A stretch of 64,000 nucleotides of DNA from Hyphomicrobiaceae bacterium (GTDB taxonomy: Bacteria > Pseudomonadota > Alphaproteobacteria > Rhizobiales > Hyphomicrobiaceae): positions 22,810 to 86,809 of the forward strand of contig JAPXTA010000001.1 of assembly GCA_033812735.1 (NCBI GenBank). The letters run 5' to 3'. Shown here in pieces: positions 1 through 64,000 of this stretch. Position numbers and translations under genes: made by a program. The notes under the pieces were generated by a model. That model saw only the letters and a program-made list of their open reading frames with translations. It searched no databases and was not told the origin of the DNA. Numbering within the stretch: position 1 is the first letter of the stretch; every line of letters begins with the position of its first letter.

Positions 1-171
1 TCGAGGCGGTAGCGGGCGCATGCGGGTACTGCCGGGCCAGTCGCCCGAAGGCTCGCATACCAGCGCCGATCATCGTGCGCTCCCGAACCAGCAGAGTACG
101 CAATTCCGCCCTCGAATCGATGTAACCATATGCCATTGGGCCATCAGGCCATTGGTCGCATTGAGGGTTGA

Positions 172-3100
172 ATGCGCATCACCGCCAAACGCATCGCCAG
201 CTGGGCCGGAACGAGCGCCGCCCCGGTAGAGCTGCCGCGCCTCATTCGTCGCCTAGTGCACGCAACGACCACACTGCAATCGGCGGCGATGCCAGCCGGC
301 GAGGCCGTCAATCTGCCGGGCTGGGATGGTACTACCGAGTCGGAAGAAGGCTCGGCTCGGGTGCCATGCGGCGTCACCTTCTGGGAATTGTCATGCGAGG
401 AGAAAGTCTCGCGGAAGGCAACAAAGGACTTTGAAAAGCGGACAGGCCAGACTGCTGCTGATCGTCGAGCCGAGTGCACCTTCGTTTTCGTCTCAGCTCG
501 ACGCTGGCCCGGCAAGGACGCCTGGGCAGCAGAGCATGGCCGCAGTTCCGGCTGGAAGGCCGTCCGCGCGTACGACGCAGCAACCATCGAGGAGTGGCTT
601 GAGGAAGCGCCGGGCGTGGCACTGGCTTTTGCGGAGGAGTTGGGCGATGTCGGTCCCGGTGTCGAAACACCCGGCCGCTTCTGGTCGACATGGTCCAACT
701 CGGCAGCGCCCACCATCACGATGGAGGCATGCAAGGAAGGGCGTGCCGAGGTCGCCGATCGTATTGCGACAACCATCAAGGAACGCAGCGACGGCCGCAT
801 GACGGCTCCCATCTCTGTGAGGGCGGACACTGCCGAGGAAGCGGCCGCCTTCGCTTGCGCTGTCGTCCAATCCCTGCCCGACCTCGCCATCCAGTCGCTG
901 GTCGTGACCACCATTGATGGCTGGCGATACGTGGAGAAGCACGAGAGCGTGAAGGTCGCTATCGCCTCTGCGCCCGAGTTGGCGGTGCGCGTGCCGAAGC
1001 GGGAAGGGTTGGTCGTGGTCATCCCTTACGGTGCGAGTGACATGGCCGCCCACTTCCGCGGAGCGTCTAGCGACACCGAAGCCACGGAGATCGTCCTCGA
1101 CCGCCCCATGCGATCTGAGTTCGCCAAGGCACTGCAGAAGCTCGGAGTGGATGAGGCCGAGTCCAACCGGCTCGCAGCTCAGGTTGGACGATCTTGGTCG
1201 ATCTATCGTCGTCGGTGCGCGGTAAGCCCGGCGGTGCGAGTTCCGCGATGGCTCGACTCCGAAGCCGCCTGGGTGCTGTCGACTGTATGCCTCGCTGGCG
1301 GATGGAAGTCGGACAGGCCGGGCGATCGCGATGTCATCGCTCGCATTGCTGGCGAGCCTTACACTGCCGTGGAGAAGGCGCTGATTGGTTTGTCTCGCCT
1401 CGACGACGCACCCGTTGTCCGGATCGGCACCGTATGGAAGGCCAAGGCGTCTCTTGAACTCCTTGATCTTTTCGCCGAGCGCATCACCCACGACGAGTTG
1501 GACCGCTACTTGGCGGAAACCGCTGCCATATTGAACGCCCCCGATCCGGCTCTCGAGCTGGAGCCGGAGAAGCGCGGTGCAGCAGAAATCTACGGCAAGA
1601 CGCGAGCTCAGTCGGGTCTGCTGATCGAGTCCCTGGCCGACAGCCTGATCAAGTTGGTAGTGCGCGGCGAGGAGATGCCGGGGCTCGACAGTCTCAACCT
1701 GACGAGTCGGGTCGATCTGGTAGTGCGCGACCTCCTTCGTGACGCCGACACCACGCGCTGGCTGTCGTTGGCCGGCCTAATGCGACCGCTCGCTGAGGCC
1801 GCACCGAAAGAGTTCCTGACGGCTGTAGAGCGCAGCTTGGCCAGGAGTGATCAACCGATCGCAGCGCTGTTCGTCGCCAACGACGACCGCGACTATTTCG
1901 CACGTTCTTACCATGTCGATCTGCTATGGGCGCTCGAGCTGCTGGCTTGGTCGCCGAGCAGGTTCATGCGTGTCGTCCGGATACTGGCGCAGTTGTCGAA
2001 ATTGACGCTCCCTGAGCGGCTCGGCAATCGACCGAGCGAGAGCCTTCTGGGGCTGTTCCGCACTTGGCTGCCGCAGACGGCGGCCCCGATCGAGCAGCGG
2101 ATCGAGGCTCTGAAATGGCTGGCGACCGCCGAGCCGGAAGTTGCCTCCAAGATCGTGGACAAGTTGGTCTATCGGGGAAGCGATGTCGGAAGCCACGGCG
2201 CGCGACCTCACTGGCGCAGCGACGACGCCGGTCACGGCCGCGCTATTCCTCAAAAAGACAGGGTCGCGATGCTCATCACGGCCGCCGATCTCCAGATCGA
2301 GCTGGCTCGCGGCCATGTCGAGAGCCTGACCCGCCTGATCGAAAAGGTGGAGGCTTTCGACAAGCCGAGGATCGGCCGCATTCTCGACGCCGTGCAGGAG
2401 TTCGGCCGCAGGGCCAACGATACCGATCGGGAGAGTGTCTGGAGTAGCTTGCGCAAGCGGATCAATTGGCACCAGCAGCGGCGAGAACATCGGTCGGAAA
2501 GGTTGCCTCCTTATCATGCACGCATGGTCAAGCTCTATGTCGAAATCGCGCCGTCAGACCTTGTGGTGCGCCATCGCTGGCTGTTTCGCGACGGCTGGCC
2601 GGAGCCGCCGATCCGACGGTGGAAGGCTGATGTGGATGAACGCACAGAGGTTGTCGAAGCGGAGCGACTGAGGGCGCTGAAGCAGCTACTTGCGGCCGAA
2701 GGGCTGTACGGCGCCGAGCGGTTGGCCGCCGCGGCGCCCGGATACGGTTATGTCGGCAACGTCCTCGCTAAATCGCGGATCAAACTTTCTGCGGTGCGGT
2801 CTTGGTTGATGGACCGGATCGTCGACGCAGCCTCTGGTGACCAGATATACGATTTGATGTTCGGCCTCCTCCGCGCCCTTCCATCGCCGGACGCAATCTC
2901 ACTAATGCGGGAATTGGGCGAGCAGTTGCGCGCGGTGGGGCATAGTAGTGAGCGGATCGCTGCGGTGCTGGCGTCCGGACCTGTGCAGAGGCCCACCTGG
3001 GATTTGGCAGCAGAGTTCGGTACCGAAGTCGAGACTGCCTACTGGAAGCGTTGCAACCCGAACATGTGGGTGCGCGCGGGTGAGGCCGATTTCGAGTTTG

Positions 3101-3972
3101 TTGTCCGCAAGCTGTGCGCCGTCAGCCGACCGTGCACGGCGCTGTTGCTCGGGCACTTCGAGATCAAGAAGATGGACAGCCAACTTCTTCTCGATGTCCT
3201 TGAACAGTTTTCGCGTGAGCCGGAGACAGATGGACCCCGTCTCAGTTCGTGGGATATTCGCGAGGCTATCGATCATCTTGAGGCCACTCCCGGCATGGAT
3301 AGGCATCGTCTGGCGCGCTTGGAGTTTCGCCTGTTCAATGCGCTTGGGCATGAAGGCGGCCGCCACGCCAAATCGCTCTATGCTGAGATCACCAGCAATC
3401 CGCGCGTGTTCGCCGATTTCATCTCGATGGTTTTCAAACCACGCTCGCGGACCGAGGAGCCGGAGCTAAGTGAGCGAGAGCGTGAGTTGGCCGGGCATGC
3501 TTGGCGCATCTTGAATGATTGCGAGACGATGCCCGGAACGGCGCACGACGGTACGTTCGACCCAGCGGCGTTCAAGTCGTTCATCATCGAGGCTCGGCGA
3601 CTGTGCGCCGAAGCTGACCGGCTGGGGTCATGCGACTCCGTGCTTGGGCAAATATTGTCGCACGCGCCGGCCGACGGGGATGGCGTCTGGCCGTTCGGTC
3701 CCGCCCGCGATGCGCTGGATAATCCCGATCACGAGCGGATGCGCGAAGGCTTCGAGGTGGGCACTCATAACAACCGTGGCGTTGTTACTAAAGCCTACGC
3801 AGAAGGAGGTGGGCAGGAGCGGAATCTCGCTGGCCGTTATCGGAAACATGCGTCGGCCCTGCACAATTCACATCCACTCGTCGCCGCTATGCTGGAGAGG
3901 ATTGCCGAAGGATATGATCTCGACGGTAAGCGTGAGGACGATAGGGCGCGAATGATGATTGAACGCGGGTAG
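172..3972 (+). CDS. Large (1266 aa) hypothetical protein. It has a possible PD-(D/E)xK-like N-terminal domain and a long helical body.
   Basis: It is the longest ORF in the region, with an ATG preceded by GAGGG. The overlapping ORFs in other frames are Arg/Pro/Ser-rich shadows. The N-terminus shows PGWDG ... FWELSCEEK, a D ... E-x-K-like pattern. I recognise no Walker A/B or other catalytic motif. Confidence 0.6.
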   Translation: MRITAKRIASWAGTSAAPVELPRLIRRLVHATTTLQSAAMPAGEAVNLPGWDGTTESEEGSARVPCGVTFWELSCEEKVSRKATKDFEKRTGQTAADRRAECTFVFVSARRWPGKDAWAAEHGRSSGWKAVRAYDAATIEEWLEEAPGVALAFAEELGDVGPGVETPGRFWSTWSNSAAPTITMEACKEGRAEVADRIATTIKERSDGRMTAPISVRADTAEEAAAFACAVVQSLPDLAIQSLVVTTIDGWRYVEKHESVKVAIASAPELAVRVPKREGLVVVIPYGASDMAAHFRGASSDTEATEIVLDRPMRSEFAKALQKLGVDEAESNRLAAQVGRSWSIYRRRCAVSPAVRVPRWLDSEAAWVLSTVCLAGGWKSDRPGDRDVIARIAGEPYTAVEKALIGLSRLDDAPVVRIGTVWKAKASLELLDLFAERITHDELDRYLAETAAILNAPDPALELEPEKRGAAEIYGKTRAQSGLLIESLADSLIKLVVRGEEMPGLDSLNLTSRVDLVVRDLLRDADTTRWLSLAGLMRPLAEAAPKEFLTAVERSLARSDQPIAALFVANDDRDYFARSYHVDLLWALELLAWSPSRFMRVVRILAQLSKLTLPERLGNRPSESLLGLFRTWLPQTAAPIEQRIEALKWLATAEPEVASKIVDKLVYRGSDVGSHGARPHWRSDDAGHGRAIPQKDRVAMLITAADLQIELARGHVESLTRLIEKVEAFDKPRIGRILDAVQEFGRRANDTDRESVWSSLRKRINWHQQRREHRSERLPPYHARMVKLYVEIAPSDLVVRHRWLFRDGWPEPPIRRWKADVDERTEVVEAERLRALKQLLAAEGLYGAERLAAAAPGYGYVGNVLAKSRIKLSAVRSWLMDRIVDAASGDQIYDLMFGLLRALPSPDAISLMRELGEQLRAVGHSSERIAAVLASGPVQRPTWDLAAEFGTEVETAYWKRCNPNMWVRAGEADFEFVVRKLCAVSRPCTALLLGHFEIKKMDSQLLLDVLEQFSREPETDGPRLSSWDIREAIDHLEATPGMDRHRLARLEFRLFNALGHEGGRHAKSLYAEITSNPRVFADFISMVFKPRSRTEEPELSERERELAGHAWRILNDCETMPGTAHDGTFDPAAFKSFIIEARRLCAEADRLGSCDSVLGQILSHAPADGDGVWPFGPARDALDNPDHERMREGFEVGTHNNRGVVTKAYAEGGGQERNLAGRYRKHASALHNSHPLVAAMLERIAEGYDLDGKREDDRARMMIERG

Positions 3973-4058
3973 GCAGTCTTTGTAGCAGTGGCTTTGTAGT
4001 AGAGAACGCTGAGTTTTCAGGTAAACTACTTGCCCAACGTTCCACCTTCGGTTCGACC

Positions 4059-5783
4059 ATGCCCGCCACCACCAAGCCCCTCCGCGCCGTCGACTACCTG
4101 CGCTACAGTACCGACCTGCAGAGCCCGACGAGCATCGAGGATCAGGCGCGCATCTGCCAGGAGCGCATGCAGCGCGAGGGGTGGCGGTACGTGCGATCCT
4201 ACCAGGACCGAGCGATGTCCAGTGCGTCCCGCTGGCGCCCTGATTTCCAGCAGCTCATCGATGATGCGCGGCGCGGGCAGTTCGACGTGCTCGTAGCCGA
4301 GGCGCTGGACCGCCTGAGCCGCGACCAGGAGGATCTTGCGCATCTCTACAAGCAGCTCGCCTTCTCCGACGTGCGGATCTTTACGTTGAGCGAGGGGTGG
4401 ATCAGCGAAATCAACGTTGGCATGTCTGGTACCATGGGCGCGGTGATGCTCAAGCAGCTCGCCGAGAAAACGCGGCGCGGATTGCGCGGCCGGGTCGAAG
4501 CCGGGCGCTCGGGCGGCGGCAACTCGTATGGCTACGATGTCGTCCGCAAGTACAAGGCCGATGGTGAGAGCGATCGCGGCCTGCGCACGATCAACGCGCA
4601 ACAGGCAGCGGTGATCGTTGAGATCATGTCCGACTTCGCCGCCGGGAAGTCGCCGCGCGCGATCGCAAAGGCGCTCAATGCCTGTGGCGTGGCAGGTCCG
4701 TCTGGCGGCACGTGGTGCCCGGCGGCGATCAACGGCAACGCGGAGCGCGGCACAGGCATCCTCAACAATGAGATGTACATCGGCCGCCTCATCTGGAACC
4801 GGCTGCGCTACATGCGAAACCCTTCTACAGGGAAGCGTCAGTCGCGGCTCAATCCGCCAGAGGACTGGATCATCAAGGACGTGCCTGAGCTGCGGATCGT
4901 CACGCAGGAACTGTGGGACGGTGTGAAGGCACGACAGGCGGCGACGGCCAAGAACACGCGACCCGACAAGGCGAAAGGCGATGGCAACGGCCGTCCGATG
5001 TTCTGGGAGCAGCAGCGGCCGCGGTACCTGTTGTCCGGCCTGATGAAGTGTGGCTGCTGTGGCGCAAACTTCACGAAGTATGGCGCGAGCCGCTTCGCTT
5101 GCGCCGGCTCGCGTGATCGCGGCACATGCTCGAACAAGCTGACAATCCGCGGCGACGTGCTCGAGGCGGCGATCCTGGCCGGTCTGCAGACCCGCCTGAT
5201 GGAGCCGGCGCGGTTCGAGAAGTTCGCGGCCGACTTCGTCGCCGAGACGAACCGGCAGCGCATGTCGGCATCAGCCGCTAAGGCCGGCAAAGAGGCGGCG
5301 CTGGCCAAGCTCGAGCGCCAGATCAAGCGGCTCGTCGACGCGATCGCCGACGGGGCCGATGCGATGCCCCTCAACGGCAAGCTCAAGGAGTCGGATGCCG
5401 AGCGCGCGCGCCTGGCCGCCGAACTGGAGGCGGCGCCTGACGAGAAGCCGCTCATCCACCCCGCTATGGCCATTGCCTATCGCGAGCGTGTCGCCGCCTT
5501 GGCCCAGGCACTCTACGACGAGGAGTTTGGTAGGGAAGCCTTCGAACGGCTTCGCGCGATGGTCGAGGTAGTCGTGTTGACGCCGATGGACGGCCATCTG
5601 GCCATCGAGCTTCGTGGTGAGCTTGCGGGCATTCTGCGCGTTGCCGAGAATGATGAGCAACTTACTGATCTTGCTCAGAAAAACTCGCTGCAAATCAAGG
5701 TGGTTGCGGGGGCTGGATTAAGCTTTTGCAGTCCTGGCCTCGAATGCGGTTTCTGGCATGACCAGGTTTGGGGGATTGGTTGA
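4059..5783 (+). CDS. Large serine recombinase
   Basis: It has YLRYSTDLQ (catalytic Ser), LDRLSRD, and a recombinase domain containing SYGYDVV. It also has the Zn-ribbon Cys cluster CGCCGANFTKYGASRFACAGSRDRGTCSN and a coiled-coil tail. It is a clear paralogue of the ORF at 61598-63265. Confidence 0.9.
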   Translation: MPATTKPLRAVDYLRYSTDLQSPTSIEDQARICQERMQREGWRYVRSYQDRAMSSASRWRPDFQQLIDDARRGQFDVLVAEALDRLSRDQEDLAHLYKQLAFSDVRIFTLSEGWISEINVGMSGTMGAVMLKQLAEKTRRGLRGRVEAGRSGGGNSYGYDVVRKYKADGESDRGLRTINAQQAAVIVEIMSDFAAGKSPRAIAKALNACGVAGPSGGTWCPAAINGNAERGTGILNNEMYIGRLIWNRLRYMRNPSTGKRQSRLNPPEDWIIKDVPELRIVTQELWDGVKARQAATAKNTRPDKAKGDGNGRPMFWEQQRPRYLLSGLMKCGCCGANFTKYGASRFACAGSRDRGTCSNKLTIRGDVLEAAILAGLQTRLMEPARFEKFAADFVAETNRQRMSASAAKAGKEAALAKLERQIKRLVDAIADGADAMPLNGKLKESDAERARLAAELEAAPDEKPLIHPAMAIAYRERVAALAQALYDEEFGREAFERLRAMVEVVVLTPMDGHLAIELRGELAGILRVAENDEQLTDLAQKNSLQIKVVAGAGLSFCSPGLECGFWHDQVWGIG

Positions 5784-6064
5784 GCCGAGGGGCGCTGGAC
5801 CAAACCTAGTCGCAGTCATTTCAATCTCTTAGATCGGCTGCGTCACTGAATGTGGCACACCTCTGTGGCGCAATCTCCAAGCTTGCCGCAGGTCCTGCGT
5901 GGCACGTGTAGGCCGGAAACTCAATGTCCGACGGGATGGCTCGGCTTCCGGTGCCTGGAATATCCCGCGCCTGTTGAACAGTCAGGCTCATTCGCTCGCA
6001 ACGAGCATCGCTCTGAGGTATCACCGACCAAGGATCATGGTTCAATGGGGGCGCCGCCGCGGGG

Positions 6065-8440
6065 ATGGCGAACGAAGCCGATACGTGCCGGAAGCTGGTC
6101 ACTCCCAAACTGCAGGCGGCAGGGTGGGATGCGGACCCTCATGTGCTCGGTGAACAGCGCTACATCACGGATGGGCGGATCATCCCCGTAGGCCTGCGCT
6201 ACAAACGCAAAGCGCCGAAGAAGGTCGACTATTTGCTGGGGTACCGGCGGGATACGCCGCTTGCCGTGGTCGAGGCCAAAGCGAGCGACCGGCCGGCGGC
6301 CGAAGGGCTGCAGCAGGCCAAAGACTATGCGGCCATGCTGGGCCTCAAATTCGCATACGCGACCAACGGGCTCGAGATCATCGAGTTCGACTTCACGACC
6401 GGGGTCGAGCGTAGCATCACCGACTACCCGCAGCCGGAAACGTTGTGGCGCCGCTACTGCGGGGCGGTTGGCATCGACACCCCGGAGACGCAAGAGCGCC
6501 TGCTTTCGCCTTACAATCTCACACTGGGCAAGCCGCCGCGCTACTACCAGACGATCGCAATCAATCGGACGGTCGAAGAGATCCTCAAGGGCCGGGATCG
6601 GTTGCTGCTGACGATGGCGACGGGCACCGGCAAGACCACGACGGCCTTCCAGATCTGCTGGAAGCTCTGGTCGTCGCGCTGGAATCGTAAAAGCGAGCAT
6701 CGCCGGCCGAAGATTCTGTTTCTCGCTGATCGCAACTTCCTGGTGGACGGCCCGCGAACGAAGGACTTCGCGCCCCTCAAGGACGCCATTCACAAGATCG
6801 GAGAGGGCGAGGTCTCACTCGGCCGCGAGATGTATTTCGGCATCTATCAGGCGCTTGCCGAGGACGAGCGCCGTGAGGGGCTGTTTCGGCAATTCCCGCC
6901 GGACTTCTTCGATCTCGTCATCATCGACGAGTGTCATCGCGGCAGCGCGCGCTTGGACAGCGCATGGCGCGCGATCCTCGATTATTTCGCGCCGGCCGTG
7001 AAGCTGGGCCTCACGGCCACGCCACGTTCGGATGAGAGCGCCGACACCTACGGCTACTTCGGCGAGCCGATTTACACCTATAGCCTGCGGCAGGGGATCG
7101 AGGACGGGTTCCTCGCACCTTATCGCGTCCATCGTGTGGTGTCGGAGTGGGATGCGGCGGGATGGCGTCCGACCAAGGATTTGCTCGACCGCTACGGGCG
7201 TCCGGTCCCCGACGAGGAATATCAGACGAAAGACTTCGAAAAGACCGTCGCGCTTCGTGCCCGCACGCAGGCGATTGCCAAGCACCTCCACGAGTTCATG
7301 GCCAAGACCGATCCGCTGGCCAAGACGATCGTGTTCTGCGTCGACCAAGAGCACGCGCTCGATATGGCCCGTGAGCTCGGCAATCTCAATGCCGAGGCGC
7401 GCCGTAGCCGGCCGAACTTCGTGTGCCGGGTGACGGCGGATGAGGGCGAGCGCGGGCAAGCGCATCGCGAGAAGTTCGAGGACGTGGAGCTGCGTGACGA
7501 TTCACCCGTCATCCTGACGACATCGCAGCTGCTGACGACGGGCCTCGATGCGCCAACGGTCAAGAACGTCGTGCTGGCCCGCGTCGTCGGGTCGATGAGC
7601 GAGTTCAAGCAGATCATCGGACGAGGCACCCGTGTGCGGGCGGAGTATGACAAGCTCTGGTTCAACATCATCGATTACACCGGCACGGCGACCGCCAAGT
7701 TCGCGGACCCCGAGTTCGACGGCGATCCGGTGCGCGAAGATGTGACGGATATCGGCGATCCCGTCGCCCAGCCGGAGCCGCCGGAACCGCAGGATAGCTG
7801 CGACATCCCCGAGGATGATGGTGAAGGCGGCGGCGTCATCGAGCCCGATGCACCGGATGTGCCGCGCAAGCTCTATGTGGATGGCGGGGAGGTTCGCATC
7901 ATCCATCACCAAGTCCAGGAGATCGATCCAGCCGGACACGTTCTACGAACGACGCGCTATGAGGACTATGCCGGCGATCGCGTGCGGGTGTTGTGCCCGA
8001 CCGTGTTCGACCTGATGTCGAAATGGGCCGATCCGGCGCAGCGCTCTGAGATCATCCAGCGCCTCAAGGATGAGGGCGTCGAAATCGACGCTGTGATGGA
8101 AGCGACGCGGCAGCCCGAGGCTGATCCATTCGACCTGTTGTGCCATCTCGCCTTCAACGCGCCGCTGCGGACGCGGCGGGAGCGTGCCCGAATGCTGCGC
8201 TCCCGGCGCAAGGACTTCTTCGAGCAGCACGGACCGAAGGCGCGTCAAATTTTGTCGGACCTTTTGGACAAGTACGCCGATCACGGTGACGCACAGTTCG
8301 AGATCCCGGAGATCTTCGACGTCTCGCCGCTCGCCGAGCACGGCACTTTCGATGAAATCGCCCACGCATTCGGCGGGCCGGAGAAGCTGGGTAGGGCCGT
8401 GCGCGATCTGCAGAGCCTGCTCTATCAGGAGACCGCCTGA
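6065..8440 (+). CDS. hsdR: Type I restriction enzyme, R subunit
   Basis: The N-terminus MANEADTCRKLVTPKLQAAGW is typical of HsdR. SF2 motifs are present: MATGTGKT, IIDECHRG, LGLTATP and QIIGRGTR. The gene lies directly upstream of hsdM/hsdS. Confidence 0.92.
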   Translation: MANEADTCRKLVTPKLQAAGWDADPHVLGEQRYITDGRIIPVGLRYKRKAPKKVDYLLGYRRDTPLAVVEAKASDRPAAEGLQQAKDYAAMLGLKFAYATNGLEIIEFDFTTGVERSITDYPQPETLWRRYCGAVGIDTPETQERLLSPYNLTLGKPPRYYQTIAINRTVEEILKGRDRLLLTMATGTGKTTTAFQICWKLWSSRWNRKSEHRRPKILFLADRNFLVDGPRTKDFAPLKDAIHKIGEGEVSLGREMYFGIYQALAEDERREGLFRQFPPDFFDLVIIDECHRGSARLDSAWRAILDYFAPAVKLGLTATPRSDESADTYGYFGEPIYTYSLRQGIEDGFLAPYRVHRVVSEWDAAGWRPTKDLLDRYGRPVPDEEYQTKDFEKTVALRARTQAIAKHLHEFMAKTDPLAKTIVFCVDQEHALDMARELGNLNAEARRSRPNFVCRVTADEGERGQAHREKFEDVELRDDSPVILTTSQLLTTGLDAPTVKNVVLARVVGSMSEFKQIIGRGTRVRAEYDKLWFNIIDYTGTATAKFADPEFDGDPVREDVTDIGDPVAQPEPPEPQDSCDIPEDDGEGGGVIEPDAPDVPRKLYVDGGEVRIIHHQVQEIDPAGHVLRTTRYEDYAGDRVRVLCPTVFDLMSKWADPAQRSEIIQRLKDEGVEIDAVMEATRQPEADPFDLLCHLAFNAPLRTRRERARMLRSRRKDFFEQHGPKARQILSDLLDKYADHGDAQFEIPEIFDVSPLAEHGTFDEIAHAFGGPEKLGRAVRDLQSLLYQETA

Positions 8441-8443
8441 CGC

Positions 8444-9997
8444 ATGGCACGCAAGCCCAAAGCAAACGGAGCCGCACCGACGACGTCGCAGTCGCTCGGC
8501 AGCCTGCTCAAATCTGCGCGCGATATCATGCGCAAGGACAAGGGGCTGAACGGCGACCTCGACCGGCTGCCAATGCTGACTTGGATCATGTTCCTGAAGT
8601 TCCTCGACGACCTCGAGGCGCAGCGCGAAGGCGTAGCGAAGGCGAAAGGCGAGCGCTTTCGGGCGGCGATCGAGGCGCCGTATCGCTGGCGGGACTGGGC
8701 GGCGAAGCGCGACGGCATCACGGGCGACGAGCTTCTGGCCTTCATCAATCAGGATAGCGCGGTGGCGCGGCCGGACGGCACCAAGGGGGCTGGCTTGTTC
8801 GCATATCTGCGCGCACTGACCGCCACGAATGGCGACAAGCGGCGCGACGTGATCGCCACGGTCTTCAAGGGCGTGCAGAACCGCATGATCAACGGCTATC
8901 TGCTGCGCGACCTGCTGAATAAGGTGGACGGTATCCACTTCACGGCCAGCGACGAGCTACACACGCTGGGCTCGCTCTATGAATCCATGCTCCGCGAGAT
9001 GCGCGATGCGGCTGGCGATTCCGGTGAGTTCTACACACCTCGCGCTGTCGTTCGTTTCATGGTGAAGGTGACGGACCCACGCCTTGGGGAGACGGCCCTC
9101 GATCCGGCGACGGGTACGGGTGGCTTTCTGGTGGAAGCCTTCGAGCATCTACGTGGGCAGGTGAAGACCGTTGCCGATCGACGCAAGTTGCAGTCGGGTT
9201 CATTGCTCGGTTGTGAGCCGAAGCCTCTGCCGTTCTTGCTTGGACAGATGAACCTCCTGCTGCACGGTCTCGATGCGCCGGAGATCGATCCGGGCAATGC
9301 TCTGCGCTTCAAACTGTCGGAGATCGGCGAGCGCGAGAGGGTTGACGTCATTCTGACCAACCCGCCATTCGGCGGCGAGGAAGAGAAAGGCATCCAGGGC
9401 AACTTTCCGCCCGATCGCCAGGCCTCGGAGACGGCGCTGCTGTTCCTGCAGCTCATCATGCGCAAGCTGAAGCGAACACCGAGCCTCAAGGGGCAGCATG
9501 CCCGCGCGGCCGTCGTCGTGCCGAACGGCACGCTGTTCGGCGATGGCGTGTGCGCCCGCATCAAGGAGGACCTGCTCAAGGAGTTTAATCTCCACACCAT
9601 CGTGCGTCTGCCGAACGGCGTCTTCGCGCCTTACACATCGATCCCGACCAACATCCTGTTCTTCGACAGGTCAGGACCGACGGAAAGCGTCTGGTACTAC
9701 GAGCAGCCGCTGCCCGAAGGACGACGTGGGTACACGAAAACTCAGCCGATGCAGATCGACGAATTGCAGCCATGCCTGGACTGGTGGGGCGCGCGTGACG
9801 AGAACGAGCGCGCATGGAAGGTTTCGGTCGGTGACCTTCTGGCAGCTGGATGCAATCTCGACCGCAAGAACCCGCGCGCGAAGGTCGACATTGAACACCT
9901 GCCGCCAGAACAGCTGGTTGACAGCATCATCGCCAAGGAATCCCGCATCGGCGAGCTGATGGCTGAGATCAAGGTCGCGCTGCAGGAGCGCGCGTGA
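8444..9997 (+). CDS. hsdM: Type I R-M N6-adenine DNA methyltransferase, M subunit
   Basis: It has the HsdM N-terminal signature LDRLPMLTWIMFLKFLDD, the SAM motif DPATGTGGFL and the catalytic motif LTNPPFGG. Confidence 0.95.
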   Translation: MARKPKANGAAPTTSQSLGSLLKSARDIMRKDKGLNGDLDRLPMLTWIMFLKFLDDLEAQREGVAKAKGERFRAAIEAPYRWRDWAAKRDGITGDELLAFINQDSAVARPDGTKGAGLFAYLRALTATNGDKRRDVIATVFKGVQNRMINGYLLRDLLNKVDGIHFTASDELHTLGSLYESMLREMRDAAGDSGEFYTPRAVVRFMVKVTDPRLGETALDPATGTGGFLVEAFEHLRGQVKTVADRRKLQSGSLLGCEPKPLPFLLGQMNLLLHGLDAPEIDPGNALRFKLSEIGERERVDVILTNPPFGGEEEKGIQGNFPPDRQASETALLFLQLIMRKLKRTPSLKGQHARAAVVVPNGTLFGDGVCARIKEDLLKEFNLHTIVRLPNGVFAPYTSIPTNILFFDRSGPTESVWYYEQPLPEGRRGYTKTQPMQIDELQPCLDWWGARDENERAWKVSVGDLLAAGCNLDRKNPRAKVDIEHLPPEQLVDSIIAKESRIGELMAEIKVALQERA

Positions 9998-11175
9998 TGG
10001 GGGCGGGGTGGGCGATGGTGCCGCTCGGCGAGGTCATGCGCACGGCGGTCGATCCGCACAAAGTCGATGCTTCCCGCAGTTATCCGAACCTTGGCATCTA
10101 CGGCTTCGGACGCGGCGTCTTCTCCAAGCCCGCGATCGAAGGCACGAACACGAGCGCCTCGACTCTCTATCGCGTCCGGGCCGGCCAATTCATCTACAGC
10201 CGGTTGTTCGCGTTCGAGGGTGCCTACAGCATCGTGCCGCCCGAGTGCGATGGCTACTTCGTCTCCAACGAGTTCCCGACGTTCGACTGTGATCCACGGC
10301 GACTGGACTCCCGCTTCCTGTCGTGGCTGTTCAAGCGCCCGTCGCTATGGCGCGCTATTGCCGAGCGCAGCACCGGCATGGGCGACCGCCGCCAGCGCAT
10401 CCACCCCGAGCAGGTTCTGGCGGAGGAGGTCCCACTCCCCGCCCTCGACGAGCAGCGCCGCATCGTCGCCCGCATTGATTCCCTCGCCGCTAAGATCGCC
10501 GAGGCGCGCGGGCTGCGGGAGGACGCTGCAAGCCAAACGACCAAGCTGCTTGTCGCTATGGCTCACCGAGGCGACATGACCCGAAGTGCCAAGCTGCGTG
10601 ACGGTTGGCGACCGGTTCGGCTTGGCGACGTCGTGGAGGAGTTCAGTGATCCTCACGTGGTCACGACCGATCGGAGCTATCCCAACTTCGGCATCTTCAG
10701 TTTCGCACGCGGCCTCTTCCCCAAGGCACCCATCAGCGGTCTGGAGACCTCGGCCACTCGGCTATACCGCGCTCGGACCGGTCTCTTCATCTACAGCCGC
10801 TTGTTTGCTTTCGAGGGTTCTTACGGCATCGTCGGCGATGAGTTCGATGGCTGCTTCGTCTCGAATGAGTACCCGATGTTCGCCTGCAAGCCGTCGGATG
10901 TGTTACCCGACTTTCTTGCGGCCTACTTCCAGTCGCCAGAGGTGTGGCGCGCCATCGCCGAAGGCAGCTCCGGTCTTGGTGATCGCCGCCAACGCGTGCA
11001 GCCCGCCCAGGTTCTGCGCCACGAGTTCATGCTCCCCCCGATGGAATGGCAGCGCAAAATCGCGCAGGTTCGAAAATCGGTAGCAGCGCACGCAGCTGCG
11101 CATTCCGAGGTCGTGCCCGAACTCGATGCGCTCTTGCCCGCCATCCTCGACCGAGCGTTCAAGGGGGGGCTTTGA
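9994..11175 (+). CDS. hsdS: Type I R-M specificity subunit with two closely related target-recognition halves
   Basis: The start overlaps the hsdM stop (GTGATG; the ATG at 9997 is the likely start). Two repeated halves, residues ~8-190 and ~205-390, share blocks such as SYPNxGIxxFxRGxF and FIYSRLFAFEGxY. Confidence 0.88.
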   Translation: MMGAGWAMVPLGEVMRTAVDPHKVDASRSYPNLGIYGFGRGVFSKPAIEGTNTSASTLYRVRAGQFIYSRLFAFEGAYSIVPPECDGYFVSNEFPTFDCDPRRLDSRFLSWLFKRPSLWRAIAERSTGMGDRRQRIHPEQVLAEEVPLPALDEQRRIVARIDSLAAKIAEARGLREDAASQTTKLLVAMAHRGDMTRSAKLRDGWRPVRLGDVVEEFSDPHVVTTDRSYPNFGIFSFARGLFPKAPISGLETSATRLYRARTGLFIYSRLFAFEGSYGIVGDEFDGCFVSNEYPMFACKPSDVLPDFLAAYFQSPEVWRAIAEGSSGLGDRRQRVQPAQVLRHEFMLPPMEWQRKIAQVRKSVAAHAAAHSEVVPELDALLPAILDRAFKGGL

Positions 11176-11254
11176 GCACTGTGCCGAATCAATGCTGCGA
11201 GTTAGATGTGGTCGCACTGAATGAGTTTTGATTGCAGGGTAGGGAAGCTCGCCC

Positions 11255-11584
11255 TTGATGGAACTGTCTTTCGTTACCGAAGAGCTGAGGGCGATATGCG
11301 AAAGTCGTCGCAAGGCAGTCAAGCGTCTCGGACACGACGGGTCCAGCGCTTTGGAGATGGTTTTGGCGGATATCGAAGCCTGTCAATCTCTCGAGGAGAT
11401 TGAGTCCATCTATGGCGACCTGCCGACGGTCACAGGAACGGAAAGCTGGATGCTGTCGTTGGATGGCGCGATATCAGTTCGCTTCACATCCGGCCACGTA
11501 AAGACGCCCAGGCGAAAGACCGGTGACGTCGACCGAAGCAAAGTTACGCGCCTGAGGATCGAAGAGATTGAGGTTCTGTCATGA
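11255..11584 (+). CDS. HigB-like / plasmid-maintenance killer-like small protein (tentative toxin)
   Basis: This 109-aa protein has a stop that overlaps the start of the next gene (ATGA). Its length and layout resemble HigB-family killer proteins, and its partner has a HigA/VapI-type HTH. The assignment is from memory only. Confidence 0.4.
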   Translation: MMELSFVTEELRAICESRRKAVKRLGHDGSSALEMVLADIEACQSLEEIESIYGDLPTVTGTESWMLSLDGAISVRFTSGHVKTPRRKTGDVDRSKVTRLRIEEIEVLS

Positions 11585-12690
11585 CATCTGAATTTGCTCC
11601 GACGTGGTTCTCGCCGCCCGGTTCAACTCTTTCGATGATGATGGCACGCCAGGGCATCAGTGCCCGCGAACTGGCAACGACGCTGAAGGAAGATACGTCA
11701 TTCGTTTTGCGCCTGCTCGCAGGTACAGAGCGGATCGAGAACCAAGTTGCTAAGCTCTTGGCGAAGAACGTCGGAGCTACACCGGAATTCTGGACTTCGC
11801 GTCAGGCCAAATACGACGCCGCATTGGATAGGACAGCGAGCAAGATCGCATCGGACGCGGCGACGACTTGGCTCCGTTCGCTTCCACTCAAAGACATGCG
11901 TGCAGGCGGATGGATTCAACCCGCGACGCGCGAGCATTCGCTTTCAGCCGCGCTTGCGTACTTCGGCGTCACTAGCCCTGAAGAGTGGCGCGAAAGGTAC
12001 GCTGAGCACGCGACCATGTACTCTTACCGCACGTCTCAGTCGTTTGAATCGAAACTCGGTGCGCTAGCTGCTTGGTTGCGCCAGGGAGAACTTCAAGCCG
12101 CTGGGATAAAGTGCGCAAAATGGAACCCAGAGACGTTTCGTTCAGCGCTAGTGGAGATTAGAAGGCTGACCCGACTAAAGAGCCCGTTGATGTTCATGGC
12201 CAGGTTGCGGGATCACTGTGCGTCTTCCGGGGTGGCGGTCGTGTTCATCAAGGCGCCCGCAGGCTGCCGCGCCAGCGGTGCAACTCGCTTCATCAGTCGT
12301 GACAAGGCGATGCTCATTCTGAGCTTCAGGCACCTCTCTGATGATCATTTCTGGTTTTCATTCTTCCACGAGGCGGGGCATCTGCTTCTGCATGGTTACG
12401 ACTCGACGTTTGTCGACGGCGATGCTGCGGAAACCACAGAGAAAGAGAAGGAAGCAAATCACTTCGCTGCCGGGACGTTGATCCCGCTTCCGGAGCGAGG
12501 GCACCTTGAACGGTTGCGCGCGGACGTGAATAGCGTTGTCCGCTTCGCCGTATCGATCGGAATTTCACCTGGTATTGTGGTGGGGCAAATGCAGCATGGG
12601 GGGCTGTTGGGACCAAACCAACTGAATGGATTGAAGCGTCGCTACACATGGGACGAAGTGCAGAAGGCTGTCGATCAGCTCAGCCTTTGA
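11581..12690 (+). CDS. HTH (HigA/VapI-like) fused to an ImmA/IrrE-family Zn-metallopeptidase domain
   Basis: The N-terminal segment PGSTLSMMMARQGISARELA...ATPEFWTSRQAKYD is a HigA/VapI-type HTH. The C-terminal segment FFHEAGHLLLH (HExxH) followed by EKEANHFAAGTLIP is typical of COG2856 peptidases. Confidence 0.8.
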   Translation: MTSEFAPTWFSPPGSTLSMMMARQGISARELATTLKEDTSFVLRLLAGTERIENQVAKLLAKNVGATPEFWTSRQAKYDAALDRTASKIASDAATTWLRSLPLKDMRAGGWIQPATREHSLSAALAYFGVTSPEEWRERYAEHATMYSYRTSQSFESKLGALAAWLRQGELQAAGIKCAKWNPETFRSALVEIRRLTRLKSPLMFMARLRDHCASSGVAVVFIKAPAGCRASGATRFISRDKAMLILSFRHLSDDHFWFSFFHEAGHLLLHGYDSTFVDGDAAETTEKEKEANHFAAGTLIPLPERGHLERLRADVNSVVRFAVSIGISPGIVVGQMQHGGLLGPNQLNGLKRRYTWDEVQKAVDQLSL

Positions 12691-13600
12691 AATGCACAAA
12701 GACATCGGGGCTTTTCTGCCAGTTGCAGAGAGAGTCCTCCATAGCCTGCATACCGATGTTGAGATCGGCGTTGAGCTCAATCGTCCAGACATCGAGGTCT
12801 CTCACCGATAGCAGGGCCTTGCGATCATTGCCGAACAGGAGACGCGCTCCAGCGACGGGGCCCGTAGCACCCTTGAGGTAAGCTGACCCTGGCGTAATGG
12901 GCGCAAGGTCCAATCGACCCACGAGGGCCAGAAAGTCGAACTTTCCAAGCCGCCCGAACTGCCGGACATTCATGTCCCGATAGAAGGCATCAAATATCGA
13001 GTTGGGATCGTTCCCGCCTGCCTGCACCAGCCGCGCGACAGTCTGCCGATGTGCGCCCCCTGGTCCGATCCACTCCAAATAGCTTTGGAAAACCTTATCG
13101 GTTCCCTCATCGGAATCAGTTCTAAGCGAAGCGTATTTGCGATGGTTTCCAAAGGCGCCCCCAATGCGGTCCTGGTGATTTGTCAGCCAAACAACGAATG
13201 CTTGCGGATCGTTGCTGTAAACGGGCCACGTCCAAGTTCTACACCCAAGCCCTGAGTAAACGTCACGCAGGCGACGCCAACCGTGACGGCCGTGTTTCCC
13301 GAAGTGGACGGACAGAAACGTGATCCAAAACGCTTCATCCAAATCGCCATTTCGATGATGCAGGATGGCCGCTCGCTCTGGGTCGAATAGATCGTTGTTG
13401 GGATCAACGCGATCGGCACTCAGAGGACGGCGCCTGAGCAACGCTGTGTACTCAAGCCTTCGCAAACTTGCGACCATCTGCCAAGCAAGCGTGTCGCGGC
13501 GAGCGCGCGTAGCTATGCCCGGCAGGGCGCGATGCCGTCGCGCATGTAGCTGAAGCGCGGCTGAGAGGCGGTCCGCCACGTGCTGTCGATTAGGCCACAC
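12680..13600 (-). CDS. Hypothetical 306-aa protein co-translated with the TS-fold enzyme. It may be an aGPT-Pplase-like base-modification protein (tentative).
   Basis: A GTG start at 13600 lies 9 nt after a GAGGA that overlaps the stop of the upstream gene. The protein is basic. The C-terminal block GKFDFLALVGRLDL...GATGPVAGARLLFG reminds me of aGPT-Pplase families, but this is unverified. Confidence 0.5.
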   Translation of the reverse strand: MWPNRQHVADRLSAALQLHARRHRALPGIATRARRDTLAWQMVASLRRLEYTALLRRRPLSADRVDPNNDLFDPERAAILHHRNGDLDEAFWITFLSVHFGKHGRHGWRRLRDVYSGLGCRTWTWPVYSNDPQAFVVWLTNHQDRIGGAFGNHRKYASLRTDSDEGTDKVFQSYLEWIGPGGAHRQTVARLVQAGGNDPNSIFDAFYRDMNVRQFGRLGKFDFLALVGRLDLAPITPGSAYLKGATGPVAGARLLFGNDRKALLSVRDLDVWTIELNADLNIGMQAMEDSLCNWQKSPDVFVHFKG

Positions 13601-13612
13601 AGATTGTTATCC

Positions 13613-14716
13613 TCAAAATGGCAAGCGGGGTTGACGTGGTAGGGACGGTGAGCGTGGCTTCATTTGAGTTCGTCTATCGACGTAGGTGCCATAGCCTTTG
13701 AAACTAAGTGACGCTTTCAGCCTTCGGATCTTAGCGGCGTCGCCTGTTGCTTCGAAGATCTGCAGCAGCTTGACGAGATCGAGCCAGTAAGCATCCAAGC
13801 CGCGAACCTCTTTTGACAGGGCTCGCCCCGCACGGATATCAGCTTCTGCTTCGAGGAGACGACCAATGGCTATCCAGGGGTCGCCCAATGGCATGGCCGG
13901 CATGGGCACGGTCTGTTGAATGCCCTCGGATAGAAACTGCTCGGCGGCAGAGCGGTGCACATCATAAAGGTGCAGGCTCCCAACGAATTGCTTGTATTCG
14001 CCAACTTCCGCCCCCACTGATCTGGCGACGATCTCCTGTATCATCGTGAAGCAAAAGATATCGTGCGGCAGGCCCAGATATGCGTCTTGGGATCGCATCG
14101 TGACCATTAGATCCAGCTTTCCCCGGCGCAGAGCAAACTGCATCGCCAAGGTGCATGGAACCTCCGTATGCCGCCGCGCCGTGTCGGATGCTTCGAAAAT
14201 CTGAAGAACCGCACGACGGCTATCGGGCTTCTGCTTGAGATTTTCGATTAACGTGCGAACTTGGTCATGACTTGGATGGCTGAACAGTCGACGACCATAC
14301 CCGCCATGCACAGTTTCGCCGTCTTCGGACTCGTCTTTATAGCGATCGATGTAGTACTCAATGAACTCCAGCCGATTGTCGCGCGAAAGATACCAAAGCA
14401 GCTCTCCCAACGAGCTGAATGGTCGCCCTCTTGTTTCAGTGCGGCTCAACCGTGCTCTCGGATCTTTTAGCTCCAGAAGCATGCCGCGGCGCTCGTAAGC
14501 AATGCCCAGCTCCTTGGACCTCGATGACTGGGTCTCATCAGCACCCACCAGCAGCCGTGGCAGAAGCTTTCGGCACAAGTCGTCAAGAGTAGCGGCGACG
14601 AGGCGCATGGCAAGCATCCTGCGGCAGCATTCGAGATACCACGAAGACACAGCTGGCAGCAGCGAATCACTGCGGTAGCTGTGCTTGATTGTGGGGTACG
14701 ACGGCGGCGTCGCCAA
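13613..14716 (-). CDS. Thymidylate-synthase-fold enzyme, likely dCMP/CMP-directed (hydroxymethylase- or methylase-like)
   Basis: TS motifs are present: ELLWYL, EVPCTLAMQF (catalytic Cys), MRSQDAYLGLPHD and GSLHLYD. The Asn of the canonical LGLPFN is Asp here. The true start is probably internal, at Met34 or Met37 (about 14608-14617). Confidence 0.8.
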   Translation of the reverse strand: MATPPSYPTIKHSYRSDSLLPAVSSWYLECCRRMLAMRLVAATLDDLCRKLLPRLLVGADETQSSRSKELGIAYERRGMLLELKDPRARLSRTETRGRPFSSLGELLWYLSRDNRLEFIEYYIDRYKDESEDGETVHGGYGRRLFSHPSHDQVRTLIENLKQKPDSRRAVLQIFEASDTARRHTEVPCTLAMQFALRRGKLDLMVTMRSQDAYLGLPHDIFCFTMIQEIVARSVGAEVGEYKQFVGSLHLYDVHRSAAEQFLSEGIQQTVPMPAMPLGDPWIAIGRLLEAEADIRAGRALSKEVRGLDAYWLDLVKLLQIFEATGDAAKIRRLKASLSFKGYGTYVDRRTQMKPRSPSLPRQPRLPF

Positions 14717-15045
14717 GTGACCACAGTCACGCAGAACTCTGCTGCATCGGCGATGATCGGCGCTTGGGCTTGTGTTGGATTAGGGAAGCGCCGTTTGCAT
14801 GTCGTGTGCAGGGTCGGCAAACGGGCGGCAGGTGCGCCGATGTGCACTAGGCAGATTTCAGTCGTATAACGTATTTTATGCTGAATTGATGTTATATTTC
14901 ATATAGTTGCCTATGGTTATAAAGCCGCATTATGTTAAGCGATGATGTTTCGCAGGCTACGCGGCCTTGGCCATAAAATCAGTTTATAAATACACAATCA
15001 CCATATACATTGCGAATATCACTTAATATTTTAAACGAGCCTGCC

Positions 15046-15204
15046 ATGAAATCATCGGAAGAAATAATAGACAAACTGCAAGATCTTACTCTGGCAGCCG
15101 CCATGCGACGCTTATCGGTTCTGATCTTGTGCCTGATAAGCCTATTCGTAGGTCTCAGTGTAGGTTTGCTGGTCGGCATTCCTGTCGGTCGGGGCTATTT
15201 CTGA
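15046..15204 (+). CDS. Small (52 aa) protein with a C-terminal transmembrane helix
   Basis: The ATG at 15046 lies in an AT-rich region. The hydrophobic stretch is VLILCLISLFVGLSVGLLVGIPV. There is no homology evidence. Confidence 0.3.
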   Translation: MKSSEEIIDKLQDLTLAAAMRRLSVLILCLISLFVGLSVGLLVGIPVGRGYF

Positions 15205-15255
15205 TCCCGAGCCTGGGCGTCCACCTATTTCTCACTCATTTTTGTAATAATTATC

Positions 15256-18000
15256 GTGATTCGACCTTTTGTACTTAACCACAATACGTTTCTCCGTCCT
15301 GACAGCGCTCATGCCTCTGAGGCCGATCTCGATAAGCTTCTGCGGGACATCGGAGGGAACTCCGGAAACAGCTACATCACTTATGCGCTGGCACGGCAAA
15401 CACCACTAGATCGCCTCGATGGCGTGGCCAATGTGTTCGCCGACGGTGCCATCGATAGTATCAACGTCGCTGCCGTCAACTCCAAGTACACACATGTCTA
15501 TCTGGTGCTGCAGGATCATCTGCGACTGAGCACTGGTGGATTGCCGTGGGAGGCTCTGGCGCAGTTGATCGCCAAGTTTCGAATTCCGGTCGTTGTATTC
15601 AGTCTCGGCGCGAATAGCTTCGGGGAAACGCCCCGGGAGCTCGCAGCAGCATTGCCGGCTGAAATGGTCGCTGCGTTTCGCGAGATTTCCGATCACTCGA
15701 TGTCGTTGGGCATTCGGGGCGCTTTCACCGCAGAGGTTCTCGATCATCTCGGCATCTCGAACTACGCGGTTGTCGGTTGCCCAGCTTGGTTCGAAGCTGG
15801 ACCGGGTCGAGTCGTGCCGTACCCAGAATTCGACGCAACCAAGCCGATCGCCGCTACGGGCCTTTTCTCACATGCGCAGACAGATCAGATACACTTTCTG
15901 CTTCAAGACGAGACGCTCTTTTTACGTAGCATGTTCCACGGCACGTGTCCTGCGCCGGATGCTGCAGCCGGCCTGATCCACGGCTATCCACACTACGGGC
16001 CTTGCGCGGTCTCTGCATTTTATGCCGGACGCATGCATTTCTACGCCGACATGGGTGCTTGGAAGAAGGCTCTGTCAAAGGGTTTCTCTTTCGCCGCGGG
16101 GACCCGCGTGCATGGAGCCTTCGCCGCCATGAACGCTGGCTTGCCGGCCTTGTGTACCTCGGGTGATGCGCGTTCGAGGGAGATGTGCGAGCTGTTCAAG
16201 CTGCCGCACCAGCCAGGAATTTGTGCTGCGGATCTGCCTCTCGAACGGCTCTATGAGTTGGCCGATCCAACCGCTGCCAACTCGGCTTATCCGCAAGCCT
16301 ATGACAATTTCATATCGTGGATGCAGAGTCTTGGCATCCATTCGGTCCAGGGACTTCATGCAGACCCTAAGTGGCCGATCGGCCGAATCGAGCCGCGACC
16401 CAAGCTGGAACAAGACCAACTGATGATGTCGGCATTGACTCTCGCGGGCAAGACCGAAGATGAGCAAGAGTCAAACGTAGTGAGCGAGGTATCACTAAGC
16501 GGCAATGAGCGGACGACACCACTGCTGTCAATCTGCATTCCAACATATAATCGAGCTGGACATCTGGAGAAGCTCTTGCGCTTCCTGTCCGCCAATATTC
16601 TTTCGAACACGCGCTATTCGATTGAATTGATCGCCGTCAATAATGCATCGACAGACAACACTCGAGAGATGCTCGATGGTCTGCATGACGATCGCATTCG
16701 CATCGTGCACCGGGAGGCGCATCTTCCGACGGCCGAGGAGAACATCTTCCACAGCGTCGGGCTCTGCAACGGCGAGTTTGTCTGGTTCCTCGGCGATGAT
16801 GATGTGCCGGTTCTGGAGAATTTCGACGACCACTATGCGCTGATCGAGGCCGGCACGCATGACTTCTACCTCTTTAATCCCGCGATAGCAGACAGTCGCG
16901 GCACCATTGCCGTGCTGCAGAATGTGAAGATGAACCGCGCATTATTGGAGTTGCCGATCGCCGACTTGATCGGGATGATCGGTTGCTTTTTCACGCTTGC
17001 GGGCATTTCGAATGGCATCATCCGGCGGAGCCTTGTGACGACCGAACGTGGTCTCCACTTCATGGGCGTGTCCCAGATCTACAGCATGGTTGCCTGGATG
17101 ATCGACGCAGTGAAGACGGCCCGGTCCGTGTTCGTGAATGCCCCGCTCGTCTACTATCGCGAAAACGACTACAGCGATGGCCATTGGCAGCGTGTAGCTG
17201 CTCGACTTGGGGTTGGCGATCAATATTTCTGGTCGACGGGCGTCTTGGCTCTGCTTCGCGAACTCATTGCTCAGGGTGCGCTAATGCCTGCAGATGTAGG
17301 GCGGATCAAGGAGGTCAACAGGGAAGGCCAGCGGCACAACTTGATCGACGACATGATGTTCAAATTCTACTTGCAGCTCAAGACGGCGCGATCGGATGCT
17401 TCATCACGCCAGCAGATTTCGATCGAGGAAATGACAGACGTGGCCCGCTTCTTCGCCGAGGTCGAGCCGACGACATTCGATCTCGTTGAATGCTTGAAAA
17501 GAATGGCCCTGGCAAACGGGGATTTCGAGGACTTGGAACAGCAGTTCTTGCAGCGCTTCGGTGAGCGTCAAGCCGCCGGGGTCTGGGTGCGTGCGGTGCA
17601 ACGGATCTACAAGGGCTATGAGGTCATCAAGACTCCTGTGCAATTCACGGCGATCCGGTTGGGGTATGGGTCCCGCGATCGCATCATGATGACGGTCGAT
17701 CCTCTGTCATGCCCTCCTCACGTGCTTGCTGCGCCAACCTGGCCCGAACTGGCGGCGCAACTCGATCTCCAGCCGTATTTTGTCGAACCTCCTTGTGAGC
17801 CGCCGCCGATCGTCACGCCGGTTCATGTTCATGTGCCGCCATTGGGTGACGAGCACGGCCGCCAAGCTGCCATGCTGAGTGAGGCACTTGGACGCCTTAA
17901 TTCAGTTTACAACTCGAGCTCCTGGCAGCTCACCTATCCGTTGCGAGCGGTGCGGGTATTGCTCAGTAGGATCGTCAGGACGATCTTTGGTCGTTCGTAG
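15256..18000 (+). CDS. Bifunctional glycan-modifying enzyme: polysaccharide-pyruvyl-transferase-like N-terminal domain plus GT2 glycosyltransferase domain
   Basis: The N-terminal domain has GNSGNSYI and GTRVHGAFAAMNAGLPAL (PS_pyruv_trans-like). The central domain has LSICIPTYNRAGHLEKLL...AVNNASTDNT...FLGDDD (GT-A/GT2). GTG is the only possible start after the upstream stop, and there is no obvious RBS. Confidence 0.75.
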   Translation: MIRPFVLNHNTFLRPDSAHASEADLDKLLRDIGGNSGNSYITYALARQTPLDRLDGVANVFADGAIDSINVAAVNSKYTHVYLVLQDHLRLSTGGLPWEALAQLIAKFRIPVVVFSLGANSFGETPRELAAALPAEMVAAFREISDHSMSLGIRGAFTAEVLDHLGISNYAVVGCPAWFEAGPGRVVPYPEFDATKPIAATGLFSHAQTDQIHFLLQDETLFLRSMFHGTCPAPDAAAGLIHGYPHYGPCAVSAFYAGRMHFYADMGAWKKALSKGFSFAAGTRVHGAFAAMNAGLPALCTSGDARSREMCELFKLPHQPGICAADLPLERLYELADPTAANSAYPQAYDNFISWMQSLGIHSVQGLHADPKWPIGRIEPRPKLEQDQLMMSALTLAGKTEDEQESNVVSEVSLSGNERTTPLLSICIPTYNRAGHLEKLLRFLSANILSNTRYSIELIAVNNASTDNTREMLDGLHDDRIRIVHREAHLPTAEENIFHSVGLCNGEFVWFLGDDDVPVLENFDDHYALIEAGTHDFYLFNPAIADSRGTIAVLQNVKMNRALLELPIADLIGMIGCFFTLAGISNGIIRRSLVTTERGLHFMGVSQIYSMVAWMIDAVKTARSVFVNAPLVYYRENDYSDGHWQRVAARLGVGDQYFWSTGVLALLRELIAQGALMPADVGRIKEVNREGQRHNLIDDMMFKFYLQLKTARSDASSRQQISIEEMTDVARFFAEVEPTTFDLVECLKRMALANGDFEDLEQQFLQRFGERQAAGVWVRAVQRIYKGYEVIKTPVQFTAIRLGYGSRDRIMMTVDPLSCPPHVLAAPTWPELAAQLDLQPYFVEPPCEPPPIVTPVHVHVPPLGDEHGRQAAMLSEALGRLNSVYNSSSWQLTYPLRAVRVLLSRIVRTIFGRS

Positions 18001-18020
18001 GACTGACTAACGGAGAGGCA

Positions 18021-18503
18021 TCACCGCAAGCTGATCGCCCCGATGAGAACGCCCATAAAATCCCGCCGTGGATCGGTCGTGACGGTCGATTTGAGCGGCA
18101 TGGCCAGCACTGGCCTGCCGTGACGGCTGATCGGGGTGGCATCGATGTCGCGATTGAGGAAAAGGTGGCAGACGTGGGGCTCGGCCGGCGGGAAGCAGGC
18201 GTACCAGACCGAGATATTGAAGAAGGTTTCGAAGTTCCGGAAGGTGCGGTGCTCGTAGGCGTCGATCAGGATGTGGTCGTCGTAGATCGACTTCGCCTTC
18301 ACGTCGAAGGCGAGCGTGCCGATGGTCGGCAGCCCGACCAGAAAATCCGGCCGCTTGATCTCGCCACGCAATCCCTTCGGCACGGTGAGCGGCGACTGCT
18401 CGACATACATGTGAGGGAGCACGCAGCGATCGAGCCATACCCGAAACCGTTCCTCGGCCGCATGTCCCTGCTCCTTGCGTGCTTGTCGCGATAGCCGCGT
18501 CAT
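18021..18503 (-). CDS. PD-(D/E)xK-like nuclease-fold protein (161 aa)
   Basis: The internal ATG at 18503 lies 5 nt after the stop of the upstream gene. Motifs are AAEERF, RPDFLV and FDVKAK, fitting E ... D ... D-x-K. The longer N-terminal extension in the ORF track is Arg/Pro-rich and unlikely to be real. Confidence 0.55.
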   Translation of the reverse strand: MTRLSRQARKEQGHAAEERFRVWLDRCVLPHMYVEQSPLTVPKGLRGEIKRPDFLVGLPTIGTLAFDVKAKSIYDDHILIDAYEHRTFRNFETFFNISVWYACFPPAEPHVCHLFLNRDIDATPISRHGRPVLAMPLKSTVTTDPRRDFMGVLIGAISLR

Positions 18504-18507
18504 GCGG

Positions 18508-19176
18508 TCATCCGCTCTCGGGCGACGTGCCTCGCGGCCGTTTGCGGGATCGGACCGGCGCCATCGGTTTTGGAGACCGGGACTTCGACCGGCTCTGGCG
18601 CTTGGCGACCTCGCCCTGTGCCTCGGCCCATGAGAAGAGATCACCCTGCGCTTTCGTCGTGACGGCCTTGCTCCAACCCTTGCCCTTGGCTTCCGCATCG
18701 AGCCAGGCGGTGACAAAGGTGACGGGGCCGCCGGCATTCATCAGCACAAGTGGCGCCATGAAGTGCGAGCGGTATCCCGTCTCGGTGATCGGCAGCGGTG
18801 CCTTCTTCGGCATCATGCTCTCGATTTCGAGGTGATCGTTGCCGCTCGACAGATAATCACGCGCATGCGTGATGCGGACGGCGATGGTGGCGCCACTCGC
18901 CGGATCGCGCCACTGGATCTCATAGCGTGTCTTGCGCGGGGCGTTGCCGCCGAGCGGCTGGCGTTCAGATGATGCTTCTCCAGGCTTTCGCGCGATCTCG
19001 TCGGCGATGCGCTTTTTTGCTTCGGTCAGGTTCCGGGCACGCACGGTGATCTGGTCGTGACTGTCCTCGGACGTGGCGATGAACACGTCGGGCCCGGCGC
19101 CCCAGTAGGCGCCGTCGCTGTCATAGCCCTGCGCGTCGACGCGAATGCGCTGGATGTCGTGTTTCAGCGCGTTCAT
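18508..19176 (-). CDS. Conserved plasmid/ICE hypothetical protein (222 aa)
   Basis: It is coupled by ATGA to the upstream gene and has a basic C-terminal tail. Its composition is globular and plausible. Confidence 0.6.
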   Translation of the reverse strand: MNALKHDIQRIRVDAQGYDSDGAYWGAGPDVFIATSEDSHDQITVRARNLTEAKKRIADEIARKPGEASSERQPLGGNAPRKTRYEIQWRDPASGATIAVRITHARDYLSSGNDHLEIESMMPKKAPLPITETGYRSHFMAPLVLMNAGGPVTFVTAWLDAEAKGKGWSKAVTTKAQGDLFSWAEAQGEVAKRQSRSKSRSPKPMAPVRSRKRPRGTSPESG

Positions 19177-19751
19177 GAAGCGTCCCCCGGCTTTGGACCA
19201 GGTGCCGCGCGGGAGCTGCCATGTAGACGTGCATCGGTATCCGGATCACGCCGGGGCGTTTCGCTTGGCCACTCCTGCGGGATTGGATGGGCCGCGGCAA
19301 AAGCCGCGACGCGGGCGGCGATGGTGGCGGCCGGCAGGCGGATGTCATCGGTGAGCTTGAAGTAGCGGTAGCCGAGACGGGCATAGATATCGGTGAGATT
19401 GCCCCACAATCGCTCGGAGATGCGGAAGCTCTCGACACCGTTCCGGCTCGTCCAGCCGACTGGCGGCAACACATTGAGTGCGTCGGTAAATTCCGCTTCG
19501 GTGACCTCGCTAACGTCGCGCTTGTAGCGCGCGGCGCCTGCAGCATCGGCCAGTTTCCAGGCCTCCTCGAACGCCATGCGCTGAGCCAGCGGATAGCGCT
19601 CGCGGACCTGTATTTCGTTCTCGGAACAATGCAGTGTCAGCCCATCGTCGGGATGAATGAGATCGAGCACCGTCGTTTCGCCGGGCACGTACCAGCATTC
19701 GGTGAAGGCGGTGTAGGGGAGCCTGCGGCGCGAAGATTGTTCGTTCGTCAT
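19173..19751 (-). CDS. Conserved plasmid/ICE hypothetical protein (192 aa)
   Basis: It is coupled by ATGA to ardC upstream and to the next gene downstream. Confidence 0.6.
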   Translation of the reverse strand: MTNEQSSRRRLPYTAFTECWYVPGETTVLDLIHPDDGLTLHCSENEIQVRERYPLAQRMAFEEAWKLADAAGAARYKRDVSEVTEAEFTDALNVLPPVGWTSRNGVESFRISERLWGNLTDIYARLGYRYFKLTDDIRLPAATIAARVAAFAAAHPIPQEWPSETPRRDPDTDARLHGSSRAAPGPKPGDAS

Positions 19752-20872
19752 GCGCGCGGTCCCTTCTGACGAGAGGCAGGTGCCGAACGCGGCACCTCGT
19801 CCGGTCGCCCCGGCAGTTCGCGCGTCGCGATAGGAGCGGTGTGATCGGGCGCGGCGGCATCACGAGGTGACGGATCGGTCCCGGGTTGCAGGCCGATCAG
19901 GTAGTCGACGGCGCGGGTGGCGAAGGACGCGGCGGAGAAGATCGCCTTGTCGTCGTCTTTCAGGACCTGGAGCCACGAAGCGCAGTACTGCGCATGATCG
20001 ATGCGCGGCGTGTTGGTGACCTCGAGGTGGGCGCACAGGAACGCCGCACCCAGCTCGGCGACCAATTCTTCGAAGGCGTAGGACTTGTCGGCGAAGCGCT
20101 CACCGAACTGGCGGTTCAATCTGTGATCGGCACCGCTGCCGTGAATTTCTTCGTGGAGCAGGGTCGAGTAGTAGGCTTCCGTCGGTGTCGATGATGCAGT
20201 CCCAGTGAACAGCGCGCGCGGCGGCATCTGGATGAAGTCGCCATCACCGCGGGAATCCCGGTGCCGATAGAAGGCGCGCTGGCCACCTTCACGGACCTCA
20301 ATGCCGACGGCGGCGACGAAGGCATCGACGCGTTCGAGGCGCTGCGTGAGATCGGTGCGCGGAACGGCAGGCGGCAGCACTTTGGCGCGGAGCTCGTCGG
20401 GGGCGTCGACCTGATCGATGTTGAACACCCAGGCGGGCTTAGCGAAAAGACGCTTCGGGTCCTCGTCAGAGTCCTCACTCGACGGCGGTGCCGCTTCCTT
20501 CTGGGATTTGGGAACCCACTCGCCATACTTGACGATGAGGGAGCCTTTCTCGCCCTTGCGCACCTGGGCGCCGAGCTCCTCGTATTGCCGGTAGGTGGCC
20601 CAGACCTGATGCTCGAACTTCTTGGCGTCGGCATCGATCCACAGCGAGAGGATGTTGGAGCCGCGGTAGGGCTTGTCGGTCAGTGCGTTCTTCGGCAGCG
20701 TGAACGCGACGCCCGGACGATGCCAGGGCATCTCGAAGGTACCGGCACCGGCGGCGATGGCGGCGGCGATCTTCTCTGTGATGGCCTGATGAACATCCAA
20801 TCTCGGCGAGCGTGGAGAGGTGTCGTCGAGGGCCTGGTAGGTTCGGGGTTTGCGGGGTTTGTGTTTCGGCAT
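19748..20872 (-). CDS. ardC: ArdC-like antirestriction protein (ssDNA-binding N-domain plus metalloprotease-like C-domain)
   Basis: The N-terminus has ITEKIAAAIAAG...MPWHR...KPYRGSNILSLW. The C-terminus has the HExxH motif LLHEEIHGSG. Confidence 0.85.
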   Translation of the reverse strand: MPKHKPRKPRTYQALDDTSPRSPRLDVHQAITEKIAAAIAAGAGTFEMPWHRPGVAFTLPKNALTDKPYRGSNILSLWIDADAKKFEHQVWATYRQYEELGAQVRKGEKGSLIVKYGEWVPKSQKEAAPPSSEDSDEDPKRLFAKPAWVFNIDQVDAPDELRAKVLPPAVPRTDLTQRLERVDAFVAAVGIEVREGGQRAFYRHRDSRGDGDFIQMPPRALFTGTASSTPTEAYYSTLLHEEIHGSGADHRLNRQFGERFADKSYAFEELVAELGAAFLCAHLEVTNTPRIDHAQYCASWLQVLKDDDKAIFSAASFATRAVDYLIGLQPGTDPSPRDAAAPDHTAPIATRELPGRPDEVPRSAPASRQKGPRA

Positions 20873-21021
20873 GCTGGCTCCTTTCGCTGCTGGGGTTCAC
20901 CCGGTGAGGGGCCCCGGCAGCGAAAGGAGACGCCTGGTCATGTTCCCGAGGTCTTCGGATGCGGGACTTGCATCCGTGCCTCGCCAGACGTTCCTTCCTC
21001 CCAAAAACTTGGAGAGCAGGC

Positions 21022-21609
21022 TCAGGCGTCGGCGGACGGAGCCTTGTCGCGGCCCTTGCGATTGCGTGAGGCGGCGTTGGCCCGTGCGGCTGCGGCATCG
21101 GGCGCTGCGGGTGGCTGTGCCGCGCGTTCGGCTTCGAGGGTTGCTGCGGATTTCCAGGTGAGCAAGCTGCCGCCGAAGCGCAGTCCGGATTTGCCGGCGA
21201 GATCGCGTGCGAACACGGTGTAGCGGCCCTTGGCGTTCCAGAACGAGCCGATGTCAGTGTAGCCTTTGCCGGGGCGGTTCCTGAGCGTGATGTAGAGCGG
21301 GATGTCGCGGGCCTGCGCATCGAACAGCTCGGCGGGGCGTGTGCCGGTCTTCTTGAATTCGGCCTGCAGGATGGCGTCCTTGGCGGCGAGATCGCGATCA
21401 CGTGCGGTCGCATAGCCGCCCCAGATGGTGGACACTTCACCATTGCGCGGATCGGTGACCTCGCGTGGCTCGAGCTTACGAATGTCGTAGATGTCGCCGT
21501 CTGGCGTGGTGAACCAGCCGGCGTGTGTGCCGGCATTGATGAAGAAGCCGGCCTGCTCGGGTTGGGTCGCGTCGGTCTGCGGTTGGGCGGTCGCGTTGGG
21601 CGTGGTCAT
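21022..21609 (-). CDS. Hypothetical protein (195 aa)
   Basis: The ATG at 21609 is preceded by GAGGAGA. The upstream extension in the ORF track lacks support. Confidence 0.55.
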   Translation of the reverse strand: MTTPNATAQPQTDATQPEQAGFFINAGTHAGWFTTPDGDIYDIRKLEPREVTDPRNGEVSTIWGGYATARDRDLAAKDAILQAEFKKTGTRPAELFDAQARDIPLYITLRNRPGKGYTDIGSFWNAKGRYTVFARDLAGKSGLRFGGSLLTWKSAATLEAERAAQPPAAPDAAAARANAASRNRKGRDKAPSADA

Positions 21610-21765
21610 GATGATGATCTCCTCTTGAATGGGTGGGTTCCGTTTCGAGCTCGAGGCTAGGGAGGATGGCGCGTGCGGATAAGCCGGCGCGTGGGCACGA
21701 ACTCGAATTGCGTGGCTGTTCTGGCGGGTTGGACTGGCCATTTTGGCGGGGACGCGCATACCGCT

Positions 21766-22152
21766 TCAGTTCGGCGGGCCGCCGGCGAAGTGATGCAGCA
21801 ACGTGTCGAAGAAGACGCTGGCATCGAACGAGCCATCGGCATCGAGCTCCATGTCGGCGACGAGGAGCACGAGCACACGATCGAACGAGCGGCGGCGCTG
21901 CAACGATGCGGCCTTGTAGTAGCGCGACCAAGCCGGCCAGCGCGGATCGTTGAACAGGCGGGCTGTGGCGAGGAGGCGCAAAGTCAGTGCGGTCGCCTCC
22001 GGCTCGCGGCAACCGAGCGCCCGTGCGACGAGGTGCATGTGATGGGGGCGGATCGGATCGATATCGGCGAGGTGGGCGAGGCAATCGAGCGCGGCGCCGA
22101 CGACGGCAGGGGCGATGACAGCAGCGCGGGGATCGAGGGCTTGGTCTTGCAT
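21766..22152 (-). CDS. Hypothetical protein (128 aa)
   Basis: The ATG at 22152 is preceded by GGAGA. The longer ORF-track version is Arg-rich upstream. Confidence 0.45.
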   Translation of the reverse strand: MQDQALDPRAAVIAPAVVGAALDCLAHLADIDPIRPHHMHLVARALGCREPEATALTLRLLATARLFNDPRWPAWSRYYKAASLQRRRSFDRVLVLLVADMELDADGSFDASVFFDTLLHHFAGGPPN

Positions 22153-22815
22153 GACGGGGTCTCCGGTTCCGACGTGGAACCCGAAGCCTCGCCAAACGGC
22201 GCGCGATGTTGAAGCTATCAGCGCGATATCGAGCTTCCAGTCACCGACACGCACACGCGACGACGTGATCCGGTCCGTCACCACATGCGCCCTGCCGCCG
22301 GCCAGGCAACTTCGCTGACCAGCCCTCGATAACAGACCTCTGCCATCCTCCTCTGCCCCGCGCATTTCCCTTGTTCGACCGCGCCGCAGGCTTTCCCTCA
22401 CCCCGACCGCGGACTGACGCGGCCGTCGCGCGCAGGGGCGGTCAAGGCCGGTTTCGATGCGGCTGTGCCTTGACGGCTCCGAGCACGATGGCAGGGTCGA
22501 TCGGTCGGGTCGAATGAACCGCAATGGCCAGTTTCATCGATACTGTCGTCTGCGTGACCGCAGATCCGCGTGAGGGATGGTCACCCGCATGGGCGGAGAC
22601 CCACTTTGCTCATGGAAATGACGGACAGGGGCTCCGGTCGGGCGCATCTTCCGCGACCGACTACAGCCCGACCCCGCGCCGTTCGCGCGGGGGCACGACC
22701 GACTTCAACTTGTTTCCATCTTGCGTCTGAGGATGCCATTTTCACCGCGCTGCACTGGCGTGCGGACTGTCATGGTACAGTCGAGCAAGACGACTGTGAT
22801 CGAGAGAGTGAGCGG

Positions 22816-23094
22816 ATGACCAGGAAACCTTCGTCACGCCCGGCGACAACCCAGTCTGCGATCTGCGATGCCGATCTCACGGAGGCGTGGTGGAACGGCC
22901 TCACAGTGAGCGAGCGGAAGGCTTGGAACGAGCGACTGGCTGCGCAAGGTCAACAGCCAACAGCGGATGCTGCCATGGCCTTGCACTACGTCGACATGTT
23001 CTGGGCTGCCGTCCGGCGGCATCATCAGCATCAAGCGAAACTCGTCGCGGAAAAGATCAGGCTCAGACGCTGCGGCACCTCCGCACTAGGATAA
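22816..23094 (+). CDS. Small hypothetical protein (92 aa)
   Basis: The ATG at 22816 follows GAGAGTGAGCGG. The gene converges on cap5. There is no homology evidence. Confidence 0.3.
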
Positions 23095-24258
23095 GACGAT
23101 GGTGCGGATGAAGCCACCGCGATGACGGTTCTGATCCCAGATGACCATTGGCATGTCGGCCTTCGGCATGGTGACGCGGCCGACCTCGACGGCGGCCGAC
23201 ACCGGCAATGCCGGAAACACGTGCAGCGGCGTATCCTGACCGTGCGCCGCCTTGATCCGGTCGAGCATGATGCGCAGCCGGGTGCGGAACGCGGCCAGAT
23301 CATCGGCGCGCTTCAGGATATCGTTGTGCGGATTCTCTGCCTCTATGGACCAAATGGCCGCATCGGAACCGAGGACCTTGTGAACACGATCATCGGTGAT
23401 CGTCGCGCTCAACCCCAACACGAGCGCAGGTTGGCCGTTGACCGTGTCCGGACGTCGCTCGTGGAAGATGATCCGTGGCGTGTCGGATTGCCAGCGCCAA
23501 GTCTGCGGCTCCCGCTGCAGCTGATGGATGACCATCGGCGTGATGTCGCCGAGCAAGCGCCCAAGCAGAATCAAGAGGGGCTGGGGCGCTAGGGCGAACA
23601 CCGACAAGTGCCGAATGGCACGCCGCTCCAAGCGGTCACCGATCTTGGCCGCAAACTGCCGCTCGAGGTTCGTGCGATGGAGTTGCCAGTAGGCCTCCTC
23701 GTCATCGCGCAACGTGCAGCCGATCATCTCAAGATCGATCAGGTCGCGACCATGCGCCGGGTAGCGATCGGGGAGCATGGCCGCAGCGATGGCATCATAG
23801 TTCAAGGGCGATTCGTGGCGGCCGATCTGGGCACCGAAGCGGACGACATGGGATGCGCGGTCGGTGGCAATATCACCAACGATTTCGATGCGACCTTCAT
23901 GAGCACGTTTCATGTCGAGGAGGCGTGCCTCGGGGTGATCGTCGACGGCATCGACATCGATCAGCTTGTGATGCACGTGACAGAGCAACATCAGGTTGGC
24001 GACGTCGTTGACCAACAGCGGGGAGCGCACGGCATCCCCGCGCGGTCCCGTCGGGTGTTCGGCAACGATGTGCGCAACAAAACCGAAGTTGCGATCCTCG
24101 TTGCCCGAGATGAGATCACCGATCAGCGGCTTGTTGCATCCTTCGTACTGGCAACGGCCAGCGGCCCGTGCCCACAGCACGTGACGGGTGGTCGGTGTGA
24201 CCGCACTCGCGCCAGTGCGCAGCGCGGTAACAGAAGAGTTGGTCTTGGCCTTGATCAT
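23086..24258 (-). CDS. cap5: CBASS effector Cap5 (HNH endonuclease fused to a SAVED sensor domain)
   Basis: The N-terminal HNH signature is CQYEGC...GFVAHIVAE...[15 protein letters not shown] long SAVED-size C-terminal domain follows. The start overlaps the stop of the upstream gene (ATGA). Confidence 0.85.
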
Positions 24259-24755
24259 CGTGACAGCTCCGCATTTTCAGTGTTGGGGGAAGGAGGCTCG
24301 GAAAATCTGGTGCGCGGGCGTCGTCGGCGCGTCGAGATGTCGGGGTGTACGCCGCCGCCGTTCCACTCACCGGTCGCGAGCCAATCCTCGAAGTAGAACA
24401 ACCAGAGGCTGGTCCACGGCACGATGGTGCGGTCGAGCCCGAGGCTCGGATTCCATTCGCCTGTGCGCGGCAGGTAGAGACAAAGCCGTGGCGGCTTCTG
24501 CTCGTAGACGTGCGGCAGCCGTCGTCCGTCGGCGAGCGCATTGAGATCGGGGCTATCGATATAGACGGCGGGCGTCAGCCCTTGGCGATAGTCGATGCGG
24601 GCCGCATAGAGCCGCGACAGCGGCGACGGTGATGCCTCGAACTTCCAGATAAGGCGGCCCGCACGCAACGTCCCGTGCCCCGCCGCGATCGGGTTCATCC
24701 GTAAAGCGTAGAACTGCTGGGCAGCGGTCAAAGGACGGGGTGGCGGCGCGGGCAT
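24255..24755 (-). CDS. E2-like (UBC-fold) CBASS accessory protein, Cap2-short type
   Basis: [15 protein letters not shown] has His-to-Cys spacing identical to the UBC HPN...C motif. The gene sits between the CD-NTase and Cap5 genes with near-abutting or overlapping ends. No E1 or JAB domains are present. Confidence 0.6.
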
Positions 24756-24759
24756 GGCC

Positions 24760-25986
24760 TCAGGGTGCTCCGAAGAACGTGTTGGCGCGCACGGGGGTCG
24801 CCGTAACCGCCGCTGTGGTGAGGCCGATGCCTGGAGCGACTTTGAGTAACCCCGATGAGCGGTTCTGGCTGAAGTCGGCCGTCAACGCGTTCATGACCTT
24901 GGTGGCGAGCGACGAGCCGAATGCACCGCCGAGATGCTTGGAGATGACGTCCATGCCCTGGAGATCGGCGAGGTATTCGAGATCCGTCACTGCCTGCGCA
25001 TGCCAACGGAAGAACGCCTGCGGTAGCCGTGCATCGTCGTTCCACTTCTCAGCGAAGTTCTCGCCCTGGGTCGTCTCGTTCCACACGAACCACAGGGTGC
25101 GCCGGCCGTCGCTCCGCTGCTCGATGAACTGCGGCATGCGGCGCAGCACGTCACAGAGCAGATCGAACTCGGTGTCGTAGACGAACTGGCGAACGCAGAA
25201 CTCGTAGCTTTGCGACAGCAGCGTCGTGAGGATCACCGAGATGGGTGCCAGACCGAGCGGGAGGCGCTCGAAGTGCACGTCGCGGTGCCGCTTGGCGATC
25301 TGCACGATGCGCTGGAGGATGCACTTGAAGCCTTCGGTGTCGGGGAACGGCTCGACCTCGCCGCTCTTGCTCGCCATGGTCCGGTCGAAGGCGGTGACAC
25401 GCAGCTGCGGTACCAGCGCGGCACGGCGCTCGAACAGAGACCGGTAGCCCTTCGGGTTCGATGCCTTCCATTCGCGTGCCGCCTTGTCGGGCACGAGCTC
25501 GCCGCCGTTGCCGCAGGCGGGGTTGGGGATCGACGGCGTGATGTCTAGATGGAACTCGTTGGCGTACGTCAGGCGCCAGCAGCGGGCCTTCTCTTCCAGC
25601 AACGGCGCATAATGCCCGTTCTCCCGCAGCCGCCGGCCGACGGCGGCCTTGACGATCGCCGGCGCAATCAGCGTGCCGTTACGGTTGTGGGCAATGAGAT
25701 CGACGTCGTGCTCGTTGCGACCGAGCGGCCGCACCGTAGTGCCGAGTGCCGTCGACCCCTGGAGATAGATGGCGAGCGCCCGCAGCAACGGCTCATCGGA
25801 GGCGGCGAGCCATTGGCCCACACCCTCGTAGCGACGACGGGCCAGCTCGAGCTGGGCAATCGTTAACTCCAGCTCCTGGCACAGCCGCTCGAGGATCCCC
25901 ACGAGCCGCATCTTTCGAGCATTCAGAAGGGAATGGGGCAAGAGGCCAGAGGTCTTGGCTAAGCTATTGATAGAATTATAATTCAT
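24760..25986 (-). CDS. CD-NTase / SMODS-family cyclic (oligo)nucleotide synthase
   Basis: The ATG at 25986 (MNYNS...) is preceded by GAGAGGA. The motif YLQGSTALGTTVRP...EHDVDLIA fits GS...DxD. The C-terminus ends FFGAP, placing a Gly near the end as expected for E2-dependent conjugation. Confidence 0.8.
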   Translation of the reverse strand: MNYNSINSLAKTSGLLPHSLLNARKMRLVGILERLCQELELTIAQLELARRRYEGVGQWLAASDEPLLRALAIYLQGSTALGTTVRPLGRNEHDVDLIAHNRNGTLIAPAIVKAAVGRRLRENGHYAPLLEEKARCWRLTYANEFHLDITPSIPNPACGNGGELVPDKAAREWKASNPKGYRSLFERRAALVPQLRVTAFDRTMASKSGEVEPFPDTEGFKCILQRIVQIAKRHRDVHFERLPLGLAPISVILTTLLSQSYEFCVRQFVYDTEFDLLCDVLRRMPQFIEQRSDGRRTLWFVWNETTQGENFAEKWNDDARLPQAFFRWHAQAVTDLEYLADLQGMDVISKHLGGAFGSSLATKVMNALTADFSQNRSSGLLKVAPGIGLTTAAVTATPVRANTFFGAP

Positions 25987-26013
25987 CACGTCCTCTCGAG
26001 TCGTTACCCTGCG

Positions 26014-26028
26014 GAACGCGCACCGAAC
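26014..26028. promoter_or_regulatory. GAAC-N7-GAAC direct repeat: alphaproteobacterial LexA (SOS) box candidate, or alternatively an ECF -35-like GGAAC element
   Basis: The sequence GAACgcgcaccGAAC lies 28 nt upstream of the CD-NTase start. It sits in the ~180-bp divergent region shared with the sigma-like gene. Confidence 0.4.
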
Positions 26029-26166
26029 CAAGGCATTGGCCTGATTCTCCGCTGGGGCTAGTCTGATGGTTAATGCGGATGGGATAGCGGATTCGGACAT
26101 GGGGGCGTCGATGTCCGAATTTCCGCGGGTGTCCGCATTGAGAGGAGAGGGCAGTAATGGCGGGGT

Positions 26167-26769
26167 TTGGATGTGAGCACGAACGATGAGGTCGACGACG
26201 AGAGCCGTCTTTCGCCGGAAGAATTCAAATCAGCCCTTGGCGAACTCTCGAAATCCGACATGGGCCGGCTGATCCAGATGTCGGAGTATCTTGCCAAACG
26301 CTGCCGGCTGAGTGGCGAGGATCTCCTGCACGAAGCGTTCTGTCGTGCGTTGGAGGGACGTCGTCGGTGTGGTCGAGGTACAGCAATCGTTCCGTTCCTG
26401 TGGGGTGTCATGCGTAGTCTGGCGTCGGAAGAAATAGAATCAATCAAGGCCAACAGACGGCCGGTACTCGCGAGTGAGCTTGTGAGAGAAGGCGATCGAG
26501 ATGGTGGGGCGGATGCACTGCCTGGTGAATCCGCCAACAACGAGGACGCCTTGCTCTCGCGCATCGACGATGGCGTGCTCTTGGAAAAGATCGAGGCACT
26601 CGTGAGCGGCGACGATCAGCTCGCGATGTTGGTCGAGGGATTGAAGGATGGCATGCGCGGCGAAGCCCTTCAGGATCTCTTGGGGGTAGATGTCAAGGGG
26701 CTTGCCGCTCTGCGCAAGAGACTGAAGCGATCGGTGACCTCGTTCAACCGGGAAAGGATCGCGTCATGA
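26167..26769 (+). CDS. ECF sigma-70-like protein
   Basis: EDLLHEAFCRAL and FLWGVMRSLASEE are region-2-like. DQLAMLVEGLKDGMRGEALQDLLGVDVKGLAALRKRLKR is region-4-like. The start is uncertain: TTG at 26167, GTG at 26173, or a later ATG. Confidence 0.5.
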   Translation: MDVSTNDEVDDESRLSPEEFKSALGELSKSDMGRLIQMSEYLAKRCRLSGEDLLHEAFCRALEGRRRCGRGTAIVPFLWGVMRSLASEEIESIKANRRPVLASELVREGDRDGGADALPGESANNEDALLSRIDDGVLLEKIEALVSGDDQLAMLVEGLKDGMRGEALQDLLGVDVKGLAALRKRLKRSVTSFNRERIAS

Positions 26770-27170
26770 CAACGAAGAAATCTCCGCTCGATGCACTCGA
26801 TGACGCAATCTTTTCCGAAATCATGACCGCGAGCGACGCCGAAGTCATGGCGGACGTCGGCGATGCGTCCATCGCGAAGGGCTTCGCCGTCCTGGAGGGA
26901 GCCAAGCAGACAGTTGCACGGCAACGTTTCCTTGAAGCGAAGGCGGCTCTGGAAGCGGATCGCGTTGTCACGAGGCAGACGGTCGTTCCCTTGGCAAGGG
27001 CCCGTGCAAAGGCGGATCTGGAGAAACTTCTACAATCGGATGCAGCGTTGCGAGGCAAGCTGACACTCGCTGCCCGCAAGGCAACGAGCAACGACATGAG
27101 CGATGACGAGGGGCTGCTGGACGACCTTGCAGAGCTGCAGAGAGACGCTGAGAAGGACGTCGATGGCTAA
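26766..27170 (+). CDS. Acidic helical hypothetical protein (134 aa), a candidate anti-sigma factor or protease substrate
   Basis: Its start overlaps the stop of the sigma-like gene (ATGA). Its stop overlaps the start of the ImmA-like gene (ATGGCTAA). It has no TM segment. Confidence 0.5.
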   Translation: MTTKKSPLDALDDAIFSEIMTASDAEVMADVGDASIAKGFAVLEGAKQTVARQRFLEAKAALEADRVVTRQTVVPLARARAKADLEKLLQSDAALRGKLTLAARKATSNDMSDDEGLLDDLAELQRDAEKDVDG

Positions 27171-27933
27171 ACTCCCTCCGGCCGAGGTACTGCTGCAGCA
27201 TCTCGGGATAAGCCAGCCGAGTGACATCGATTTGGAGGTGATCGCTTGGCACCAGGGCCTCAAGGTGAAGTACCGGGAGCTGACCTCCTGTGAGGCTCGC
27301 ATCGTGGCAATGGGTGATCGAGGGATCGTGACGATCGACAACAGAAAGTTGCCTGAACGGCAGCGATTCTCACTAGGTCACGAGCTGGGTCACTGGCACC
27401 ATCACCGCGGCAAGTGTCTGATCTGCCGCTCGGATGAGATTGGTGGATGGGGTGGCAAGGCGATTGATCCGGAACGTGTGGCTGACGGATATGCGTCCGA
27501 CCTCTTGATGCCGTGGTACCTGTTCAAATCGGCGCTGAGGACCACGAAGCGGCCTACCTTGTCGTTTCTCCGCGATATCAAGGCAACCTTTGGAGTGAGC
27601 CTGACAGCGGCCGCATTTCGGATCATCGACTCTGATCACTTTCCGATGATGCTCATTATTCACGGCGAGAAGCGGCGAAAAATGTTTCGTGCGTCGCGGT
27701 CGGTACCGTCTCGTTGGTTTCCCAAGGATGAGCTGGACCAGGATAGCCAAGCTTTCGACATGCTCTATGGAAAGGCCCAGGAGCGATCACAGCCGATCAA
27801 GATCGGCGCTGATGCGTGGTTCGATCGACGCGACGCTGATCGCTATGACATTTTCGAACAGTCGTTCGCGTTGCCGGGCAACGAGGTTGCTACTTTGCTG
27901 TTGTTCGAGGATGAGGACATGTTGGAAGAATAG
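27163..27933 (+). CDS. ImmA/IrrE-family Zn-metallopeptidase (CapP-like position next to CBASS)
   Basis: It has HELGHWHHH (HExxH) followed by ERVADGYASDLLMPWYLF, typical of COG2856. Confidence 0.8.
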   Translation: MAKLPPAEVLLQHLGISQPSDIDLEVIAWHQGLKVKYRELTSCEARIVAMGDRGIVTIDNRKLPERQRFSLGHELGHWHHHRGKCLICRSDEIGGWGGKAIDPERVADGYASDLLMPWYLFKSALRTTKRPTLSFLRDIKATFGVSLTAAAFRIIDSDHFPMMLIIHGEKRRKMFRASRSVPSRWFPKDELDQDSQAFDMLYGKAQERSQPIKIGADAWFDRRDADRYDIFEQSFALPGNEVATLLLFEDEDMLEE

Positions 27934-27949
27934 CTGAGGGCGAGTTGCC

Positions 27950-28642
27950 TCACGCCACAGCCTGCTCGCTCTCCCTCTGACGCCGGACCGCGAACGGGGG
28001 CTTCTCCCAGGGCGTGTCGGCCGTCGTCCACAGCACACCGAAGAGCGTGCGCAGATGCTGGGCGAGGGGCTTGGCGTCGATGATGATGGTCTGGCGGCGC
28101 AAGGTGCCCGATTGCACGGCGACCTTGTCACCGTAGATGAAGATCGGCGCGTTGCTGCAGAACCCTTCGCGCGGCATCCAGCGATAGCTCGCCTCGTCCC
28201 GCAGGAAATCCTTGACGCCTTCGGCGATGAGAATGCGCTCGCGCACGCCGGCCTGTGCCAGCCGTGCACGCAACGTCGGATGCACGTCGGGACCGTCGAG
28301 CTCGGCGGCGAGCTGCTCGTCGAGGCCGATGATGCAAACCTCCTGGCTCGGATCGTTCGGGGCATGGCGCATGATGGAGCTCAAGAGGGCGGTCGCGGCA
28401 TCGCGGCCTTGGTGCACGGTAACGACATCGGTTTTCAGGCGCACGCCGGAAGGTGGACAGAAATCGACGCCGGCGGCCTCGAAGGTGGCTTCGATGGCTT
28501 CGAGCGTCTCCCGGCGCGGCGTGGAGGCCCCGCTCTCGATCGCCTTGATGGAGGAAAGCGCCATCCCGGTCGCGCGGGCGAGCTCGGTCTGGCTCCATTC
28601 GAGAAGCGCGCGTGCGGCACGTATTTGTCGGTTGTCTATCAT
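27950..28642 (-). CDS. XRE-family HTH transcriptional regulator with an unknown C-terminal domain
   Basis: The ATG at 28642 starts the sequence MIDNRQIRAARALLEWSQTELARATGMALSSIKAIESG. Confidence 0.8.
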   Translation of the reverse strand: MIDNRQIRAARALLEWSQTELARATGMALSSIKAIESGASTPRRETLEAIEATFEAAGVDFCPPSGVRLKTDVVTVHQGRDAATALLSSIMRHAPNDPSQEVCIIGLDEQLAAELDGPDVHPTLRARLAQAGVRERILIAEGVKDFLRDEASYRWMPREGFCSNAPIFIYGDKVAVQSGTLRRQTIIIDAKPLAQHLRTLFGVLWTTADTPWEKPPFAVRRQRESEQAVA

Positions 28643-28744
28643 GACGTTAGCATAAGTTCCTGAGACGGAACAAAACAACCGCAAATAACCCCCGAATTAC
28701 TTTCATGGGGCGGACTGGCCGGAGCGGGCGGCCTTTTTGGCGGG

Positions 28745-29074
28745 TCAGACGCCTTTGAGGGTCGCTCTCGCGACGGCCCGGCGGGCGGCGGCGTCTGCTT
28801 TCGACTGCTTGCCGGCCGAGCGCAGCTTCAGCTCGAGGCGCAGCGCATCGGTATAGGCCATGGTGACATCGACGATGGGCGGCCGTTCGACGCTTGCCGG
28901 CTCGGCCTGGAACGAGGCCCACAACGCGCCCTTGAGCGCTGCGAGCCGCTCGGTCTCCGACGACAGGCGGTTCGTTTCGGGATCGGCCGGCACCGCATCG
29001 ACAGCATCGCGCTCGGCTGACCCGTTGAGGGTGGCATAGGGTGCGGAAGCTGGCCGGGGCTGGTGGGAGGACAT
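28745..29074 (-). CDS. Hypothetical protein (109 aa)
   Basis: This is an ORF with plausible composition only. Confidence 0.35.
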   Translation of the reverse strand: MSSHQPRPASAPYATLNGSAERDAVDAVPADPETNRLSSETERLAALKGALWASFQAEPASVERPPIVDVTMAYTDALRLELKLRSAGKQSKADAAARRAVARATLKGV

Positions 29075-29249
29075 GGAGCACGCGTGTTCGAGGGCATCTC
29101 ATCTTGACCGGGCGGACTCAGAGTTCAATCGGCAAGGATTAAACCCGAAACGACAAACCAGCCGAAATGGCCGCAGAGACCGGACCATGCGAAAGGAGAC
29201 ACCGCATTACCATTTGAGACGCAGGCGGATGGTTTGCTAAACTCACGCC

Positions 29250-29510
29250 ATGACTGCCGTACCGACCCGACTCGAACTGCTCGCCGCTCTCGACGATCCC
29301 GACCCGAACAACAAGCTCAGCATCGCGATCTCGCTGGCAACCGAGCGCCTGGTGGCGGCGATGAACGAGCAGGCGCGTCGTGCCGGCCAGATTCCCGATC
29401 CCGTGGTGCTGCCGTTGCCCGACACGGAGATCGAGGCGTTCGCGCTCGAGGTGTTCATGGAGGAGATCACGCGGATGGGCGTGCGCGTCGTGCTGCGCGG
29501 CCTGCACTGA
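29250..29510 (+). CDS. Hypothetical protein (86 aa)
   Basis: This is an ORF with plausible composition only, divergent from the previous ORF. Confidence 0.35.
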   Translation: MTAVPTRLELLAALDDPDPNNKLSIAISLATERLVAAMNEQARRAGQIPDPVVLPLPDTEIEAFALEVFMEEITRMGVRVVLRGLH

Positions 29511-29556
29511 GTGGCAGCGATCATCCGTCTTGAGATGCAGCTGTTACCCGCAAACG

Positions 29557-30492
29557 TCAGGATCGACGGCGTCGACCGGCACTCCACGGCCCGCCGGCCT
29601 TCCAGCGCTTGGTGAAGGCCGTGCCGGACGCCGCGGCGGCGAGCGGCGGCAGCACGAACGCGGCGATGTCCTCGACGGCGGCGGTGAGATCACCCGGCTC
29701 GAGCAACAACGCCTCGCGGTTGATGAACGCCTCCCACAACTGAGCCTTCTGCGCGTCGCTTGAGAATGCCGCCGACAGCCCGACGGGAACATCCGCCGGC
29801 AGCGGCGTGCCGCGCCGCGCGAAGGTGGCGATCAATGCGTCGCGCACGGTCGCGCCATCGAACGCAAACAGGCGCGCCAACGCCAGGAGATCGTAGTAGT
29901 CCTTGATGCGGGTGTTGACGGACCCCAGCACGACAATGGCTTGCAGCTTCTCGGCGAGCACGGTCTCTTTCGGGTAGGCCCGGATCATCGGCGCCGGCGC
30001 ATCGAGGAGCGCCGGGAACGCCAGCTCGACGATGGCGGGCGTCACGGCATCGCCGAAGCCGATGTCGATCTGCACGGGGATCTGCGTGCGGGCGAGCCGC
30101 GCCGTCAGCTTGACGCGGACGCCGCCGTACTCCTGGTTGCCGCGGATCGGCTCTGCCCGCAACGTGGCGATGTCGAACACCAGCCCGTCGTCGGGGACTT
30201 CGGCGCGGCAGACCGCCTCGATGCGGTCGGCGATCGCTGGCACGGCGGCATCACCGAACACGAGAAGATCGAGATCTTGGGTGGGACGGAACGGATCGGG
30301 CAGCCAGGCGGTGAACAGCATGGCACCCTTGAGCACGAAGCGGTCGCGTTCGTCCGACACACTCAATCGATAGAGCAACCGCTCGATGGCATAGCGGCGC
30401 AGCACGAAGGCAAGATCGATGCCCTTCGTCGTCGCGACGTTGCGCAGCCGGGTCGCGACCGATGCGGGCAGATTGACGGGCTTACGTGTCAT
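29557..30492 (-). CDS. abiEii: AbiEii/AbiGii-family nucleotidyltransferase toxin
   Basis: The ATG at 30492 (MTRKPVNLPASV...) overlaps the end of abiEi by 11 nt. The motifs FVLKGAMLF and QDLDLLVFGD are present. Confidence 0.85.
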   Translation of the reverse strand: MTRKPVNLPASVATRLRNVATTKGIDLAFVLRRYAIERLLYRLSVSDERDRFVLKGAMLFTAWLPDPFRPTQDLDLLVFGDAAVPAIADRIEAVCRAEVPDDGLVFDIATLRAEPIRGNQEYGGVRVKLTARLARTQIPVQIDIGFGDAVTPAIVELAFPALLDAPAPMIRAYPKETVLAEKLQAIVVLGSVNTRIKDYYDLLALARLFAFDGATVRDALIATFARRGTPLPADVPVGLSAAFSSDAQKAQLWEAFINREALLLEPGDLTAAVEDIAAFVLPPLAAAASGTAFTKRWKAGGPWSAGRRRRS

Positions 30493-31093
30493 CGGCGGTG
30501 ACGGCTTCGAGATAGGGGCGCAGCACCGACCAGATACGCAGTGATTTCGCGAGCCGCGCGATGTCGGCGGGCCGCGCCTTGCCGGAGCGCACGCCGAGCC
30601 GCAGCGCTTCGAGCGCCACATCGAGCCCGACAATGCGACGGTAGCGGAAGCAATCCACGATGGTCTTGGCGGGCGAGAAGATGCGCACAGCGACACCGTC
30701 GATATCGACACGCTGGACGCCGGCTTGCAGCGCGGCCTCGCCGAAATGCACGAAGCGCACGGCGCGATGGCTGATCGATGGCTTGCGATCCTTGAGACCG
30801 ATGGCCATCCAGACGGCGCGCGGGTTCTGCAGGGTGATCTCGTGATGGGCGAGCGCCGAGATGAGGCAGATGACGCCCTTGGGGACGCGGACGGCCATTT
30901 CGGCCAGATCGTGGGAGAGCGACACGTCGCGATCGGCCAGCTCGTAGAGGCCACGGCCGGCCCGCACGATGGTGCCGTCGTCGACGAGCCGCGCAAGGCT
31001 GGCGGCGTGGACACCGGCGGCGGTCAGGTCGGATAGGCGCATGATGCCCTGCTTGCCGAGCAGGGCCAGGGCGCGGTCACGCTGAGTGGGCAT
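30482..31093 (-). CDS. abiEi: AbiEi-family antitoxin/transcriptional regulator
   Basis: The ATG is at 31093. The N-terminal winged-helix segment is ALLGKQGIMRLSDLTAAGVHAASLARLVDDGTIVRAGRGLY, and the protein has AbiEi-like size. Confidence 0.85.
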   Translation of the reverse strand: MPTQRDRALALLGKQGIMRLSDLTAAGVHAASLARLVDDGTIVRAGRGLYELADRDVSLSHDLAEMAVRVPKGVICLISALAHHEITLQNPRAVWMAIGLKDRKPSISHRAVRFVHFGEAALQAGVQRVDIDGVAVRIFSPAKTIVDCFRYRRIVGLDVALEALRLGVRSGKARPADIARLAKSLRIWSVLRPYLEAVTADDT

Positions 31094-31306
31094 GTTACGT
31101 TCTGTCGTATATCCACTGTACATACCGACAATTCATAACACAAAACCAGTCCCAGCGGAACAGGATTCCGAAGGCGACCAGACCGCCCCCTCCGATTTCA
31201 GCCGTATAACATACATTACGATAAATTTTCGCGCGGAAGTGCCGACAGAACAACGGTTTCTGCCGAATCTGCGCCCGCATGCATTATGTTAAATCCGGCT
31301 AGACTC

Positions 31307-31807
31307 TCAGCCGTTCATCCGGTTGCCACGGCCGCTGGAGGCCTGGCGGGTTGCTGCCATGCGATCGAGCAATTCGAGGAAGTCATCGGCGGTGAGCTCG
31401 TGCTTGGCGCGTTCCAGAACCTCTTCTGCGCAATCGGCGAGCGCTTCGAACGCCTTGAACAGCGCCAGCGGCATGTCGCTCTGCTGCGGCAGCCGGAATG
31501 CTGCCAGCTCCTGCCGCATTCGCACGGCCCGGCAGCGATGCTGAGCGCTAGTCCGAAAGCCGAGCGAGTGTGTGGGCTTGCCGCGACCGGCTCTTCGCTT
31601 GCCGACGAGGCCGGCGTCACCTGCTCTCAGATAGCGTCGCCGCGGCGCATGTAACCAAGCGACTGATATACCGAGGTCGGCGGCGGCATCCTGCGCGCGT
31701 ATGTCACCCGAGATCACGGCTCGGATGAGCGAACGGCGAACGTCGTCGGCAATGGAGCGTTTGAGATCAGTTTCAGTCACGATCTTTATTATACGCATAC
31801 GGATCAT
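31307..31807 (-). CDS. HTH-domain protein (about 166 aa)
   Basis: Only the 3' 501 nt of the long ORF 31307-32467 is credible. It contains the HTH-like segment DIRAQDAAADLGISVAWLHAPRRRY. The start is uncertain (31807 or 31798). Confidence 0.45.
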   Translation of the reverse strand: MIRMRIIKIVTETDLKRSIADDVRRSLIRAVISGDIRAQDAAADLGISVAWLHAPRRRYLRAGDAGLVGKRRAGRGKPTHSLGFRTSAQHRCRAVRMRQELAAFRLPQQSDMPLALFKAFEALADCAEEVLERAKHELTADDFLELLDRMAATRQASSGRGNRMNG

Positions 31808-31878
31808 TAATTGCAAGTCTCGAGCCCTGTCGTGCTTCGACATGGCACAAGGAGGCCCGCTACGCGGTTCGCAACGTA

Positions 31879-33132
31879 CTACGCGCGCGCCTGCAGAATG
31901 TCGTCGAAGCAGGTCGTATAGCGCGGCGACACGTTGGCCTGCCGCATGCCCCAACGCGGTGACGGCGCGACGGCGGCGGGACGCAGCGTTCCACGCCCGA
32001 AGCGGCGGTTGATCGCATCGAGGGCGCGCATGGCGTTGGCCGACCGGACGGGATCTCGTGTCGGCATCAAGTCCGCGGGCTGTGACGATACTGATGCGAG
32101 ATCCAGGAGCACCACGCCGGCCTTGGCGTAGCGATACCCGTTCCGCCAGAGACGATCGGCCGCCCGCGTCGCGCCGGCGATGAGCGCGAACGTGTCGGCG
32201 GTCGGCTCGATATCGAAGGTCGTCTGGTTGGCGTACTGGGGATCGGATTTCGAGAACCGGTTGGTCAGCACGAACACTTGCATCGCGGTCGCGACGAGGC
32301 CATGGCGGCGCAACTTTTCTCCGGCACGGGTGGCGTAGGTAGCGATGGCTGCGAGCAATTCGTCCTTTCTGTCGACGGGCCGGCCGAACGACCGCGTGAC
32401 GGCGAGCGACTTGCGCGCGGCCGGCACCTCGCTGAATGGCGCACAGCGGATCCCGCGCAACTCCCAAGCGGTCCGCAGGCCGACGACCGACAGCAGCTTG
32501 CGGATGTCATCGTCGTCGAGTGCGATGAACGCGGCGATGGTTTTGATGCCGCGGGCCGTCAGCTTGGCGGCCGCAGCGGGGCCGATGCCCCAGACGTCGC
32601 CGATGGCAGTCGCGCCATAGATCTGCGAGCGCACGCCGGCATCACCGAGATCGACGACACCGCTGTCGCTGCGCTCCTTCTTTGCAACGGCATTGGCGAG
32701 CTTGGCGATGGTCTTGGTTGGGCCGATGCCGACGCAGGTCGGAATCTTCGTTGCACGCAACACGGCCTGCCGGGCGGCGATCGAAGCAGAGACTGGATCG
32801 TTGACGCCAGCGAAATCGAGGAACATCTCGTCGATCGAATAGGGCTCGACCGCCAGCACATGCTCGCACAGCACCTCGTACATGCGCCGCGACATGTCGC
32901 CATAGAGCGCGTAGTTCGAGCTCTTCCAGATCACGGGCGCCAATTCCGGTCGCGATTTCGCCAGATGGTAAGGCTCGCCCATCCGCACGCCGAGGTCTTT
33001 GGCTTCCTGCGTGCGGGCGATGGCGCAGCCGTCGTTGTTGGAGAGCACGACGACGGGTCGCCCCCTGAGGCGCGGGTCGAACGCGCGCTCGCAGGAGCAG
33101 TAGAAGGAATTGCCGTCGATGAGCGCGAGCAT
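31879..33132 (-). CDS. umuC: Y-family DNA polymerase V catalytic subunit
   Basis: The ATG at 33132 starts MLALIDGNSFYCSCERAFDPRLRGRPVVVLSNNDGC, which is canonical for UmuC. Confidence 0.9.
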   Translation of the reverse strand: MLALIDGNSFYCSCERAFDPRLRGRPVVVLSNNDGCAIARTQEAKDLGVRMGEPYHLAKSRPELAPVIWKSSNYALYGDMSRRMYEVLCEHVLAVEPYSIDEMFLDFAGVNDPVSASIAARQAVLRATKIPTCVGIGPTKTIAKLANAVAKKERSDSGVVDLGDAGVRSQIYGATAIGDVWGIGPAAAAKLTARGIKTIAAFIALDDDDIRKLLSVVGLRTAWELRGIRCAPFSEVPAARKSLAVTRSFGRPVDRKDELLAAIATYATRAGEKLRRHGLVATAMQVFVLTNRFSKSDPQYANQTTFDIEPTADTFALIAGATRAADRLWRNGYRYAKAGVVLLDLASVSSQPADLMPTRDPVRSANAMRALDAINRRFGRGTLRPAAVAPSPRWGMRQANVSPRYTTCFDDILQARA

Positions 33133-33134
33133 GG

Positions 33135-33503
33135 TTACACTTTGAAGCGCACGAGCACCTCGACGATGGCCCAGATCTCTACGTCGTCGGCGACGGGCTT
33201 CGGCTCCCGGCGCGACGGCTTCAACCACCAGCCGCCGTCCTTGAAGGCGAGCGTGGCGAGGATGACGTCACCATCGACGATGGCGACACAGACCTTGCCC
33301 GCGATCGGATCGGCGGCGGCGTTGACCACGAGCACGTCACCGTGCCGGATGCCGCGGGCGGCAAGGGCCTGGCCGACCACGCGCACGGGATAAAGGTGCG
33401 GACGGCGCAGATCGAGCAGCGCCGCCAGATCGATCACCGGTTCGATGTGATCCTGCGCCGGGCTTTGAAAGCCGGTCGTCTCATCCCCTGCATAGCCCCG
33501 CAT
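33135..33503 (-). CDS. umuD: UmuD-like S24 peptidase (LexA family)
   Basis: The ATG is at 33503. It has GFQSPAQD, the catalytic-core-like segment RVVGQALAARGIRHGDVLVV and a downstream Lys region. It lies directly upstream of umuC. Confidence 0.85.
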   Translation of the reverse strand: MRGYAGDETTGFQSPAQDHIEPVIDLAALLDLRRPHLYPVRVVGQALAARGIRHGDVLVVNAAADPIAGKVCVAIVDGDVILATLAFKDGGWWLKPSRREPKPVADDVEIWAIVEVLVRFKV

Positions 33504-33520
33504 TGTCCCTCCAATAAATA

Positions 33521-33535
33521 GAACATAACAGGAAC
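33521..33535. promoter_or_regulatory. Alphaproteobacterial SOS box (GAAC-N7-GAAC, read as GTTC-N7-GTTC on the umuD strand)
   Basis: The sequence GAACataacagGAAC lies 18 nt upstream of the umuD start, in an AT-rich promoter stretch. Confidence 0.65.
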
Positions 33536-33586
33536 GATTGAGTTTGCAAACAGCCTTCCTCATGACGGGCGGAAGCGGCCGGCAAG

Positions 33587-34072
33587 CTATTGATTACGCA
33601 TGGCGAAGCGGCCCGCGATACGCCCGAGGGCGGCGCGTGGGCCAGCGCGGTTCTTCGCAGAGGAGAACCTGGCTGGAGCGGGCTGCAAAAGCACCGCTGA
33701 GACCATCCGCTGCCAGCGATTGCGCCGCCGCAGCGTGCGCCGCTCCACGCGCTGCGCGCCGATAAGACCCAACACGGCAACGGAACGTAGTGCTCGCCGT
33801 TCGGCCGCATGCTCCAAGGCGAGCCGCGCCAATTCCTGCGCCTCTTCCGCAGCGATCTGGCGCAAAACACCATCGCGTCCGGCCCGGTCCATCGAGCCGG
33901 CCGCTGGGCGGCGAGCGGCAAACCGCGCCACCACGAGGGCGATGGCCGCGCCGTGGCGTGCGGACAGTGCAGCGTCGATAGCCCGAACCGCCTGACGTCG
34001 TGCCGCCCTCTGGGCCGCCATCAGCACTTCAACCTCGGCGTCGTGCAGGGCGCGCAGCGCAATCCGGTTCAT
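33587..34072 (-). CDS. Ala/Arg-rich hypothetical protein downstream of the relaxase gene
   Basis: The internal ATG at 34072 starts MNRIALRALHD... The protein is low-complexity and helical. It could be a GC-driven artefact. Confidence 0.25.
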   Translation of the reverse strand: MNRIALRALHDAEVEVLMAAQRAARRQAVRAIDAALSARHGAAIALVVARFAARRPAAGSMDRAGRDGVLRQIAAEEAQELARLALEHAAERRALRSVAVLGLIGAQRVERRTLRRRNRWQRMVSAVLLQPAPARFSSAKNRAGPRAALGRIAGRFAMRNQ

Positions 34073-34173
34073 GGCACGCGGGCTCAAGTGTCCGCGCTTC
34101 CTGTCGATGGGTGATGGCGTCGTGGCCTTCCGGTTTTCGAGGGGGCTTCGGCTCGGCCTGTCCGATGCTCCCG

Positions 34174-35859
34174 TCACTGGTCCCGTTCCCAGCCTTTGCC
34201 CCGGTCCCGCTCCTTCCAATACGCGGTATCCTCGCGCGATCGTTCCGCCTCCACGGATTTGAGTGTCGCAGCGAGGATCTTGTCGAATTCGCTGTCGGGC
34301 GCCTTCTCGGCCTGCTGCTGCGTCTCTCTCTTGGCGTCCGCCTTGGCGCGGGCGTCGCGCACCTCGGGTGGCGTCGGCGCGAACAGCTCACCCAACTGAT
34401 CGGCGAGATAGGATGCAAGGCTGCCGATGGCACCGGCGGCAAGATCGGCGATCTGGTGCGTGGGTCCAGTCGATTGACGTTCAGCCGGGATAGCGTCAGG
34501 CAGCTCGATGTGTACGCCACGATCATCCACGATACCGCGGGCTACATCCGGCGACATCTGCTGTTGCACTGCCGGCAACGCGACATCCGGTGCCGTCTTC
34601 TCAGCCTTGACGTCGGTGCGGGTGGCATTCTCGTTGGCGGGCACCTGCGCCCACAGCATGGCGCTGGCGTCGCGATCACGCGCCTGGCGCACATCGGCGG
34701 CATCGAGCGACAACCCCGCCTGCAATGTCGCACGCTCGGCGGTCTGGCGCTTCAGCAACTCCTGGTACTGGATCTCACGGACCTCACGCAGACTGTCACA
34801 AGCATCCTGCTGGCGCTCGGCGATGGCCTCCGTCTGACGCGCCACGAGATCGGCCTTGCGACTGAGCAACGACGACAGTGCCTCGTCGCGTGTGTCGTGG
34901 CGGCCATCGAACGCGGCGCGTGCCCGCTCCCACTGGTCGGAATAGGCGAGGTAGACAGCAGACTTGATCGCGTCGTCAGTCGCAAGCTCTGCAGCGTGCC
35001 CTGCCGCCTTGGCGTCGCGATAGAGCTCACGCCATTCCGCCTTGAACTCCTCCCTCACCTCCTTGTAGGCAGCGACGCGTGTCGCCTTGAACAGCTTGGC
35101 GCCGTCCTCGAAGAAGGCTTGCCGCTCCTGTCGCTGCTCGAGCTTCAGCTCCGCGCGCGCGTCGACCTCCAATTGAGCACGGCGCGCCTCCTCAGCCTTG
35201 AACTGCGCCTCGTGCTCGCGCGTCAACGCGACGACGTTGTGCGGCAAGTGATCGTTGGCGGCAGCCTGTACGACTTCTCTGCCAGCATCACGGCTCTTGC
35301 GGCGCTCGGCGTTCGCTTCGCGGTTGTCGCAACGCACCTGGCCGTGCTCGTGCTCGTACTGCAACGCCCACTCCTGCGCACGCACGCGCTCCTTGTAGTC
35401 GTCGACCGTGCGTCCGGTTTCGGGATGCACACGGTTCATGATGATGTGCAGATGCTTGTGATCGGTGTCGTCGTGACCGACGATGACGGCCTGGTGCTCC
35501 TGCCAGCCCATGTGCTTCAGGAACGCATCGGCGCTCTCGATCATGTGCTCGGCGCTCGGCTCGTCCTTGGCGTGCCAGGACATGACGATGGTCTTGACGG
35601 CGTTCTCACAGACCCGCCCGCTCCGCTTCACGCCGGCCTGCATCTTCAGCCAGTCCTGATTTTCGGCGACGAACCACATTTCATCGAGGGCGCGGAACGG
35701 ATCCTGGTTCATGCAGTGGCGCGTCTCGGTGAACATCACCCGCTCGGCCGAGGTCGGCTTCAACGATTTATCCATGGCGCGATCGGCGGCCTTGTCGTGC
35801 AGGTAGTAGGCCCCTGCCCCACGGAACGAACTGCCGGACGCTTGGATGCGGATGATCAT
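34174..35859 (-). CDS. Relaxase/mobilisation nuclease (MobA/VirD2 family)
   Basis: The ATG at 35859 (MIIRIQASG...) overlaps the mobC stop. The histidine triad is VGHDDTDHKHLHIIMNRV. A long coiled-coil C-terminus follows. Confidence 0.85.
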   Translation of the reverse strand: MIIRIQASGSSFRGAGAYYLHDKAADRAMDKSLKPTSAERVMFTETRHCMNQDPFRALDEMWFVAENQDWLKMQAGVKRSGRVCENAVKTIVMSWHAKDEPSAEHMIESADAFLKHMGWQEHQAVIVGHDDTDHKHLHIIMNRVHPETGRTVDDYKERVRAQEWALQYEHEHGQVRCDNREANAERRKSRDAGREVVQAAANDHLPHNVVALTREHEAQFKAEEARRAQLEVDARAELKLEQRQERQAFFEDGAKLFKATRVAAYKEVREEFKAEWRELYRDAKAAGHAAELATDDAIKSAVYLAYSDQWERARAAFDGRHDTRDEALSSLLSRKADLVARQTEAIAERQQDACDSLREVREIQYQELLKRQTAERATLQAGLSLDAADVRQARDRDASAMLWAQVPANENATRTDVKAEKTAPDVALPAVQQQMSPDVARGIVDDRGVHIELPDAIPAERQSTGPTHQIADLAAGAIGSLASYLADQLGELFAPTPPEVRDARAKADAKRETQQQAEKAPDSEFDKILAATLKSVEAERSREDTAYWKERDRGKGWERDQ

Positions 35860-36254
35860 GAGGCGAGCAGCCGCTCCCACAAGGCCGTGATCACACGCGC
35901 CAGCTCGGTCATCTCGGGTGGCGGCAACACCTGCTGCTGATTGCAGTGGCGGGCGAGCTGGTTGAGGTTGACGCCCTGCTTCCTGAGCTCGTTGAACACC
36001 GCGCGCGTCTCGTCGCCGAAAATGGCGGATGTGGTTGCGGGCTTCTTCGTTCGAACGATGCCGCGCAAGGCCCGCGAGCGCGCGTACTCGCCCGGCGTCA
36101 TGCCGGAGCGCTGTGCCTTGTCGATGAGCTGGAAGTGCTCTTCCGCCGTGATACGAAACGTGATCCAGTGATCGCGCACGTGCGTCGCCTTCGGGCGACC
36201 GATGGACCCGGCACCTCTGGTGAATGACGGCGGACACTTTTGTTTGCGCGGCAT
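35856..36254 (-). CDS. mobC: MobC-like relaxosome accessory protein
   Basis: The ATG at 36254 is preceded by GGAGGAG. The segments ITFRITAEEHFQLIDKAQRSGMTPGEYARS and GVNLNQLARHCN are typical of the MobC family. Confidence 0.75.
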   Translation of the reverse strand: MPRKQKCPPSFTRGAGSIGRPKATHVRDHWITFRITAEEHFQLIDKAQRSGMTPGEYARSRALRGIVRTKKPATTSAIFGDETRAVFNELRKQGVNLNQLARHCNQQQVLPPPEMTELARVITALWERLLAS

Positions 36255-36359
36255 CGCTCTCCTCCTGCAGAGCGCAGCGTCCGGGGGCTCGGGGCACACT
36301 CGCCCCGACAAGATGAGGCGGCCTCGCCGCCGAGTTTTCGTGCAACGAAAGCCCATCTT

Positions 36360-36850
36360 GCTATCCCCTTGACGCGCGACATGAGTTTAGGTGCCGCAAA
36401 TCATTCGAAAGAGAAAAGAATGAGCTTGATATTGCGCTTCCAAACGACCGCTCGCCCAAATGTCCAGAGAGAGCGGCCAATTTCACAAGAGGCTTGAATG
36501 ATACGCGCCCTTCCCCGTCGCGCGTGGGGAGAGCCAATCACGTTTCACAGGGAGAACGTGGCGAGGTGGTACGCCGTCAGGATTGAGCAAGCGGGCTTGT
36601 GATGCCGCGGGCTGCGCCTGCCGTGAGGCAGTGCAAATGCTTGATGTCCGGATGCTATCAACCGAATTCGACCATTCCCGCCCGCGGTGGCAATCGGCGC
36701 AATGTGCCGCCCGCGCCAAGCTCATGGCAGCCTGATATGAACATGGTAGCAAGTTGAATGACAAGCGCGGCCAATCGCTTGCGGCCACCTTTGCGGCAAG
36801 CCTTGTCAATATCAACGTGATGGCAAGCCCGCGCGGGCTGGCAGACCTAG
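36360..36850. other. Probable oriT-containing intergenic region upstream of mobC and the relaxase gene
   Basis: There is about 490 bp with no credible ORF. Nic-like candidates are ATACGCGCCCTTCC (plus strand, ~36500-36515, RSF1010-like GCGCCCT) and AATCCTGAC (minus strand, ~36575-36585, RP4/T-border-like ATCCTG). Short inverted repeats lie nearby. Confidence 0.3.
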
Positions 36851-37044
36851 AACGGAATGCACCGCCCGCAGACCTCGCGGCGGCTCTGGTCGAACACGTA
36901 TTGCCACATGGACAGCACCATGCCCAACGTCCACGGCCTGCCCTCGTCGTTGAGAAACAGAACAGGATTCTTACTGCTTGGCGCAAATCCCGCCTGCGGT
37001 TCGTAGCAGGCGGGGTTGTGGGTCAGTTCATCGATGATGCGCAT
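36847..37044 (-). CDS. Small hypothetical protein (65 aa)
   Basis: The start lies 7 nt after the stop of the upstream small gene. There is no homology evidence. Confidence 0.35.
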   Translation of the reverse strand: MRIIDELTHNPACYEPQAGFAPSSKNPVLFLNDEGRPWTLGMVLSMWQYVFDQSRREVCGRCIPF

Positions 37045-37050
37045 GGGTGC

Positions 37051-37278
37051 CTAACCTTGCGCTGTGCTGCGCCTGTCGCGGCGCATGACGTATTCCGCGC
37101 CCTGTTGCGGTGCTTCGTTGAAATTGAACTTTACCGAAAAACCGTTGCCGTCCTTGTGCGGCCAGCAGACGGCGACTTCTGACCATAAGGCCTTGTCATG
37201 CTCGGTCTTGCCCTTGATGACGCGGTAAAGCTTGTGCGTGGGGGCGTTCTTCGTGGTGGCGGTGCTGGTGTGTGTCAT
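37051..37278 (-). CDS. Small conserved protein (75 aa), paralogue of the ORF at 40357-40578
   Basis: The ATG at 37278 follows GGAGAA. It shares KPTH..., W..V/I..(C)W..KDG.GFS.K with the other copy. Confidence 0.6.
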   Translation of the reverse strand: MTHTSTATTKNAPTHKLYRVIKGKTEHDKALWSEVAVCWPHKDGNGFSVKFNFNEAPQQGAEYVMRRDRRSTAQG

Positions 37279-37463
37279 GAGGTCTTCTCCATCATGGGGT
37301 TTGTGCGAGTAAGCGAAGCGCGCCTCGCATAAACTCCATGGATGCCCCTTCACATCCCGCAAGCATCGGCAGTCAATGCCCCTTGGCCGCCAGGCGTGCA
37401 GCGCCGCGGAACGTGTGCGCTGCACGGGCTTGACGGGCGATGCGCGGGGTGTACCCGGCACGA

Positions 37464-37742
37464 TTACGCATACACGTAATCCGGCTGCCGCTCGTCCTCG
37501 TCGGTCCAAGGCACGGCGCAGCGGATATAGGCGAACCGGTTCACGAAGCGGAATCCGGGCGTGACCAGAAGCCGGCCGTCGCAATCGACGACGGTCCACC
37601 AGAAGTGGCAATCGGCATCGGCAGGCACTTCGCCGCGCAGTTCCCACAGCAGGTCGTGGTTGGCCGCGGGCAGCGGCTGGAACCGCCGTTCGAAGGTGCG
37701 CCAGCTGCCGCAGCGGGTGCGCAGGGTGACGGGCGGCGTCAT
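37464..37742 (-). CDS. Hypothetical protein (92 aa)
   Basis: The ATG at 37742 overlaps the stop of the upstream gene (ATGA-type coupling). Confidence 0.45.
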   Translation of the reverse strand: MTPPVTLRTRCGSWRTFERRFQPLPAANHDLLWELRGEVPADADCHFWWTVVDCDGRLLVTPGFRFVNRFAYIRCAVPWTDEDERQPDYVYA

Positions 37743-38023
37743 TGGACACCACCCTGCTCGGCCAGTTCGGCCTCGGACGGCATGCGATTGCGCCAGGTGT
37801 GCAGGGTCAGCACGGCTCTCAAGAGCGCATCGCATTCCGGCAGCCGCTGTTCGAGCGGCATTACCGTGCCGATTGCGAGTCTGCGCTCGTTCTGTTCCAT
37901 GGCCTTGCGGGCATCGTCGGCCAGCTTCTGGGCTTCGGCCAGTTGATGTGCGAGCGCGGCGAGACAGGCATGCATGGCCATGCCGCAGGCGAAGGCGGCT
38001 TCAGATTGTTGGGGTGTTCTCAT
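37739..38023 (-). CDS. Hypothetical protein (94 aa)
   Basis: The ATG at 38023 overlaps the stop of the methyltransferase gene. Confidence 0.45.
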   Translation of the reverse strand: MRTPQQSEAAFACGMAMHACLAALAHQLAEAQKLADDARKAMEQNERRLAIGTVMPLEQRLPECDALLRAVLTLHTWRNRMPSEAELAEQGGVQ

Positions 38024-38703
38024 GATGATCTCCGCTTGTTGTTGTTGTTTGAAATAGACTGGCGCTGGCGGAACTCCGCCGACGACAGCCACCAGAAGGC
38101 CGAAGGGCCTTCATGATTGGGTGCCCATACCGCCCAGCAGTATCGATGCTTGGTGAAGTGCGACGGCGGCGGCCCGTAGTGGCGCTCCGGCCAGCAGACG
38201 ATGTCGTCGATGGCATAGAGCCGTGCCGGCGTATGCTCGCGCCACCAGCGCGTGCGCGTGCGATGGGCGAGCGAAGCGAGGTTCAAGAGCATCGCCACGT
38301 TGCCGCCGGTCTCCGCCGCGAAGCGGAGTGAGCGGTCGATGAACGCATCGGCGAGGCCAGAGCCGTAGGGCGGATTGGTGACGATGTGCTTGGCCCGTGG
38401 CCGCGTCTCCTTCAGGAAGTCGACGCGGGGGATGCCGTAGCCGTAATCGACGAGATCCGTAGCCACCACCTTATGGCCAGCGTCTGTCAGCACTGATGCA
38501 ATCGCGCCTTCGCCGCAGGCGGGCTCCCAGATCGAGCCATCAAAGGCTTCGACCGAGAGCAGCGCACGCGTTGCTTCGGGCGGGGTCGGATAATACTCGT
38601 TCGGGATGCGGGATGCGCCCAGCCGGAAGGCCTGCGGCAGAGCCGCCGGCTTGGTTGTCGCTAGGCTGCGCGGACGCGAACCGAGGATGATGCTCATACT
38701 CAT
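38020..38703 (-). CDS. Orphan N6-adenine DNA methyltransferase
   Basis: It has the SAM motif IWEPACGEGAI and the catalytic motif IVTNPPYG. No cognate endonuclease lies nearby. Confidence 0.85.
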   Translation of the reverse strand: MSMSIILGSRPRSLATTKPAALPQAFRLGASRIPNEYYPTPPEATRALLSVEAFDGSIWEPACGEGAIASVLTDAGHKVVATDLVDYGYGIPRVDFLKETRPRAKHIVTNPPYGSGLADAFIDRSLRFAAETGGNVAMLLNLASLAHRTRTRWWREHTPARLYAIDDIVCWPERHYGPPPSHFTKHRYCWAVWAPNHEGPSAFWWLSSAEFRQRQSISNNNNKRRSS

Positions 38704-39044
38704 GGTGCACCTCCTTCGCTTTCACCTCGACGCGCTTTCAGAGCAAAGCTTCGAAGCTTTGCGACGCCAGCGGGTCGCCCCGTCGTGACGGCATGCCTGA
38801 TGACACGACAAGCGAAGTCATCGACGATTTCGAGCCAGGCATCGCAAACAAGCCCGTCACAGGCTTTCGCCAGTGCGAGACCTGCCTCGCCCGCATGGGC
38901 GGCAAAGCCCATGAAGCCGCCGAAGATGTTTTCCCGATCGCAATTCGGGAATATCTCCTCGTGGATGCGCTCCAGCTCTTCGCTCATAGCTATCGTCGCG
39001 AAGGCGATGTCGCGAGCGTATTCGGCAAGGGTGTGCGGGTTCAT
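38700..39044 (-). CDS. Hypothetical protein (114 aa)
   Basis: It is translationally coupled on both sides. Confidence 0.5.
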   Translation of the reverse strand: MNPHTLAEYARDIAFATIAMSEELERIHEEIFPNCDRENIFGGFMGFAAHAGEAGLALAKACDGLVCDAWLEIVDDFACRVIRHAVTTGRPAGVAKLRSFALKARRGESEGGAP

Positions 39045-39259
39045 GAGCGCACCTCATAGGCGGCGAAGATGAGGTGCTCGTGATGGCCGAGTGTGCTGCC
39101 ATCGAGGACGTGCCTGACCTCGTCGAGACGCCTGAGCACATTGCGCTCGGCATTCTCGGCGGAGCAAGCCGAGACCCTGATGCTGTAGCCCTGCTCGACG
39201 CTGTAGACGACGTCGAACAGCTTTCTCGGCCGGCGGGTGCGGGAGACTTTCTTACTCAT
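39041..39259 (-). CDS. Hypothetical protein (72 aa), ends ...EVRS
   Basis: It is coupled. Its 3' junction is an exact copy of TCATGAGCGCACCTC. Confidence 0.5.
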   Translation of the reverse strand: MSKKVSRTRRPRKLFDVVYSVEQGYSIRVSACSAENAERNVLRRLDEVRHVLDGSTLGHHEHLIFAAYEVRS

Positions 39260-39585
39260 AGCTCCACCTCCCCGTCAGCAGGGAACGCAGCATCGAGCAG
39301 CTTGACGATACGCTTCGGAAGATAATCGCGCGGCTCGTCATAGCCGAACTGGATACGGTCGAACGGGATCAGCTCTTTCCGCTTCTTTGTCTTGATCGAT
39401 GCGATGGTGACGTTGTGACAGCCCCACGGCTCGACCTTGACCGTGTATCCGGCTGCGCGCAGCGCCTCAGCGACGTGCTCGGTCATGATGATAGTGTCGC
39501 CGTCGTTGAAACCGAATTTGCAGAAGGCTTCTTCCCACGACCAGGTGAAGTGGCTGCCGCAGCCTGGACAAGAGGTGATGCTCAT
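39256..39585 (-). CDS. Hypothetical protein (109 aa) with an N-terminal CPGCG motif
   Basis: The ATG at 39585 follows GGAGGTG. The sequence starts MSITSCPGCGSHF. Confidence 0.5.
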   Translation of the reverse strand: MSITSCPGCGSHFTWSWEEAFCKFGFNDGDTIIMTEHVAEALRAAGYTVKVEPWGCHNVTIASIKTKKRKELIPFDRIQFGYDEPRDYLPKRIVKLLDAAFPADGEVEL

Positions 39586-39788
39586 GAGCGCACCTCCTTT
39601 CCCGCTTGGTCGCAGACGATGAGGTCTGTGCGGCCGAGGGTTTCGGTGTGGAAGCAGCCGACGCCATCCTCGTCCCACAATTCGCGGGCGATTTCGTTTG
39701 CTTCGGCGAGGCCTGATGCCTCGATGGTCGTGCGATGGACGAGCACCTCGACGATCGTGATGTCATAGGATTTCAGAGATGCGGTCAT
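39582..39788 (-). CDS. Hypothetical protein (68 aa), ends ...EVRS
   Basis: It is coupled and has the same 15-nt junction. Confidence 0.5.
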   Translation of the reverse strand: MTASLKSYDITIVEVLVHRTTIEASGLAEANEIARELWDEDGVGCFHTETLGRTDLIVCDQAGKEVRS

Positions 39789-39964
39789 GGCTGCACCTCC
39801 TCGACTTCGATGCGGAGGATTCTGCCTTCGCAGAGCTCGAAGCGGCCTTCATCGAAAGCGGTCTCCGCGCAGCGCCTGGCCTCGTCAGGCGACTTGGCCT
39901 GAACCGTGCCGTCCCACCAATCCTCCATGATGACGAAGCAATCATAGGTCTTGAGTTCACTCAT
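39785..39964 (-). CDS. Hypothetical protein (59 aa; below the ORF-track cutoff)
   Basis: My own translation gives MSELKTYDCFVIMEDWWDGTVQAKSPDEARRCAETAFDEGRFELCEGRILRIEVEEVQP. The gene has ATGA overlaps on both sides and fills the only gap in the operon. Confidence 0.45.
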   Translation of the reverse strand: MSELKTYDCFVIMEDWWDGTVQAKSPDEARRCAETAFDEGRFELCEGRILRIEVEEVQP

Positions 39965-40170
39965 GAGCGCACCTCACGATCTGCGGTTCGCTCCGCCGTG
40001 ACGGCATCGGCAATGGCTTTGTCGATGGTGTGTGCGACCGAGTAATGGTCGTGTGGCGGGCAATCGAATTGCCGTTTCGTCCGGATGAGCGCGTAGCGTG
40101 CGAGTTTCAGGGCATCGACGAGCGCCGCATAGCGGCGACGCTCGAGAGTGATGAGAGGGAGGTCCGTCAT
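39961..40170 (-). CDS. Hypothetical protein (69 aa), ends ...EVRS
   Basis: It is coupled and has the same 15-nt junction. Confidence 0.5.
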   Translation of the reverse strand: MTDLPLITLERRRYAALVDALKLARYALIRTKRQFDCPPHDHYSVAHTIDKAIADAVTAERTADREVRS

Positions 40171-40346
40171 GCGCGGCCTCCCTTGGAGTATCCGTCGAAG
40201 TCGAAGCCACGATTGGAACGCGGGTCGCCATCACAGATGACAGTGAGCAATTCGGTTGCGTCTTCGTCGGTGTCATCGACGAGCAGGATGCGCTCGTCGA
40301 GACCACCAAAGCGGGAACTATCGTTGTGAGAGTATGCGTGTCTCAT
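40167..40346 (-). CDS. Hypothetical protein (59 aa)
   Basis: The ATG at 40346 follows GGGAGG. The upstream part of the ORF-track version is unlikely to be real. Confidence 0.4.
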   Translation of the reverse strand: MRHAYSHNDSSRFGGLDERILLVDDTDEDATELLTVICDGDPRSNRGFDFDGYSKGGRA

Positions 40347-40356
40347 GCTGGCCTCC

Positions 40357-40578
40357 CTATGCGGCGTTCGCTTCGGTTGCGTTGGCCGCGGCGTCATCCG
40401 CATCGGCTTCACGCAGCATGATGTCGCCGCCGTTGAGCGGCAGGTATTCGAGCTTCAGGGAAAAGCCCTTGCCGTCCTTCTGGCGCCAGGCGCAGCCGAT
40501 GTCGTTCCAGTAGCGTTTGTCGCCTTTGCTGGTGACGGCGAGGATGCGATGGGTGGGTTTGTTGGATGGTGTCGTCAT
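40357..40578 (-). CDS. Small conserved protein (73 aa), paralogue of the ORF at 37051-37278 and first gene of the small-gene operon
   Basis: The ATG is at 40578. The sequence is MTTPSNKPTHRILAVTSKGDKRYWNDIGCAWRQKDGKGFSLKL. Confidence 0.6.
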   Translation of the reverse strand: MTTPSNKPTHRILAVTSKGDKRYWNDIGCAWRQKDGKGFSLKLEYLPLNGGDIMLREADADDAAANATEANAA

Positions 40579-41164
40579 GAGAAATGACCTTTCTTCGTTG
40601 TGAGCGAGGGCCGGAATTGGCGACCTCGTTGCCGCCCGTTCCTCACAGCGCTGCATCGGGGTCACACGGCAAAATTTCGGGTGGGCAGCGAGAATGAGCT
40701 CGAGGGCGCTTTCGCAACGCGAAAGGCCCGGCGCGGGGCCCCCGTGGCTTTGCTCACGGGGTGCGCGAGCGCATTGTCGCGCGGGTCCCACACGTTCATT
40801 TTGTCGTTGAAGGGCCAGCCGCCCAGAAAGCGTCATGTCGGAGGCATGCCTTCGGCATGACGGCGGCCGCCCGTCCCCAAGGTGCGCGCCTGTGAGACGG
40901 TTGCGGCAAACTGATGAGGTCGACCAGACGGAACGAGAGAGCGGCGGAGAAAGGTATGTGATTGAGAGTGACTGACAGCACTCCACTCTTCTGCATCAAC
41001 GACGTTGGTCGCCAGCTCTGTTGTTTTAGATGCTTGGCATGATTACCCGTCGGCTCGATCAGACTCGGAAACTTGATATCAAGCTCATATTTGCCTGCGA
41101 TCATGCAGGTCTCGGGCGCACCCGATAAGCAAGACGGCGGTAGAGGCTACTGTGGGCACCGCCG

Positions 41165-42094
41165 ATGTCGATCTTCGTCCAAGCTTCGATAGCCATCGCT
41201 GCGGCAGTCTTCATCGCCGTGTCGGCGATCATGAACGCTGTGTTCCTGTCGAGCCTTGGACAGACGGCGATGGAAGCGTCTCTGCTGACCGCCGTCAGTA
41301 TCGCAGCAGATATCGCCAAGGCCATCCTGCCGGTTCTGGTGGTGCGCGCAATTGCTGTGCGAGCCTGGTGGCACTGCGCCACGGCGACGGTCATGCTGGC
41401 ATTGCTGGTGACGATGTCGCTGACCTCAGGCACAGGGTTTGCAGCCCTGACGCGGAATGCTGTGACCGCGATACGCGCATCTCACGCCGAGCGTATCGAC
41501 GGCCTTCGCCAGCGCCTCCAGGAAATCGAAGCTTCGCTGACGGCCTTGCCGACAGCTCGACAGCTGGCCGTCGTGACATCGGAAATCGAGGCCAAGAGGG
41601 TCGAATGGGCCTGGACGTCGACGAAGGGCTGTACCGACATTACCAATGCAGCCGGTCGCCGCTTCTGTACAGCTCTCTCAGCACTGCGCAGCGAGGCCAC
41701 AGTCGCCGAAGCGCGGGACCGGCTCACCGCGGAGCGGAGTGGCACACGGGCGCAGCTGGACCGGCTTCGGGAGGCCGGGGCCGGCGGGGACCATGACCCG
41801 CAAGCCACGGCCATTGCAGCCCTTCTGCGTGTCGACCCCGCCCTGCTCCGTGTCGTGCTGCCGGTCTGGATAGCCGTCGTGCTCGAGCTTGGAACTGTCG
41901 CTCTCGTTCTGTTGTGGGCCGGTCCGACGGTCAGGCTCTGGAAAGAGCCCAATGGTTACACGGCGTTGGAGGAGAAAACGGAGGCGCCGGTCATCCAGCC
42001 TCCCCCGCCCCGCCCGCCCGATCCGGTCGGTTGGCAATTGCAGCGTAGTCGCATTAAACTGCAAGTCGGTCGGGACGGAAGCCATGCACGGTAG
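41165..42094 (+). CDS. Membrane protein with N-terminal and C-terminal TM helices and a central coiled coil
   Basis: Hydrophobic stretches include IAIAAAVFIAVSAIMNAVFL, AILPVLVVRAIAV, TVMLALLVTMSL and VVLPVWIAVVLELGTVALVLLW. Confidence 0.6.
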   Translation: MSIFVQASIAIAAAVFIAVSAIMNAVFLSSLGQTAMEASLLTAVSIAADIAKAILPVLVVRAIAVRAWWHCATATVMLALLVTMSLTSGTGFAALTRNAVTAIRASHAERIDGLRQRLQEIEASLTALPTARQLAVVTSEIEAKRVEWAWTSTKGCTDITNAAGRRFCTALSALRSEATVAEARDRLTAERSGTRAQLDRLREAGAGGDHDPQATAIAALLRVDPALLRVVLPVWIAVVLELGTVALVLLWAGPTVRLWKEPNGYTALEEKTEAPVIQPPPPRPPDPVGWQLQRSRIKLQVGRDGSHAR

Positions 42095-42443
42095 AGGCGA
42101 CGACGAGGAAGAGGAGCGACGGCGGCAGGCCCGAGAGAACCAGGGCCGGTCGTTCGAGGATCGTTGGTATGGCTCCCAGCTGGACGATGATGATGGACGG
42201 CGGCGCAATCGCCGTCTGCGCGTCAAGCAGATGCCCCTCTACATGACCTTGACTGTCCACGCCGTGATGGATGTGGCCATGAAGCAGGCGGGCTTCAGAA
42301 GCCTCCCCGACTTCTTCGAGTTCCTGCTATCGGAGTATCTAAAGGCTTCACCGCTGGACGAGACGGCCCTGAAGAGCATCCCCCAAGAAGAAAAACTGCA
42401 AGCGCGGGTTCTGGAAAAGCGAGCTAAAAACGATGCCAAGTAG
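42084..42443 (+). CDS. Small charged protein with a possible ribbon-helix-helix C-terminus
   Basis: The ATG at 42084 overlaps the end of the previous gene. MPLYMTLTVHAVMDVAMKQAGFRSLPDFFEFLLSEYL looks strand-helix-helix. Confidence 0.4.
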   Translation: MHGRGDDEEEERRRQARENQGRSFEDRWYGSQLDDDDGRRRNRRLRVKQMPLYMTLTVHAVMDVAMKQAGFRSLPDFFEFLLSEYLKASPLDETALKSIPQEEKLQARVLEKRAKNDAK

Positions 42444-42951
42444 CCGGACACCCGAGCCGCGCCGTGATGCCGGTGACAAAGAGCTCGCCCTCTGGATGCT
42501 CGAACGGATGCGCCACAGCGAGAGCTTCCTGGAGGATATCCGGGCCGCGCGAAGCGCAGGTGATACCGACATCCTGGATCGGCCGGAATACGTTGCGCAG
42601 CATCGTAAGCGACTGGCACATCTCTACCAGGGCGGCGACGAGAAGCTTGTCGAGATTTCTGAGGACACGGCCGACAGGCTTCAGCTGATTGCGACGCAGG
42701 GCCTGCTGTCGTGCGACGAGCATGTTCTGGAGAAGGCCCTCGCGTCCTTTCTTGCTGCAAACCCGAAGATTGCAGCGACGGTGCCGGCCGACTGGCCGAC
42801 GACGTTGGATGCTGCCAAGGCTGAGGTCGAGGGCCGAACCAAGGGCCGCTTTCGGGCGAGTTTCACGGCTGACCTGGCAACCGCAGCGCGGAGTGAACTG
42901 GACCGCCGCGCTGAAGCCGAACGGGCGCGCGATCATGGCCGCGAAAGCTGA
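42433..42951 (+). CDS. Hypothetical protein (172 aa)
   Basis: It overlaps the previous gene by 11 nt and has plausible composition. Confidence 0.5.
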   Translation: MPSSRTPEPRRDAGDKELALWMLERMRHSESFLEDIRAARSAGDTDILDRPEYVAQHRKRLAHLYQGGDEKLVEISEDTADRLQLIATQGLLSCDEHVLEKALASFLAANPKIAATVPADWPTTLDAAKAEVEGRTKGRFRASFTADLATAARSELDRRAEAERARDHGRES

Positions 42952-43017
42952 GAGCATCTTCAGAGGGGTTGCAGCGGGCCGCTGAGATTTACCGACGACG
43001 ATGGTGATACGCAGAGC

Positions 43018-44562
43018 ATGGCAACGGGGCCCGACAAGTCCGGCAAACTGACCTTCCTCGAGCATTTGCGGGAGGACTTGCCGCGCGGAATCGCAGGAAG
43101 GCCGCATCAGCCAATTTCAGCGGGCTGGGGTGATGTCTGGGCCAATCCTGAAAAGTTTGCCTACGGCAAGGGAACAGCCAATGGGCGACGAGGTGTGTTC
43201 CTTGGATATGACGGAGCGGGCGACGATGGCCATCCGGTTGGTTTCACGGATGACCGTCATGTGATGACCGTTGCGGGGTCCCGCGCTGGTAAAGGCCGGT
43301 CGCTCGTCATTCCGAACATGCTGATGTATGAAGGCTCGGTGCTCGCCATCGATCCCAAGGGGGAACTGGCACGCATCACGAGCCGGGCCCGCGCAGCGAT
43401 GGGCCAGCGTGTTGTCGTCCTCGATCCGTTCGGGGCCAGCCTGCAGGACTGCAAGAGCGATGAACAGCGCGAAGCGTTGGCAAAACGTCTCGGCGCCTAT
43501 AACCCTCTCGATGAGCTCGACCCCTCCTCCGATACGTTCGTCGAGGATGCGGCGGTCATTGCCAACGCGCTCATCAAAGACAGCCGATCGAACGACCGGT
43601 TCTGGGCGGACAGCGCCAAGGTGCTGGTGCACGCGCTCATACTGTTCGTGTTCACGTTCCCTGAGAAAGAGCGCAATCTCTGCACGGTGCGCGATCTCCT
43701 CGCCTTGAAGGGTCCACAATTGGCGAGAGCGACCGAAGTGCTCGGCATGAAACCCGAAGCCGCCCTATGGGAGTTGATGCGCAAAACTGGAGATCGCTTC
43801 CAGGGAATGGTGATGTCTGCCGGCAACACTTTCGGCGAGATGCACGACAACGGACGGTCGTCCGTTCTGGCCACGGCACGCACGGAAACCGCGTTCCTCG
43901 ATAGCCCGAAACTGAGAGAGACGCTGGTGCGCAGCGATTTCAAGCTCGGTGAGCTCAAGCGTGGTGCCGTGACGGTCTACCTATGCCTGCCGGCAGGTCG
44001 CATGATGTCGCATGCCAATTGGCTGAGGACAATCATCGATCTCGGAATGTACGTGTTCGAGCGCGACATACGCAAGGCCGACACCCCTCTCCTCATGGTC
44101 CTCGATGAGTTCCCGGTGCTCGGCTATATGCGCACGATCGAGGCGGCCGCAGGACAGATCGCCGGCTTCGGTGTGAAGCTGTGGACCATCGTGCAGGACA
44201 TCACGCAGCTGCAGCGCCTTTATCGTGATAGCTGGGAGACGTTCGTTGCAAACTCGGGAGTTGTGACGGCATTCGCTAATTCGGATGGTTCGACACTTGA
44301 ATATTTATCGACACAGCTCGGCCGGATCACAATCGATGTGATCAGGGACAGTGAAGCATCGGCCGCGCAATTGCGATCCGGCGCAAAGATGACGCAACGT
44401 CAGACGCGCGACGATCCCCTCCTCGCCCCGCACGAGATCGCTATCAAGTTCGCACGTGACAAGCATCGGATACTGGTGTTGCCCGCTGGCGAGGCGCCAC
44501 TTGGGCTGCAGCGGGCGATGTATGACTTGGATCCGAACTTCGCGGGACTGTTCGATCCTTGA
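43018..44562 (+). CDS. Type IV coupling protein (TraG/VirD4/TraD family ATPase) lacking N-terminal TM segments
   Basis: The Walker A motif is VAGSRAGKGRS and the Walker B-like motif is LLMVLDEFPVLG. The segment WTIVQDITQL is also present. The first ~90 aa contain no hydrophobic helix. Confidence 0.85.
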   Translation: MATGPDKSGKLTFLEHLREDLPRGIAGRPHQPISAGWGDVWANPEKFAYGKGTANGRRGVFLGYDGAGDDGHPVGFTDDRHVMTVAGSRAGKGRSLVIPNMLMYEGSVLAIDPKGELARITSRARAAMGQRVVVLDPFGASLQDCKSDEQREALAKRLGAYNPLDELDPSSDTFVEDAAVIANALIKDSRSNDRFWADSAKVLVHALILFVFTFPEKERNLCTVRDLLALKGPQLARATEVLGMKPEAALWELMRKTGDRFQGMVMSAGNTFGEMHDNGRSSVLATARTETAFLDSPKLRETLVRSDFKLGELKRGAVTVYLCLPAGRMMSHANWLRTIIDLGMYVFERDIRKADTPLLMVLDEFPVLGYMRTIEAAAGQIAGFGVKLWTIVQDITQLQRLYRDSWETFVANSGVVTAFANSDGSTLEYLSTQLGRITIDVIRDSEASAAQLRSGAKMTQRQTRDDPLLAPHEIAIKFARDKHRILVLPAGEAPLGLQRAMYDLDPNFAGLFDP

Positions 44563-44571
44563 GGGGGGACG

Positions 44572-45528
44572 ATGATGAAGCGCACGACCAGATTGCGTTG
44601 GGATGATCTCCTTCAACTCGGGGCCGGACTCGTCGGTGCCGCAGCAATCGCGAAGATTTATTGGCTGACCGGGGACGGCACGGAGACCGACTCGATCAGC
44701 GCAGCGATCCGACATCATGGCATTATAGCAGCCGTCGTATTCAAGCTGATCCTTCCTGTGGCAGCAATTGCTGGATGTCTGTTCTTCGCATATCGGGCGC
44801 TGGTTGATAAACCTATCGCCATTCTTGCAACTCCGAGGGTTCAGCATAACAACGGACTTCCGTCCATTTCTTGGGAGCAAACCGCCGGCAGCACCGAAAC
44901 CGTAGCAGATAGCCGCACAAGCGGCTTCAACGGCGCTCTCGTTGTATTCGTCTTGATCGGGGGGCTATCCGGATACTTCCTTAGCCAACCGGACAATGCG
45001 CTTCGTAATACGTTGATTGGGATGGCAGCTTGCCTGCTACTTGGTTTTCACGCACTTGGGCGCTTCGCTTCTGAGCTGACGCCGAATGAGAAGTCATCGC
45101 CGGTTACTCGAACTGAGCGATGCAGGATGTTGGTCGAGGAAGGTGATGGCACTTTGATGCTCGTCATCGCGCGCGGTGCCGGCGATGGTGACAACTTACC
45201 CATCGTCGCCCGGCTGCCCCTCGACTCGTTCTCGAACTTCGAAGAGGGAACCCACAAGCAGTGGTTTCGTAGTCGGAGCACGACTGCCGAACTGATCGAT
45301 TGGGGTGTTATCGTCTTGCAGACCCGTTCTGGTGATGTCGTGCCAGTCGCAGAATCTGTCGATGCCCAATATGAGCTGACAAAACTGTTGGGTCTGTTCC
45401 AGATGCATATCGTCGAGCCGCGCGAACAATTGATGCAGACGTTTGTGACAGGCAGACGTGCACAAGAGCATGGGCGCATGCTAGGCGGTTCGCCCGAAAG
45501 TTTCCCTGTGCCATCGCGTCGGTTCTGA
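44572..45528 (+). CDS. Membrane protein (318 aa)
   Basis: It has several hydrophobic helices in its N-terminal half and lies directly downstream of the T4CP gene. Confidence 0.55.
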   Translation: MMKRTTRLRWDDLLQLGAGLVGAAAIAKIYWLTGDGTETDSISAAIRHHGIIAAVVFKLILPVAAIAGCLFFAYRALVDKPIAILATPRVQHNNGLPSISWEQTAGSTETVADSRTSGFNGALVVFVLIGGLSGYFLSQPDNALRNTLIGMAACLLLGFHALGRFASELTPNEKSSPVTRTERCRMLVEEGDGTLMLVIARGAGDGDNLPIVARLPLDSFSNFEEGTHKQWFRSRSTTAELIDWGVIVLQTRSGDVVPVAESVDAQYELTKLLGLFQMHIVEPREQLMQTFVTGRRAQEHGRMLGGSPESFPVPSRRF

Positions 45529-45560
45529 CGCGTTTCGATCCAAGAGCGGAGTGGCGACAT

Positions 45561-46055
45561 ATGCAAACTCGACGGTTTTTGGCCCTGATCGGAATCTTTG
45601 CCATTGTCTTCGCGGCGAAGTTTGCGAGCGACTTGATGGAGAGAGTCAATCCGATCCCGACGAAGGAAGAGCAAGCCATACTCGATAGAGCGAACAAGGC
45701 GTCAGAAGCGGCGCAGAAGGATGCCGTCGCTCAGAACTTGCGCCCTACTCCGCCCGCAGGCAATCGGTTGCAACCAGGACAGGCGGGTCGCGCAGTTGAT
45801 AGTTCCGGGCGAGCAATCCTGATCGAGCGGATCGAGTCCTCGAGCGGCTGCAAGCTGGTCATCCGCATCGCGAACGAAGCCATCACTCCCGAGGAAATCA
45901 CCTCCGCCAGCGTCGCCGGGCGATCGGTAAGCGTAGAACGCTTCCCAGGGAGCAACGACGCGGCGATCGCTTGTGGCCTTCCTGGCAGTGAAGTGAGGTT
46001 CACGCGTCGAACCCGCCGTGGGACCGAAAGCGAATTTGTTCTTCAGAAATCGTGA
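45561..46055 (+). CDS. Membrane-anchored or secreted protein (164 aa)
   Basis: The N-terminus has the hydrophobic stretch FLALIGIFAIVFAAKF. Confidence 0.5.
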   Translation: MQTRRFLALIGIFAIVFAAKFASDLMERVNPIPTKEEQAILDRANKASEAAQKDAVAQNLRPTPPAGNRLQPGQAGRAVDSSGRAILIERIESSSGCKLVIRIANEAITPEEITSASVAGRSVSVERFPGSNDAAIACGLPGSEVRFTRRTRRGTESEFVLQKS

Positions 46056-46128
46056 GCAGTGAAACAGCGACATCGCTGTTTCGACCCATCCGTTGTCAAG
46101 ACGTCTCTCTGTCACGACAGCTCGACAG

Positions 46129-46545
46129 TCAGCAATTGCCCCCTGCCCCAGGTGCCAGATCTGCATCTGCAATCTCGTATCCGGCGGAACGAAGAGCTTT
46201 CAGGATGATGCATCGCACCGTCGTCTTCTGATCGAGCGCGTCGCGCTTCATCCGGTCGTTGAGAGACTGTGGCAGTCGGATGGTGAGCTTGGTTTGCAGG
46301 CTCGGCTTATCTGCGCCCGTTATCCCGGACGTCCCAGCTAACGCCTGCCGAGCCGTCGAGCTGTCGTCACGTCGAGCTGTCGAAGCGTCCTTCTGTCGCG
46401 ACATTTTGCCGTCTCGCTGTCGGGCTGTCGGGACGGCGGCATCAGGTTTGACGAGCGTTGGCACGTTCATGCTGTCGCTGATGAGATCGATGACTTCGTC
46501 CGAAACATCAGCTGTATTGATCTGGCGGAATTGGGGCTTGGTCAT
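46129..46545 (-). CDS. ParG-like ribbon-helix-helix partition/centromere-binding protein
   Basis: It lies directly downstream of parA. The C-terminal segment KLTIRLPQSLNDRMKRDALDQKTTVRCIILKAL is RHH-like. Confidence 0.55.
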   Translation of the reverse strand: MTKPQFRQINTADVSDEVIDLISDSMNVPTLVKPDAAVPTARQRDGKMSRQKDASTARRDDSSTARQALAGTSGITGADKPSLQTKLTIRLPQSLNDRMKRDALDQKTTVRCIILKALRSAGYEIADADLAPGAGGNC

Positions 46546-47240
46546 CAGGCGGCCGCTCCTTCCTGGCTGGCATGGTCGGAGGAGGTGGCAAACAAGGCTT
46601 GAATATCGGCCTTCAACTCGTCGAGCTCTTCGATGGCTTTAGCGACAGTCGGCCGCTTCCGGTCGGCGAAGTGGGGCGGCAAGCCGGAGAGGCCCATTTC
46701 CTCGTAAGCCGCGCGTTGCATGATCCGCGTGCGAATTCTCGGAAGCTTCAGTCGGATAATTTCGGTGATGGCGAAGGCTTGGGCGGAGGAGGAGAGGGGC
46801 TGCACCCGGTTGAGGACAAGCCGATAGAGCGGAGCCTTTCCCATCGCCTTGAAGAACGAGGTAATGTGCTTGGCGATGCGGGACGCCTCAAAGATGTCTG
46901 CTTCGGTCGGGGACGCTGGAATGAGGGTGAGGTGGGCACGGGCGACGGCATGTGTGAGCGCCCGCTCGTAGGTGCCCGCGACATCGATCAAGATCAGGTC
47001 AGGCGCATCAACTTCGATGACCCGCTCCAGATGGTCGGTCAACTCGGCCGGGTCCGGCTTGGCGAGGGTGATGGCCTCTGGCCGTCGTGTGCCATCGCTG
47101 AACCAGCGGGAAATGGTATGGTTGTTGTCGAGATCGACGATGTGGACGGTTTGTCCCTCGGCGGCCCAGGCGCCGGCCAGGCACCCGGTCAGGGTGGACT
47201 TACCGACACCGCCTTTGGACGAGGCGAGTGTAATGATCAT
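46545..47240 (-). CDS. parA: ParA-family partition ATPase
   Basis: The ATG is at 47240. The deviant Walker A motif is ITLASSKGGVGKST. Confidence 0.9.
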   Translation of the reverse strand: MIITLASSKGGVGKSTLTGCLAGAWAAEGQTVHIVDLDNNHTISRWFSDGTRRPEAITLAKPDPAELTDHLERVIEVDAPDLILIDVAGTYERALTHAVARAHLTLIPASPTEADIFEASRIAKHITSFFKAMGKAPLYRLVLNRVQPLSSSAQAFAITEIIRLKLPRIRTRIMQRAAYEEMGLSGLPPHFADRKRPTVAKAIEELDELKADIQALFATSSDHASQEGAAA

Positions 47241-47484
47241 GCAGTATCCGTTTCGGGGCTGAACACGCCCATAATGAGATGTCCCGACATACCGATGTCG
47301 AGCCGTCATGACAGCGTACCGCCGGGCTTCACGAAGTCCACAACGATTCGCGGCATCACGAATTCCAATTTCCCCTTTCAATTTCAAATCCAGCTGGTGT
47401 TAGAAAGTTATAGACAGTTAGAGAGTTACAGTTGTGGATTTTGGCCGGAAGATGTTGAAATGACTTTCAATGTTTTTCCCGCCG

Positions 47485-47672
47485 GTCGGCGAAAGACCGA
47501 ATTTACGTCGCCGATAGACCGAATAGCGGTCGGCAAACGACCGAGCCCTGGTCGGTGAAGGTATTCGGATTGGTTGGTCGCCAGAAGAACGAAGTCGGTC
47601 GCCAAAGGACCGAAGTCGAGACGCCCCACGCGAAGTCGCCGAAAGACCGAATCGGTCGGCGATAGAACGAAT
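47485..47672. repeat. Iteron array (7 clear copies plus 1 degenerate copy of an ~18-bp unit, consensus GTCGSCRAWAGAMCGAAK) = probable vegetative origin
   Basis: Copies start at 47485, 47507, 47529, (47551), 47577, 47598, 47635 and 47655, mostly 21-22 bp apart. The array lies between the divergent parA and repA. A DnaA-box-like TGTGGATTT at 47433-47441 and AGTTA repeats at 47406-47432 lie beside it. Confidence 0.75.
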
Positions 47673-47711
47673 CTGTTGAGCGGACTCCAGTAGCCAATCT
47701 AGGCTTGCTCC

Positions 47712-48752
47712 ATGAGTGCATTGCTGCCCGAACGTCACCCGATCCGCGATTTCTTCATCGAGCTTGATACGGTCGACGTGACGCCGCGTTCGGACATGGC
47801 GTCGATGGGGCATCCGATCTTCTCATTGTCGTCCCAACCTGACATGCGAACGCTACGCTACGAGCACGATCAGACCATCGTCGAGATTCAGCCATCGGCG
47901 AGGGGCCTCGCCACGATCTTCGACAAGGATATTCTCATCTACTGCATCTCGAAGCTGATGGACCGGAAGAACCGTGGTGCCGAGATCGGGCAGGTGGTGC
48001 GCATCACCACCCATGACATGCTGGTTGCGACGAACCGACAGACGGGCGGCATCACTTACGAGCGCCTGGAACACGCCCTGGACCGATTGGCGGGGACGCG
48101 CATCAAGACGAATATCGTCACGGGTGACGAGGTGACGCGCCAAAACTTCGGTCTCATCGAGTGGTACGAGTATAACCGCAAGGGCAGCGGATTTTCTGAG
48201 CGCTTGAAATATCTCGACATCAAGTTGTCCGATTGGCTCTTCCGGACGGTTCAATCCGCCGAGGTGCTGCCGATCAGCCGCGACTACTTCCGGCTTCGGC
48301 GTCCCATCGACCGGCGACTCTACGAAATGGCGCGCAAGCACTGCGGCCGCCAACCATCATGGCGCATTGGCACGGAGCTGTTGCAGAAAAAGTGCGGGTC
48401 GAAGCAAGAGGGCAAGCACTTCGCCGCACACCTGCGCGAACTCGCCCGATCCGACCATCTCCCAGATTATCGGATGACGCTCGACGACGGCAAGGCAGTC
48501 TTCACCCGTCGCCAGGATTTTGCCGAACGCACGACCGCATCAACAAGTTCGACGACGCCGGAAAAGCCGAAGGCCATCCGTATATCAGCCGCGGCCTTCG
48601 AGGAAATGTACGAAATCGCGCCGGGCTGGGACAAATACATGCTGGAGCAATGCTATTTGGCTTGGGCGACTAATAAGGACCCGGCCCGAAACGAGGACAG
48701 CCGCTTCCTGAGTTGGGTCCGCAGCTATACAAAAGGCAAGCTGAGCCCATAG
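47712..48752 (+). CDS. repA: Plasmid replication initiator (Replication initiator protein A / RepA family)
   Basis: It has LLPERHPIRDFFIELD..., GHPIFSLSSQPDMRTLRYEH...VEIQPSARGLATIFDKDILIY. It is adjacent to the iterons. Confidence 0.85.
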   Translation: MSALLPERHPIRDFFIELDTVDVTPRSDMASMGHPIFSLSSQPDMRTLRYEHDQTIVEIQPSARGLATIFDKDILIYCISKLMDRKNRGAEIGQVVRITTHDMLVATNRQTGGITYERLEHALDRLAGTRIKTNIVTGDEVTRQNFGLIEWYEYNRKGSGFSERLKYLDIKLSDWLFRTVQSAEVLPISRDYFRLRRPIDRRLYEMARKHCGRQPSWRIGTELLQKKCGSKQEGKHFAAHLRELARSDHLPDYRMTLDDGKAVFTRRQDFAERTTASTSSTTPEKPKAIRISAAAFEEMYEIAPGWDKYMLEQCYLAWATNKDPARNEDSRFLSWVRSYTKGKLSP

Positions 48753-48925
48753 TAAAGTCGGAAAAAGTAGGCTGACGATGCGCAAAATGAGCAGCCTTAT
48801 TGTTCAAACTGGCCATCAGCCAAAAATATATTCCGAAAATAAATCAATAGCGATTGCAGCGCTGTCCATTTGCTATGGTCGCGGTCGACTAGTATTTCAT
48901 TGCATGTATTTTAGAAGAGGAAACT

Positions 48926-49687
48926 ATGATTAAAAAGAGTGATATTGAAGTGCAACTATCAAAGTCATCATGGATTGAGTCTGCGTCTATCGAGCCGGGT
49001 CGGTATCTGCCGTCAGCGACGAGATCTGGAGTAGAAATTATTGTTCGAAACAAATCGCCATTAGTAATCCGCTGGTGTTCGGTGGATATATTTTACGAAC
49101 ACGCGAAGACTTATTATTGGCGTTCGGACTCGATTTGGCTTGAAGGAAAAGCGGGACCTGAGTTGGCAAATACCAGAATTACCGTCCGAGGCGCCGAGCA
49201 CTTGGCTGTCAATGTGGGTATTATCGCTGTAGGACACTCTCAGACTCGGCGGGTGACATTCGTAAGTAGATATGCAGATAGAGACAAGGCAGGGGGACTT
49301 CCAAAGGATTGTAAACTGCTTCGCGTTTATGGTGAGGATGTCAAAGGCGACAAATTTGTCTTCGATTTGCACAATCGGACGGTCTCTCCAGTCGTTGAAA
49401 CAGATGCTTGGTGCTTCATCGCGAATGCTGCATTCGAAGACGAGGGCCACCCGACGGTCAACGAGTTGCGGCGAGTCCGAGACGAACTATTGCGCCCCAC
49501 TCGCCCCGGTCGAGCCTTCATCAAATTCTACTATCGGCATTCACCGCGCGTTGCGGCCTGGATGGCAACCCGGCCACGGATCAAGCGTGCGACGCGTGCG
49601 GTGCTGACGCCGTTGGCGCGATCGACGCGGGCAGTGTCGGCCCTGCGCCGGGAGGGCTGGCGTTCGCTGTTCCAGAACAATCTGTAG
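48926..49687 (+). CDS. Hypothetical protein with a conserved C-terminal Cys-motif module (paralogue 1)
   Basis: The gene is AT-rich. It has WCFIANAAFEDEGHPTVNELRRVRDELL...FIKFYYRHSP. It is paralogous along its full length to the ORF at 54321-54980. Confidence 0.6.
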   Translation: MIKKSDIEVQLSKSSWIESASIEPGRYLPSATRSGVEIIVRNKSPLVIRWCSVDIFYEHAKTYYWRSDSIWLEGKAGPELANTRITVRGAEHLAVNVGIIAVGHSQTRRVTFVSRYADRDKAGGLPKDCKLLRVYGEDVKGDKFVFDLHNRTVSPVVETDAWCFIANAAFEDEGHPTVNELRRVRDELLRPTRPGRAFIKFYYRHSPRVAAWMATRPRIKRATRAVLTPLARSTRAVSALRREGWRSLFQNNL

Positions 49688-49856
49688 TAGCTGGTGTTGG
49701 CACTGCTGACGATGGTGTCGACCCGCTTCGCTGCCGCCAACATAGCTACTTCTCCGGGCGCATAGCTGAACCGGAGGCCATGTCATCATCGCGCCATCGC
49801 TGCCGGTTGGAATGCGCTGCGACAGCGGACCGTGATGCGGCATCCGGACACGAAAG

Positions 49857-50318
49857 GTGCGGGGCATGGCCAAGACAGAGGCGATGGGCAAGCTGTACGC
49901 GCGGGCGATGGAGGCGCGCATCCGCGCGGAATACGGCTTCATTCTTCCTGACGGCAGTGCCGATCCATCCGAGTTCTTGGCGGCACAGGCGCGCGAGGGA
50001 AACGGGTCGAAGCGGCGGCGCGGAAAACCCGGCAAGCCTAACCGGAAGAATGAGGCACACCCGAATGGTCCGGTGACGCCGCTGGTGTTGAACGATTATC
50101 ACCTGATCTGCTTTGCCGATGCGATGGAGCAGGAGGGCATCACCTTCGTGACCATGACGGTGCGAGCGGATGACGTCCGGGTCGAGGCAACGCCAGCCGA
50201 TGCGACCCGCTACCTGCTGCACCTGCAGGCGAAGAACCGCGAATTGAGCCCGGCCCAGAAGGCCGAATGGACGATGCGCGGCAGCGAGCTGCGCGCATGG
50301 CTGACGCGATCAGTGTGA
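49857..50318 (+). CDS. Hypothetical protein (153 aa)
   Basis: It converges on the recombinase gene and overlaps it by 9 nt. It has a basic central stretch. Confidence 0.4.
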   Translation: MRGMAKTEAMGKLYARAMEARIRAEYGFILPDGSADPSEFLAAQAREGNGSKRRRGKPGKPNRKNEAHPNGPVTPLVLNDYHLICFADAMEQEGITFVTMTVRADDVRVEATPADATRYLLHLQAKNRELSPAQKAEWTMRGSELRAWLTRSV

Positions 50319-50966
50319 CGCGCCGCGGCGCTGGCCAGCCGAGTTCGCCGGTTCCCTTACGCAGGATTGCCAGAACCGCCGAGCGAAGGCGATCTCCTCG
50401 GGGCCGATGACGTCGAGATAGATTTCTGTGGTGCTGAGCCTGGCGTGTCCCATCCAGCGCTTGAGAAGAGTAACGGGCACGCCCGCCTGCAATGCGCCAA
50501 CACCGAAGCCGTGACGCAGGCCGTGAGGGCGTGCCTGATTGCCTATGATGCCGGCATCCTCCATGACGGATTTGACGACCCGCCATCCGGTGACGCGATG
50601 GAACGGCCATAGTCGCTCATGAGCGCGCACGGCGCAGCGTTGTCGCTGGCGCAGATGGAAGATCGCCTCGAGTTCGGCGATGAGGGGAGGCGGCAGCGGT
50701 ACATCGCGCATCACCGCCTTGCGGCGCTTGAGCGTGAGCAGCGTCACGCTGTTCAATTCAAGATCGAAGCGAGACGGGGTGAGGGCGAGCGCCTCGCTGA
50801 TCCGCGCGCCGGACCATGCCAGCATCTCGATGAAAAGCCGCTTGTCCTCAGGGAGTTGCGCGGCGGCAGCAAGAACCCGCTGGCGTTCGCTGCGCGTCAG
50901 ATATTTGCGGCCATGACAATGGCGGGCGCCGTCGTGGCGGCGAGGGTGTGCATCAGAACTGCCCAT
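50310..50966 (-). CDS. Small (218 aa) tyrosine site-specific recombinase of FimB/FimE-like size
   Basis: Catalytic-domain motifs are WSGARISEALAL, HGLRHGFG and MGHARLSTTEIY. Almost no N-terminal core-binding domain is present. Confidence 0.85.
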   Translation of the reverse strand: MGSSDAHPRRHDGARHCHGRKYLTRSERQRVLAAAAQLPEDKRLFIEMLAWSGARISEALALTPSRFDLELNSVTLLTLKRRKAVMRDVPLPPPLIAELEAIFHLRQRQRCAVRAHERLWPFHRVTGWRVVKSVMEDAGIIGNQARPHGLRHGFGVGALQAGVPVTLLKRWMGHARLSTTEIYLDVIGPEEIAFARRFWQSCVREPANSAGQRRGASH

Positions 50967-51098
50967 ATTGTTGCATTCGAAAATATTCTTTTCTTTTCAG
51001 TAACATAGATTGAATGAGCAAGTCATCATCGCCATTTCTTGCCCGTAATGACCCCTCTCCTACCACGCATTAGCAAGGAGCGCAACAATATGGGCAGT
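50958..51098. repeat. Perfect 17-bp inverted repeats flanking a 107-bp AT-rich segment (candidate invertible element)
   Basis: The left arm is ACTGCCCATATTGTTGC (50958-50974) and contains the recombinase ATG. The right arm is GCAACAATATGGGCAGT (51082-51098). A third half-site, TATTGTTGCG (51098-51107), makes a 10-bp palindrome with a 7-nt spacer. Confidence 0.5.
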
Positions 51099-51231
51099 AT
51101 TGTTGCGTGAATACTGTTTTCGTTTCTTATAGTATGTGGTAAATACTTATTAATATAATAACTCGCCGGCCAGTTACTTTAATGTATTGGGAAGTAAAGG
51201 AGGCGCATCGACGACGTGAAGGAGATGACTG

Positions 51232-51768
51232 ATGTTCCGTACTGTTCTTCGTGACGCAACGGCGGGTGTAGCGCTTGCCGGTATCGCCTTGACCGCTCCA
51301 GTAGCCGTTCTGCCTATGAAGGCGGCTGCCCAGCAAGTAGCAGCGAATACTACGGGCGCGCCAACGCCTCCTGCGCCGAATTTTGCGCCCTGCGAGAAGA
51401 TCAAAGACCCGGCCAAGGCTGCGCAATGCTCGCATGACGCCGTCATGCAGAACCTGCGGGAGAGAAACGAGGCGGCGCTGGCACGTCAGAAGGAGGCCGC
51501 TGCTCGTGCGGCAAATGCGGATGCTCGCGCCGCAAATGCCGATGCACGTGTGAAGAACGCAGACGCTCAGGTCGGTTGCGTCAATGACATTTCTGCGCTG
51601 CGTCGCGACCAAGGGTTCGGCGCCAAAGCCACGGAGATCGCTCGAGAAATTGTTAAAGCAAGTGGGCGCCCAGTGGCCGAGATGGATGCGTGCCATTTAC
51701 GAGATGGCATCCGCGCGGGCTTGAAGCAGCTCAAGCTTCTCCCGGGCGATCGCGCATCGCTCAACTAA
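51232..51768 (+). CDS. Secreted/periplasmic protein with a signal peptide and heptad repeats
   Basis: The signal-peptide-like N-terminus is MFRTVLRDATAGVALAGIALTAPVAVLPMKAAA. A 3 x 21-nt tandem repeat at 51509-51571 encodes AANADAR-type heptads. Four Cys residues are present. Confidence 0.6.
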   Translation: MFRTVLRDATAGVALAGIALTAPVAVLPMKAAAQQVAANTTGAPTPPAPNFAPCEKIKDPAKAAQCSHDAVMQNLRERNEAALARQKEAAARAANADARAANADARVKNADAQVGCVNDISALRRDQGFGAKATEIAREIVKASGRPVAEMDACHLRDGIRAGLKQLKLLPGDRASLN

Positions 51769-51770
51769 TC

Positions 51771-53039
51771 TTACGCCATCCTGGGTGCTGAAGGCTTTGG
51801 CGGAGCCGCAGCGGTCTGTGTTTTATCAGCGGGAGCTTTGTCTGCTGGCGGTGCTGCTGCAGTCGTGGTGGCGGGCGCAGAGCCCGGTGCGGGTGCCGCT
51901 TCAGCACGGTGCTGCGGATTCTCTGGCTTTGCAGGTGCAGGGTCATCGAGATCGCCAAGATCAGCGGTCTTTTTTGCAGCGGCGGCTTGGTCTCTGACAT
52001 CTGCTGCTTGTTCCTTAACCTCGGCAGCTTGCACTCTGACCTCGGCCCGCTGATGCTCAACGGTTGCCGTATGCTCGTTGCCAACCGTGGTGGCCCTGAA
52101 TTGTTGTTGAATTCGCTTGTCGTCCTCAAGTCGTTGGACGCGCGCACGGTCTGATTCGCTTCGTTTAGCAATATCCTCCATGCGTTGCTTCTGTGCTCTG
52201 CCAGCTGCTTCGTAGCGGGCTTTCGCAGCTGCATCACTTGGATTGGCGAAATGCGCTGCTGCGGCGTGATCGAAGTCACGCATAATTCTGCTGGTTGATT
52301 GCTGTTCACCCGGCGGCAATCCCTGGATCAGCGCTTCTGTCGACTTCGCCGCCTTCTCGGCGTCGAAACCGCGCAATTTGGCGTGCTTGGCGAAGGCAAC
52401 GATATCGGGCGCTTCGTAGAATGCTCCGTTCCGCAACGCCTTGTATCCGGTCTCGCGCAGGTTGGTCTCCGCGATGGCCTTGATCGCCGCTGGCCCGAGC
52501 TTCAATAAATCGGGATGGTTGGCCGCCCATGGCATTCCGAGGCGGAGCGCTTCGGCACGCGCTCCGGCAATTGCCTGCGCCGTAGCCGGTGACATGCGGT
52601 CTTCTCCAGCAAGCGCACTGAACCGCGCGCCTGAATCGCCACGAGGAGCGCCATCGCCTATACGCAGCAGGTTGGCACCGTTGTCGCGCGGAGCACCACT
52701 GCCATCGGGCAATGAGCGGGGATCGGTCTTGCCGTTTGCGGTGGCGCCTGTGCCGGCGAGGCTTTGGGCAGTGATGCTCTGCAACAGTCCGCCTGAGGTG
52801 GCAATGCTCTGCAACTGTTCGCGTGGTAGTTGGCGAATGAGGCGCTGCGCGACGGCGAGAGCTTGGCGAACCTGGGCAACATCGATCGGCCGGCCGGCAG
52901 TGTCGGCCTCGGCGCGGATGTTGCTCTCGATTGCCGTGAGTGCCTGCGCCTCCAGAGCGTCGGGCACAGTGTGTGCCTCGGGGTCACGTCTTGTGCCCTT
53001 GAAGAAGCTGGCGCGGCGCTGCTGCGAGCGGTCAGGCAT
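51771..53039 (-). CDS. Hypothetical protein (422 aa) with a coiled-coil and Ala/Pro-rich tail
   Basis: It overlaps the upstream gene by 8 nt and is the last gene of a three-gene minus-strand operon. Confidence 0.55.
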   Translation of the reverse strand: MPDRSQQRRASFFKGTRRDPEAHTVPDALEAQALTAIESNIRAEADTAGRPIDVAQVRQALAVAQRLIRQLPREQLQSIATSGGLLQSITAQSLAGTGATANGKTDPRSLPDGSGAPRDNGANLLRIGDGAPRGDSGARFSALAGEDRMSPATAQAIAGARAEALRLGMPWAANHPDLLKLGPAAIKAIAETNLRETGYKALRNGAFYEAPDIVAFAKHAKLRGFDAEKAAKSTEALIQGLPPGEQQSTSRIMRDFDHAAAAHFANPSDAAAKARYEAAGRAQKQRMEDIAKRSESDRARVQRLEDDKRIQQQFRATTVGNEHTATVEHQRAEVRVQAAEVKEQAADVRDQAAAAKKTADLGDLDDPAPAKPENPQHRAEAAPAPGSAPATTTAAAPPADKAPADKTQTAAAPPKPSAPRMA

Positions 53040-53760
53040 CGGCTCTCCTCATCGGCAGTGCGATCTCATGGCCGAAGTCGAAGTAGCGTTCGCGGATGGT
53101 TTCCCCGCTTGCGTTGCGTTCGATCACAGCGGGTTCGCCGATCCGATGCGGCACGTCGTACTGGCAGTAGGCCTCGTAGAGCACGGTGCCACTCCCGTCG
53201 GTGCGGAGAATGGCCGGACCGTCGAGACGATGCTTGAGCAGGTGCGTACTGTCGTGCTCGGGCTCATACTGAGCGAGAAACCATTCCTCGACACGGCAAC
53301 CTTCGTCGTCCTCGTATAAGTCGCAGAACTCAAGCCCCATCGTAAGGGCGGCGCGCACATACTCGGCGACCGGCGGCAGCTTGATCATTTCGGTTGGGCG
53401 ATCGCTGAAGGCCTTTTCGAAGGCGGCGTCGTAGATGGCGGCGAAGTGCATCATCAGATTCATGTGGCGTTGGAGCCTGCGGTCGTAGCCAACGGCGTCG
53501 CCAAGACCGGTGCCGACCTGGATGAAGAAAAAGTAGCGTACATGCTTGGCGACCAATTCGCTGACCGCCGTGATGGCTTCGGGGCGGCGATCTGGTGCGA
53601 ACAGCAGATTGGCGGCGCTACCTTCGTCCATCTCGTATGCGACGGCCTCGGCGATGGTCTCGATCTGCGGGTCGGTGAGCGGAACACTCATATGCATGGC
53701 GACCTCGCGAACGATGGCGCCGGTGAGATGCGAAAGGTTTTCGAAGGTCGGCGCGGTCAT
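53032..53760 (-). CDS. Hypothetical protein (242 aa) with C-terminal MORN/YwqK-like repeats
   Basis: The ATG at 53760 overlaps the stop of the upstream gene. The repeat pattern is DGPAILRTDGSGTVLYEAY...HRIGEPAVIERNASGETIRERY. Confidence 0.5.
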   Translation of the reverse strand: MTAPTFENLSHLTGAIVREVAMHMSVPLTDPQIETIAEAVAYEMDEGSAANLLFAPDRRPEAITAVSELVAKHVRYFFFIQVGTGLGDAVGYDRRLQRHMNLMMHFAAIYDAAFEKAFSDRPTEMIKLPPVAEYVRAALTMGLEFCDLYEDDEGCRVEEWFLAQYEPEHDSTHLLKHRLDGPAILRTDGSGTVLYEAYCQYDVPHRIGEPAVIERNASGETIRERYFDFGHEIALPMRRADA

Positions 53761-54029
53761 CGATGCTCCGTTGAGCGTTCGGCTTCGAAGAAGGGCTCGA
53801 TCACGCGAATGAGTGCGCGCATGGATGCGGCACAAAAGCGCTTATCGACCGTCGAGAGGTTCCGCATGTCGCGTGGATGCAGGCGCAGAACGGCGTGGAG
53901 TGTGACTTCGTTGATGAAGGCTTCACTGTCGCGGCGCTTCAGGCATAGGCTATGATGGCGCACGACTGGGCGGATGGCACGAATATAGTCCATCTTGATG
54001 TGTCGCGTTTCAGGCTTTCTGCCGACCAT
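53757..54029 (-). CDS. Hypothetical protein (90 aa)
   Basis: It is the first gene of the operon and follows an AT-rich promoter region. Confidence 0.4.
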   Translation of the reverse strand: MVGRKPETRHIKMDYIRAIRPVVRHHSLCLKRRDSEAFINEVTLHAVLRLHPRDMRNLSTVDKRFCAASMRALIRVIEPFFEAERSTEHR

Positions 54030-54320
54030 TTCCTCTCCGTTATTTTAAGCGAAAGATAAATCGTTGAGATTAAAATGTGCCTAATATGAAATGTTAACCA
54101 TGCCGTCAATAAATCCAATTTGCGTGACAATCTGCCGGGAAACGCGAGCATAGCCAGGTGTCAACAATATTGTCCAACACATGGCACCATTTCACCGGCA
54201 AGCTAGTTAATGTATCTTAATGTATGAAAGTTGGTTGCGAAAATCACGCGCAATATCAATTGATGTTTATTTGCTAATAATAGTATGATATCTCCGGCGA
54301 TTTAGTAGAAGAAGGAAATC

Positions 54321-54980
54321 ATGGCCAATGCGACAATAGCGGGTGTCACTGTAAAAACGCGGGGCGTGCAGATTTCGGAGCGAATAACTCAACAAGGCAT
54401 CCTTCCGCCTCGCGATGCGACCGAGATCACAATCGAGAACAACAGTGGCCAGAATATTCGATGGATAAACATAGAAATTGGCTACTACATTCATCGCACC
54501 AGCCAATTCAAGCAGGCTGATGGAACAACTACTTATCTGCACCGTGGTTGGGTTAGCGAGAGAAGAGCACTCCAAAATCTGGAAGCTGGTTCAAGACGAA
54601 CAATTTACTCCGACGATGACAATCCAAACGGCACAATAGCTTTCATCTATGGAGAGTTCACCGGAGGGCAGACATTCAAGTGCGACAAGGGCATAAGATT
54701 TGGGGTAGAGATAAAGCAATCTGGTTGCTTTATCGCAACAGCTGCATATCGTGATCATGATCATCCGTTAGTGATAGAGCTGCGCGGGGTTCGCGATGAG
54801 ATCCTGGTCAGAACAGCAAAGGGAAGACGATTTATTCGCTGGTATTATCGAAATGGTCCGCATTTCGCCGCCATAGTTGCGCCTAGCCCCATTCTCAGAG
54901 CTGCAAGCCGCGCCATCTTGACGCCCATTGCGCAACTTGCCCGGTTGAGGCGTCGGTTCATCGCGCGCAAGATGCCATAA
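54321..54980 (+). CDS. Hypothetical protein with a conserved C-terminal Cys-motif module (paralogue 2)
   Basis: It has GCFIATAAYRDHDHPLVIELRGVRDEIL...FIRWYYRNGP. The N-terminal block EITIENNSGQNIRWINIEIGYYIH matches VEIIVRNKSPLVIRWCSVDIFYEH in paralogue 1. Confidence 0.6.
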   Translation: MANATIAGVTVKTRGVQISERITQQGILPPRDATEITIENNSGQNIRWINIEIGYYIHRTSQFKQADGTTTYLHRGWVSERRALQNLEAGSRRTIYSDDDNPNGTIAFIYGEFTGGQTFKCDKGIRFGVEIKQSGCFIATAAYRDHDHPLVIELRGVRDEILVRTAKGRRFIRWYYRNGPHFAAIVAPSPILRAASRAILTPIAQLARLRRRFIARKMP

Positions 54981-55189
54981 TATTTCCAGATCCGTACAGA
55001 CAGTAGTATTCGAAGACGCCAATATTGGATTGCGGATTTGTAGTTGCTTTGCACGACCGTCGGAGCGTGGGAGCCGCTCCGCAATGCGTTGGTGCCTATA
55101 ATTATCTTCTATCTATTACTCCTTTTGTGATGTCGGAAATGCCTTCATGTGCTTAACGTCAATTTAATATTGTTTGCCTTATAATTACA

Positions 55190-55699
55190 TTGATGATTTG
55201 GAAGATGCCTGGACACATATCGAAGCAACTGGACATTGCCATTCTCGTTGGAGCTGTCGCGTTAGCAGTAGTCGGCGGCTTGTACATTTTCGTCGAAGAG
55301 CTCCGTGGCCAATCAGTCGAAGTCACAAGAAGCGCTGCGGCCCAATCCGGGGATCATGCGCTGGACTTCGAACGAGATGTGTTGATCAAGTCCCAAATAA
55401 TTCCTTCGCTGAAGGGCGCCTCTCCGACCTTGGGTGGACTGCGATCCACAGCGGGTGGAAGCGTGATTGCGCTGGCCCGCCAGAATCGGTTGGTGGGGAT
55501 TGCTGTTGCCTATCCGGCTCGGACCGGTCAGGTCCTCACATTCTCAGATCAGGATCACGCTCCTATCGCCTCCGAGCATATTGGAAGTGGGGCGGGGATA
55601 GCTCTAGTCGGCGAGAAAACGCGCCAAATCCGCTTCCACCTGGATGGCGCCTTTGTTGAGGAGCTTGATTTGTCCGGAGCTGCGTTGCTGGCTCGCTGA
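55190..55699 (+). CDS. N-terminally membrane-anchored protein (169 aa)
   Basis: It has the TM helix LDIAILVGAVALAVVGGLYIFV and lies directly upstream of the DotA/TraY-like gene. Confidence 0.5.
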   Translation: MMIWKMPGHISKQLDIAILVGAVALAVVGGLYIFVEELRGQSVEVTRSAAAQSGDHALDFERDVLIKSQIIPSLKGASPTLGGLRSTAGGSVIALARQNRLVGIAVAYPARTGQVLTFSDQDHAPIASEHIGSGAGIALVGEKTRQIRFHLDGAFVEELDLSGAALLAR

Positions 55700-55741
55700 A
55701 TTAACTATTACTTTCATTGATTGCGAAATATAATAGCATTA

Positions 55742-58474
55742 ATGAGGCTTGTTTTCTGTTCAGCATTATTTGTGTCGATGGTCGCATTTGCCGTTCTGCC
55801 GAATGCGGCCGCAGCTGCGCCTACGGGAGTCCAGGACGGGATGTTCGATTGCCTTGCAGGCAATCTGGATTGGGGCTGCAAGATCATCAACTACCTGTTC
55901 GCATCGACGGACAACACGGCCTACTACTGGAAAGACAATCAGGTTGTCGAAGACCATCCCATTTCCGCGATAGCTGCGCTGAGGGCGCTGTTGTGGTTTT
56001 TCAGTAATGCCCTGCTGGTGATTGCTTCGGTTAAGCTCCTCTATGAGCTGCTGCAGATGACCGCGGAGACGGCGCACACCGGTCAGATCGGCGGGAAGGA
56101 TGCGAACCGGCTCTGGGCACCCATCCGTCTCGTGATTGGGATTGGTCTGCTTGTCCCACTCTATCATGGATCGGGTCTTGGCTCGGGCCAGTACATCGTC
56201 TTGCAGATTGCAAAGTGGGGCTCGGCTTTGGCCAGCCAAGGCTGGCGCGTCTTCGCTGAAGCCTTAACCGAAGATCAGAAGCTCTCGGCGCCCAGTGTTC
56301 CGCGCGTTCGGACTTTAGCTGTCAACGCGATCAAGTCGTATGCCTGCATGTACATTGTCAACTACTACGCCCGTGAGACCGACACACCAAAAGAGCGGGT
56401 AGTCGACGAGAGCCAGCCATTGGGCGATTCTTCTCGGGTCGTGTTCCGTAACGAAGCCAAGAACAATGTCTGCGGGACGATCACGTTCAAGGTGCCGAAG
56501 ACGCAGTTTTCCAGCTACGACGATGCGCGCATCTCGCTGCAACTGACGCAGATGAACCATGACGACTTCATCAGGGCCATCCCGAACCTGAAGAAGATCG
56601 GCTTCGACATGGCCGACTATCAGTTGCCCGAGAAGCTGAGCAACGAAGAGCCGTCGACGCGATCCATCGACGAGGCAGTGCGTGAATACCAGAACGCTAT
56701 CGCTCAGCGGCTGAAGAGCTCAGCTATCACCCAGAACGCCCTGAAGGAGATCACTGCGAAGGTGCAGCAGGCTGCTGACACGCAGGGCTGGACTTCGGCG
56801 GGTTCGTGGTTCTTGGCCATCACGCGGGCGCAAGGCCAGATCATCACCGGCGGGCTCAACATTCCCGACGCGAGTGGTCCTGACCCCGCGCGCGTTGCCG
56901 CTGCGAGCAGCGACGCGGCGCGTGACTACGCGAAATTCGAGACTTGGCTCAACGAGTCCTATCGTTCGCAAGATCGGAATCCGCCAGCGCAAGGAGGTGC
57001 AGGGGCACCAGGCACCAACTGGAACACGATCACGGTTGGCGAAGAGCGCAGCTATATGGATTCGCTTCGCGAGTATGCTGAAGGCGCGGGGCAAGTGACG
57101 ATCGATACCGTGTTGGGGTGGCTGGACTCCGGCGCTCAGGCAATCGGATTGTGGGATTCGGACCCGCGCAAGGCATTTGGTGATTTGGGAGGGAGCAGTA
57201 ATCCATTCGGCGAAATGGCCGCTCTTGGCCATCGTAAAATCCGGCTTGGCTTGGACTATTTCGGTCTTGCCATACTTGCTACGACAGGTGGTGGGCTACT
57301 GAAAGCTGGGGGTAAGATCGCAGACAAACTTGGTGCGCCGGGTTGGATTGAAGGACTGTCTGCAGCGCTCGGGACTGGATTAAGCGTAGTGGCAACCATT
57401 GTCATGCTTATCGCAACGCTATTTTTGCTGGCTGGTGTTATTTTGGCATTTATTGTCCCGATGTTACCATTCACGAAATTCTTTTTCTCGATTCTCACCT
57501 GGCTCGCCAGCCTGTTCGAGGCAATAGTGCTCGTGCCATTCATGGCGTTGGCCTTCTTGACACCAAAGGGCGAAGGTTTTGCAGGGCCCAATACGCGCAA
57601 TGCGTTCTTCCTGATCTTCCAAGTTTTTCTGCGTCCAATCCTCTGCGTAATAGGTCTCGTGGCTTCGATGATCCTGTTCTACGTCGCAGCCAAATTCTTG
57701 AATGCGTCATTCTACGAAGCCACCAGCGGCGTTGGGATCTACGAAGGCAGCGCGATGAAGTTCATGCAGAAGCTCGTATACAGCATCATGTACGTGGCGC
57801 TCGTCTATACTGCCGCAAATACTACTTTCAAGATGATTGAGCACCTCCCGAAGCACGCGCTGCGATGGATGGGGGGCGGTGCCCAAGAGGAAAGTTACGA
57901 TGATCATAGCACCTTCGGACAGCTAGCGGCAGCGGTCGGCGGGCAGCAGCTAATCAACAATCTACAATCTTTGCCGGAAAAGTTTACTGGGGTTGTGACA
58001 GGACCTGCGCAGGCCATTGCTGATAGTATAGGTGCTAAGCAAGACTCTGCGTCGGCAAAAGGAAAACAAAATCAACTGGTCAATAGCCAACTTCTTGCGG
58101 GCGGCGGGAGCCTCCGCCACGGGATGACCGAGAAAGAAGAAAACGCGGTAGATATGTCTGACGTCCACATCAATCAGACTCAGTCGCGTCTTGATGTCGC
58201 TCGCGGTCAGGCCGCCGATTTCCAACAGCAAATCGACAATGACGTAGCAGCGTTGGGCACGCCGGGACTTCCTCCTGCTCGTCGGGCTGAACTTGGCCAG
58301 TCGATCCAGAGAAATGTCAACAATCTTGCGGCTATGGGCATTGCAGCCCGCCTCCCAGCGGCGGCAACGCCCGGTTACACATTGCCACCACCCTCGATAC
58401 GCCCAAGGCGAACGAACGAGATCAACGATCTTGAGGTCCGATTGTCAGAGTTGCTCGCCAATAGGAATGCATAA
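55742..58474 (+). CDS. Large polytopic membrane protein, DotA/TraY-family-like
   Basis: The ATG at 55742 gives the signal peptide MRLVFCSALFVSMVAFAVLPNAAAA. The block TAETAHTGQIGGKDANRLWAPIRLVIGIGLLVPL...GSGQYIVLQIAKWGSALASQGW matches my recollection of the DotA/TraY signature. Multiple TM helices occupy residues ~560-720. Confidence 0.55.
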   Translation: MRLVFCSALFVSMVAFAVLPNAAAAAPTGVQDGMFDCLAGNLDWGCKIINYLFASTDNTAYYWKDNQVVEDHPISAIAALRALLWFFSNALLVIASVKLLYELLQMTAETAHTGQIGGKDANRLWAPIRLVIGIGLLVPLYHGSGLGSGQYIVLQIAKWGSALASQGWRVFAEALTEDQKLSAPSVPRVRTLAVNAIKSYACMYIVNYYARETDTPKERVVDESQPLGDSSRVVFRNEAKNNVCGTITFKVPKTQFSSYDDARISLQLTQMNHDDFIRAIPNLKKIGFDMADYQLPEKLSNEEPSTRSIDEAVREYQNAIAQRLKSSAITQNALKEITAKVQQAADTQGWTSAGSWFLAITRAQGQIITGGLNIPDASGPDPARVAAASSDAARDYAKFETWLNESYRSQDRNPPAQGGAGAPGTNWNTITVGEERSYMDSLREYAEGAGQVTIDTVLGWLDSGAQAIGLWDSDPRKAFGDLGGSSNPFGEMAALGHRKIRLGLDYFGLAILATTGGGLLKAGGKIADKLGAPGWIEGLSAALGTGLSVVATIVMLIATLFLLAGVILAFIVPMLPFTKFFFSILTWLASLFEAIVLVPFMALAFLTPKGEGFAGPNTRNAFFLIFQVFLRPILCVIGLVASMILFYVAAKFLNASFYEATSGVGIYEGSAMKFMQKLVYSIMYVALVYTAANTTFKMIEHLPKHALRWMGGGAQEESYDDHSTFGQLAAAVGGQQLINNLQSLPEKFTGVVTGPAQAIADSIGAKQDSASAKGKQNQLVNSQLLAGGGSLRHGMTEKEENAVDMSDVHINQTQSRLDVARGQAADFQQQIDNDVAALGTPGLPPARRAELGQSIQRNVNNLAAMGIAARLPAAATPGYTLPPPSIRPRRTNEINDLEVRLSELLANRNA

Positions 58475-58481
58475 CCACGAG

Positions 58482-59054
58482 CTAAGCTGTGGTTGTTGGC
58501 AGCGCCGCCGCGGCTTTCTGAACAGGATGTTGGCGTGCTGCTTGTCTATGAGCGAACTCTTCTGGTTCAGTTGTAGACTGCACGGTGTGTCGATTTGCCA
58601 GTGAGGCATACGGCGTAGTCGGAATAGGTTCAACGTGCTGAGCGCTTGGAGGACTGGGCTCAGCTTTCAGCTTTGCCTTGTCTAAGAGTGGATCGACGAC
58701 GAAGTGAGAAACGACGCCTCCAACTATCAGACTGCCCACAGCGATCGTTGTGCTGCCTGCAACGGTAGCTGCAACAGCAGGGGCTGCTGCGGTAGCCAAG
58801 GCTGTTGCGCCGACCATCAATCCGATACCGACGCCGAGCTTTGTCGTCTCGACCGCTACGTTCCATGCCTTCTGCCATCCCGAGGTCTTTGTGTCGCTGT
58901 AGGCATCCAGGATGCCTTGGACAGGCGCTCGGGCGACGTCCCCCCAGCTCAAATCGGTATACTTTTCTTTGACGAATGCGGTAGCCGCCGCAAGTAAGCC
59001 CCAGCCGAGAAGCGTTCGTGGCTTAGGCAGCTTATGAGTTGACGGTTCGGCCAT
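58482..59054 (-). CDS. Membrane protein (190 aa) with a Gly/Ala-rich TM region
   Basis: It has TKLGVGIGLMVGATALATAAAPAVAATVAGSTTIAVGSLIVGGVV. Confidence 0.5.
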   Translation of the reverse strand: MAEPSTHKLPKPRTLLGWGLLAAATAFVKEKYTDLSWGDVARAPVQGILDAYSDTKTSGWQKAWNVAVETTKLGVGIGLMVGATALATAAAPAVAATVAGSTTIAVGSLIVGGVVSHFVVDPLLDKAKLKAEPSPPSAQHVEPIPTTPYASLANRHTVQSTTEPEEFAHRQAARQHPVQKAAAALPTTTA

Positions 59055-59188
59055 GGAAATCCTTTGTATATCACCGATATTAATGTTTTATAATTAATTC
59101 CATGTTAATTATGCTGCATTCGATGATTTGATTTGATGGGCAGCCGTATTGCGGTTTGCAATTTTCTATATTGTAACTGGAGTAATAA

Positions 59189-60301
59189 ATGGCCATTTGG
59201 GACAAGATCGTTGGGCGTGTATTTGGCGCGGCGATAGAGCGCAAGGTCGCAGAGCGAGTTGCAGCCGAAGGAGCGACACGAGGCGCGACGGAGAGAACTG
59301 CGACTGCAGCCGCAAGCGAGACTGGCGCACGGGCGGTGATTGAAGGGGCCACTGAGAGGGTTACCGTGAAGCCTGCGTCTAGTGTACTGTCCAAACTTTG
59401 GAATACAGGTAGAGAAGGTGGCTACGGGGCCGGAACTTGGCTTGGAGACGTAGCCGGTCGCTGGGCGATCCGAGGCCCTGTAAAAGCGGCGCGTGCCGCG
59501 CTCGGCATTAGCGTGGTCGCAGACGTTGGAATGAACGGTGTAGACCCAAGAGGTTGGACCGTTACCCCGCAGATTTTGCGCGACGGTAAGGACATCGTGA
59601 CAGGGGCGAGAGCGCCTATCGACGTTGCGACGGGACACATCACCAAGGGTGTTCAAGCCCTGGGCCAGAAACGACCGGATGCAGCGCAAGCACCTATCGA
59701 CACGAGAGCATTGGAGGGGCAAGCCCCGCGCATGAAAAGCGTTCGCGAAGGTCTCGCGAAGGGAGACCGTCCCGGCGTTGAACCCTATGTTCCGCCGAAA
59801 CAAGCTCCGCGACAATTGTCGCCGGAAGAACAAGCCCGGCAGGATCTTGCAGATCGGAGAGCGAGTTCCCGGCGTTCTGCTGACCTTGCTGCGCATGCGA
59901 CGCTGTACGCTGCCGCTGGAGATGAGGGACGGGCAGAGCTGATAGCGAAATCAACATGGGGTCGGTTTTTGGCTGCCACGAAGCATGACGGCACGCGGCA
60001 GTTGGTTTACGAGACGGGCGACCAGGCCGCTCGCCGACCAGCGATATTCCGCGGTGCGAACGGTGTGCAAGTACGCGTCGATCCTAAGGGCGAAGCGTTT
60101 GTCGTGACCGATCAGGGTGTATTGGCGTCGCCGGCTGGTTCGAAAAAGGTCGAGATCGATGTGTTTCGCGTCCAGCCGGACGGATCACCAGGGAAGAAGC
60201 TCGATACGATCAAGATCGACGAATTTCCAACAGGTCCAGAGCGGCGCGGTGACGTCGCTCCGCCTGCGACGCGACGGTCGCCTGGAGTTGCGCCAGGCTA
60301 G
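59189..60301 (+). CDS. Hypothetical protein (370 aa)
   Basis: The ATG follows an AT-rich promoter region. I recognise no motif. Confidence 0.5.
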   Translation: MAIWDKIVGRVFGAAIERKVAERVAAEGATRGATERTATAAASETGARAVIEGATERVTVKPASSVLSKLWNTGREGGYGAGTWLGDVAGRWAIRGPVKAARAALGISVVADVGMNGVDPRGWTVTPQILRDGKDIVTGARAPIDVATGHITKGVQALGQKRPDAAQAPIDTRALEGQAPRMKSVREGLAKGDRPGVEPYVPPKQAPRQLSPEEQARQDLADRRASSRRSADLAAHATLYAAAGDEGRAELIAKSTWGRFLAATKHDGTRQLVYETGDQAARRPAIFRGANGVQVRVDPKGEAFVVTDQGVLASPAGSKKVEIDVFRVQPDGSPGKKLDTIKIDEFPTGPERRGDVAPPATRRSPGVAPG

Positions 60302-60408
60302 GTCGTCAGCACCCGTTACCGAATACCGCTGTCATTGGACTGAAAATGCAGCGTTCGTTCGCCAGGCCAGCAAGAATGTCGGGACTAGGGTTGATTTTTC
60401 TGAATGAG

Positions 60409-61038
60409 TTATCGTGCGACTATTGGAGTTGACGTTTCGCGAGAGCGCGCTTTGCTTTTTGGTCGGATCGCTGCAATTGACTCGGCCACGACATGAAGCG
60501 CGGTTCTGAGGCGGCGCAGATGAGTGAAGTTGTGAGCAACTACGCCGTTGGCAACAAAGGTGTGTTCGCCTTCTGTGACCAAATTGTAGACTGGAACCTT
60601 GTCAGGGAGCGACGTGATGCTGTTAATCTTGGCGGCGTCTCCCGTAGCAAGGATCATTTGATCACTTGGCTTGAGCCGGTCAATTCGGCGCCATCCGCTG
60701 CGTGTGAGTACGGTATGGTTAGGTGTGGCCCGCAAGGACGTGCCGTTGCTGAGCTCGACAGTCACAATTCTTGCGGGCTTGTGTGATTTCAGCCGAGACA
60801 CTTTGCGCTCAACTAATTGTGATCGTGTTGCATCCCACGACATCACGATTGTACCAGGCGCAATTGTGCTTATCCGGCGACTCCCACCGGGTGTCTGGAT
60901 ATCAGTGTCGCCGGGAAAACAGCTCTGCGAGTGCTGAATTCCTTGGCGATAGGAGTCGTTGTTGTTGTATTTGTCGCTATCGTAGTAGCCGCCACTGCCG
61001 TGATTGTATCCATCCCAATAGTCATTTTCGTCGCTCAT
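60409..61038 (-). CDS. Minimal Hint-domain (bacterial intein-like) protein
   Basis: The ATG at 61038 lies 5 nt after GGAGG. The Hint N-terminal block is SCFPGDTDIQTPGG and the C-terminal block is VYNLVTEGEHTFVANGVVAHN. The flanks are only ~38 aa and ~39 aa. Confidence 0.8.
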   Translation of the reverse strand: MSDENDYWDGYNHGSGGYYDSDKYNNNDSYRQGIQHSQSCFPGDTDIQTPGGSRRISTIAPGTIVMSWDATRSQLVERKVSRLKSHKPARIVTVELSNGTSLRATPNHTVLTRSGWRRIDRLKPSDQMILATGDAAKINSITSLPDKVPVYNLVTEGEHTFVANGVVAHNFTHLRRLRTALHVVAESIAAIRPKSKARSRETSTPIVAR

Positions 61039-61333
61039 TCCTGCCTCCATAAAAATAATGCAAAATGATTATTGCAAGTAATCATCGACAAGGTGCAAGT
61101 TGTTTCTGAAGTGAAATAATACTTTCGTGTCGTTTGGCCATTTTGAGTAAATAGGGCAATCAAAATTGTTATATTTGCGAGCGTTGGGTCGATACGGGTT
61201 GTGCTGGGCGACGCTGCGTTTGGTGAAGCGGCAGTAATGAGGTGCTTGATATCAACCTAATGGGACGGTGAGTGGTTTTATATCTACCTGTCTCATTCGA
61301 GTCTTCATCCATCGCAGGCAAGGGATGGGTGCC

Positions 61334-61561
61334 ATGAGCAAGCGCAATCAAGCAGCGCAGCAGATTCACATTCAGTGGACCGCTGGGTCAACTGACGAGC
61401 TGTGTGATTCCAGTCAACCTTCGAGAGTCCAAATCAAAGCCTTGGCGATCGCCCTTGGCCATCTGGCGGCCCGGATGGAGCGCGCTCGCGCGAAGCGGAC
61501 CAAAGCGACTTGCGCCATGATTTCGGCTGCAGGAACGGGTAGGAAAGAAGCTTCCTCGTAA
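61334..61561 (+). CDS. Small hypothetical protein upstream of the serine recombinase gene
   Basis: The ATG at 61334 follows AAGGGA. There is no homology evidence. Confidence 0.3.
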   Translation: MSKRNQAAQQIHIQWTAGSTDELCDSSQPSRVQIKALAIALGHLAARMERARAKRTKATCAMISAAGTGRKEASS

Positions 61562-61597
61562 GCCATACCCGATCAGCGAAGCCTGTAGCGGAGTGAT

Positions 61598-63265
61598 GTG
61601 ATGCGCGCTGCCATCTACGCCCGGTTCTCAAGCGATCTTCAGGATGCGAGATCAATCACGGATCAGGTTAGCTTGGCGCGACGATATCTCGATGGGCGCG
61701 GTCTCCTGTTCGCGGGTGCCTATGAAGATGCGGCGATCTCCGGCGCGTCGGTCGTCAACCGCCCGGGCCTGCAGCGGCTCTTGAGCGATGCCGCGACGCG
61801 GAAGTTCGAGGTGCTGGTCACCGAAAGCTTGGACCGTCTTTCGCGCAGCCAAGCAGACATCGCTGCGCTCTATGAGCGGCTCAACTTCCTGGGCGTCCGG
61901 ATCGAAACGCTCGCCGATGGGCACGTATCCGAAATCCATGTCGGGTTGAAAGGGACGATGTCGGCGCTGTTCTTGAAGGACCTCGCGCAGAAGACCAAGC
62001 GCGGGCAGATGGGGCGAGTGAAGGCTGGTCGCATACCTGGAGGCAAGAGCTACGGTTACGACGTCGTTCCTGCCGGTGAAGATCGTGGTCGCCGGGTCAT
62101 CAACGAGCGCGAGGCTGCTGTCGTCCGGCGCATCTACACCGAATACACGCAGGGACGAGGGACGCTGGCCATCGTCAAGTCTCTCAATCAAGAGGGAATC
62201 CCTGGTCCGACCGGGAAGCCTTGGAACCTATCGACTGTCGTCGGCTCGCCCAAGCGGCGCAATGGGCTCCTGAACAACGAACTCTACAACGGCGTGATCG
62301 TCTATAACCGCCAACGCTTCATGAAGGACCCGGCGACCGGGAAGAGGGTGTCGCGTCCCAACCCCGAAAGCGAGTGGGTGCGCCAGGATGCGCCGGAGCT
62401 GCGGATCGTCGACGAAGATGTCTGGCAGGCGGCGCAACAGCTGCGAGAGTCTCGGAGCACGCCGCACTTTTATCATCGACGCCGTCCTCAGCGCCTTCTG
62501 TCTGGGCTTATCTACTGTGGCTGCTGTGGTGCCAAGTTTAACATCGTGATGCGTGATTACATGAGGTGCTCGGCGCGGACGAACAATGGTCTTTGTCCGA
62601 ACAGCCGTAGCATCAAGATGGCCGAGGTCGAACAGCGGGTGCTCGCAGCTTACGAACGTGAGGTGCTGTCGCCGGAGATGATTGAAGTTGCTCTCAGGGC
62701 ATACAGCGATGACCACGCTCGGGCGCTCGGCGACAGGGATGCAATGCGCGAACGGCTTCAGAATGAATTGGCCGACATTGAGCGGAAGTCGAGCCGCCTG
62801 CTTGGGCTGGTGGAGGACGGACACGCCGATCCGGCCGTCGCCGGTCCTCGATTGAACGAGCTCGCGACAAGGAAGCGGCAGCTCACGTCAGAGCTTGCCC
62901 TGAGACCGAATGACGCTGCACCAGTGACGGTGACCGACGGCGGTGCTGCTTACCGCGCCCTGGTCGGCGACCTCAGATCGCATCTTTTGGAGGCCCAGGA
63001 GTTGGAGGTCGATATCGATCCAGCTTCCCAGGTCATTAGAGGGACGATCCGGCGCATCACCGTATTGCCGCCAGAGGAAGAGGAACGCCAAGCCCTTGAA
63101 ATTGAAACAGGACCTTGGATGAATGCGCAGCGTGCTGAGCAGTACTGCGAAAGTGGTTGCGGGGGCCCGCAACCAATCAACTATGTCGTGCACGTACTTC
63201 CTGCGGCACCGTCGGATACGTCATTTGTTGTGCAGCGGTCGCGTGACCTCGCCGTCGCCGCATAG
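61598..63265 (+). CDS. Large serine recombinase (second copy)
   Basis: It has IYARFSSDLQ (catalytic Ser), LDRLSRS, SYGYDVV and the Zn-ribbon CGCCGAKFNIVMRDYMRCSARTNNGLCPN. Confidence 0.9.
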   Translation: MMRAAIYARFSSDLQDARSITDQVSLARRYLDGRGLLFAGAYEDAAISGASVVNRPGLQRLLSDAATRKFEVLVTESLDRLSRSQADIAALYERLNFLGVRIETLADGHVSEIHVGLKGTMSALFLKDLAQKTKRGQMGRVKAGRIPGGKSYGYDVVPAGEDRGRRVINEREAAVVRRIYTEYTQGRGTLAIVKSLNQEGIPGPTGKPWNLSTVVGSPKRRNGLLNNELYNGVIVYNRQRFMKDPATGKRVSRPNPESEWVRQDAPELRIVDEDVWQAAQQLRESRSTPHFYHRRRPQRLLSGLIYCGCCGAKFNIVMRDYMRCSARTNNGLCPNSRSIKMAEVEQRVLAAYEREVLSPEMIEVALRAYSDDHARALGDRDAMRERLQNELADIERKSSRLLGLVEDGHADPAVAGPRLNELATRKRQLTSELALRPNDAAPVTVTDGGAAYRALVGDLRSHLLEAQELEVDIDPASQVIRGTIRRITVLPPEEEERQALEIETGPWMNAQRAEQYCESGCGGPQPINYVVHVLPAAPSDTSFVVQRSRDLAVAA

Positions 63266-63486
63266 GTAACGGCCTCTTCCGTTTTCTGATCCTTTTTCTG
63301 TTCACTGCTTGCGCGGCCCGTCGTTTGCATTTTCTCCGGCTTCGCCCGTGCCTGTTTCTGCGATCATGGGTCGTTTATACAGCTCCGAAAATCCGCATGC
63401 ACGACATCAACTTGATATCATCTATTTTTGCTGCACTCCGCGTATTGGCCACCTCGCGCTGAAGTCACTGCGCTAAAGAACCTGAT

Positions 63487-63515
63487 ACCAGCTTGATTTG
63501 AAGCTGGTTTCTTTC
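63487..63515 (+). terminator. Rho-independent terminator-like hairpin
   Basis: ACCAGCTT-gatttg-AAGCTGGT is followed by TTCTTTC. It lies about 220 nt downstream of the recombinase stop, so which gene it serves is unclear. Confidence 0.35.
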
Positions 63516-63795
63516 ATCGCGTTTGCCGCGTCCATAAATCTTGTCCGTCGACATGCGGACGAGGCTGATGGCGAAGACCTCAGACATCGCTGAAACGTTG
63601 ACGTGGCGCTCGGAAAGTCCGTGCGTCTCGCCAGAAGTCGGCGTCGGTCTAGACGATCAAGTGCTTACGATCGCCGACGATCTCCCGCACGACGCAGCCA
63701 TCAGCTCATCCGAAATCGACGCCATCGAGCGCTACATGAGCGACGTCCTCGATGTGGTGCTCGGAAGTGGTCAGGCCAAGTGAGGAACATACGCG

Positions 63796-64000
63796 ATGAG
63801 TAAGAACGGCAACGAAGACGACAGGGATATCATCCGCGAGTTTGCGCACGAACTTTACAATTCGTGCGATCCCGCGCTTCGCGATGACCTGTTGCGATAC
63901 GTCCGGCGGATGTCTTTCCCGCTTCACAGGAAGCGGCACGAGCGGTTCGTCCGAGAGCTCTCAGAATGCTTCCCAGCTGGCGACAGCTCTGACACATTGA
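63796..64000 (+). CDS. Partial ORF running off the window end
   Basis: From the ATG at 63796, MSKNGNEDDRDIIREFAHELYNSCDPALRDDLLRYVRRM..., there is no stop before the window ends. Confidence 0.3.
   Translation, partial: MSKNGNEDDRDIIREFAHELYNSCDPALRDDLLRYVRRMSFPLHRKRHERFVRELSECFPAGDSSDTL

Follow-up and report, generated by a model that had tools for sequence, protein, structure and literature searches.

[quoted passage not shown] The characterised AADTs require the 5-hmdU DNA kinase for the leaving group, and a Glu-x3-Cys motif is essential in the M6 gp51 and ViI gp247 transferases (PMC8989533). Phage homologues of thymidylate synthase (TS) were co-expressed with a dNMP kinase so that their product would enter DNA. 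Phage T4 gp42, a dCMP hydroxymethylase (CH), converts dCMP to 5hm-dCMP in a pathway that also has a dCTPase, a dNMP kinase and a glucosyltransferase, and the TS-like enzymes MilA and BcmA belong to the mildiomycin and bacimethrin pathways. In E. coli ThyA numbering, Asp177 specifies cytosine, an acidic residue at position 143 gives access to water and D169N makes a 5-hydroxy-dCMP synthase (PMC13326640). Deoxyribose is selected by Ser167 and Arg126, and ribose, in MilA and BcmA, by Ala176 and Lys133 (PMC5175136).

PD-lambda-2 is a validated three-gene abortive-infection system of toxin-antitoxin (TA) derivation, in which component B is toxic and is neutralised by A, and component C, a P4-antitoxin-like protein, is needed for defence (Vassallo et al. 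2022). Brig1, Brig2 and Dag are defence DNA glycosylases, the first two of which cut modified pyrimidines out of phage DNA. The DefensePredictor report (Science 2026) describes an unvalidated predicted defence system with aGPT-Pplase and HTH domains, in which one gene is homologous to a known defence gene, and a validated system from E. coli whose domains are TS, dNMP kinase, 5-hmdU kinase and NMAD. The former is similar in its domain description to the locus described here and may or may not be the same; the latter has kinases and no aGPT-Pplase, unlike our cassette.

The locus lies in a stretch of 64,000 nucleotides from a Hyphomicrobiaceae bacterium (the window, to which all coordinates refer). 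It is one copy of a mobile four-gene cassette that is widespread, in hundreds of bacterial species, catalogued and uncharacterised. The minus strand encodes an enzyme of TS fold whose active site is of the dCMP 5-hydroxymethylase type (13613-14608, 331 amino acids), followed by a clade-3 aGPT-Pplase similar to the amino-acid:DNA transferases (Pplase3; 12680-13600, 306 amino acids, GTG start). The maximal reading frame of the TS-like gene extends back to a TTG at 14716, taken as the start in the initial annotation. The ATG at 14608 is the most likely start, because AGGA is found 8 nt upstream and the alignments of TS homologues begin at residue 36-37 of the maximal frame (in locus L016, exactly at the ORF start). 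In the 12-nt junction of the two genes (13601-13612, minus strand), read directly, the TS stop sits within TGAGGA and the GTG of Pplase3 follows 9 nt further on, exactly as first described. Pplase3 homologues share an M/V-W-P N-terminus, which matches this start. The two genes are probably translationally coupled.

The plus strand encodes a small acidic HigB/RelE-like protein (11255-11584, ~108 amino acids) and a fusion of a HigA-type HTH domain with an ImmA/IrrE (M78) metallopeptidase (11581-12690, 369 amino acids), the stop of the small gene overlapping the start of the larger one. The HTH-M78 and Pplase3 genes are convergent and their 3' ends overlap by 11 nt. The intergenic region upstream of the TS-like gene (14609-15255) is, from its position, the presumed promoter/control region of the enzyme operon; the one sigma-70-like match in it (14902-14873, minus strand) is not above chance. 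No operator common to the TS upstream region and the small-gene upstream region was found, and the lack of one shared by the two modules counts against the functional reading preferred below.

A new finding was that the 11255-12690 pair, initially regarded as a separate TA-like neighbour, is not independent of the enzyme pair. It belongs to the TS/Pplase3 unit: of the 80 loci that carry both genes, 79 have the two pairs tail to tail, the HTH-M78/Pplase3 gap ranging from -29 to +32 nt. The unit is thus doubled from two genes to four, and the earlier two-gene description stands for the coupling of TS with Pplase3 and falls short for the extent of the unit. In 76 of 80 loci the TS gene immediately precedes Pplase3 on its strand, and in the other four the contig ends there; the gap, measured between alignment ends, is 3-78 nt in most two-gene loci. 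Of 81 loci, 80 have the HTH-M78 gene and 72 the small HigB-like gene. Exactly the same four-gene layout is carried by 10 plasmids, which come from five phyla, and by 27 IMG/VR contigs. The conservation of the enzyme pair in other genomes had been raised as a check in the initial annotation. No kinase, dCTPase or other further gene is conserved in the 81 loci, nor in the 27 IMG/VR contigs, and no conserved kinase accompanies the cassette in 117 loci; the phage-style set of kinase, dCTPase and polymerase is lacking, as had been stated. A search of 50,697 sequenced phage genomes gave no relatives. The cassette is carried by plasmids, ICE-like elements and predicted prophages, and its flanks, unrelated between loci, include T4SS coupling proteins, transposases, GajB, Mrr and HNH.

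The TS-like protein matches Pfam Thymidylat_synt (PF00303) with E 3.8e-28 and 98.8 bits (cut-off 24.3), and the motifs EVPCT, RSQD, LGLPHD and GSLHLYD reported earlier are present in the 13613-14716 (minus strand) translation. Its closest solved relative is MilA, the CMP 5-hydroxymethylase (E 9e-44, in an alignment that includes the C-terminal extension), against about 1e-20 for canonical TS; taken as a whole, its sequence resembles MilA more than it does either canonical TS or T4 CH. The Asp of LGLPHD had been proposed to occupy the N177 position and to confer cytosine-type specificity on a TS fold. HMMER comparison with solved structures pairs it with the Asn of a canonical TS ('rsadvflgvpfn', 6auj) and with Asp186 of MilA, and MAFFT alignment with E. 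coli ThyA likewise places it at N177, with Glu at L143; both proposals hold. In the ThyA alignment C146, R166, S167, D169 and R126 are retained and E58, H207 and Y209 are also present. The retention of the phosphate-binding R166, S167, R126 and R127 indicates a mononucleotide as the probable substrate.

All five residues of the dCMP 5-hydroxymethylase type (D177, E143, D169, S167 and R126) are found in the window protein. Read by the published mutational and structural rules (PMC13326640, PMC5175136), this signature favours dCMP over CMP or uracil, and a hydroxymethylation over a methylation or hydroxylation; of the two products initially considered, 5-modified cytosine is thus favoured and uracil is not. 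T4 gp42 has the chemistry predicted for the cassette enzyme and shares with it Asp177, the acidic residue 143 and the Ser/Arg pair for deoxyribose, and MilA and BcmA share Asp177 and the acidic residue 143. Asp stands at the N177 position in 76 of 77 cassette TS homologues and an acidic residue (Glu or Asp) at L143 in 68; D169, R166 and S167 are retained in 76. Lys replaces R126, as in MilA, in 21 of the 77, so that the preferred sugar may differ between members of the family. Membership of three described enzyme classes was rejected. Housekeeping ThyA has Asn177, a hydrophobic residue 143 and an equivalog-level score; the window protein has Asp and Glu, and its 30-89 bits lie far below every one of the NCBIfam thyA equivalog cut-offs of 108-576 (best score 88.7, cut-off 327). 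MilA and BcmA have Ala176 and Lys133, at which the window protein has Ser and Arg, and no biosynthetic genes lie in the variable flanks. The D169N replacement of the 5-hydroxy-dCMP synthase (RB69 gp48 type) is absent, Asp being kept in 76 of 77 homologues, the window protein included.

Pplase3 matches aGPT-Pplase3 (PF18746) with E 1.2e-105 and 353.3 bits (cut-off 25), its residues 34-306 aligning to positions 2-279 of 279, that is, to the whole profile. The resemblance to aGPT-Pplases, noted initially from the C-terminal block GKFDFLALVGRLDL...GATGPVAGARLLFG (present in the 12680-13600 minus-strand translation), was therefore correct. Pplase3 also matches PF18724 (ADDT) with E 1.7e-66; M6 gp51 and Pplase3 reach the same end of this profile, which the phage AADTs and Pplase3 match end to end, and MEDSLCNW of Pplase3 aligns with VETVLCKW of M6 gp51, with the same, essential Glu and Cys. 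These residues, E288 and C292, are invariant in a 22-sequence alignment. In fold, the AF2 model (pLDDT 93) corresponds to AADT-domain proteins of phages and weakly to endonuclease III; against the PDB the model has no significant match. As judged from the sequences, the assignments of both enzymes are strong. The family is basic, with a median pI of 9.6, and Pplase3 probably binds DNA. The characterised relatives all act on DNA polymers (PMC8989533), and sequence and model together make DNA the most likely target of Pplase3.

The HTH-M78 protein matches Peptidase_M78 (Pfam, E 4.7e-9), HigA TIGR02607 (E 3e-6) and HigA structures (E 1e-5), and its HExxH motif is invariant (80 of 80). Its match to PADLOC PD-Lambda-2_B (PDLC03982) has E 3.6e-22, and those to the capP and RmrA models are weaker. 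RmrA is the antitoxin of RosmerTA, an HTH plus M78 protein with an adjacent toxin; its models match the peptidase region alone, with E 9e-9 or weaker, and PD-Lambda-2_B fits far better. The small protein (pI 5.2) has no Pfam, PADLOC or PDB sequence match. Its family profile, however, matches NCBI proteins annotated 'killer suppression protein' or 'RelE/ParE family toxin' (hhalign probability 97.7%, E 1.6e-12), which are encoded upstream of HigA-M78 genes that stand alone. By sequence and gene order, a HigB-like small gene upstream of a HigA-HTH/peptidase fusion, the 11255-12690 genes are similar to PD-lambda-2 components A and B; the small protein does not match any PADLOC model. Nothing like component C is conserved in the cassette loci; in its place the convergent TS/Pplase3 operon is always attached. 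PADLOC has no model for the TS-like enzyme or Pplase3, and this, like the absent third component, speaks against the reading preferred below.

In 18 of 80 loci, all outside Alphaproteobacteria, and on a Leptospira plasmid, an extra gene is inserted as the middle gene of a five-gene variant; it is absent from the window. Its model matches only DNA glycosylases of the UDG superfamily (TDG, UdgX, SMUG1 and MUG, probability 0.9-1.0), with no sequence-level match to any solved glycosylase. Brig1 and Brig2 have the same superfamily fold. The glycosylase fold of the variant, the basic Pplase3 family and the AADT-like fold are all pointers to DNA as the target.

Like the phage hypermodification pathways, the cassette pairs a TS-fold hydroxymethylase with a protein of the aGPT-Pplase family. 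It differs from them in that its TS residue is of the cytosine type (Asp), that of the M6/ViI-type pathway being of the uracil type, its Pplase is of clade 3 and not clade 2, the 5-HMUDK kinase, PLP enzyme and radical-SAM enzyme are lacking, and its enzyme pair is joined to the HigB-like/HigA-M78 pair. The dCTPase, dNMP kinase and glucosyltransferase of T4 are also lacking, as are the MilB-type glycosidase and biosynthetic cluster that accompany MilA and BcmA, and the cassette is carried by cells and mobile elements. We tentatively favour, with somewhat less than even confidence, an inducible conflict system, most probably anti-phage, built on C5-hydroxymethyl-cytosine chemistry. Module 1 (13613-14608 and 12680-13600, minus strand) would be a two-enzyme pyrimidine-C5 pair, in which the TS-like enzyme would convert dCMP and methylene-tetrahydrofolate to 5-hydroxymethyl-dCMP. 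Pplase3, most likely with DNA as substrate, would use Cys292 and Glu288 as the phage amino-acid:DNA transferases do, attacking C6 of the 5-(hydroxymethyl)pyrimidine to give an exocyclic methylene, onto which it would then transfer a nucleophile or on which it would become trapped. Module 2 (11255-12690, plus strand) would be a PD-lambda-2A/B-like switch, and possibly a toxic effector as well, under which the two enzymes stay silent until the cell senses DNA damage or an invader. A point against this reading is that, with no kinase conserved in the 117 loci, the passage from 5hm-dCMP to a DNA substrate is unexplained.

The missing kinase would be accounted for if the cassette acted on the nucleotide pool and not on DNA, the TS-like enzyme, once induced, draining or converting dCMP and Pplase3 converting the 5hm-dCMP mononucleotide, so that a phage is starved of dC nucleotides or a toxic or signalling nucleotide is made. 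The retained phosphate-binding residues and the closely spaced, apparently coupled genes fit such a pathway, MilA and MilB are an earlier example in which a TS-like enzyme is succeeded by one that acts on the hydroxymethylated mononucleotide, and nucleotide-depleting defences (dCTP deaminase, dGTPase) are established. We consider it unlikely, however: the characterised Pplase3 relatives act on DNA polymers, the family is strongly basic and the variant's extra gene has a DNA-glycosylase fold. Moreover, bacteria make dCTP mainly by routes other than through dCMP, and the depletion of dCMP alone would therefore be a weak block.

Somewhat more doubtful is a hypermodification of self or mobile-element DNA, with a 5-substituted cytosine as an epigenetic self mark or anti-restriction coat. 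The enzyme pair does mirror the first and last steps of phage hypermodification, the cassette travels on plasmids, ICE-like elements and predicted prophages, and in the window it adjoins an R-M system on an element that has ArdC. Enrichment of a modified base would nevertheless lack a dNMP kinase, dCTPase or dedicated polymerase, a self mark would have no conserved reader or nuclease partner to give it a use, the attached HTH-peptidase switch suggests tight repression over constitutive marking, and the sequenced phage genomes hold no relative. A pathway like those of MilA and BcmA, leading to a nucleoside or pyrimidine antibiotic derived from 5-hydroxymethylcytosine, the least likely of the three functions first proposed, is very improbable even with MilA as the best solved relative, C-terminal extension included, and weaker TS-like matches on Streptomyces plasmids. 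The enzyme has Ser167 and Arg126 and not the ribose-preferring pair, no glycosidase, methyltransferase, transporter or biosynthetic gene is conserved in flanks that differ at every locus, and its conserved partners are instead a TA-like switch and a protein that resembles DNA enzymes. That the gene is simply a housekeeping thymidylate synthase beside unrelated genes, as the RefSeq name of the homologues, 'thymidylate synthase', would imply, can practically be dismissed in view of the Asp and Glu at N177 and L143, the sub-cut-off equivalog scores, the invariant Pplase3 linkage and the location on accessory elements.

The association of the flanks with defence islands is a qualitative one, which is a further point to be held against the favoured reading of an inducible conflict system. 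Adjacency to the Type I R-M system, noted initially, is not conserved between loci. The window itself has the mobile-element and defence-island setting described at the outset, with Type I R-M, CBASS, AbiEii, ArdC, a relaxase and a serine recombinase, and its GC content is low over 11-18 kb.

The thymidylate-synthase-like (TS-like) gene and the gene of its 306-aa partner, Pplase3 (12680-13600, minus strand), are parts of a larger, self-contained cassette of 3.4 kb. A locus scan with one genome per species gave 440 loci, of which 80 were fetched; the cassette is present in at least 440 species-representative genomes and is carried on plasmids and ICE-like elements as well as on bacterial chromosomes. 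In 76 of the 80 loci the TS-like gene is the immediate upstream neighbour of the Pplase3 gene and has the same orientation; the remaining four contigs break off at this point. Clustering of the flanking ORFs of the 80 loci and the window (81 in all) added two conserved genes and no others; they are encoded on the opposite strand and run towards Pplase3. One encodes a protein of about 367 aa (80/81 loci) and the other, upstream of it, a protein of about 110 aa (72/81). In the window they are the plus-strand genes 11581-12690 and 11255-11584, the 'TA-like pair' of the initial annotation. The functional unit is four genes, not two.

The spacing is tight: between the Pplase3 stop codon and that of the 367-aa gene the distance is -29 to +32 nt in 79 of 80 loci, the median being an overlap of 4 nt. 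The four-gene layout recurs on 10 plasmids, the hosts of which are Alpha- and Gammaproteobacteria, Actinomycetota and Spirochaetota, and these 10 Pplase3 plasmids are also the top 10 plasmid matches for the TS-like and the 367-aa proteins. Of the IMG/VR contigs with a gene for a Pplase3 relative, all 27 have this layout as well. No further conserved gene accompanies the cassette, the 139 nearest neighbours being spread over 132 Pfam families, which include T4SS coupling proteins, transposases, UvrD/GajB, Mrr and HNH. A PADLOC scan of these 139 flanking proteins returned mostly many GajB models for three proteins.

Variation was seen at some loci. IS elements with rve-family and Mutator-family transposases separate the TS and Pplase3 genes at L011:8615-9796 and L027:8627-9895, and these two cassettes are presumably inactivated. 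In 24 of 80 loci (L025:12420-12785 and 23 others), mainly in Rhizobiales and Sphingomonadales, the small gene is closely preceded by an additional ORF of 121-140 aa that has the same orientation and no Pfam domain; the window is without it.

The motifs EVPCT, RSQD, LGLPHD and GSLHLYD, from which a thymidylate-synthase fold had been proposed, are all present in the translated minus-strand ORF 13613-14716, and the fold is borne out by Pfam (Thymidylat_synt, E 3.8e-28). The gene itself is probably shorter than first annotated. In the long ORF, homologue alignments do not begin before residue 36-37, and ATG 14608 has an AGGA 8 nt upstream; the gene thus most likely spans 13613-14608 and encodes 331 aa. 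Its junction with Pplase3 is as originally described, the TGA being contained in TGAGGA and the GTG following 9 nt on. The product is not a housekeeping ThyA, since it scores 30-89 bits against the NCBIfam thyA equivalogs, the cut-offs of which are 108-576 bits. Among solved structures it comes closest to MilA, which is the CMP 5-hydroxymethylase of the mildiomycin pathway (E 9e-44), and the alignment runs on through the C-terminal extension; canonical TS structures match at about 1e-20.

The specificity residues were examined in 77 cassette TS-like homologues aligned with E. coli ThyA, the numbering of which is used here. The assignment of the Asp of LGLPHD to the N177 position holds, as HMMER alignments set it opposite the Asn of canonical TS and the Asp of MilA. 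Asp occupies this position in 76 of the 77 homologues, and the same count applies to Cys at C146, Asp at D169, Arg at R166 and Ser at S167. Position L143 carries Glu or Asp in 68, and R126 is Arg in 53, the window enzyme among them, and Lys in 21. Asp at position 177 leads to selection of cytosine, an acidic residue at 143 accompanies hydroxymethylation, and D169N marks the 5-hydroxy-dCMP synthases (PMC13326640). Deoxyribose preference depends on Ser167 and Arg126, in place of which MilA and BcmA have Ala and Lys; the A176S/K133R mutant of MilA switches its preference to dCMP (PMC5175136). As its residues match these published rules, the window enzyme carries the full residue signature of a dCMP 5-hydroxymethylase, the activity predicted for it. 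The phosphate-binding residues expected for a mononucleotide substrate are also kept.

The kinship of the partner with the aGPT-Pplases, suggested in the initial annotation, is confirmed by a full-length match to Pfam aGPT-Pplase3 (PF18746, E 1.2e-105), and the C-terminal block quoted there is found in ORF 12680-13600. The aGPT-Pplase clades were reportedly defined by Iyer et al. in 2013. The clade-3 family, to which Pplase3 belongs, has at least 2,803 matches at E <= 1e-5 among the candidates scored; its members are about 306 aa long, highly conserved and basic (median pI 9.6). No relative was found in 50,697 sequenced phage genomes. Pplase3 also matches Pfam ADDT (PF18724, E 1.7e-66), a profile that is matched end to end by both Pplase3 and gp51 of phage M6, a proven glycine:DNA transferase. 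MEDSLCNWQK of the window protein aligns with VETVLCKWK of M6 gp51, and E288 and C292 of Pplase3 are invariant in an alignment of 22 sequences. In the characterised clade-2 enzymes of phages the equivalent Cys and a nearby Glu are essential; the Cys is proposed to attack C6 of 5-phosphomethyl-dU in DNA, upon which the phosphate is lost and an amine or hydroxyl adds to the resulting exocyclic methylene (PMC8989533). The AF2 model of Pplase3, which is of high confidence (pLDDT 93), had no significant match in a Foldseek search of the PDB. In a viral structure library it matched proteins with the phage amino-acid:DNA transferase (AADT) domain (E 1e-4, TM about 0.5) and, weakly, endonuclease III.

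The two convergent genes appear to encode a switch. The product of 11581-12690 (369 aa) combines a HigA-type HTH (HigA structures, E 1e-5; also TIGR02607) with an ImmA/IrrE M78 peptidase domain, the HExxH motif of which is kept without exception by 80 of 80 homologues. In PADLOC the protein is matched best by PD-Lambda-2_B (E 3.6e-22) and less well by RmrA and capP. The profile of the small protein finds nothing in the PDB and nothing in Pfam up to E 5. It does match, over the full length, genes annotated by NCBI as 'killer suppression protein' or 'RelE/ParE toxin' (hhalign E 1.6e-12), which on other plasmids precede HigA-M78 genes that stand alone; this hhalign likeness to annotated neighbours is the one basis for calling the small protein putatively HigB-like. 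It is acidic, and its pI of 5.2 fits a neutraliser better than a ribosome-dependent RNase.

PD-lambda-2 is a validated abortive-infection system comprised of a HigB-like A, a HigA-HTH-peptidase B and a third component C; B is toxic alone, A rescues, and C is required for defence (PMC9519451). The cassette therefore looks like this A/B core with the third component replaced by the TS/Pplase3 operon. No operator common to both upstream regions was found in the 17 loci compared, and a promoter scan remained at chance level. The switch module also exists alone, because pairs of HigB-like and HigA-HTH-M78 genes occur without the enzyme operon on other plasmids (L085, L086 and L087), where their neighbours are R-M subunits, a P-loop NTPase or a ThiF/multiubiquitin locus.

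An additional gene of about 266 aa, absent from the window, is inserted between TS and Pplase3 in 18 of 80 loci (L063:9198-9998 and 17 others) and on a Leptospira plasmid (L083:5133-5936). The hosts of the 18 loci are Acidobacteriota, Verrucomicrobiota, Chloroflexota, Planctomycetota, Gemmatimonadota and one gammaproteobacterium. The family has 2,813 homologues, no Pfam domain and no meaningful sequence match in the PDB; an hhalign comparison with E. coli Mug aligned the GxNPS motif alone. The AF2 model, of moderate pLDDT (78), predicts a uracil-DNA-glycosylase (UDG) fold: all 50 PDB matches listed are UDG-superfamily DNA glycosylases (TDG, UdgX, SMUG1, family 4 and MUG), with probabilities of 0.9-1.0, E of about 5e-3 and TM of 0.4-0.55. 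Its motifs GLNPSN and NHNLQSS are placed where MUG and TDG have GINPG and their second motif. Among UDG-fold proteins, Brig1 and Brig2 are known to serve in defence, removing modified pyrimidines from the DNA of phages. The presence of this gene elsewhere is the best indication that the cassette acts on DNA. On the plasmid of Leptospira interrogans the Pplase3 gene is annotated as two pieces (L083:5920-6853), which suggests a frameshift or decay.

The enzyme identities, the residues and the conserved architecture are directly supported; the mechanism that we infer would run as follows. A trigger would be sensed via the HTH-peptidase/HigB-like pair, upon which the enzyme operon would act. The TS-like enzyme would produce 5hm-dCMP; on a hydroxymethyl-pyrimidine, most likely one in DNA, Pplase3 would then carry out C5-methylene chemistry that depends on its Cys and Glu. 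What this scheme chiefly lacks is a kinase. The characterised AADTs require a phosphorylated hydroxymethyl group (PMC8989533), and for phage TS homologues a dNMP kinase was co-expressed so that the product reached DNA; no kinase is conserved with the cassette among the compared loci. Pplase3 may work on the unphosphorylated group, or host kinases may be used. Alternatively, foreign phage DNA that contains hmC or hmU may serve as the DNA substrate, and the TS-like enzyme may work on the nucleotide pool.

The most specific form of the proposal is tentative and, in our estimate, rather improbable: that the cassette is the first kinase-independent, cytosine-directed system of the AADT type, used by cells and not by phages, in which firing of a PD-lambda-2-like switch lets a host-encoded dCMP hydroxymethylase and a clade-3 aGPT-Pplase make or attack 5-hydroxymethyl-cytosine in DNA, yielding a new hypermodified cytosine or a covalent enzyme-DNA adduct that blocks phage replication. 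Rival explanations are a defence purely at the nucleotide level and hypermodification of self or mobile-element DNA. A metabolite pathway, with MilA as the nearest solved relative of the TS-like enzyme, is disfavoured because that enzyme has a deoxyribose signature and the cassette has no biosynthetic neighbours whatever.

The window holds one of hundreds of copies, and Pfam already has an entry for the partner family. As far as the accessible text of DefensePredictor (2026) goes, aGPT-Pplase is among the domains of predicted, unvalidated defence systems, and the system validated there is a different one, TS plus kinase. The literature searched holds no description of the four-gene architecture, the PD-lambda-2-like coupling, the family-wide cytosine/deoxyribose signature or the UDG-fold variant. 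Set against every characterised system, the cassette is a novel variant, being of the cytosine type, without a kinase, TA-coupled and carried by cells and mobile elements. Phages are known to use base hypermodification (hmC, hmU and derivatives) to escape restriction; in the cassette the enzyme families concerned form one unit with a TA-derived switch of the abortive-infection type. A defensive role would mean that bacteria direct phage-style C5-pyrimidine chemistry at invaders, and the clade-3 aGPT-Pplases, thousands of proteins without a solved structure, would gain their first function. Should the hypermodified-cytosine or adduct reading be true, this would be immunity by a chemistry so far known only as phage counter-defence. 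The cassette also raises a chemical question: all characterised relatives depend on a kinase, so by what route would an AADT-like enzyme without one process a cytosine derivative?

In the window the cassette sits in a defence island on a mobile element. A large serine recombinase (4059-5783), the anti-restriction protein ArdC (19748-20872) and a MobA/VirD2 relaxase (34174-36345) together suggest an integrative or conjugative element of which the window covers a part. The locus for Type I R-M lies at 6065-11175; its HsdS gene (9994-11175), which has no Pfam match at E 1e-5, is presumed from position and a two-half repeat appearance only. A conserved link between this locus and the cassette was rejected, HsdM-like genes occurring within 10 kb in only three other loci. 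GC content at 11-18 kb is 54-58%, versus 62-65% around it, as would fit a separate origin of the cassette and the glycosyltransferase gene beside it (15256-18000) by acquisition. The latter is divergent from the TS gene, equally low in GC, and encodes a 914-aa protein with polysaccharide pyruvyl-transferase and GT2 glycosyltransferase domains. A role as cassette partner, such as sugar transfer to hmC, was discarded; as no relative exists in the 117 other cassette loci, the protein is probably unrelated cargo. A 485-aa protein (29557-31014) has an AbiEii nucleotidyltransferase toxin domain (E 3e-46). A CBASS-like locus (23086-27933) contains a SAVED-HNH effector (23086-24258, PADLOC E 9.5e-157), a SMODS/DncV-like CD-NTase (24760-26100) and a separate M78 peptidase gene (27103-27933), the product of which may be a CapP-type regulator.

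What the first reader, a model, noticed from the sequence alone, without database searches (positions are those of the whole stretch)
25987..27933. CBASS flanked by a divergent triad of ECF-sigma-like protein, helical protein and ImmA-like peptidase in place of a CapH/CapP-type regulator pair
**Seen in the sequence.** Three tightly overlapping plus-strand genes (ATGA and ATGGCTAA overlaps) start about 180 bp from the CD-NTase start and run in the opposite direction.
- The third is a clear ImmA/IrrE metallopeptidase (HELGHWHHH).
- The first has sigma-70 region-2-like and region-4-like segments.
- The middle one is an acidic helical 134-aa protein.

**Established knowledge.** Some CBASS operons are controlled by a divergent HTH repressor (CapH) plus an ImmA-like protease (CapP) that responds to DNA damage.

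**Inference.** The same protease logic may be wired to a sigma/anti-sigma pair here. The peptidase would cleave the helical protein, freeing the sigma-like factor to drive CBASS. I do not know of a described CBASS regulator of this architecture.
Basis: partly seen in the sequence, partly recalled or inferred. Interest (0 to 1): 0.72.

Follow-up and report, generated by a model that had tools for sequence, protein, structure and literature searches.

The report
Sigma-factor switch driving CBASS immunity
Next to a CBASS anti-phage operon sit three coupled genes (a small sigma factor, an unknown helical partner and a CapP DNA-damage protease) that most likely switch the immune operon ON by freeing the sigma factor, rather than by removing a repressor as in the known CapH/CapP system.

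Summary
Three overlapping plus-strand genes lie 177-183 bp from a divergent CD-NTase/E2/HNH-SAVED CBASS operon.

- **Gene 3** is a genuine CapP (PADLOC capP 1e-62; cysteine switch aligned).
- **Gene 1** is a divergent ECF-type sigma factor (profile-profile match to RpoE 90%, E 1.6e-6; Foldseek hits almost all sigma factors).
- **Gene 2** matches no known family, CapH included.

New evidence:
- The intergenic region carries two divergent copies of TGTCCGAAT-N12-CCGCAT. One faces the sigma operon, the other CBASS.
- This pair recurs in 42 of 49 related loci.
- A one-base-longer version precedes 43 of 46 related sigma genes that lack gene 2 and CapP. The motif therefore belongs to the sigma factor.
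- The triad is modular: it sits beside Pycsar, Bub, Bil-like and CBASS operons.
- Gene 2 shares an N-terminal motif with the partner of the stand-alone sigmas.
- Gene 2 also has an invariant AAR site near its C-terminus.

The sigma/anti-sigma/protease model fits every available computational test. Anti-sigma function and cleavage are still inferred. Lau et al. 2022 listed "Sigma-70 present" for 24 CBASS systems but did not study them. I rate this a new variant of a known kind.

The parts
26167..26769 (+). Divergent ECF-type (group 4-like) sigma factor, 200 aa from TTG 26167 or 198 aa from GTG 26173
   Evidence: - Pfam Sigma70_r2 scores E 0.005, below the curated cut-off. The same family is hit in 20/24 and 33/113 relatives.
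- The best PDB profile hit is M. tuberculosis SigH region 2.
- The AF2 model shows two helical domains joined by a disordered linker at residues 103-132.
- Foldseek top hits are nearly all ECF/sigma-70 factors.
- hhalign against E. coli RpoE gives Prob 90%, E 1.6e-6 over 132 columns, from region 2 to the region 4 HTH.
26766..27170 (+). Acidic helical 134-aa partner protein, the candidate anti-sigma factor and CapP substrate. N-terminal motif at residues 7-37; invariant A102-A103-R104; acidic C-terminal helix D..GLLDDLAEL
   Evidence: - No hit in Pfam, PADLOC (including capH), NCBIfam or PDB.
- Always encoded between the sigma gene and CapP.
- AAR is invariant in 46/46 complete unique homologues.
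- The N-terminus aligns with the small partner ORF of stand-alone related sigmas (hhalign E 1.6e-4; controls 0.03-0.28).
- Naturally fused to CapP in P0053-P0055.
27163..27933 (+). CapP: ImmA/IrrE-family Zn metallopeptidase with cysteine-switch loop, linker and GAF-like domain
   Evidence: - PADLOC capP 1.2e-62 over the full length; Pfam Peptidase_M78 9e-12.
- phmmer's best PDB hit is Thauera CapP 7T5T. The Cys of HHHRGKCLIC aligns with its switch Cys.
- An AF2 model of a 55%-identical homologue gives 7T5T as the Foldseek top hit (E 2.8e-14), followed by PprI/IrrE.
26112..26138 (+). Predicted sigma-dependent promoter of the triad operon: TGTCCGAAT (-35-like, 26112-26120), N12, CCGCAT (-10-like, 26133-26138)
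   Evidence: - It is an exact match to the family consensus.
- It is one of only two exact matches in 64 kb.
- It is conserved at this position in related loci.
- The -10 block ends about 28-34 nt before the start codon, with GGAGAGGG in between.
26073..26099 (-). Predicted sigma-dependent promoter facing the CBASS operon. Same bipartite motif on the minus strand, with its -10 block about 84 nt upstream of the CD-NTase ATG
   Evidence: - It is the second exact match in the window.
- A divergent copy is present in 42/49 triad loci, whatever defence operon follows.
- No sigma-70-type promoter facing CBASS was found in the gap.
24760..25989 (-). CD-NTase, first gene of the regulated CBASS operon
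   Evidence: PADLOC Cyclase 4e-111; Pfam SMODS 5e-11.
24255..24755 (-). E2-only Cap2-like protein (type II-short CBASS)
   Evidence: PADLOC E2 7e-53; PF26395 E2-CBASS in the public gene call.
23086..24258 (-). Cap5-type HNH-SAVED endonuclease effector
   Evidence: PADLOC Effector/Endonuclease 1e-156; Pfam SAVED 2.5e-48.

Best explanation
The triad is a DNA-damage-responsive positive regulator of the neighbouring immune operon.

**Proposed sequence of events**
1. Gene 1 encodes an ECF-type sigma factor. Its cognate promoter, TGTCCGAAT-N12-CCGCAT (equivalently GTCCG-N16-CGCAT), occurs twice, back to back, in the 177-bp gap. One copy drives sigma/partner/capP (autoregulation). The other drives CD-NTase/E2/Cap5.
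2. In unstressed cells the 134-aa partner holds the sigma factor inactive through its N-terminal helix module.
3. [quoted passage not shown] It cuts the partner at the invariant Ala-Ala|Arg site about 30 residues from the C-terminus.
4. The cut disables the partner, and the sigma factor is released. One possible route is the new ...TLAA C-terminus, which resembles the ClpXP degrons of ssrA and of RseA (VAA).
5. The released sigma factor raises transcription of both operons.
6. Because the partner and CapP are co-induced, the switch resets once the signal goes away.

**Status of each step**
- Shown by sequence analysis: gene identities, the conserved promoter pair, modular association with defence operons, and the conserved motifs.
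- Inferred: sigma-partner binding, CapP cleavage and its site, ClpXP involvement, and ssDNA activation (by homology only).
For: **Gene identities**
- Sigma.
- CapP.

**Promoter**
- The only two exact matches in 64 kb lie in the gap, in divergent orientation.
- Within each unit the spacer is fixed at 12. The distance between the two -35 blocks varies from 8 to 24.
- Both sites are present in 42/49 triad loci, against 5/1691 background segments.
- Exact matches in the fetched loci occur only in that gap.
- Related stand-alone sigma genes lack the partner and CapP, yet 43/46 carry GTCCG-N17-CGCAT just upstream of themselves. Only 3 matches occur elsewhere in 471 kb. The motif therefore travels with the sigma factor.
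- The geometry matches published ECF promoters, such as ECF41 TGTCACA-n16-CGTC (PMC3426412).
- Variant -10 blocks change together in both copies of one locus: CGCTT in L006/L012/L038/L043 and AGCAT in L026.

**Modularity**
- The same triad lies divergent from CBASS II-short, CBASS III, Pycsar+E2, two Bub types and Bil-like operons.

**Partner protein**
- Its N-terminal motif is shared with the ORF that overlaps the stop of stand-alone sigmas.
- AAR is invariant.
- CapP cuts CapH at F82|R83 and the R83A mutant is uncleavable (Lau 2022). In the PprI-DdrO-ssDNA model of that paper, an Arg of the DdrO cleavage-site loop contacts ssDNA, and DdrO R118A showed weaker interaction with PprI.
- RseA's VAA degron is documented.
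- Partner-CapP fusions form three 90%-identity clusters.
Against: - There is no direct evidence that the partner binds the sigma factor or is cleaved.
- The AF2 model of the natural partner-CapP fusion left the partner at pLDDT 35-63, so it gives no docking information.
- The window sigma scores below Pfam's cut-off for Sigma70_r2. No family member hits Sigma70_r4.
- The two promoter blocks resemble each other (GTCCGAAT and, in about half the sites, GTCCGCAT). That would also suit repeated operator sites.
- Measured from GAAT to CGC, the spacer is about 3 bp shorter than in classic GGAAC-N16-CGT promoters. It fits only if TGTCCG is the -35 core.
- A cut at residue 103/104 leaves the putative sigma-binding N-terminus intact, so a further step is needed to release sigma.
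- The hhalign match between the partner families is modest (Prob 51%).
Confidence: 0.57

Rival explanations
1. The sigma-like protein is not a sigma factor in practice. It acts as a DNA-binding repressor, a functional stand-in for CapH. It uses its region-4-like HTH to occupy the four GTCCG(A/C)AT-like boxes, perhaps together with the partner. CapP cleavage of one of them then derepresses a housekeeping-sigma promoter.
For: - The -35-like and -10-like blocks resemble each other and form a nested inverted repeat.
- Lau et al. and the Bub paper treat these modules as CapH+CapP repressors.
- Pfam does not recognise a region 4.
Against: - Co-linear homology to RpoE runs from region 2 to region 4, and the fold hits are sigma factors.
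- Spacing is rigid inside each unit but varies from 8 to 24 bp between the units. This fits two promoters, not one palindromic operator.
- The G and T before CCGCAT are only partly conserved (24/34 and 17/34), whereas they are invariant in the -35 block.
- Stand-alone relatives carry a single oriented copy directly upstream of their ribosome-binding site and start codon.
- No sigma-70-type promoter facing CBASS was found in the gap.
Confidence: 0.12
2. The sigma factor does drive both promoters, but the middle protein is not an anti-sigma factor that CapP cleaves. It could instead be an adaptor or inhibitor of CapP, a co-activator, or a scaffold. CapP could act on the sigma factor itself, for example its disordered linker, or on another target.
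For: - The partner matches no known anti-sigma family.
- The natural fusion is to CapP rather than to an intact sigma.
- The only sigma-partner fusion found, P0031, lacks the last helix of region 4 and looks degenerate.
- The sigma factor has a 30-residue disordered linker.
Against: - The N-terminal motif is shared with the ORF translationally coupled to related sigma genes that have no CapP. This ties that module to the sigma factor, not to CapP.
- The invariant Arg sits in a CapH/DdrO-like position near the C-terminus.
- The sigma linker is not conserved.
Confidence: 0.2
3. The triad is a self-contained stress or mobile-element module. Its position next to CBASS is incidental, and CBASS is transcribed independently.
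For: - The locus sits in a mobile-element-like island with ArdC, AbiE and UmuDC.
- A chance-level sigma-70-like match exists nearby.
Against: - Every triad locus with enough upstream sequence (about 40 classifiable loci) faces a divergent defence-type operon, even though the operon type changes.
- A second promoter copy points at that operon in 42/49 loci.
Confidence: 0.04

Closest known systems
CapH + CapP (Lau et al. 2022, EMBO J; bioRxiv 10.1101/2022.04.27.489752)
   Same: - The same protease family, including the cysteine-switch loop.
- The same position, divergent from the immune operon.
- The same range of associated systems: CBASS, Pycsar, Bub and others.
- A conserved Arg near the C-terminus of the small partner, like CapH F82|R83.
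   Different: - The partner is not an XRE-type HTH repressor and has no DNA-binding domain.
- A third gene encodes an ECF-type sigma factor.
- The logic is predicted to be activation (release of a sigma factor) rather than derepression.
- The target DNA element is a bipartite promoter present twice, not an operator.
- Lau et al. recorded 'Sigma-70 present' for 24 systems but did not analyse them, and they listed the middle gene as capH.
IrrE/PprI-DdrO of Deinococcus, and ImmA-ImmR of ICEBs1 and phages
   Same: - An M78 metallopeptidase with a GAF-like domain that senses DNA damage (ssDNA for PprI).
- It cuts a small regulator near its C-terminus.
   Different: Their substrates are HTH repressors, and no sigma factor is involved.
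Sigma-E/RseA regulated proteolysis (DegS, RseP, then ClpXP via the exposed VAA)
   Same: - An ECF sigma factor is held by an anti-sigma factor that is removed by signal-triggered proteolysis.
- The predicted new C-terminus, ...LAA, resembles the VAA/ssrA degron.
- The sigma operon is autoregulated.
   Different: - The partner here is cytoplasmic and soluble, with no membrane span.
- The initiating protease is a cytosolic ssDNA sensor, not an envelope-stress sensor.
- There is no homology to RseA.
CalpL-CalpT-CalpS (type III CRISPR SAVED-Lon protease, anti-sigma, ECF-like sigma)
   Same: A three-part set of protease, anti-sigma and ECF-like sigma inside a defence locus. Cleavage of the anti-sigma releases the sigma.
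   Different: - The protease is a Lon-SAVED enzyme activated by cyclic oligoadenylate made by the defence system itself, so it is an output.
- Here the protease is CapP and the module is an input that controls expression of the defence operon.
- The proteins are not homologous.
DdvS/DdvA of Myxococcus xanthus (PMC11506125)
   Same: An ECF sigma/anti-sigma pair controls transcription of a CBASS-containing defence island.
   Different: DdvA is a transmembrane anti-sigma factor. There is no CapP-type protease and no link to DNA damage.
ECF41 and other ECF groups with TGTC-type -35 elements (PMC3426412)
   Same: A bipartite TGTC...-N16(+/-1)-CG.. promoter lies upstream of the sigma factor's own gene and of one neighbouring target.
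   Different: ECF41 is regulated by a fused C-terminal domain. Here regulation is by a separate partner. The sigma family here falls below Pfam thresholds.

Membership tests
ECF (group 4) sigma-70 family sigma factor | Sigma-2 domain homologous to Sigma70 region 2 | tested here: met
   - hhalign of the 113-sequence family alignment against E. coli RpoE gives Prob 90%, E 1.6e-6.
- The best PDB profile hit is SigH region 2.
- Pfam Sigma70_r2 is hit in 20/24 and 33/113 relatives.
- Caveat: the window protein alone scores 17 bits, below Pfam's 24-bit cut-off.
ECF (group 4) sigma-70 family sigma factor | Sigma-4 domain with an HTH that reads the -35 element | tested here: inconclusive
   - The hhalign alignment runs co-linearly into the RpoE region 4 HTH, pairing GMRGEALQDLLGVDVKGLAALRKRLKR with GLSYEEIAAIMDCPVGTVRSRIFR.
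- AF2 shows a four-helix C-terminal domain.
- Foldseek alignments to SigE, SigH and AlgU span 170-200 columns.
- No member hits Pfam Sigma70_r4.
ECF (group 4) sigma-70 family sigma factor | Two-domain architecture of about 200 aa, lacking regions 1.1 and 3 | tested here: met
   The protein is 198-200 aa, with two helical domains joined by a disordered linker at residues 103-132.
ECF (group 4) sigma-70 family sigma factor | Cognate bipartite promoter (-35/-10, spacer 16+/-1) upstream of its own gene (autoregulation) | tested here: met
   - GTCCG-N16-CGCAT occurs upstream of triad sigma genes (33/49 exact; 42/49 with both sites at 11/15 or better).
- GTCCG-N17-CGCAT occurs upstream of 43/46 stand-alone relatives.
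- Background is 3 hits in 471 kb.
ECF (group 4) sigma-70 family sigma factor | Binds RNA polymerase core and directs promoter-specific initiation | not testable with these tools
   This needs biochemistry or reporter assays.
CapP (protease of the CapH/CapP regulator) | HExxH Zn-metallopeptidase of the ImmA/IrrE (M78) family, with full-length similarity to CapP | tested here: met
   - PADLOC capP 1.2e-62, covering 9-241 of 242 profile positions.
- Pfam Peptidase_M78 9e-12.
- HELGH motif at residues 72-76.
CapP (protease of the CapH/CapP regulator) | Three-domain fold (peptidase, HTH-like linker, GAF) and cysteine-switch loop | tested here: met
   - The fold was tested on a 55%-identical homologue (P0053). 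The CapP part has pLDDT >90, and the Foldseek top hit is Thauera CapP 7T5T (E 2.8e-14, TMt 0.68).
- The window Cys in ...GKCLIC aligns with the Thauera Cys that Lau et al. name the switch.
- That Cys is invariant in 38 homologues.
CapH/CapP two-gene regulator | The partner is CapH, a small XRE-type HTH repressor with a C-terminal oligomerisation domain, encoded just upstream of capP | tested here: not met
   - The middle protein has no HTH and gives no hit to PADLOC capH, Pfam HTH families or the CapH structures in the PDB.
- The only HTH_3 gene nearby (27950-28684, minus strand) is convergent. It is not conserved in other triad loci apart from the near-identical L030.
CapH/CapP two-gene regulator | Encoded divergently from an immune operon, and modular across defence systems | tested here: met
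   The triad lies divergent from CBASS II-short, CBASS III, Pycsar, Bub and Bil-like operons.
CapH/CapP two-gene regulator | ssDNA-stimulated cleavage of the partner at an X|Arg site | not testable with these tools
   Only an invariant AAR motif in 46/46 partners is available as a candidate site.
Known anti-sigma factor families (ASD/ZAS class I, RseA, NepR and others) | Sequence membership in a described anti-sigma domain family | tested here: not met
   - There is no Pfam, NCBIfam or PDB hit for the partner or for 12 homologues.
- It has no HxxxCxxC motif.
- It may still work like an anti-sigma factor, but it is not a member of a known family.

The most novel reading that the evidence does not exclude
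A previously uncharacterised, widespread ECF-like sigma family has its own promoter code, GTCCG-N16/17-CGCAT, and its own family of small partner proteins. A profile of close homologues of the window sigma factor matches about 1200-2500 clusters at 50% identity. One branch of this family has been captured by mobile defence islands. In that branch the partner gained a C-terminal CapP-cleavable module. Cleavage at Ala-Ala|Arg exposes an ssrA-like ...LAA end, so ClpXP strips the anti-sigma factor off the sigma factor. This would be a cytoplasmic, ssDNA-triggered counterpart of the RseA cascade. It would switch abortive-infection systems (CBASS, Pycsar, Bub, Bil) on by positive control. Many modules catalogued as 'CapH+CapP repressors' would then really be activators.
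Probability: 0.3. Interest if true: 0.8.

Novelty: new variant of a known kind. Interest (0 to 1): 0.66.

Why it matters
**Regulatory logic.** The known immune-operon regulators CapW/BrxR, CapH+CapP and CapK+CapS are all described as repressors released by DNA damage (PMC13373217). This module would be the first of that group to use positive control through a dedicated sigma factor, while reusing the same ssDNA-sensing protease.

- That changes predictions about basal expression, since there would be no housekeeping promoter.
- It also changes predictions about host range, since the module carries its own promoter specificity and so can move between hosts.
- It opens new routes for phage counter-defence, such as anti-sigma mimics.

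**Existing catalogues.**
- The Bradyrhizobium/Aureimonas 'Sigma-70 present' rows that I read in Lau's table have this one-gene-gap layout, with the middle gene listed as capH.
- Some of the 168 'CapH+CapP' Bub operons may also be triads. About 17 triads here flank Bub operons.

**Tools and tests.** The analysis yields a compact orthogonal sigma/anti-sigma/promoter set. It also gives a precise, testable cleavage-site and degron hypothesis.

Tried and rejected
- **Sigma+partner complex prediction.** I submitted 13 paired sequences joined by a linker.
- **Natural partner-CapP fusion P0053.** I predicted its structure to see whether the AAR motif docks in the active site. The CapP part was confident, but the partner part had pLDDT 35-63, so nothing can be read from it.
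- **Mixed alignments.** MAFFT kept misaligning stand-alone partner sequences onto the sigma factor or CapP. Those alignments were discarded.
- **P0031 as a natural sigma-partner fusion.** It lacks the last region-4 helix and the first 25 or so partner residues, so it looks like a deletion product. I did not use it as evidence of function.
- **Convergent HTH_3 gene (27950-28684) as a hidden CapH.** It gives only a weak capH hit (1.5e-5). It is absent from other triad loci, apart from the near-identical L030. Rejected.
- **Searches that found nothing.** The plasmid collection gave no match. Viral contigs held no relatives. Rfam found nothing in 22500-29500.
- **Literature searches.** Those using 'IrrE' and 'BubE' as word starts returned noise.
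- **EMBO J version of Lau et al.** It is not held, so I used only the preprint and its Table S1, and read only part 1 of 5 of that table.
Full report
**1. Observation**

- **Minus strand, type II-short CBASS operon:**
  - CD-NTase at 24760-25989 (PADLOC Cyclase 4e-111).
  - E2-only Cap2-like protein at 24255-24755 (7e-53).
  - HNH-SAVED Cap5 effector at 23086-24258 (1e-156).
- **Plus strand, 177 bp away, three translationally coupled genes:**
  - Gene 1 at 26167/26173-26769.
  - Gene 2 at 26766-27170, with the ATGA overlap.
  - Gene 3 at 27163-27933, with the ATGGCTAA overlap and the HELGHWHHH motif.
- The public gene call for the identical DNA uses GTG 26173 for gene 1, giving 198 aa.

**2. 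The three proteins**

*Gene 3 is a true CapP.*
- It matches the PADLOC capP profile end to end (1.2e-62).
- Its best solved-structure match is Thauera CapP 7T5T. The second Cys of HHHRGKCLIC aligns with the Cys that Lau et al. call the cysteine switch.
- A 55%-identical homologue modelled at pLDDT >90 has 7T5T as its top Foldseek hit (E 2.8e-14), followed by PprI/IrrE.

*Gene 1 is a divergent ECF-type sigma factor.*
- Alone it falls below Pfam's cut-off for Sigma70_r2 (E 0.005). The same family is hit in 20/24 close and 33/113 distant relatives.
- The family profile's best PDB hit is SigH region 2.
- The AF2 model has two helical domains and a disordered linker.
- Its Foldseek hits are nearly all ECF or primary sigma factors, although the E-values are weak.
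- A profile-profile comparison with E. coli RpoE gives 90% probability (E 1.6e-6) over 132 co-linear columns, from region 2 into the region 4 HTH.

*Gene 2 belongs to no described family.*
- It gives no hit in Pfam, PADLOC (capH included), NCBIfam or the PDB, which holds CapH structures.
- It is therefore not CapH. It also belongs to no known anti-sigma family.

**3. The triad is a mobile regulatory cassette, not a CBASS accessory**

I looked up homologues on their contigs. I also scanned species-representative genomes and metagenomes.

- The order sigma-partner-CapP is kept in all 13 genomes with a close relative, and in about 32 metagenome contigs. Three truncated or degenerate cases are the exceptions.
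- Every locus with enough upstream sequence has a divergent defence-type operon, but the operon type varies:

| Divergent operon | Loci |
|---|---|
| CBASS II-short | window, L010, L011, L030, L031 |
| CBASS III with HORMA/TRIP13 | L001 |
| Pycsar (PycC + E2 + PycTIR) | about 16 |
| Two kinds of Bub operon | about 17 |
| Bil-like operons | L021, L028 |
| E2-E1-JAB fusion operon | L020 |

- No relatives were found in viral contigs.
- The hosts are mostly Alphaproteobacteria (Sphingomonadales, Hyphomicrobiales), with some Beta- and Gammaproteobacteria.

**4. The key new finding: a conserved divergent promoter pair**

- When the regions upstream of the sigma genes are laid side by side, the same architecture appears in almost every locus. 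It reads ATGCGG-N12-ATTCGGACA, a variable spacer, then TGTCCGAAT-N12-CCGCAT.
- This is two copies of one bipartite element. One points at the sigma operon and the other at the defence operon.
- In the window the copies lie at 26112-26138 (+) and 26073-26099 (-). They are the only exact matches in 64 kb.
- In the fetched loci, exact matches occur only in that gap.
- Both sites are present in 42 of 49 triad loci, against 5 of 1691 random segments.
- Within each unit the spacer is fixed at 12. The distance between the units varies from 8 to 24 bp. This fits two promoters and not one palindromic operator.
- Rewritten as GTCCG-N16-CGCAT, the element has the geometry of published ECF promoters, such as ECF41 TGTCACA-n16-CGTC.
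- The -10 block ends 13-33 nt before the sigma start codon, with the ribosome-binding site in between.
- A simple scan finds no sigma-70-type promoter facing CBASS.

**5. The motif belongs to the sigma factor**

- A profile of close homologues of the window sigma factor finds 2556 representative clusters (1199 at E<=1e-10) of proteins about 190 aa long.
- The metagenome scan splits them into two groups. The triad group is at least 35% identical to the window protein. A second group is 26-34% identical and has no partner-like or CapP gene. Its neighbours are ordinary genes (EAL, GGDEF, solute-binding protein).
- In 43 of 46 second-group loci, GTCCG-N17-CGCAT lies just upstream of the sigma gene. 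Only 3 matches occur elsewhere in 471 kb.
- The element therefore follows the sigma factor across contexts that lack the partner and CapP. This is what is expected of an autoregulated ECF promoter.
- Locus-specific variants change together in both copies: CGCTT in the L006 clade and AGCAT in L026.

**6. What the middle protein probably is**

- Second-group sigma genes are followed by an 80-120 aa ORF that starts 15 nt before the sigma stop codon, in about 40 of 46 loci.
- The conserved N-terminus of that ORF (aL.RlLdALE.ELL.AsDeEI) aligns with residues 7-37 of the window partner (hhalign E 1.6e-4). Controls score 0.03-0.28.
- The partner therefore looks modular. Its N-terminal segment is shared by all partners of this sigma family and is the likely sigma-binding part. 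Its C-terminal segment is found only where CapP is present.
- That C-terminal segment carries K-(M/L)-T-(L/M/I)-A-A-R, with AAR invariant in 46 of 46 complete unique sequences. An acidic helix, D..GLLEDLAEL, follows it.
- CapP cuts CapH at F82|R83 and the R83A mutant is uncleavable. In the PprI-DdrO-ssDNA model of that paper, an Arg of the DdrO cleavage-site loop contacts ssDNA, and DdrO R118A showed weaker interaction with PprI.
- By analogy I predict a cut at A103|R104. The new ...TLAA end would resemble the ClpXP degrons of ssrA and of RseA(1-108), which ends in VAA. That would explain how a cut distal to the sigma-binding segment could still free the sigma factor.
- All of this is inference.
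- Natural partner-CapP fusions (392 aa, three clusters, one on a 640-kb contig) support a direct functional link between these two proteins.

**7. Rival explanations**

- The main rival is that the sigma-like protein acts as a repressor on four similar boxes. The variable spacing between the units, the single oriented copy upstream of stand-alone relatives, the sigma homology and the lack of a housekeeping promoter all weaken it. It is not excluded.
- A second rival accepts the sigma factor but gives the partner a different role.
- Structure prediction could not settle this.

**8. Comparison with what is known**

- Lau et al. [quoted passage not shown]
- In their Table S1, the Bradyrhizobium and Aureimonas rows marked 'Sigma-70 present' have a one-gene gap between the CD-NTase and 'capH'. 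That is this layout, with the middle gene labelled capH.
- The co-occurrence is therefore on record. The points below, as far as the held literature shows, are not:
  - the identity of the middle protein as something other than CapH;
  - the promoter pair;
  - the wider sigma family;
  - the spread to Pycsar, Bub and Bil-like operons;
  - the activation logic.
- The closest mechanistic analogues are RseA/sigma-E, CalpL/T/S and DdvS/DdvA.

**9. Verdict**

It is corrected on CBASS specificity and on prior notice in the literature.
- I rate it a new variant of a known kind, with interest 0.66.
- Confidence in the full sigma/anti-sigma/CapP activation model is 0.57.
- Confidence is higher, about 0.8, for the narrower statement that gene 1 is a sigma factor driving the two mapped promoters.

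Noticed in passing
L061-L109 (e.g. L109 6935-7902, L063 6986-7782): These loci hold a large stand-alone branch of the same sigma family, in ordinary chromosomal contexts. Each gene has GTCCG-N17-CGCAT upstream and an uncharacterised 80-120 aa ORF that overlaps the sigma stop by 16 nt. This looks like an undescribed ECF-like sigma/partner family with its own promoter code.
   Followed up: partly
window 27950-28684 (-): A 244-aa protein with an N-terminal XRE-type HTH (Pfam HTH_3 6e-10; weak PADLOC capH 1.5e-5) and an unknown C-terminal domain. It is convergent with capP and ends 17 bp from it. It is conserved only in the near-identical contig L030 and not in other triad loci.
   Followed up: partly
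window 26157-26189 (+): A 10-codon ORF (MAGFGCEHER) whose ATG is optimally spaced from the GGAGAGGG ribosome-binding site. It overlaps the TTG/GTG start of the sigma gene in another frame. It is not conserved in L010 or L011, so it is probably fortuitous.
   Followed up: partly
window 25955-25982 (+): The only sigma-70-like promoter match in the area (TTGGCT-16-TATAAT, 10/12). It lies inside the AT-rich 5' end of the CD-NTase gene and points towards the sigma operon. The count is at chance level, but it could provide basal transcription of the triad.
   Followed up: no
L008 8001-8873 and L009 (protein P0031): A 290-aa fusion of the sigma factor (lacking its last region-4 helix) with the partner (lacking its first 25 or so residues). 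It is found on two contigs next to a Bub-type operon. It is probably a deletion derivative and may be a decayed switch.
   Followed up: partly
L028 4027-4595 (Bradyrhizobium japonicum assembly GCA_021261335.1): The sigma gene of a Bil-like-associated triad is split into two frames, and the gene caller kept only a 97-aa C-terminal piece. Such splits may explain why the sigma factor was missed in catalogues. The 'Minimal CapP' Bradyrhizobium rows of Lau Table S1 also show a one-gene gap before 'capH'.
   Followed up: partly
L012 3586-7810 (Sphingobium aquiterrae): The PycC cyclase gene next to the triad is in two pieces about 2.5 kb apart. This suggests an insertion that disrupts the Pycsar system while the triad and its promoters remain intact.
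   Followed up: no
window 19748-20872 (-), 29557-31123 (-), 31879-33563 (-): The neighbourhood looks like a mobile-element defence island. It contains an ArdC-type anti-restriction protein (ArdcN + zincin peptidase), an AbiEii/AbiEi toxin-antitoxin pair and an UmuD/UmuC-like translesion polymerase pair. UmuDC is itself DNA-damage related.
   Followed up: partly
window 27575-27640 (CapP residues ~140-158) versus 27054-27170 (partner C-terminus): MAFFT repeatedly aligned the partner's KLTLAARKA with CapP's own VSLTAAAFRI helix. It also aligned the partner's acidic tail (DDEGLLDDLAEL) with CapP's acidic C-terminus (EDEDMLEE). This is possibly coincidence and possibly substrate or pseudo-substrate mimicry.
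   Followed up: no

Follow-up and report, generated by a model that had tools for sequence, protein, structure and literature searches.

Introduction

Phase variation through DNA inversion has been studied extensively in enterobacteria, Bacteroides and clostridia. In the fim system, two tyrosine recombinases of about 200 aa without a separate N-terminal core-binding domain, FimB and FimE, are encoded beside the 314-bp invertible regulatory segment fimS, which lies between 9-bp inverted repeats with dissimilar flanking half-sites and controls a surface-protein gene; a strong bias to one orientation is normal for this switch. The RecV invertons of C. difficile and the Tsr-type invertons of Bacteroides flip short promoter segments (100-300 bp) in front of envelope genes, such that one type of module occurs beside many unrelated surface-protein genes and one recombinase often serves distant switches. 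A different organization is seen in Cre/loxP, XerS/difSL, XerH/difH and TnpI/IRS (Tn4430), whose recombinases have an N-terminal core-binding domain: here two inverted arms enclose a 6-8 bp spacer, the site is directly beside the recombinase gene in a plasmid-maintenance neighborhood and each replicon has one crossover site, to which TnpI adds accessory sites made of directly repeated half-sites. Finally, the shufflons, which are served by the 384-aa Rci, have many sfx sites with 7-bp spacers embedded in coding sequence, and their inversion swaps C-terminal segments and thereby alters the end of the protein that is expressed.

The locus described here, from a 64-kb stretch of a Hyphomicrobiaceae contig (the window), shares features with each of these. 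Like fim, it combines a tyrosine recombinase of comparable size and domain content with an adjoining short regulatory segment between inverted repeats, a candidate for inversion, which presumably controls the gene for a secreted protein. Unlike fim, it has a single recombinase from outside the Fim family, transcribed away from the segment with its start codon in the crossover spacer; the segment spans 107 bp between complete 9-7-9 palindromic core sites, and the hosts are Alphaproteobacteria, with copies on both plasmids and chromosomes. As with the RecV and Tsr-type invertons, one type of module accompanies many unrelated surface-protein genes, but each copy has its own adjacent recombinase, the sites are translated, and in relatives the start codon and ribosome-binding site of the target ride on the segment; inversion in the present family is proposed from assembled sequence. 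With the Cre, Xer and TnpI modules it shares site architecture, location next to the recombinase gene and a plasmid-maintenance setting; however, the core-binding domain is absent here, and two complete inverted sites with identical spacers, about 130 bp apart, are conserved family-wide. The resemblance to shufflons lies in 7-bp-spacer sites within coding sequence, but there are two sites, and what would swap between two divergent genes is their N-terminal start region, promoter and ribosome-binding site.

Full-text literature searches yielded no description of this recombinase family, nor of phase variation by inversion in soil, plant-associated or plasmid-borne Alphaproteobacteria, and the DeepInverton paper mentions this class only in passing. 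On the evidence of sequence comparisons, we propose that these loci probably constitute a new family of tyrosine-recombinase inversion switches (a probability of about 0.6), of which the window contains a self-contained module.

The recombinase and its paired core sites

The only Pfam match of the 218-aa protein is Phage_integrase (PF00589; residues 21-185, 4.9e-19), and the score of 69.2 bits against a curated cut-off of 27.1 places it in the tyrosine recombinase superfamily. R55, K80, H148, R151, H174 and Y183 are all present. In 42 relatives R55, K80, R151, H152, H174 and Y183 are invariant, and most of them have R or K at position 148, where the first catalytic histidine falls. A structure model (pLDDT 82; residues 1-20 disordered) has as its nearest solved structures the catalytic domains of XerA (5hxy, 4a8e), XerD (1a0p) and XerH (5jk0), and the alignment to these covers the catalytic domain only, the separate N-terminal core-binding domain being absent. 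The earlier note had likened the protein in size to FimB/FimE-type invertases: the likeness holds for size, with 218 aa and a domain that begins at residue 21, but not for family membership, as the scores against the NCBIfam models for FimE (NF007371; 31 bits, cut-off 222) and FimB (NF007370; 24.3 bits, cut-off 221) fall far below threshold.

The start of this gene lies within one of two exact repeats that the same note had described, and whose positions are confirmed: ACTGCCCATATTGTTGC at 50958-50974 and its reverse complement GCAACAATATGGGCAGT at 51082-51098, which bracket 107 bp of AT-rich DNA (G+C 41% vs 60% for the window). The ATG, the complement of 50964-50966, is in the left copy. The repeat can be extended to 25 nt at 88% complementarity, and each copy then constitutes a full 25-bp core site with a 9-bp arm, a 7-bp spacer and a second 9-bp arm (Table 1). 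The proximal site, P, reads on the recombinase strand as the inner arm GCAACAATA, the spacer TGGGCAG (plus strand 50959-50965), which holds the recombinase ATG, and the outer arm TTCTGATGC, which agrees with the consensus arm at six of nine bases; its spacer and outer arm encode the first codons ATG GGC AGT TCT GAT GCA. The distal site, D, has the perfectly identical inner arm GCAACAATA, the spacer TGGGCAG (51091-51097) and the outer arm TATTGTTGC. The two are inverted, 132 bp apart from start to start, and their spacers agree at 7/7 positions (TGGGCAG / CTGCCCA). The third half-site noted earlier beside the right arm is confirmed: together with one flanking base on either side, D (51081-51107) is a perfect 10-7-10 palindrome with the halves CGCAACAATA (51081-51090) and TATTGTTGCG (51098-51107) set 7 nt apart. 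We rejected an intrinsic terminator formed by this palindrome, which is not followed by a T-run. An Rfam scan gave only sub-threshold snoRNA noise.

These are the only two core sites in the 64-kb window. With up to three mismatches the 17-mer occurs twice, against an expectation of 0.11, and one of 100 shuffles reached two occurrences. That such a repeat was unlikely by chance had been surmised before; a chance origin of the pair is excluded because the same pair and spacing are conserved in 20 related contigs and equivalent pairs are present in 51 unique homologous loci.

Table 1. Features of the recombinase locus, in window coordinates.
Feature	Coordinates	Strand	Basis
ORF of 153 aa, convergent with and overlapping the 3' end of the recombinase gene	49857..50318	+	ORF list
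Tyrosine recombinase gene, 218 aa, catalytic domain only	50310..50966	-	ORF list, Pfam
Proximal core site P	50950..50974	-	Arm-spacer-arm by sequence
Upstream ORF ATGTTACTGAAAAGAAAAGA... (MLLKRKEYFRMQQYGQF*)	50952..51005	-	Sequence, alignments
Inner segment, AT-rich, 107 bp, candidate invertible cassette	50975..51081		Alignments
Alternative candidate promoter towards D and the secreted-protein gene	51039..51066	+	Alignment, in-silico flip
Candidate promoter towards the recombinase	51057..51085	-	By eye from alignments
Shine-Dalgarno-like AAGGAG and stub ORF MGSIVA*	51075..51110	+	Sequence, in-silico flip
Distal core site D	51082..51106	+	Arm-spacer-arm by sequence
Divergent neighbor, 178 aa, presumed regulated gene	51232..51768	+	ORF list

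Genomic setting

The divergent 178-aa neighbor has a predicted N-terminal signal peptide (MFRTVLRDATAGVALAGIALTAPVAVLPMKAAAQQ...) and, 125 nt past D, an AGGAG and ATG of its own. It has no Pfam or NCBIfam match, and a related locus, L006, encodes a diverged protein of a similar kind in its place. On the other side, the 153-aa ORF, likewise without a Pfam or NCBIfam match, is co-conserved with the recombinase and its sites in close relatives, and it is uncertain whether it forms part of the switch. Genes for ParA (46545-47387) and replication initiator A (47712-48752) are found about 2-3 kb from the plasmid-borne recombinase gene, and rep and par genes adjoin it in relatives too. In more distant relatives on Acetobacteraceae plasmids, the recombinase occurs in a WGR-recombinase-parA operon beside repA, with three sites in another arrangement. 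Many copies of the family are chromosomal, with several per genome.

Conservation of the module across Alphaproteobacteria

About 72 homologous loci were usable (protein identity 46-90%), of which 51 unique ones carry the two-site pair and furnish the pair statistics. The sites are always inverted and separated by 127-134 bp, with one locus at 141 bp. Although 21 different 7-bp spacers occur overall, the two spacers of a locus are identical in 50 of 51 pairs; when sites were re-paired at random 20,000 times, matches averaged 5.3 and never exceeded 14. Comparison of D with the reverse complement of P shows spacers that are 99.7% identical and arms that are 72.5% identical, a pattern of matched spacers and drifting arms that fits crossover regions obliged to recombine together. 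Within the lineage of the window the spacer has changed at both sites together, the window having CTGCCCA and L089 and L173-L185 having TTGCCCA.

The recombinase and the site pair are the only unit conserved across the family, which occurs on plasmids as well as chromosomes, in hosts that include Hyphomicrobium, Bradyrhizobium, Methylobacterium and sphingomonads; the neighboring genes differ. Cultured carriers are Bradyrhizobium diazoefficiens SZCCT0138 (L124, L140), Bradyrhizobium genosp. A BDV5028 (L121, L138), B. yuanmingense ALSPC2050 (L095) and Bradyrhizobium sp. 930_D9_N1_4 (L149). A direct search for a divergent ORF starting within 350 bp of D recovered one in 54 of 55 unique loci. A hydrophobicity test for signal peptides was passed in 27 of the 55, with more neighbors appearing secreted by eye, and Pfam matches among them include PEP-CTERM, outer-membrane beta-barrel, Sel1 and TIR. 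Searches further afield were sparse in relatives: megablast and blastn against PLSDB plasmids returned no DNA relative of the region, a scan of JGI/ENA metagenome contigs with the 17-mer recovered 83 stretches, among them one true relative (L006) and otherwise single chance matches, and the site pair was absent from the viral contigs scanned.

Ten class-B loci have a Shine-Dalgarno motif followed after 7 or 8 nt by GTG just inside P, and in eight of them only in-silico inversion lets the long neighbor ORF continue through D without a stop, in the frame of this GTG. The resulting fusions have complete signal peptides, as in L124 (MLKQNRPFRCKSFQILAPLILAVVLWSSISTTALA), and in L138 and L095 a stop lies directly before D in the observed state. 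The frame-fusion argument is drawn from relatives only, the neighbor in the window having a ribosome-binding site and ATG of its own. We also considered class B as the flipped form of class A and rejected this, as inversion keeps spacer polarity and the promoters are differently placed.

Expression signals and a model for inversion

Among relatives with 88-90% identical recombinases, conservation of the inner segment is about 98%, such that in close relatives the intergenic region is more conserved than the genes. At its D end, AAGGAG (51075-51080) is followed after 9 nt by an ATG in the D spacer (51090-51092), which opens a six-codon ORF. In-silico inversion moves this motif to 9 nt before the recombinase ATG, which at present has no such motif. 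Among the 35 class-A loci, a Shine-Dalgarno-like motif precedes the outward ATG of D by 8-10 nt in 21 and is found at the inner flank of P in seven; the outward peptides from this ATG have 6-35 aa and are unconserved, and in L112 the same ATG is the start of the secreted neighbor. At the opposite end, an upstream ORF begins in the inner segment, runs across P and has its stop codon 10 nt into the recombinase ORF. Conservation of its first 20 nt extends to distant relatives, in which this ORF is fused in frame to the recombinase (MLLKRK...CNTMGK...).

A candidate promoter towards the recombinase has a -35 element TTGCGC (51080-51085) supplied by the inner arm of D and, 17 nt on, a TG-extended -10 element TAGGAG (51057-51062); class-A relatives show conservation of both the TGnTAnnnn block and the arm-derived TTGCNC. 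More weakly supported is an alternative towards D and the secreted-protein gene (TTGCCC, 16 nt, TACCAC); conservation of its CTTGNCCG and TAnCAC blocks does not extend beyond the closest group of relatives. The promoter TTACTG-N17-TCGAAT put forward in the earlier note did not survive comparison, its -10 element being unconserved (CTGAAT in L001, GCCCTG in the L097 group). A strict consensus scan of the window found no promoter, these candidates and the earlier one included.

We posit that the recombinase would bind P and D (25 bp each) as dimers, bring them into synapsis by looping out the AT-rich segment and exchange strands inside the identical spacers, so that the segment is inverted. The segment would carry promoter-like elements, with the Shine-Dalgarno motif at one end and a start that lacks it (ATGTTACTG...) at the other; the ATGs in both spacers would not be moved by the flip, which would instead swap the transcription and translation signals facing the recombinase gene with those facing the secreted-protein gene. 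In the state observed, the recombinase ATG lacks a Shine-Dalgarno motif and has an upstream ORF overlapping it, with AAGGAG-N9-ATG and its six-codon stub facing the secreted-protein gene. The flipped state would place AAGGAG-N9-ATG at the head of the recombinase ORF and turn the arm-derived promoter towards the secreted-protein gene; its predicted junctions in the window type are CAACAATACTGCCCATATTGTTGCATTC and AAGGAGYGCAACAATATGGGCAGTTCTG. The promoter in use and the state that is ON are, like inversion, what we infer. The 107-bp loop is short for intramolecular synapsis, which counts against inversion; Cre needs a loop of at least about 82 bp.

For the family as a whole, we regard the odds as evenly balanced on a broader 'start-swapping' reading, in which a recombinase reduced to its catalytic domain flips, across the Alphaproteobacteria, a roughly 105-bp cassette bounded by two translated sites of 25 bp and so exchanges start regions. 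The cassette would hold a promoter, a ribosome-binding site and/or a start codon, and a divergent gene, encoding an outer-membrane, Sel1, PEP-CTERM, TIR or small secreted protein, would take over the translation-initiation region of the recombinase gene. The recombination site itself would encode part of the signal peptide, and at least 21 matched variants of the 7-bp spacer would have arisen.

Orientation in available assemblies

The window's own group comprises 21 contigs from about 20 samples, all in one orientation, and the roughly 65 related pairs among the remaining loci likewise agree in orientation. Samples in which the element is present include SRR35145720, SRR30113340/41, SRR12808456/59/60, SRR12816583/84, SRR12822864, SRR14825527, SRR1506951 and JGI 3300042201/2, 3300006417 and 3300013502. 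A protein search with the flipped form of the L124 neighbor returned only observed-orientation or truncated N-termini, including about 12 further homologs with the N-terminus of the observed orientation; the matches to the flipped Sel1 neighbor of L149 were dominated by Sel1-repeat proteins. Two traits of invertons in general, a recombinase adjacent to a short repeat-bounded segment and identical crossover regions (7/7), are present, but both orientations were not seen among these contigs, pairs and N-termini. Since assemblies show the majority state, slow unbiased switching is excluded; any switching would be rare or heavily skewed to the observed orientation. The earlier proposal of a recombinase-adjacent invertible segment between divergent genes is upheld in its anatomy, with full core sites in a conserved inverted pair at about 130 bp and with identical spacers, and in its neighbors, which are mostly envelope or secreted proteins and in several relatives translatable only when flipped; no flipped contig was found, and inversion itself is a proposal.

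Weighing the alternatives

The main competitor to an inversion switch is that P and D form an operator bound by the recombinase and/or a multimer-resolution site, without any inversion, which we consider unlikely. Bound to both sites, the recombinase would repress its own promoter through a 107-bp loop, and one of the sites would be the crossover that resolves plasmid dimers, as in Cre/loxP, XerS/difSL and TnpI/IRS. The nearby ParA and replication initiator A genes, the rep and par genes beside relatives and the WGR-recombinase-parA operon of the Acetobacteraceae plasmid homolog all hint at plasmid maintenance; the overlap of D with the candidate -35 element and of P with the start codon suits autorepression, and the uniform orientation in all contigs is as this explanation would have it. 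However, like-with-like recombination between plasmid copies puts no constraint on a spacer shared by D and P, and inverted sites with the same spacer would even expose dimers to harmful inversions; the spacers nevertheless match in nearly every pair while the arms drift. Many copies are, furthermore, chromosomal and several to a genome, and neither the association with divergent envelope genes nor the in-frame Shine-Dalgarno motif and start that result from in-silico inversion is explained. Plasmid copy amplification of the 2-micron type was also entertained and rejected by reasoning, as a 132-bp separation gives no useful replication asymmetry.

It is improbable, though it agrees with the single orientation of the 21 lineage contigs, that the family flips while the switch on this plasmid is frozen or vestigial, its segment persisting as a fixed shared regulatory region. 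The imperfect outer arm of P (6/9 of the consensus arm) and the neighbor's own ribosome-binding site and ATG would fit such decay, but spacers and inner arms still agree without a mismatch, no catalytic residue has been lost and conservation is higher in the non-coding region than in the genes; the joint change of the spacer at both sites within the lineage points to continuing selection for matching spacers. Still less probable is a nucleic-acid stem (an RNA leader or single-stranded DNA hairpin) without recombination, which would sequester the recombinase start codon or mark a processing or origin site. RNA across both sites does fold with the copies paired (-60.1 kcal/mol, z-score -4.8), but any inverted repeat trivially gives such a fold, complementarity is kept only in the central 7 bp, the arms often mismatching without compensation, each site is itself palindromic, which a long-range stem does not need, and no Rfam family scored above threshold. 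A chance repeat, or a MITE-like insert of 141 bp with 17-bp terminal inverted repeats that landed at the recombinase start, is effectively refuted: the size and termini resemble those of a MITE, but the window holds no further copy, chance predicts 0.11 occurrences, and 51 unique loci, diverged in sequence and with spacers that co-vary, have this layout in the same position. An inversion switch remains the reading we prefer, on the basis of the site anatomy, the conserved pair, spacing and spacer identity, the envelope-gene association and, in relatives, frame continuity across D after in-silico inversion.

Implications

If these modules flip, they would provide Bradyrhizobium, Hyphomicrobium, Methylobacterium and their plasmids with a general way to vary envelope and secreted proteins, with a bearing on host interaction, phage resistance and plasmid biology. 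Their anatomy is unusual in that the start codon of the recombinase is within the crossover spacer and that, in relatives, the start codon and ribosome-binding site of the target are on the invertible segment, with the signal peptide reading through the site. Additionally, the combination of a recombinase of about 200 aa, 25-bp sites and many matched 7-bp spacers makes the family a candidate source of compact, possibly orthogonal DNA switches.

Anatomy of the recombinase and its two sites

We conclude that the interval 50310-51231 belongs to a widespread and so far undescribed family of modules, each made of a tyrosine recombinase and a double site. The most likely function of the module is the site-specific inversion of an expression cassette of ~105 bp lying between the recombinase gene and a divergent gene for an envelope or secreted protein, and we place the probability that inversion is the selected reaction at roughly 0.6. 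The perfect 17-bp inverted repeat that the earlier note had singled out is indeed present, as is the 10-bp palindrome formed by its third half-site, and the 17-mer matches the window twice at up to 3 mismatches, against 0.11 expected. A repeat finder detects the pair over 25 nt, with 88% complementarity, and in each of the resulting sites, distal (D) and proximal (P) to the recombinase gene, two inverted 9-bp arms surround a 7-bp spacer, the arrangement known from loxP, FRT, dif and other tyrosine-recombinase core sites. The 17-mer comprises the spacer, the inner arm and one outer-arm base. As the two spacers are asymmetric and mutual reverse complements, the sites are inverted relative to each other. 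The outer arm of P, which also supplies recombinase codons 3-5, is degenerate, with 6 of its 9 bases like the consensus arm. A sequence resembling a single arm lies 11 nt outside D, with a similar GAAACTAAAA at the equivalent position in the L097 group of loci, and could serve as an accessory binding half-site.

Coordinates of the features of the module and its surroundings (window positions)
Feature	Position	Strand	Detail
Flanking ORF	48926-49687	+	253 aa
Block homologous to L006	49780-51225		L006 11939-13384
Recombinase ORF	50310-50966	-	218 aa; ATG is the complement of 50964-50966
Site P	50950-50974		GCAACAATA-TGGGCAG-TTCTGATGC (arm-spacer-arm, recombinase strand)
Left 17-mer	50958-50974		ACTGCCCATATTGTTGC
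Conserved non-coding region	50967-51231		
Inner segment	50975-51081		107 bp; 41% G+C (window average 60%)
Shine-Dalgarno-like AAGGAG	51075-51080		upstream of ATGGGCAGTATTGTTGCGTGA (MGSIVA-stop)
Palindrome	51081-51107		CGCAACAATA-N7-TATTGTTGCG
Site D	51082-51106		GCAACAATA-CTGCCCA-TATTGTTGC (arm-spacer-arm, recombinase strand)
Right 17-mer	51082-51098		exact reverse complement of left 17-mer
Arm-like sequence	51118-51126		TTTCGTTTC (minus strand GAAACGAAA)
Divergent neighbour	51232-51768	+	178 aa; signal-peptide-like N-terminus
Tandem duplication in neighbour	51496-51537		21 bp; encodes AANADAR-type repeats
Flanking ORF	54321-54980	+	219 aa

The recombinase does start within the left repeat, and its description as essentially a catalytic domain holds: the sole Pfam match is the Phage_integrase catalytic domain (residues 21-185), and the AlphaFold model, confident from residue 21 (pLDDT 82) and disordered before it, lacks the N-terminal core-binding domain. 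The best matches in sequence and fold are the catalytic domains of XerA (4a8e, 5hxy), XerD (1a0p), XerH (5jk0) and a mycobacteriophage integrase, and all NCBIfam matches fall far under their cut-offs. The proposed likeness to Fim-type invertases stands as regards minimal size and domain content but fails as regards family membership (31 and 24 bits against NCBIfam cut-offs of 222 and 221); the protein would therefore work like a Fim-type minimal invertase, yet lies outside that family. At residue 148, the first catalytic histidine, the window protein reads HGLRH, and the alignment has arginine or lysine (RGLRH or KGLRH) in most relatives.

Conservation of the double site across the family

Relatives of the recombinase at E <= 1e-10 number 1138 in the protein collection. 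Among its closer kin we examined the contigs that carry the closest recombinases (90, 88, 79, 78, 71 and 72% identity), a 272-kb metagenome contig found via the 17-mer (L006) and a Hyphomicrobium MAG contig (L089). The intergenic region is colinear with the window in all 20 contigs, from ~20 samples, and is conserved above either flanking gene, being ~98% identical among relatives whose recombinase proteins are 88-90% identical. Homology with L006 is limited to a block of a 153-aa ORF, the recombinase and the intergenic region that ends exactly at the neighbour's ribosome-binding site, beyond which L006 has a diverged secreted protein in the neighbour's place; from this boundary, the switch seems either to have been exchanged as a block or to adjoin a secreted gene under diversifying pressure. 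The spacer, CTGCCCA in the window, is TTGCCCA in L089 and L173-L185, both sites having changed together. Close relatives of the module (L184 2604-3642; L173 3041-3684) have as neighbours an AbiEi/AbiEii toxin-antitoxin pair and the C-terminal domain of a Mu-type transposase, and the module thus occurs in varied mobile-element contexts.

A wider scan with one genome per species recovered 80 homologous loci at 46-79% identity, almost all from Alphaproteobacteria (Bradyrhizobium, Hyphomicrobiaceae, Methylobacterium, sphingomonads, Acetobacteraceae and others), on small contigs as well as chromosomes and in some genomes in several copies. Translation upstream of the homologues yields a recurrent pseudo-peptide, 'CNTMG..V', which is the conserved DNA motif GMAAC-N15-GTTKC. 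When the best pair of inverted 25-mers ahead of each gene was registered on its internal palindrome, 51 unique loci displayed two such sites, spaced start to start by 127-134 bp (141 in one locus), with modes at 130 and 132. Comparison of D with the reverse complement of P gave, per position, 6, 29, 12, 9, 0, 24, 38, 19 and 18 mismatches in the outer arm, 0, 0, 0, 0, 1, 0 and 0 in the spacer, and 6, 10, 22, 15, 1, 0, 10, 26 and 7 in the inner arm, a mean identity of 99.7% for spacers as opposed to 72.5% for arms. Although 21 different spacers occur, they are identical in 50 of the 51 pairs, against a mean of 5.3 and a maximum of 14 matches in 20,000 random re-pairings. In tyrosine recombinases the crossover regions of partner sites must be identical for strand exchange, and the arms need only bind the protein. 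Hence, matched spacers combined with drifting arms indicate that D and P are under selection to recombine with each other, and as the sites are inverted, the product would be an inversion. A long-range nucleic-acid stem was rejected as an explanation of the pairing, since under it the arms should be conserved as tightly as the centre, which they are not.

An all-against-all comparison of flanking ORFs found only the recombinase to be common to the whole family, the window's neighbouring ORFs being common to only 7-13 loci. Of 55 unique loci, 54 have a divergent ORF starting at most 350 bp from D. A simple signal-peptide hydrophobicity test is passed by 27 of the 55, and by eye more look secreted. 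Their Pfam matches include a PEP-CTERM protein, two outer-membrane beta-barrels, Sel1-repeat proteins and a membrane-anchored TIR protein. Invertible promoters of Bacteroides and clostridia likewise place one conserved module of recombinase and sites beside many unrelated envelope genes, an association that would not be expected of a dimer-resolution site. In the window, the 253-aa and 219-aa ORFs, one on each side of the recombinase region, have in common a C-terminal block of ~90 aa (CFIA.AA...HP.V.ELR.VRDE.L....GR.FI..YY...P..A) and no Pfam match.

Candidate expression signals and the predicted consequences of inversion

The loci fall into two classes according to which way the asymmetric spacer points relative to the gene, a polarity that is reversed in class B (~19 of 51 loci, among L118-L160 and mostly from Bradyrhizobium). 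In class A, to which the window belongs, the recombinase start at P is an ATG made of the last arm base and the TG of the spacer, and the equivalent ATG at D faces outward. A Shine-Dalgarno-like motif precedes the outward ATG by 8-10 nt in 21 of 35 loci, as against 7 of 35 for the ATG at P, and outward reading yields stubs of 6-35 aa that are not conserved. Inverting the window's segment in silico places AAGGAGCGCAACAATATG ahead of the recombinase ORF. At the other end of the class A segment, a conserved ATGTTACTGAAAAGAAAAGA starts an ORF crossing P. In the window this ORF has a different frame from the recombinase and ends 10 nt inside the recombinase ORF, and in the L097 group and two further loci (P0008, P0014) it is fused in frame to the recombinase. 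By eye, a TG-extended -10-like block, 17 bp from TTGCNC of the D inner arm and directed towards the recombinase, is conserved across class A, and an opposite-facing CTTGNCCG/TAnCAC pair in the closest group only; a strict promoter scan found none. In class B, downstream of a CTTGAT-17-TAnnAn element lies GGAG or GGGG and, after 7-8 nt, a GTG just inside P, which starts a short ORF crossing P and ending at a TGA that overlaps the recombinase ATG. The class B recombinase has its own Shine-Dalgarno and ATG outside P, in addition to this coupled upstream ORF.

On inversion in silico, 8 of the 10 class B loci with a Shine-Dalgarno-GTG have a long divergent ORF open through D and in frame with the GTG: L121, L124 and L140, which represent one neighbour family, L131, and L128, L138, L149 and L159, with Sel1 proteins. 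Complete signal peptides result in L124 (MLKQNRPFRCKSFQILAPLILAVVLWSSISTTALA-EF) and L149 (MLQDYRPYGFNRLFPTLVIALLWLPPGAKA-QQ). In the observed orientation, neither L138 nor L149 offers an ATG or GTG, and in L138 a stop codon immediately precedes D; L124 and L140 have at best a TTG, with a stop close by. In class A, L095 gains an ATG with a full signal peptide only in the flipped state, and L112 uses the D-spacer ATG with a segment-borne Shine-Dalgarno in the observed orientation. These sequences amount to ~5 independent cases of frame agreement across the recombination site, which would be hard to explain unless both orientations are in use, with the caveat that five loci (P0122, P0123, P0125, P0128 and P0143) have an upstream ATG, or one abutting the arm, in the observed orientation. 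Because the neighbour in the window is provided with a start codon of its own, 125 nt from D, the frame argument covers the family rather than the window directly.

Alternatives and the uniform orientation

The recombinase gene lies near genes for ParA and replication initiator A in the window, and more distant relatives on Acetobacteraceae plasmids (47% identity) have a WGR-recombinase-parA-RHH operon beside repA. Both would suit a resolution site and/or autoregulatory operator working without inversion, a reading that we regard as unlikely and that explains neither the matched spacers of inverted sites, nor the association with envelope genes, nor the frame fusions across D. Given this gene context, some members of the wider family could plausibly serve in maintenance, and D and P may well double as autoregulatory operators. 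The Acetobacteraceae plasmids, from Komagataeibacter and Acetobacter (L169-L172), have three GTAACACTAT-type sites upstream, at spacings of ~56 and 90 bp, a different site architecture inside the same protein family. No relatives of the region were found in PLSDB or IMG/VR.

The main obstacle to inversion as the selected reaction is the uniform orientation of the assemblies, which show whichever state predominates in a culture or community. No flipped inner segment was found among ~65 related pairs, all aligned the same way relative to the recombinase gene, or among the 21 contigs of the window's group, and ~12 further homologues of the L124 neighbour all have N-termini of the observed orientation or truncated ones, none being of the flipped 'LKQNR' form. 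As judged from these assemblies, such uniformity excludes slow, unbiased switching, because different isolates would then be fixed in different states; it is compatible with rare switching or switching with a consistent bias. Under FimE, fimS normally shows a strong orientation bias. Because D and P often have different inner arms, inversion alters the composition of the sites, which could be a source of directionality. Flipping a class A locus would set a strong Shine-Dalgarno before the recombinase ATG, and more recombinase may then be made and bring about quick reversion, such that the observed state would be the long-lived one.

Neither this recombinase family nor any inversion switch from these taxa was found described in our search of the full-text literature. 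Systems of this kind are already known; what is new is the protein family and its pair of complete palindromic sites, set a constant ~130 bp apart, along with the placing of the start codon within the crossover spacer and the fact that translation runs through the sites.
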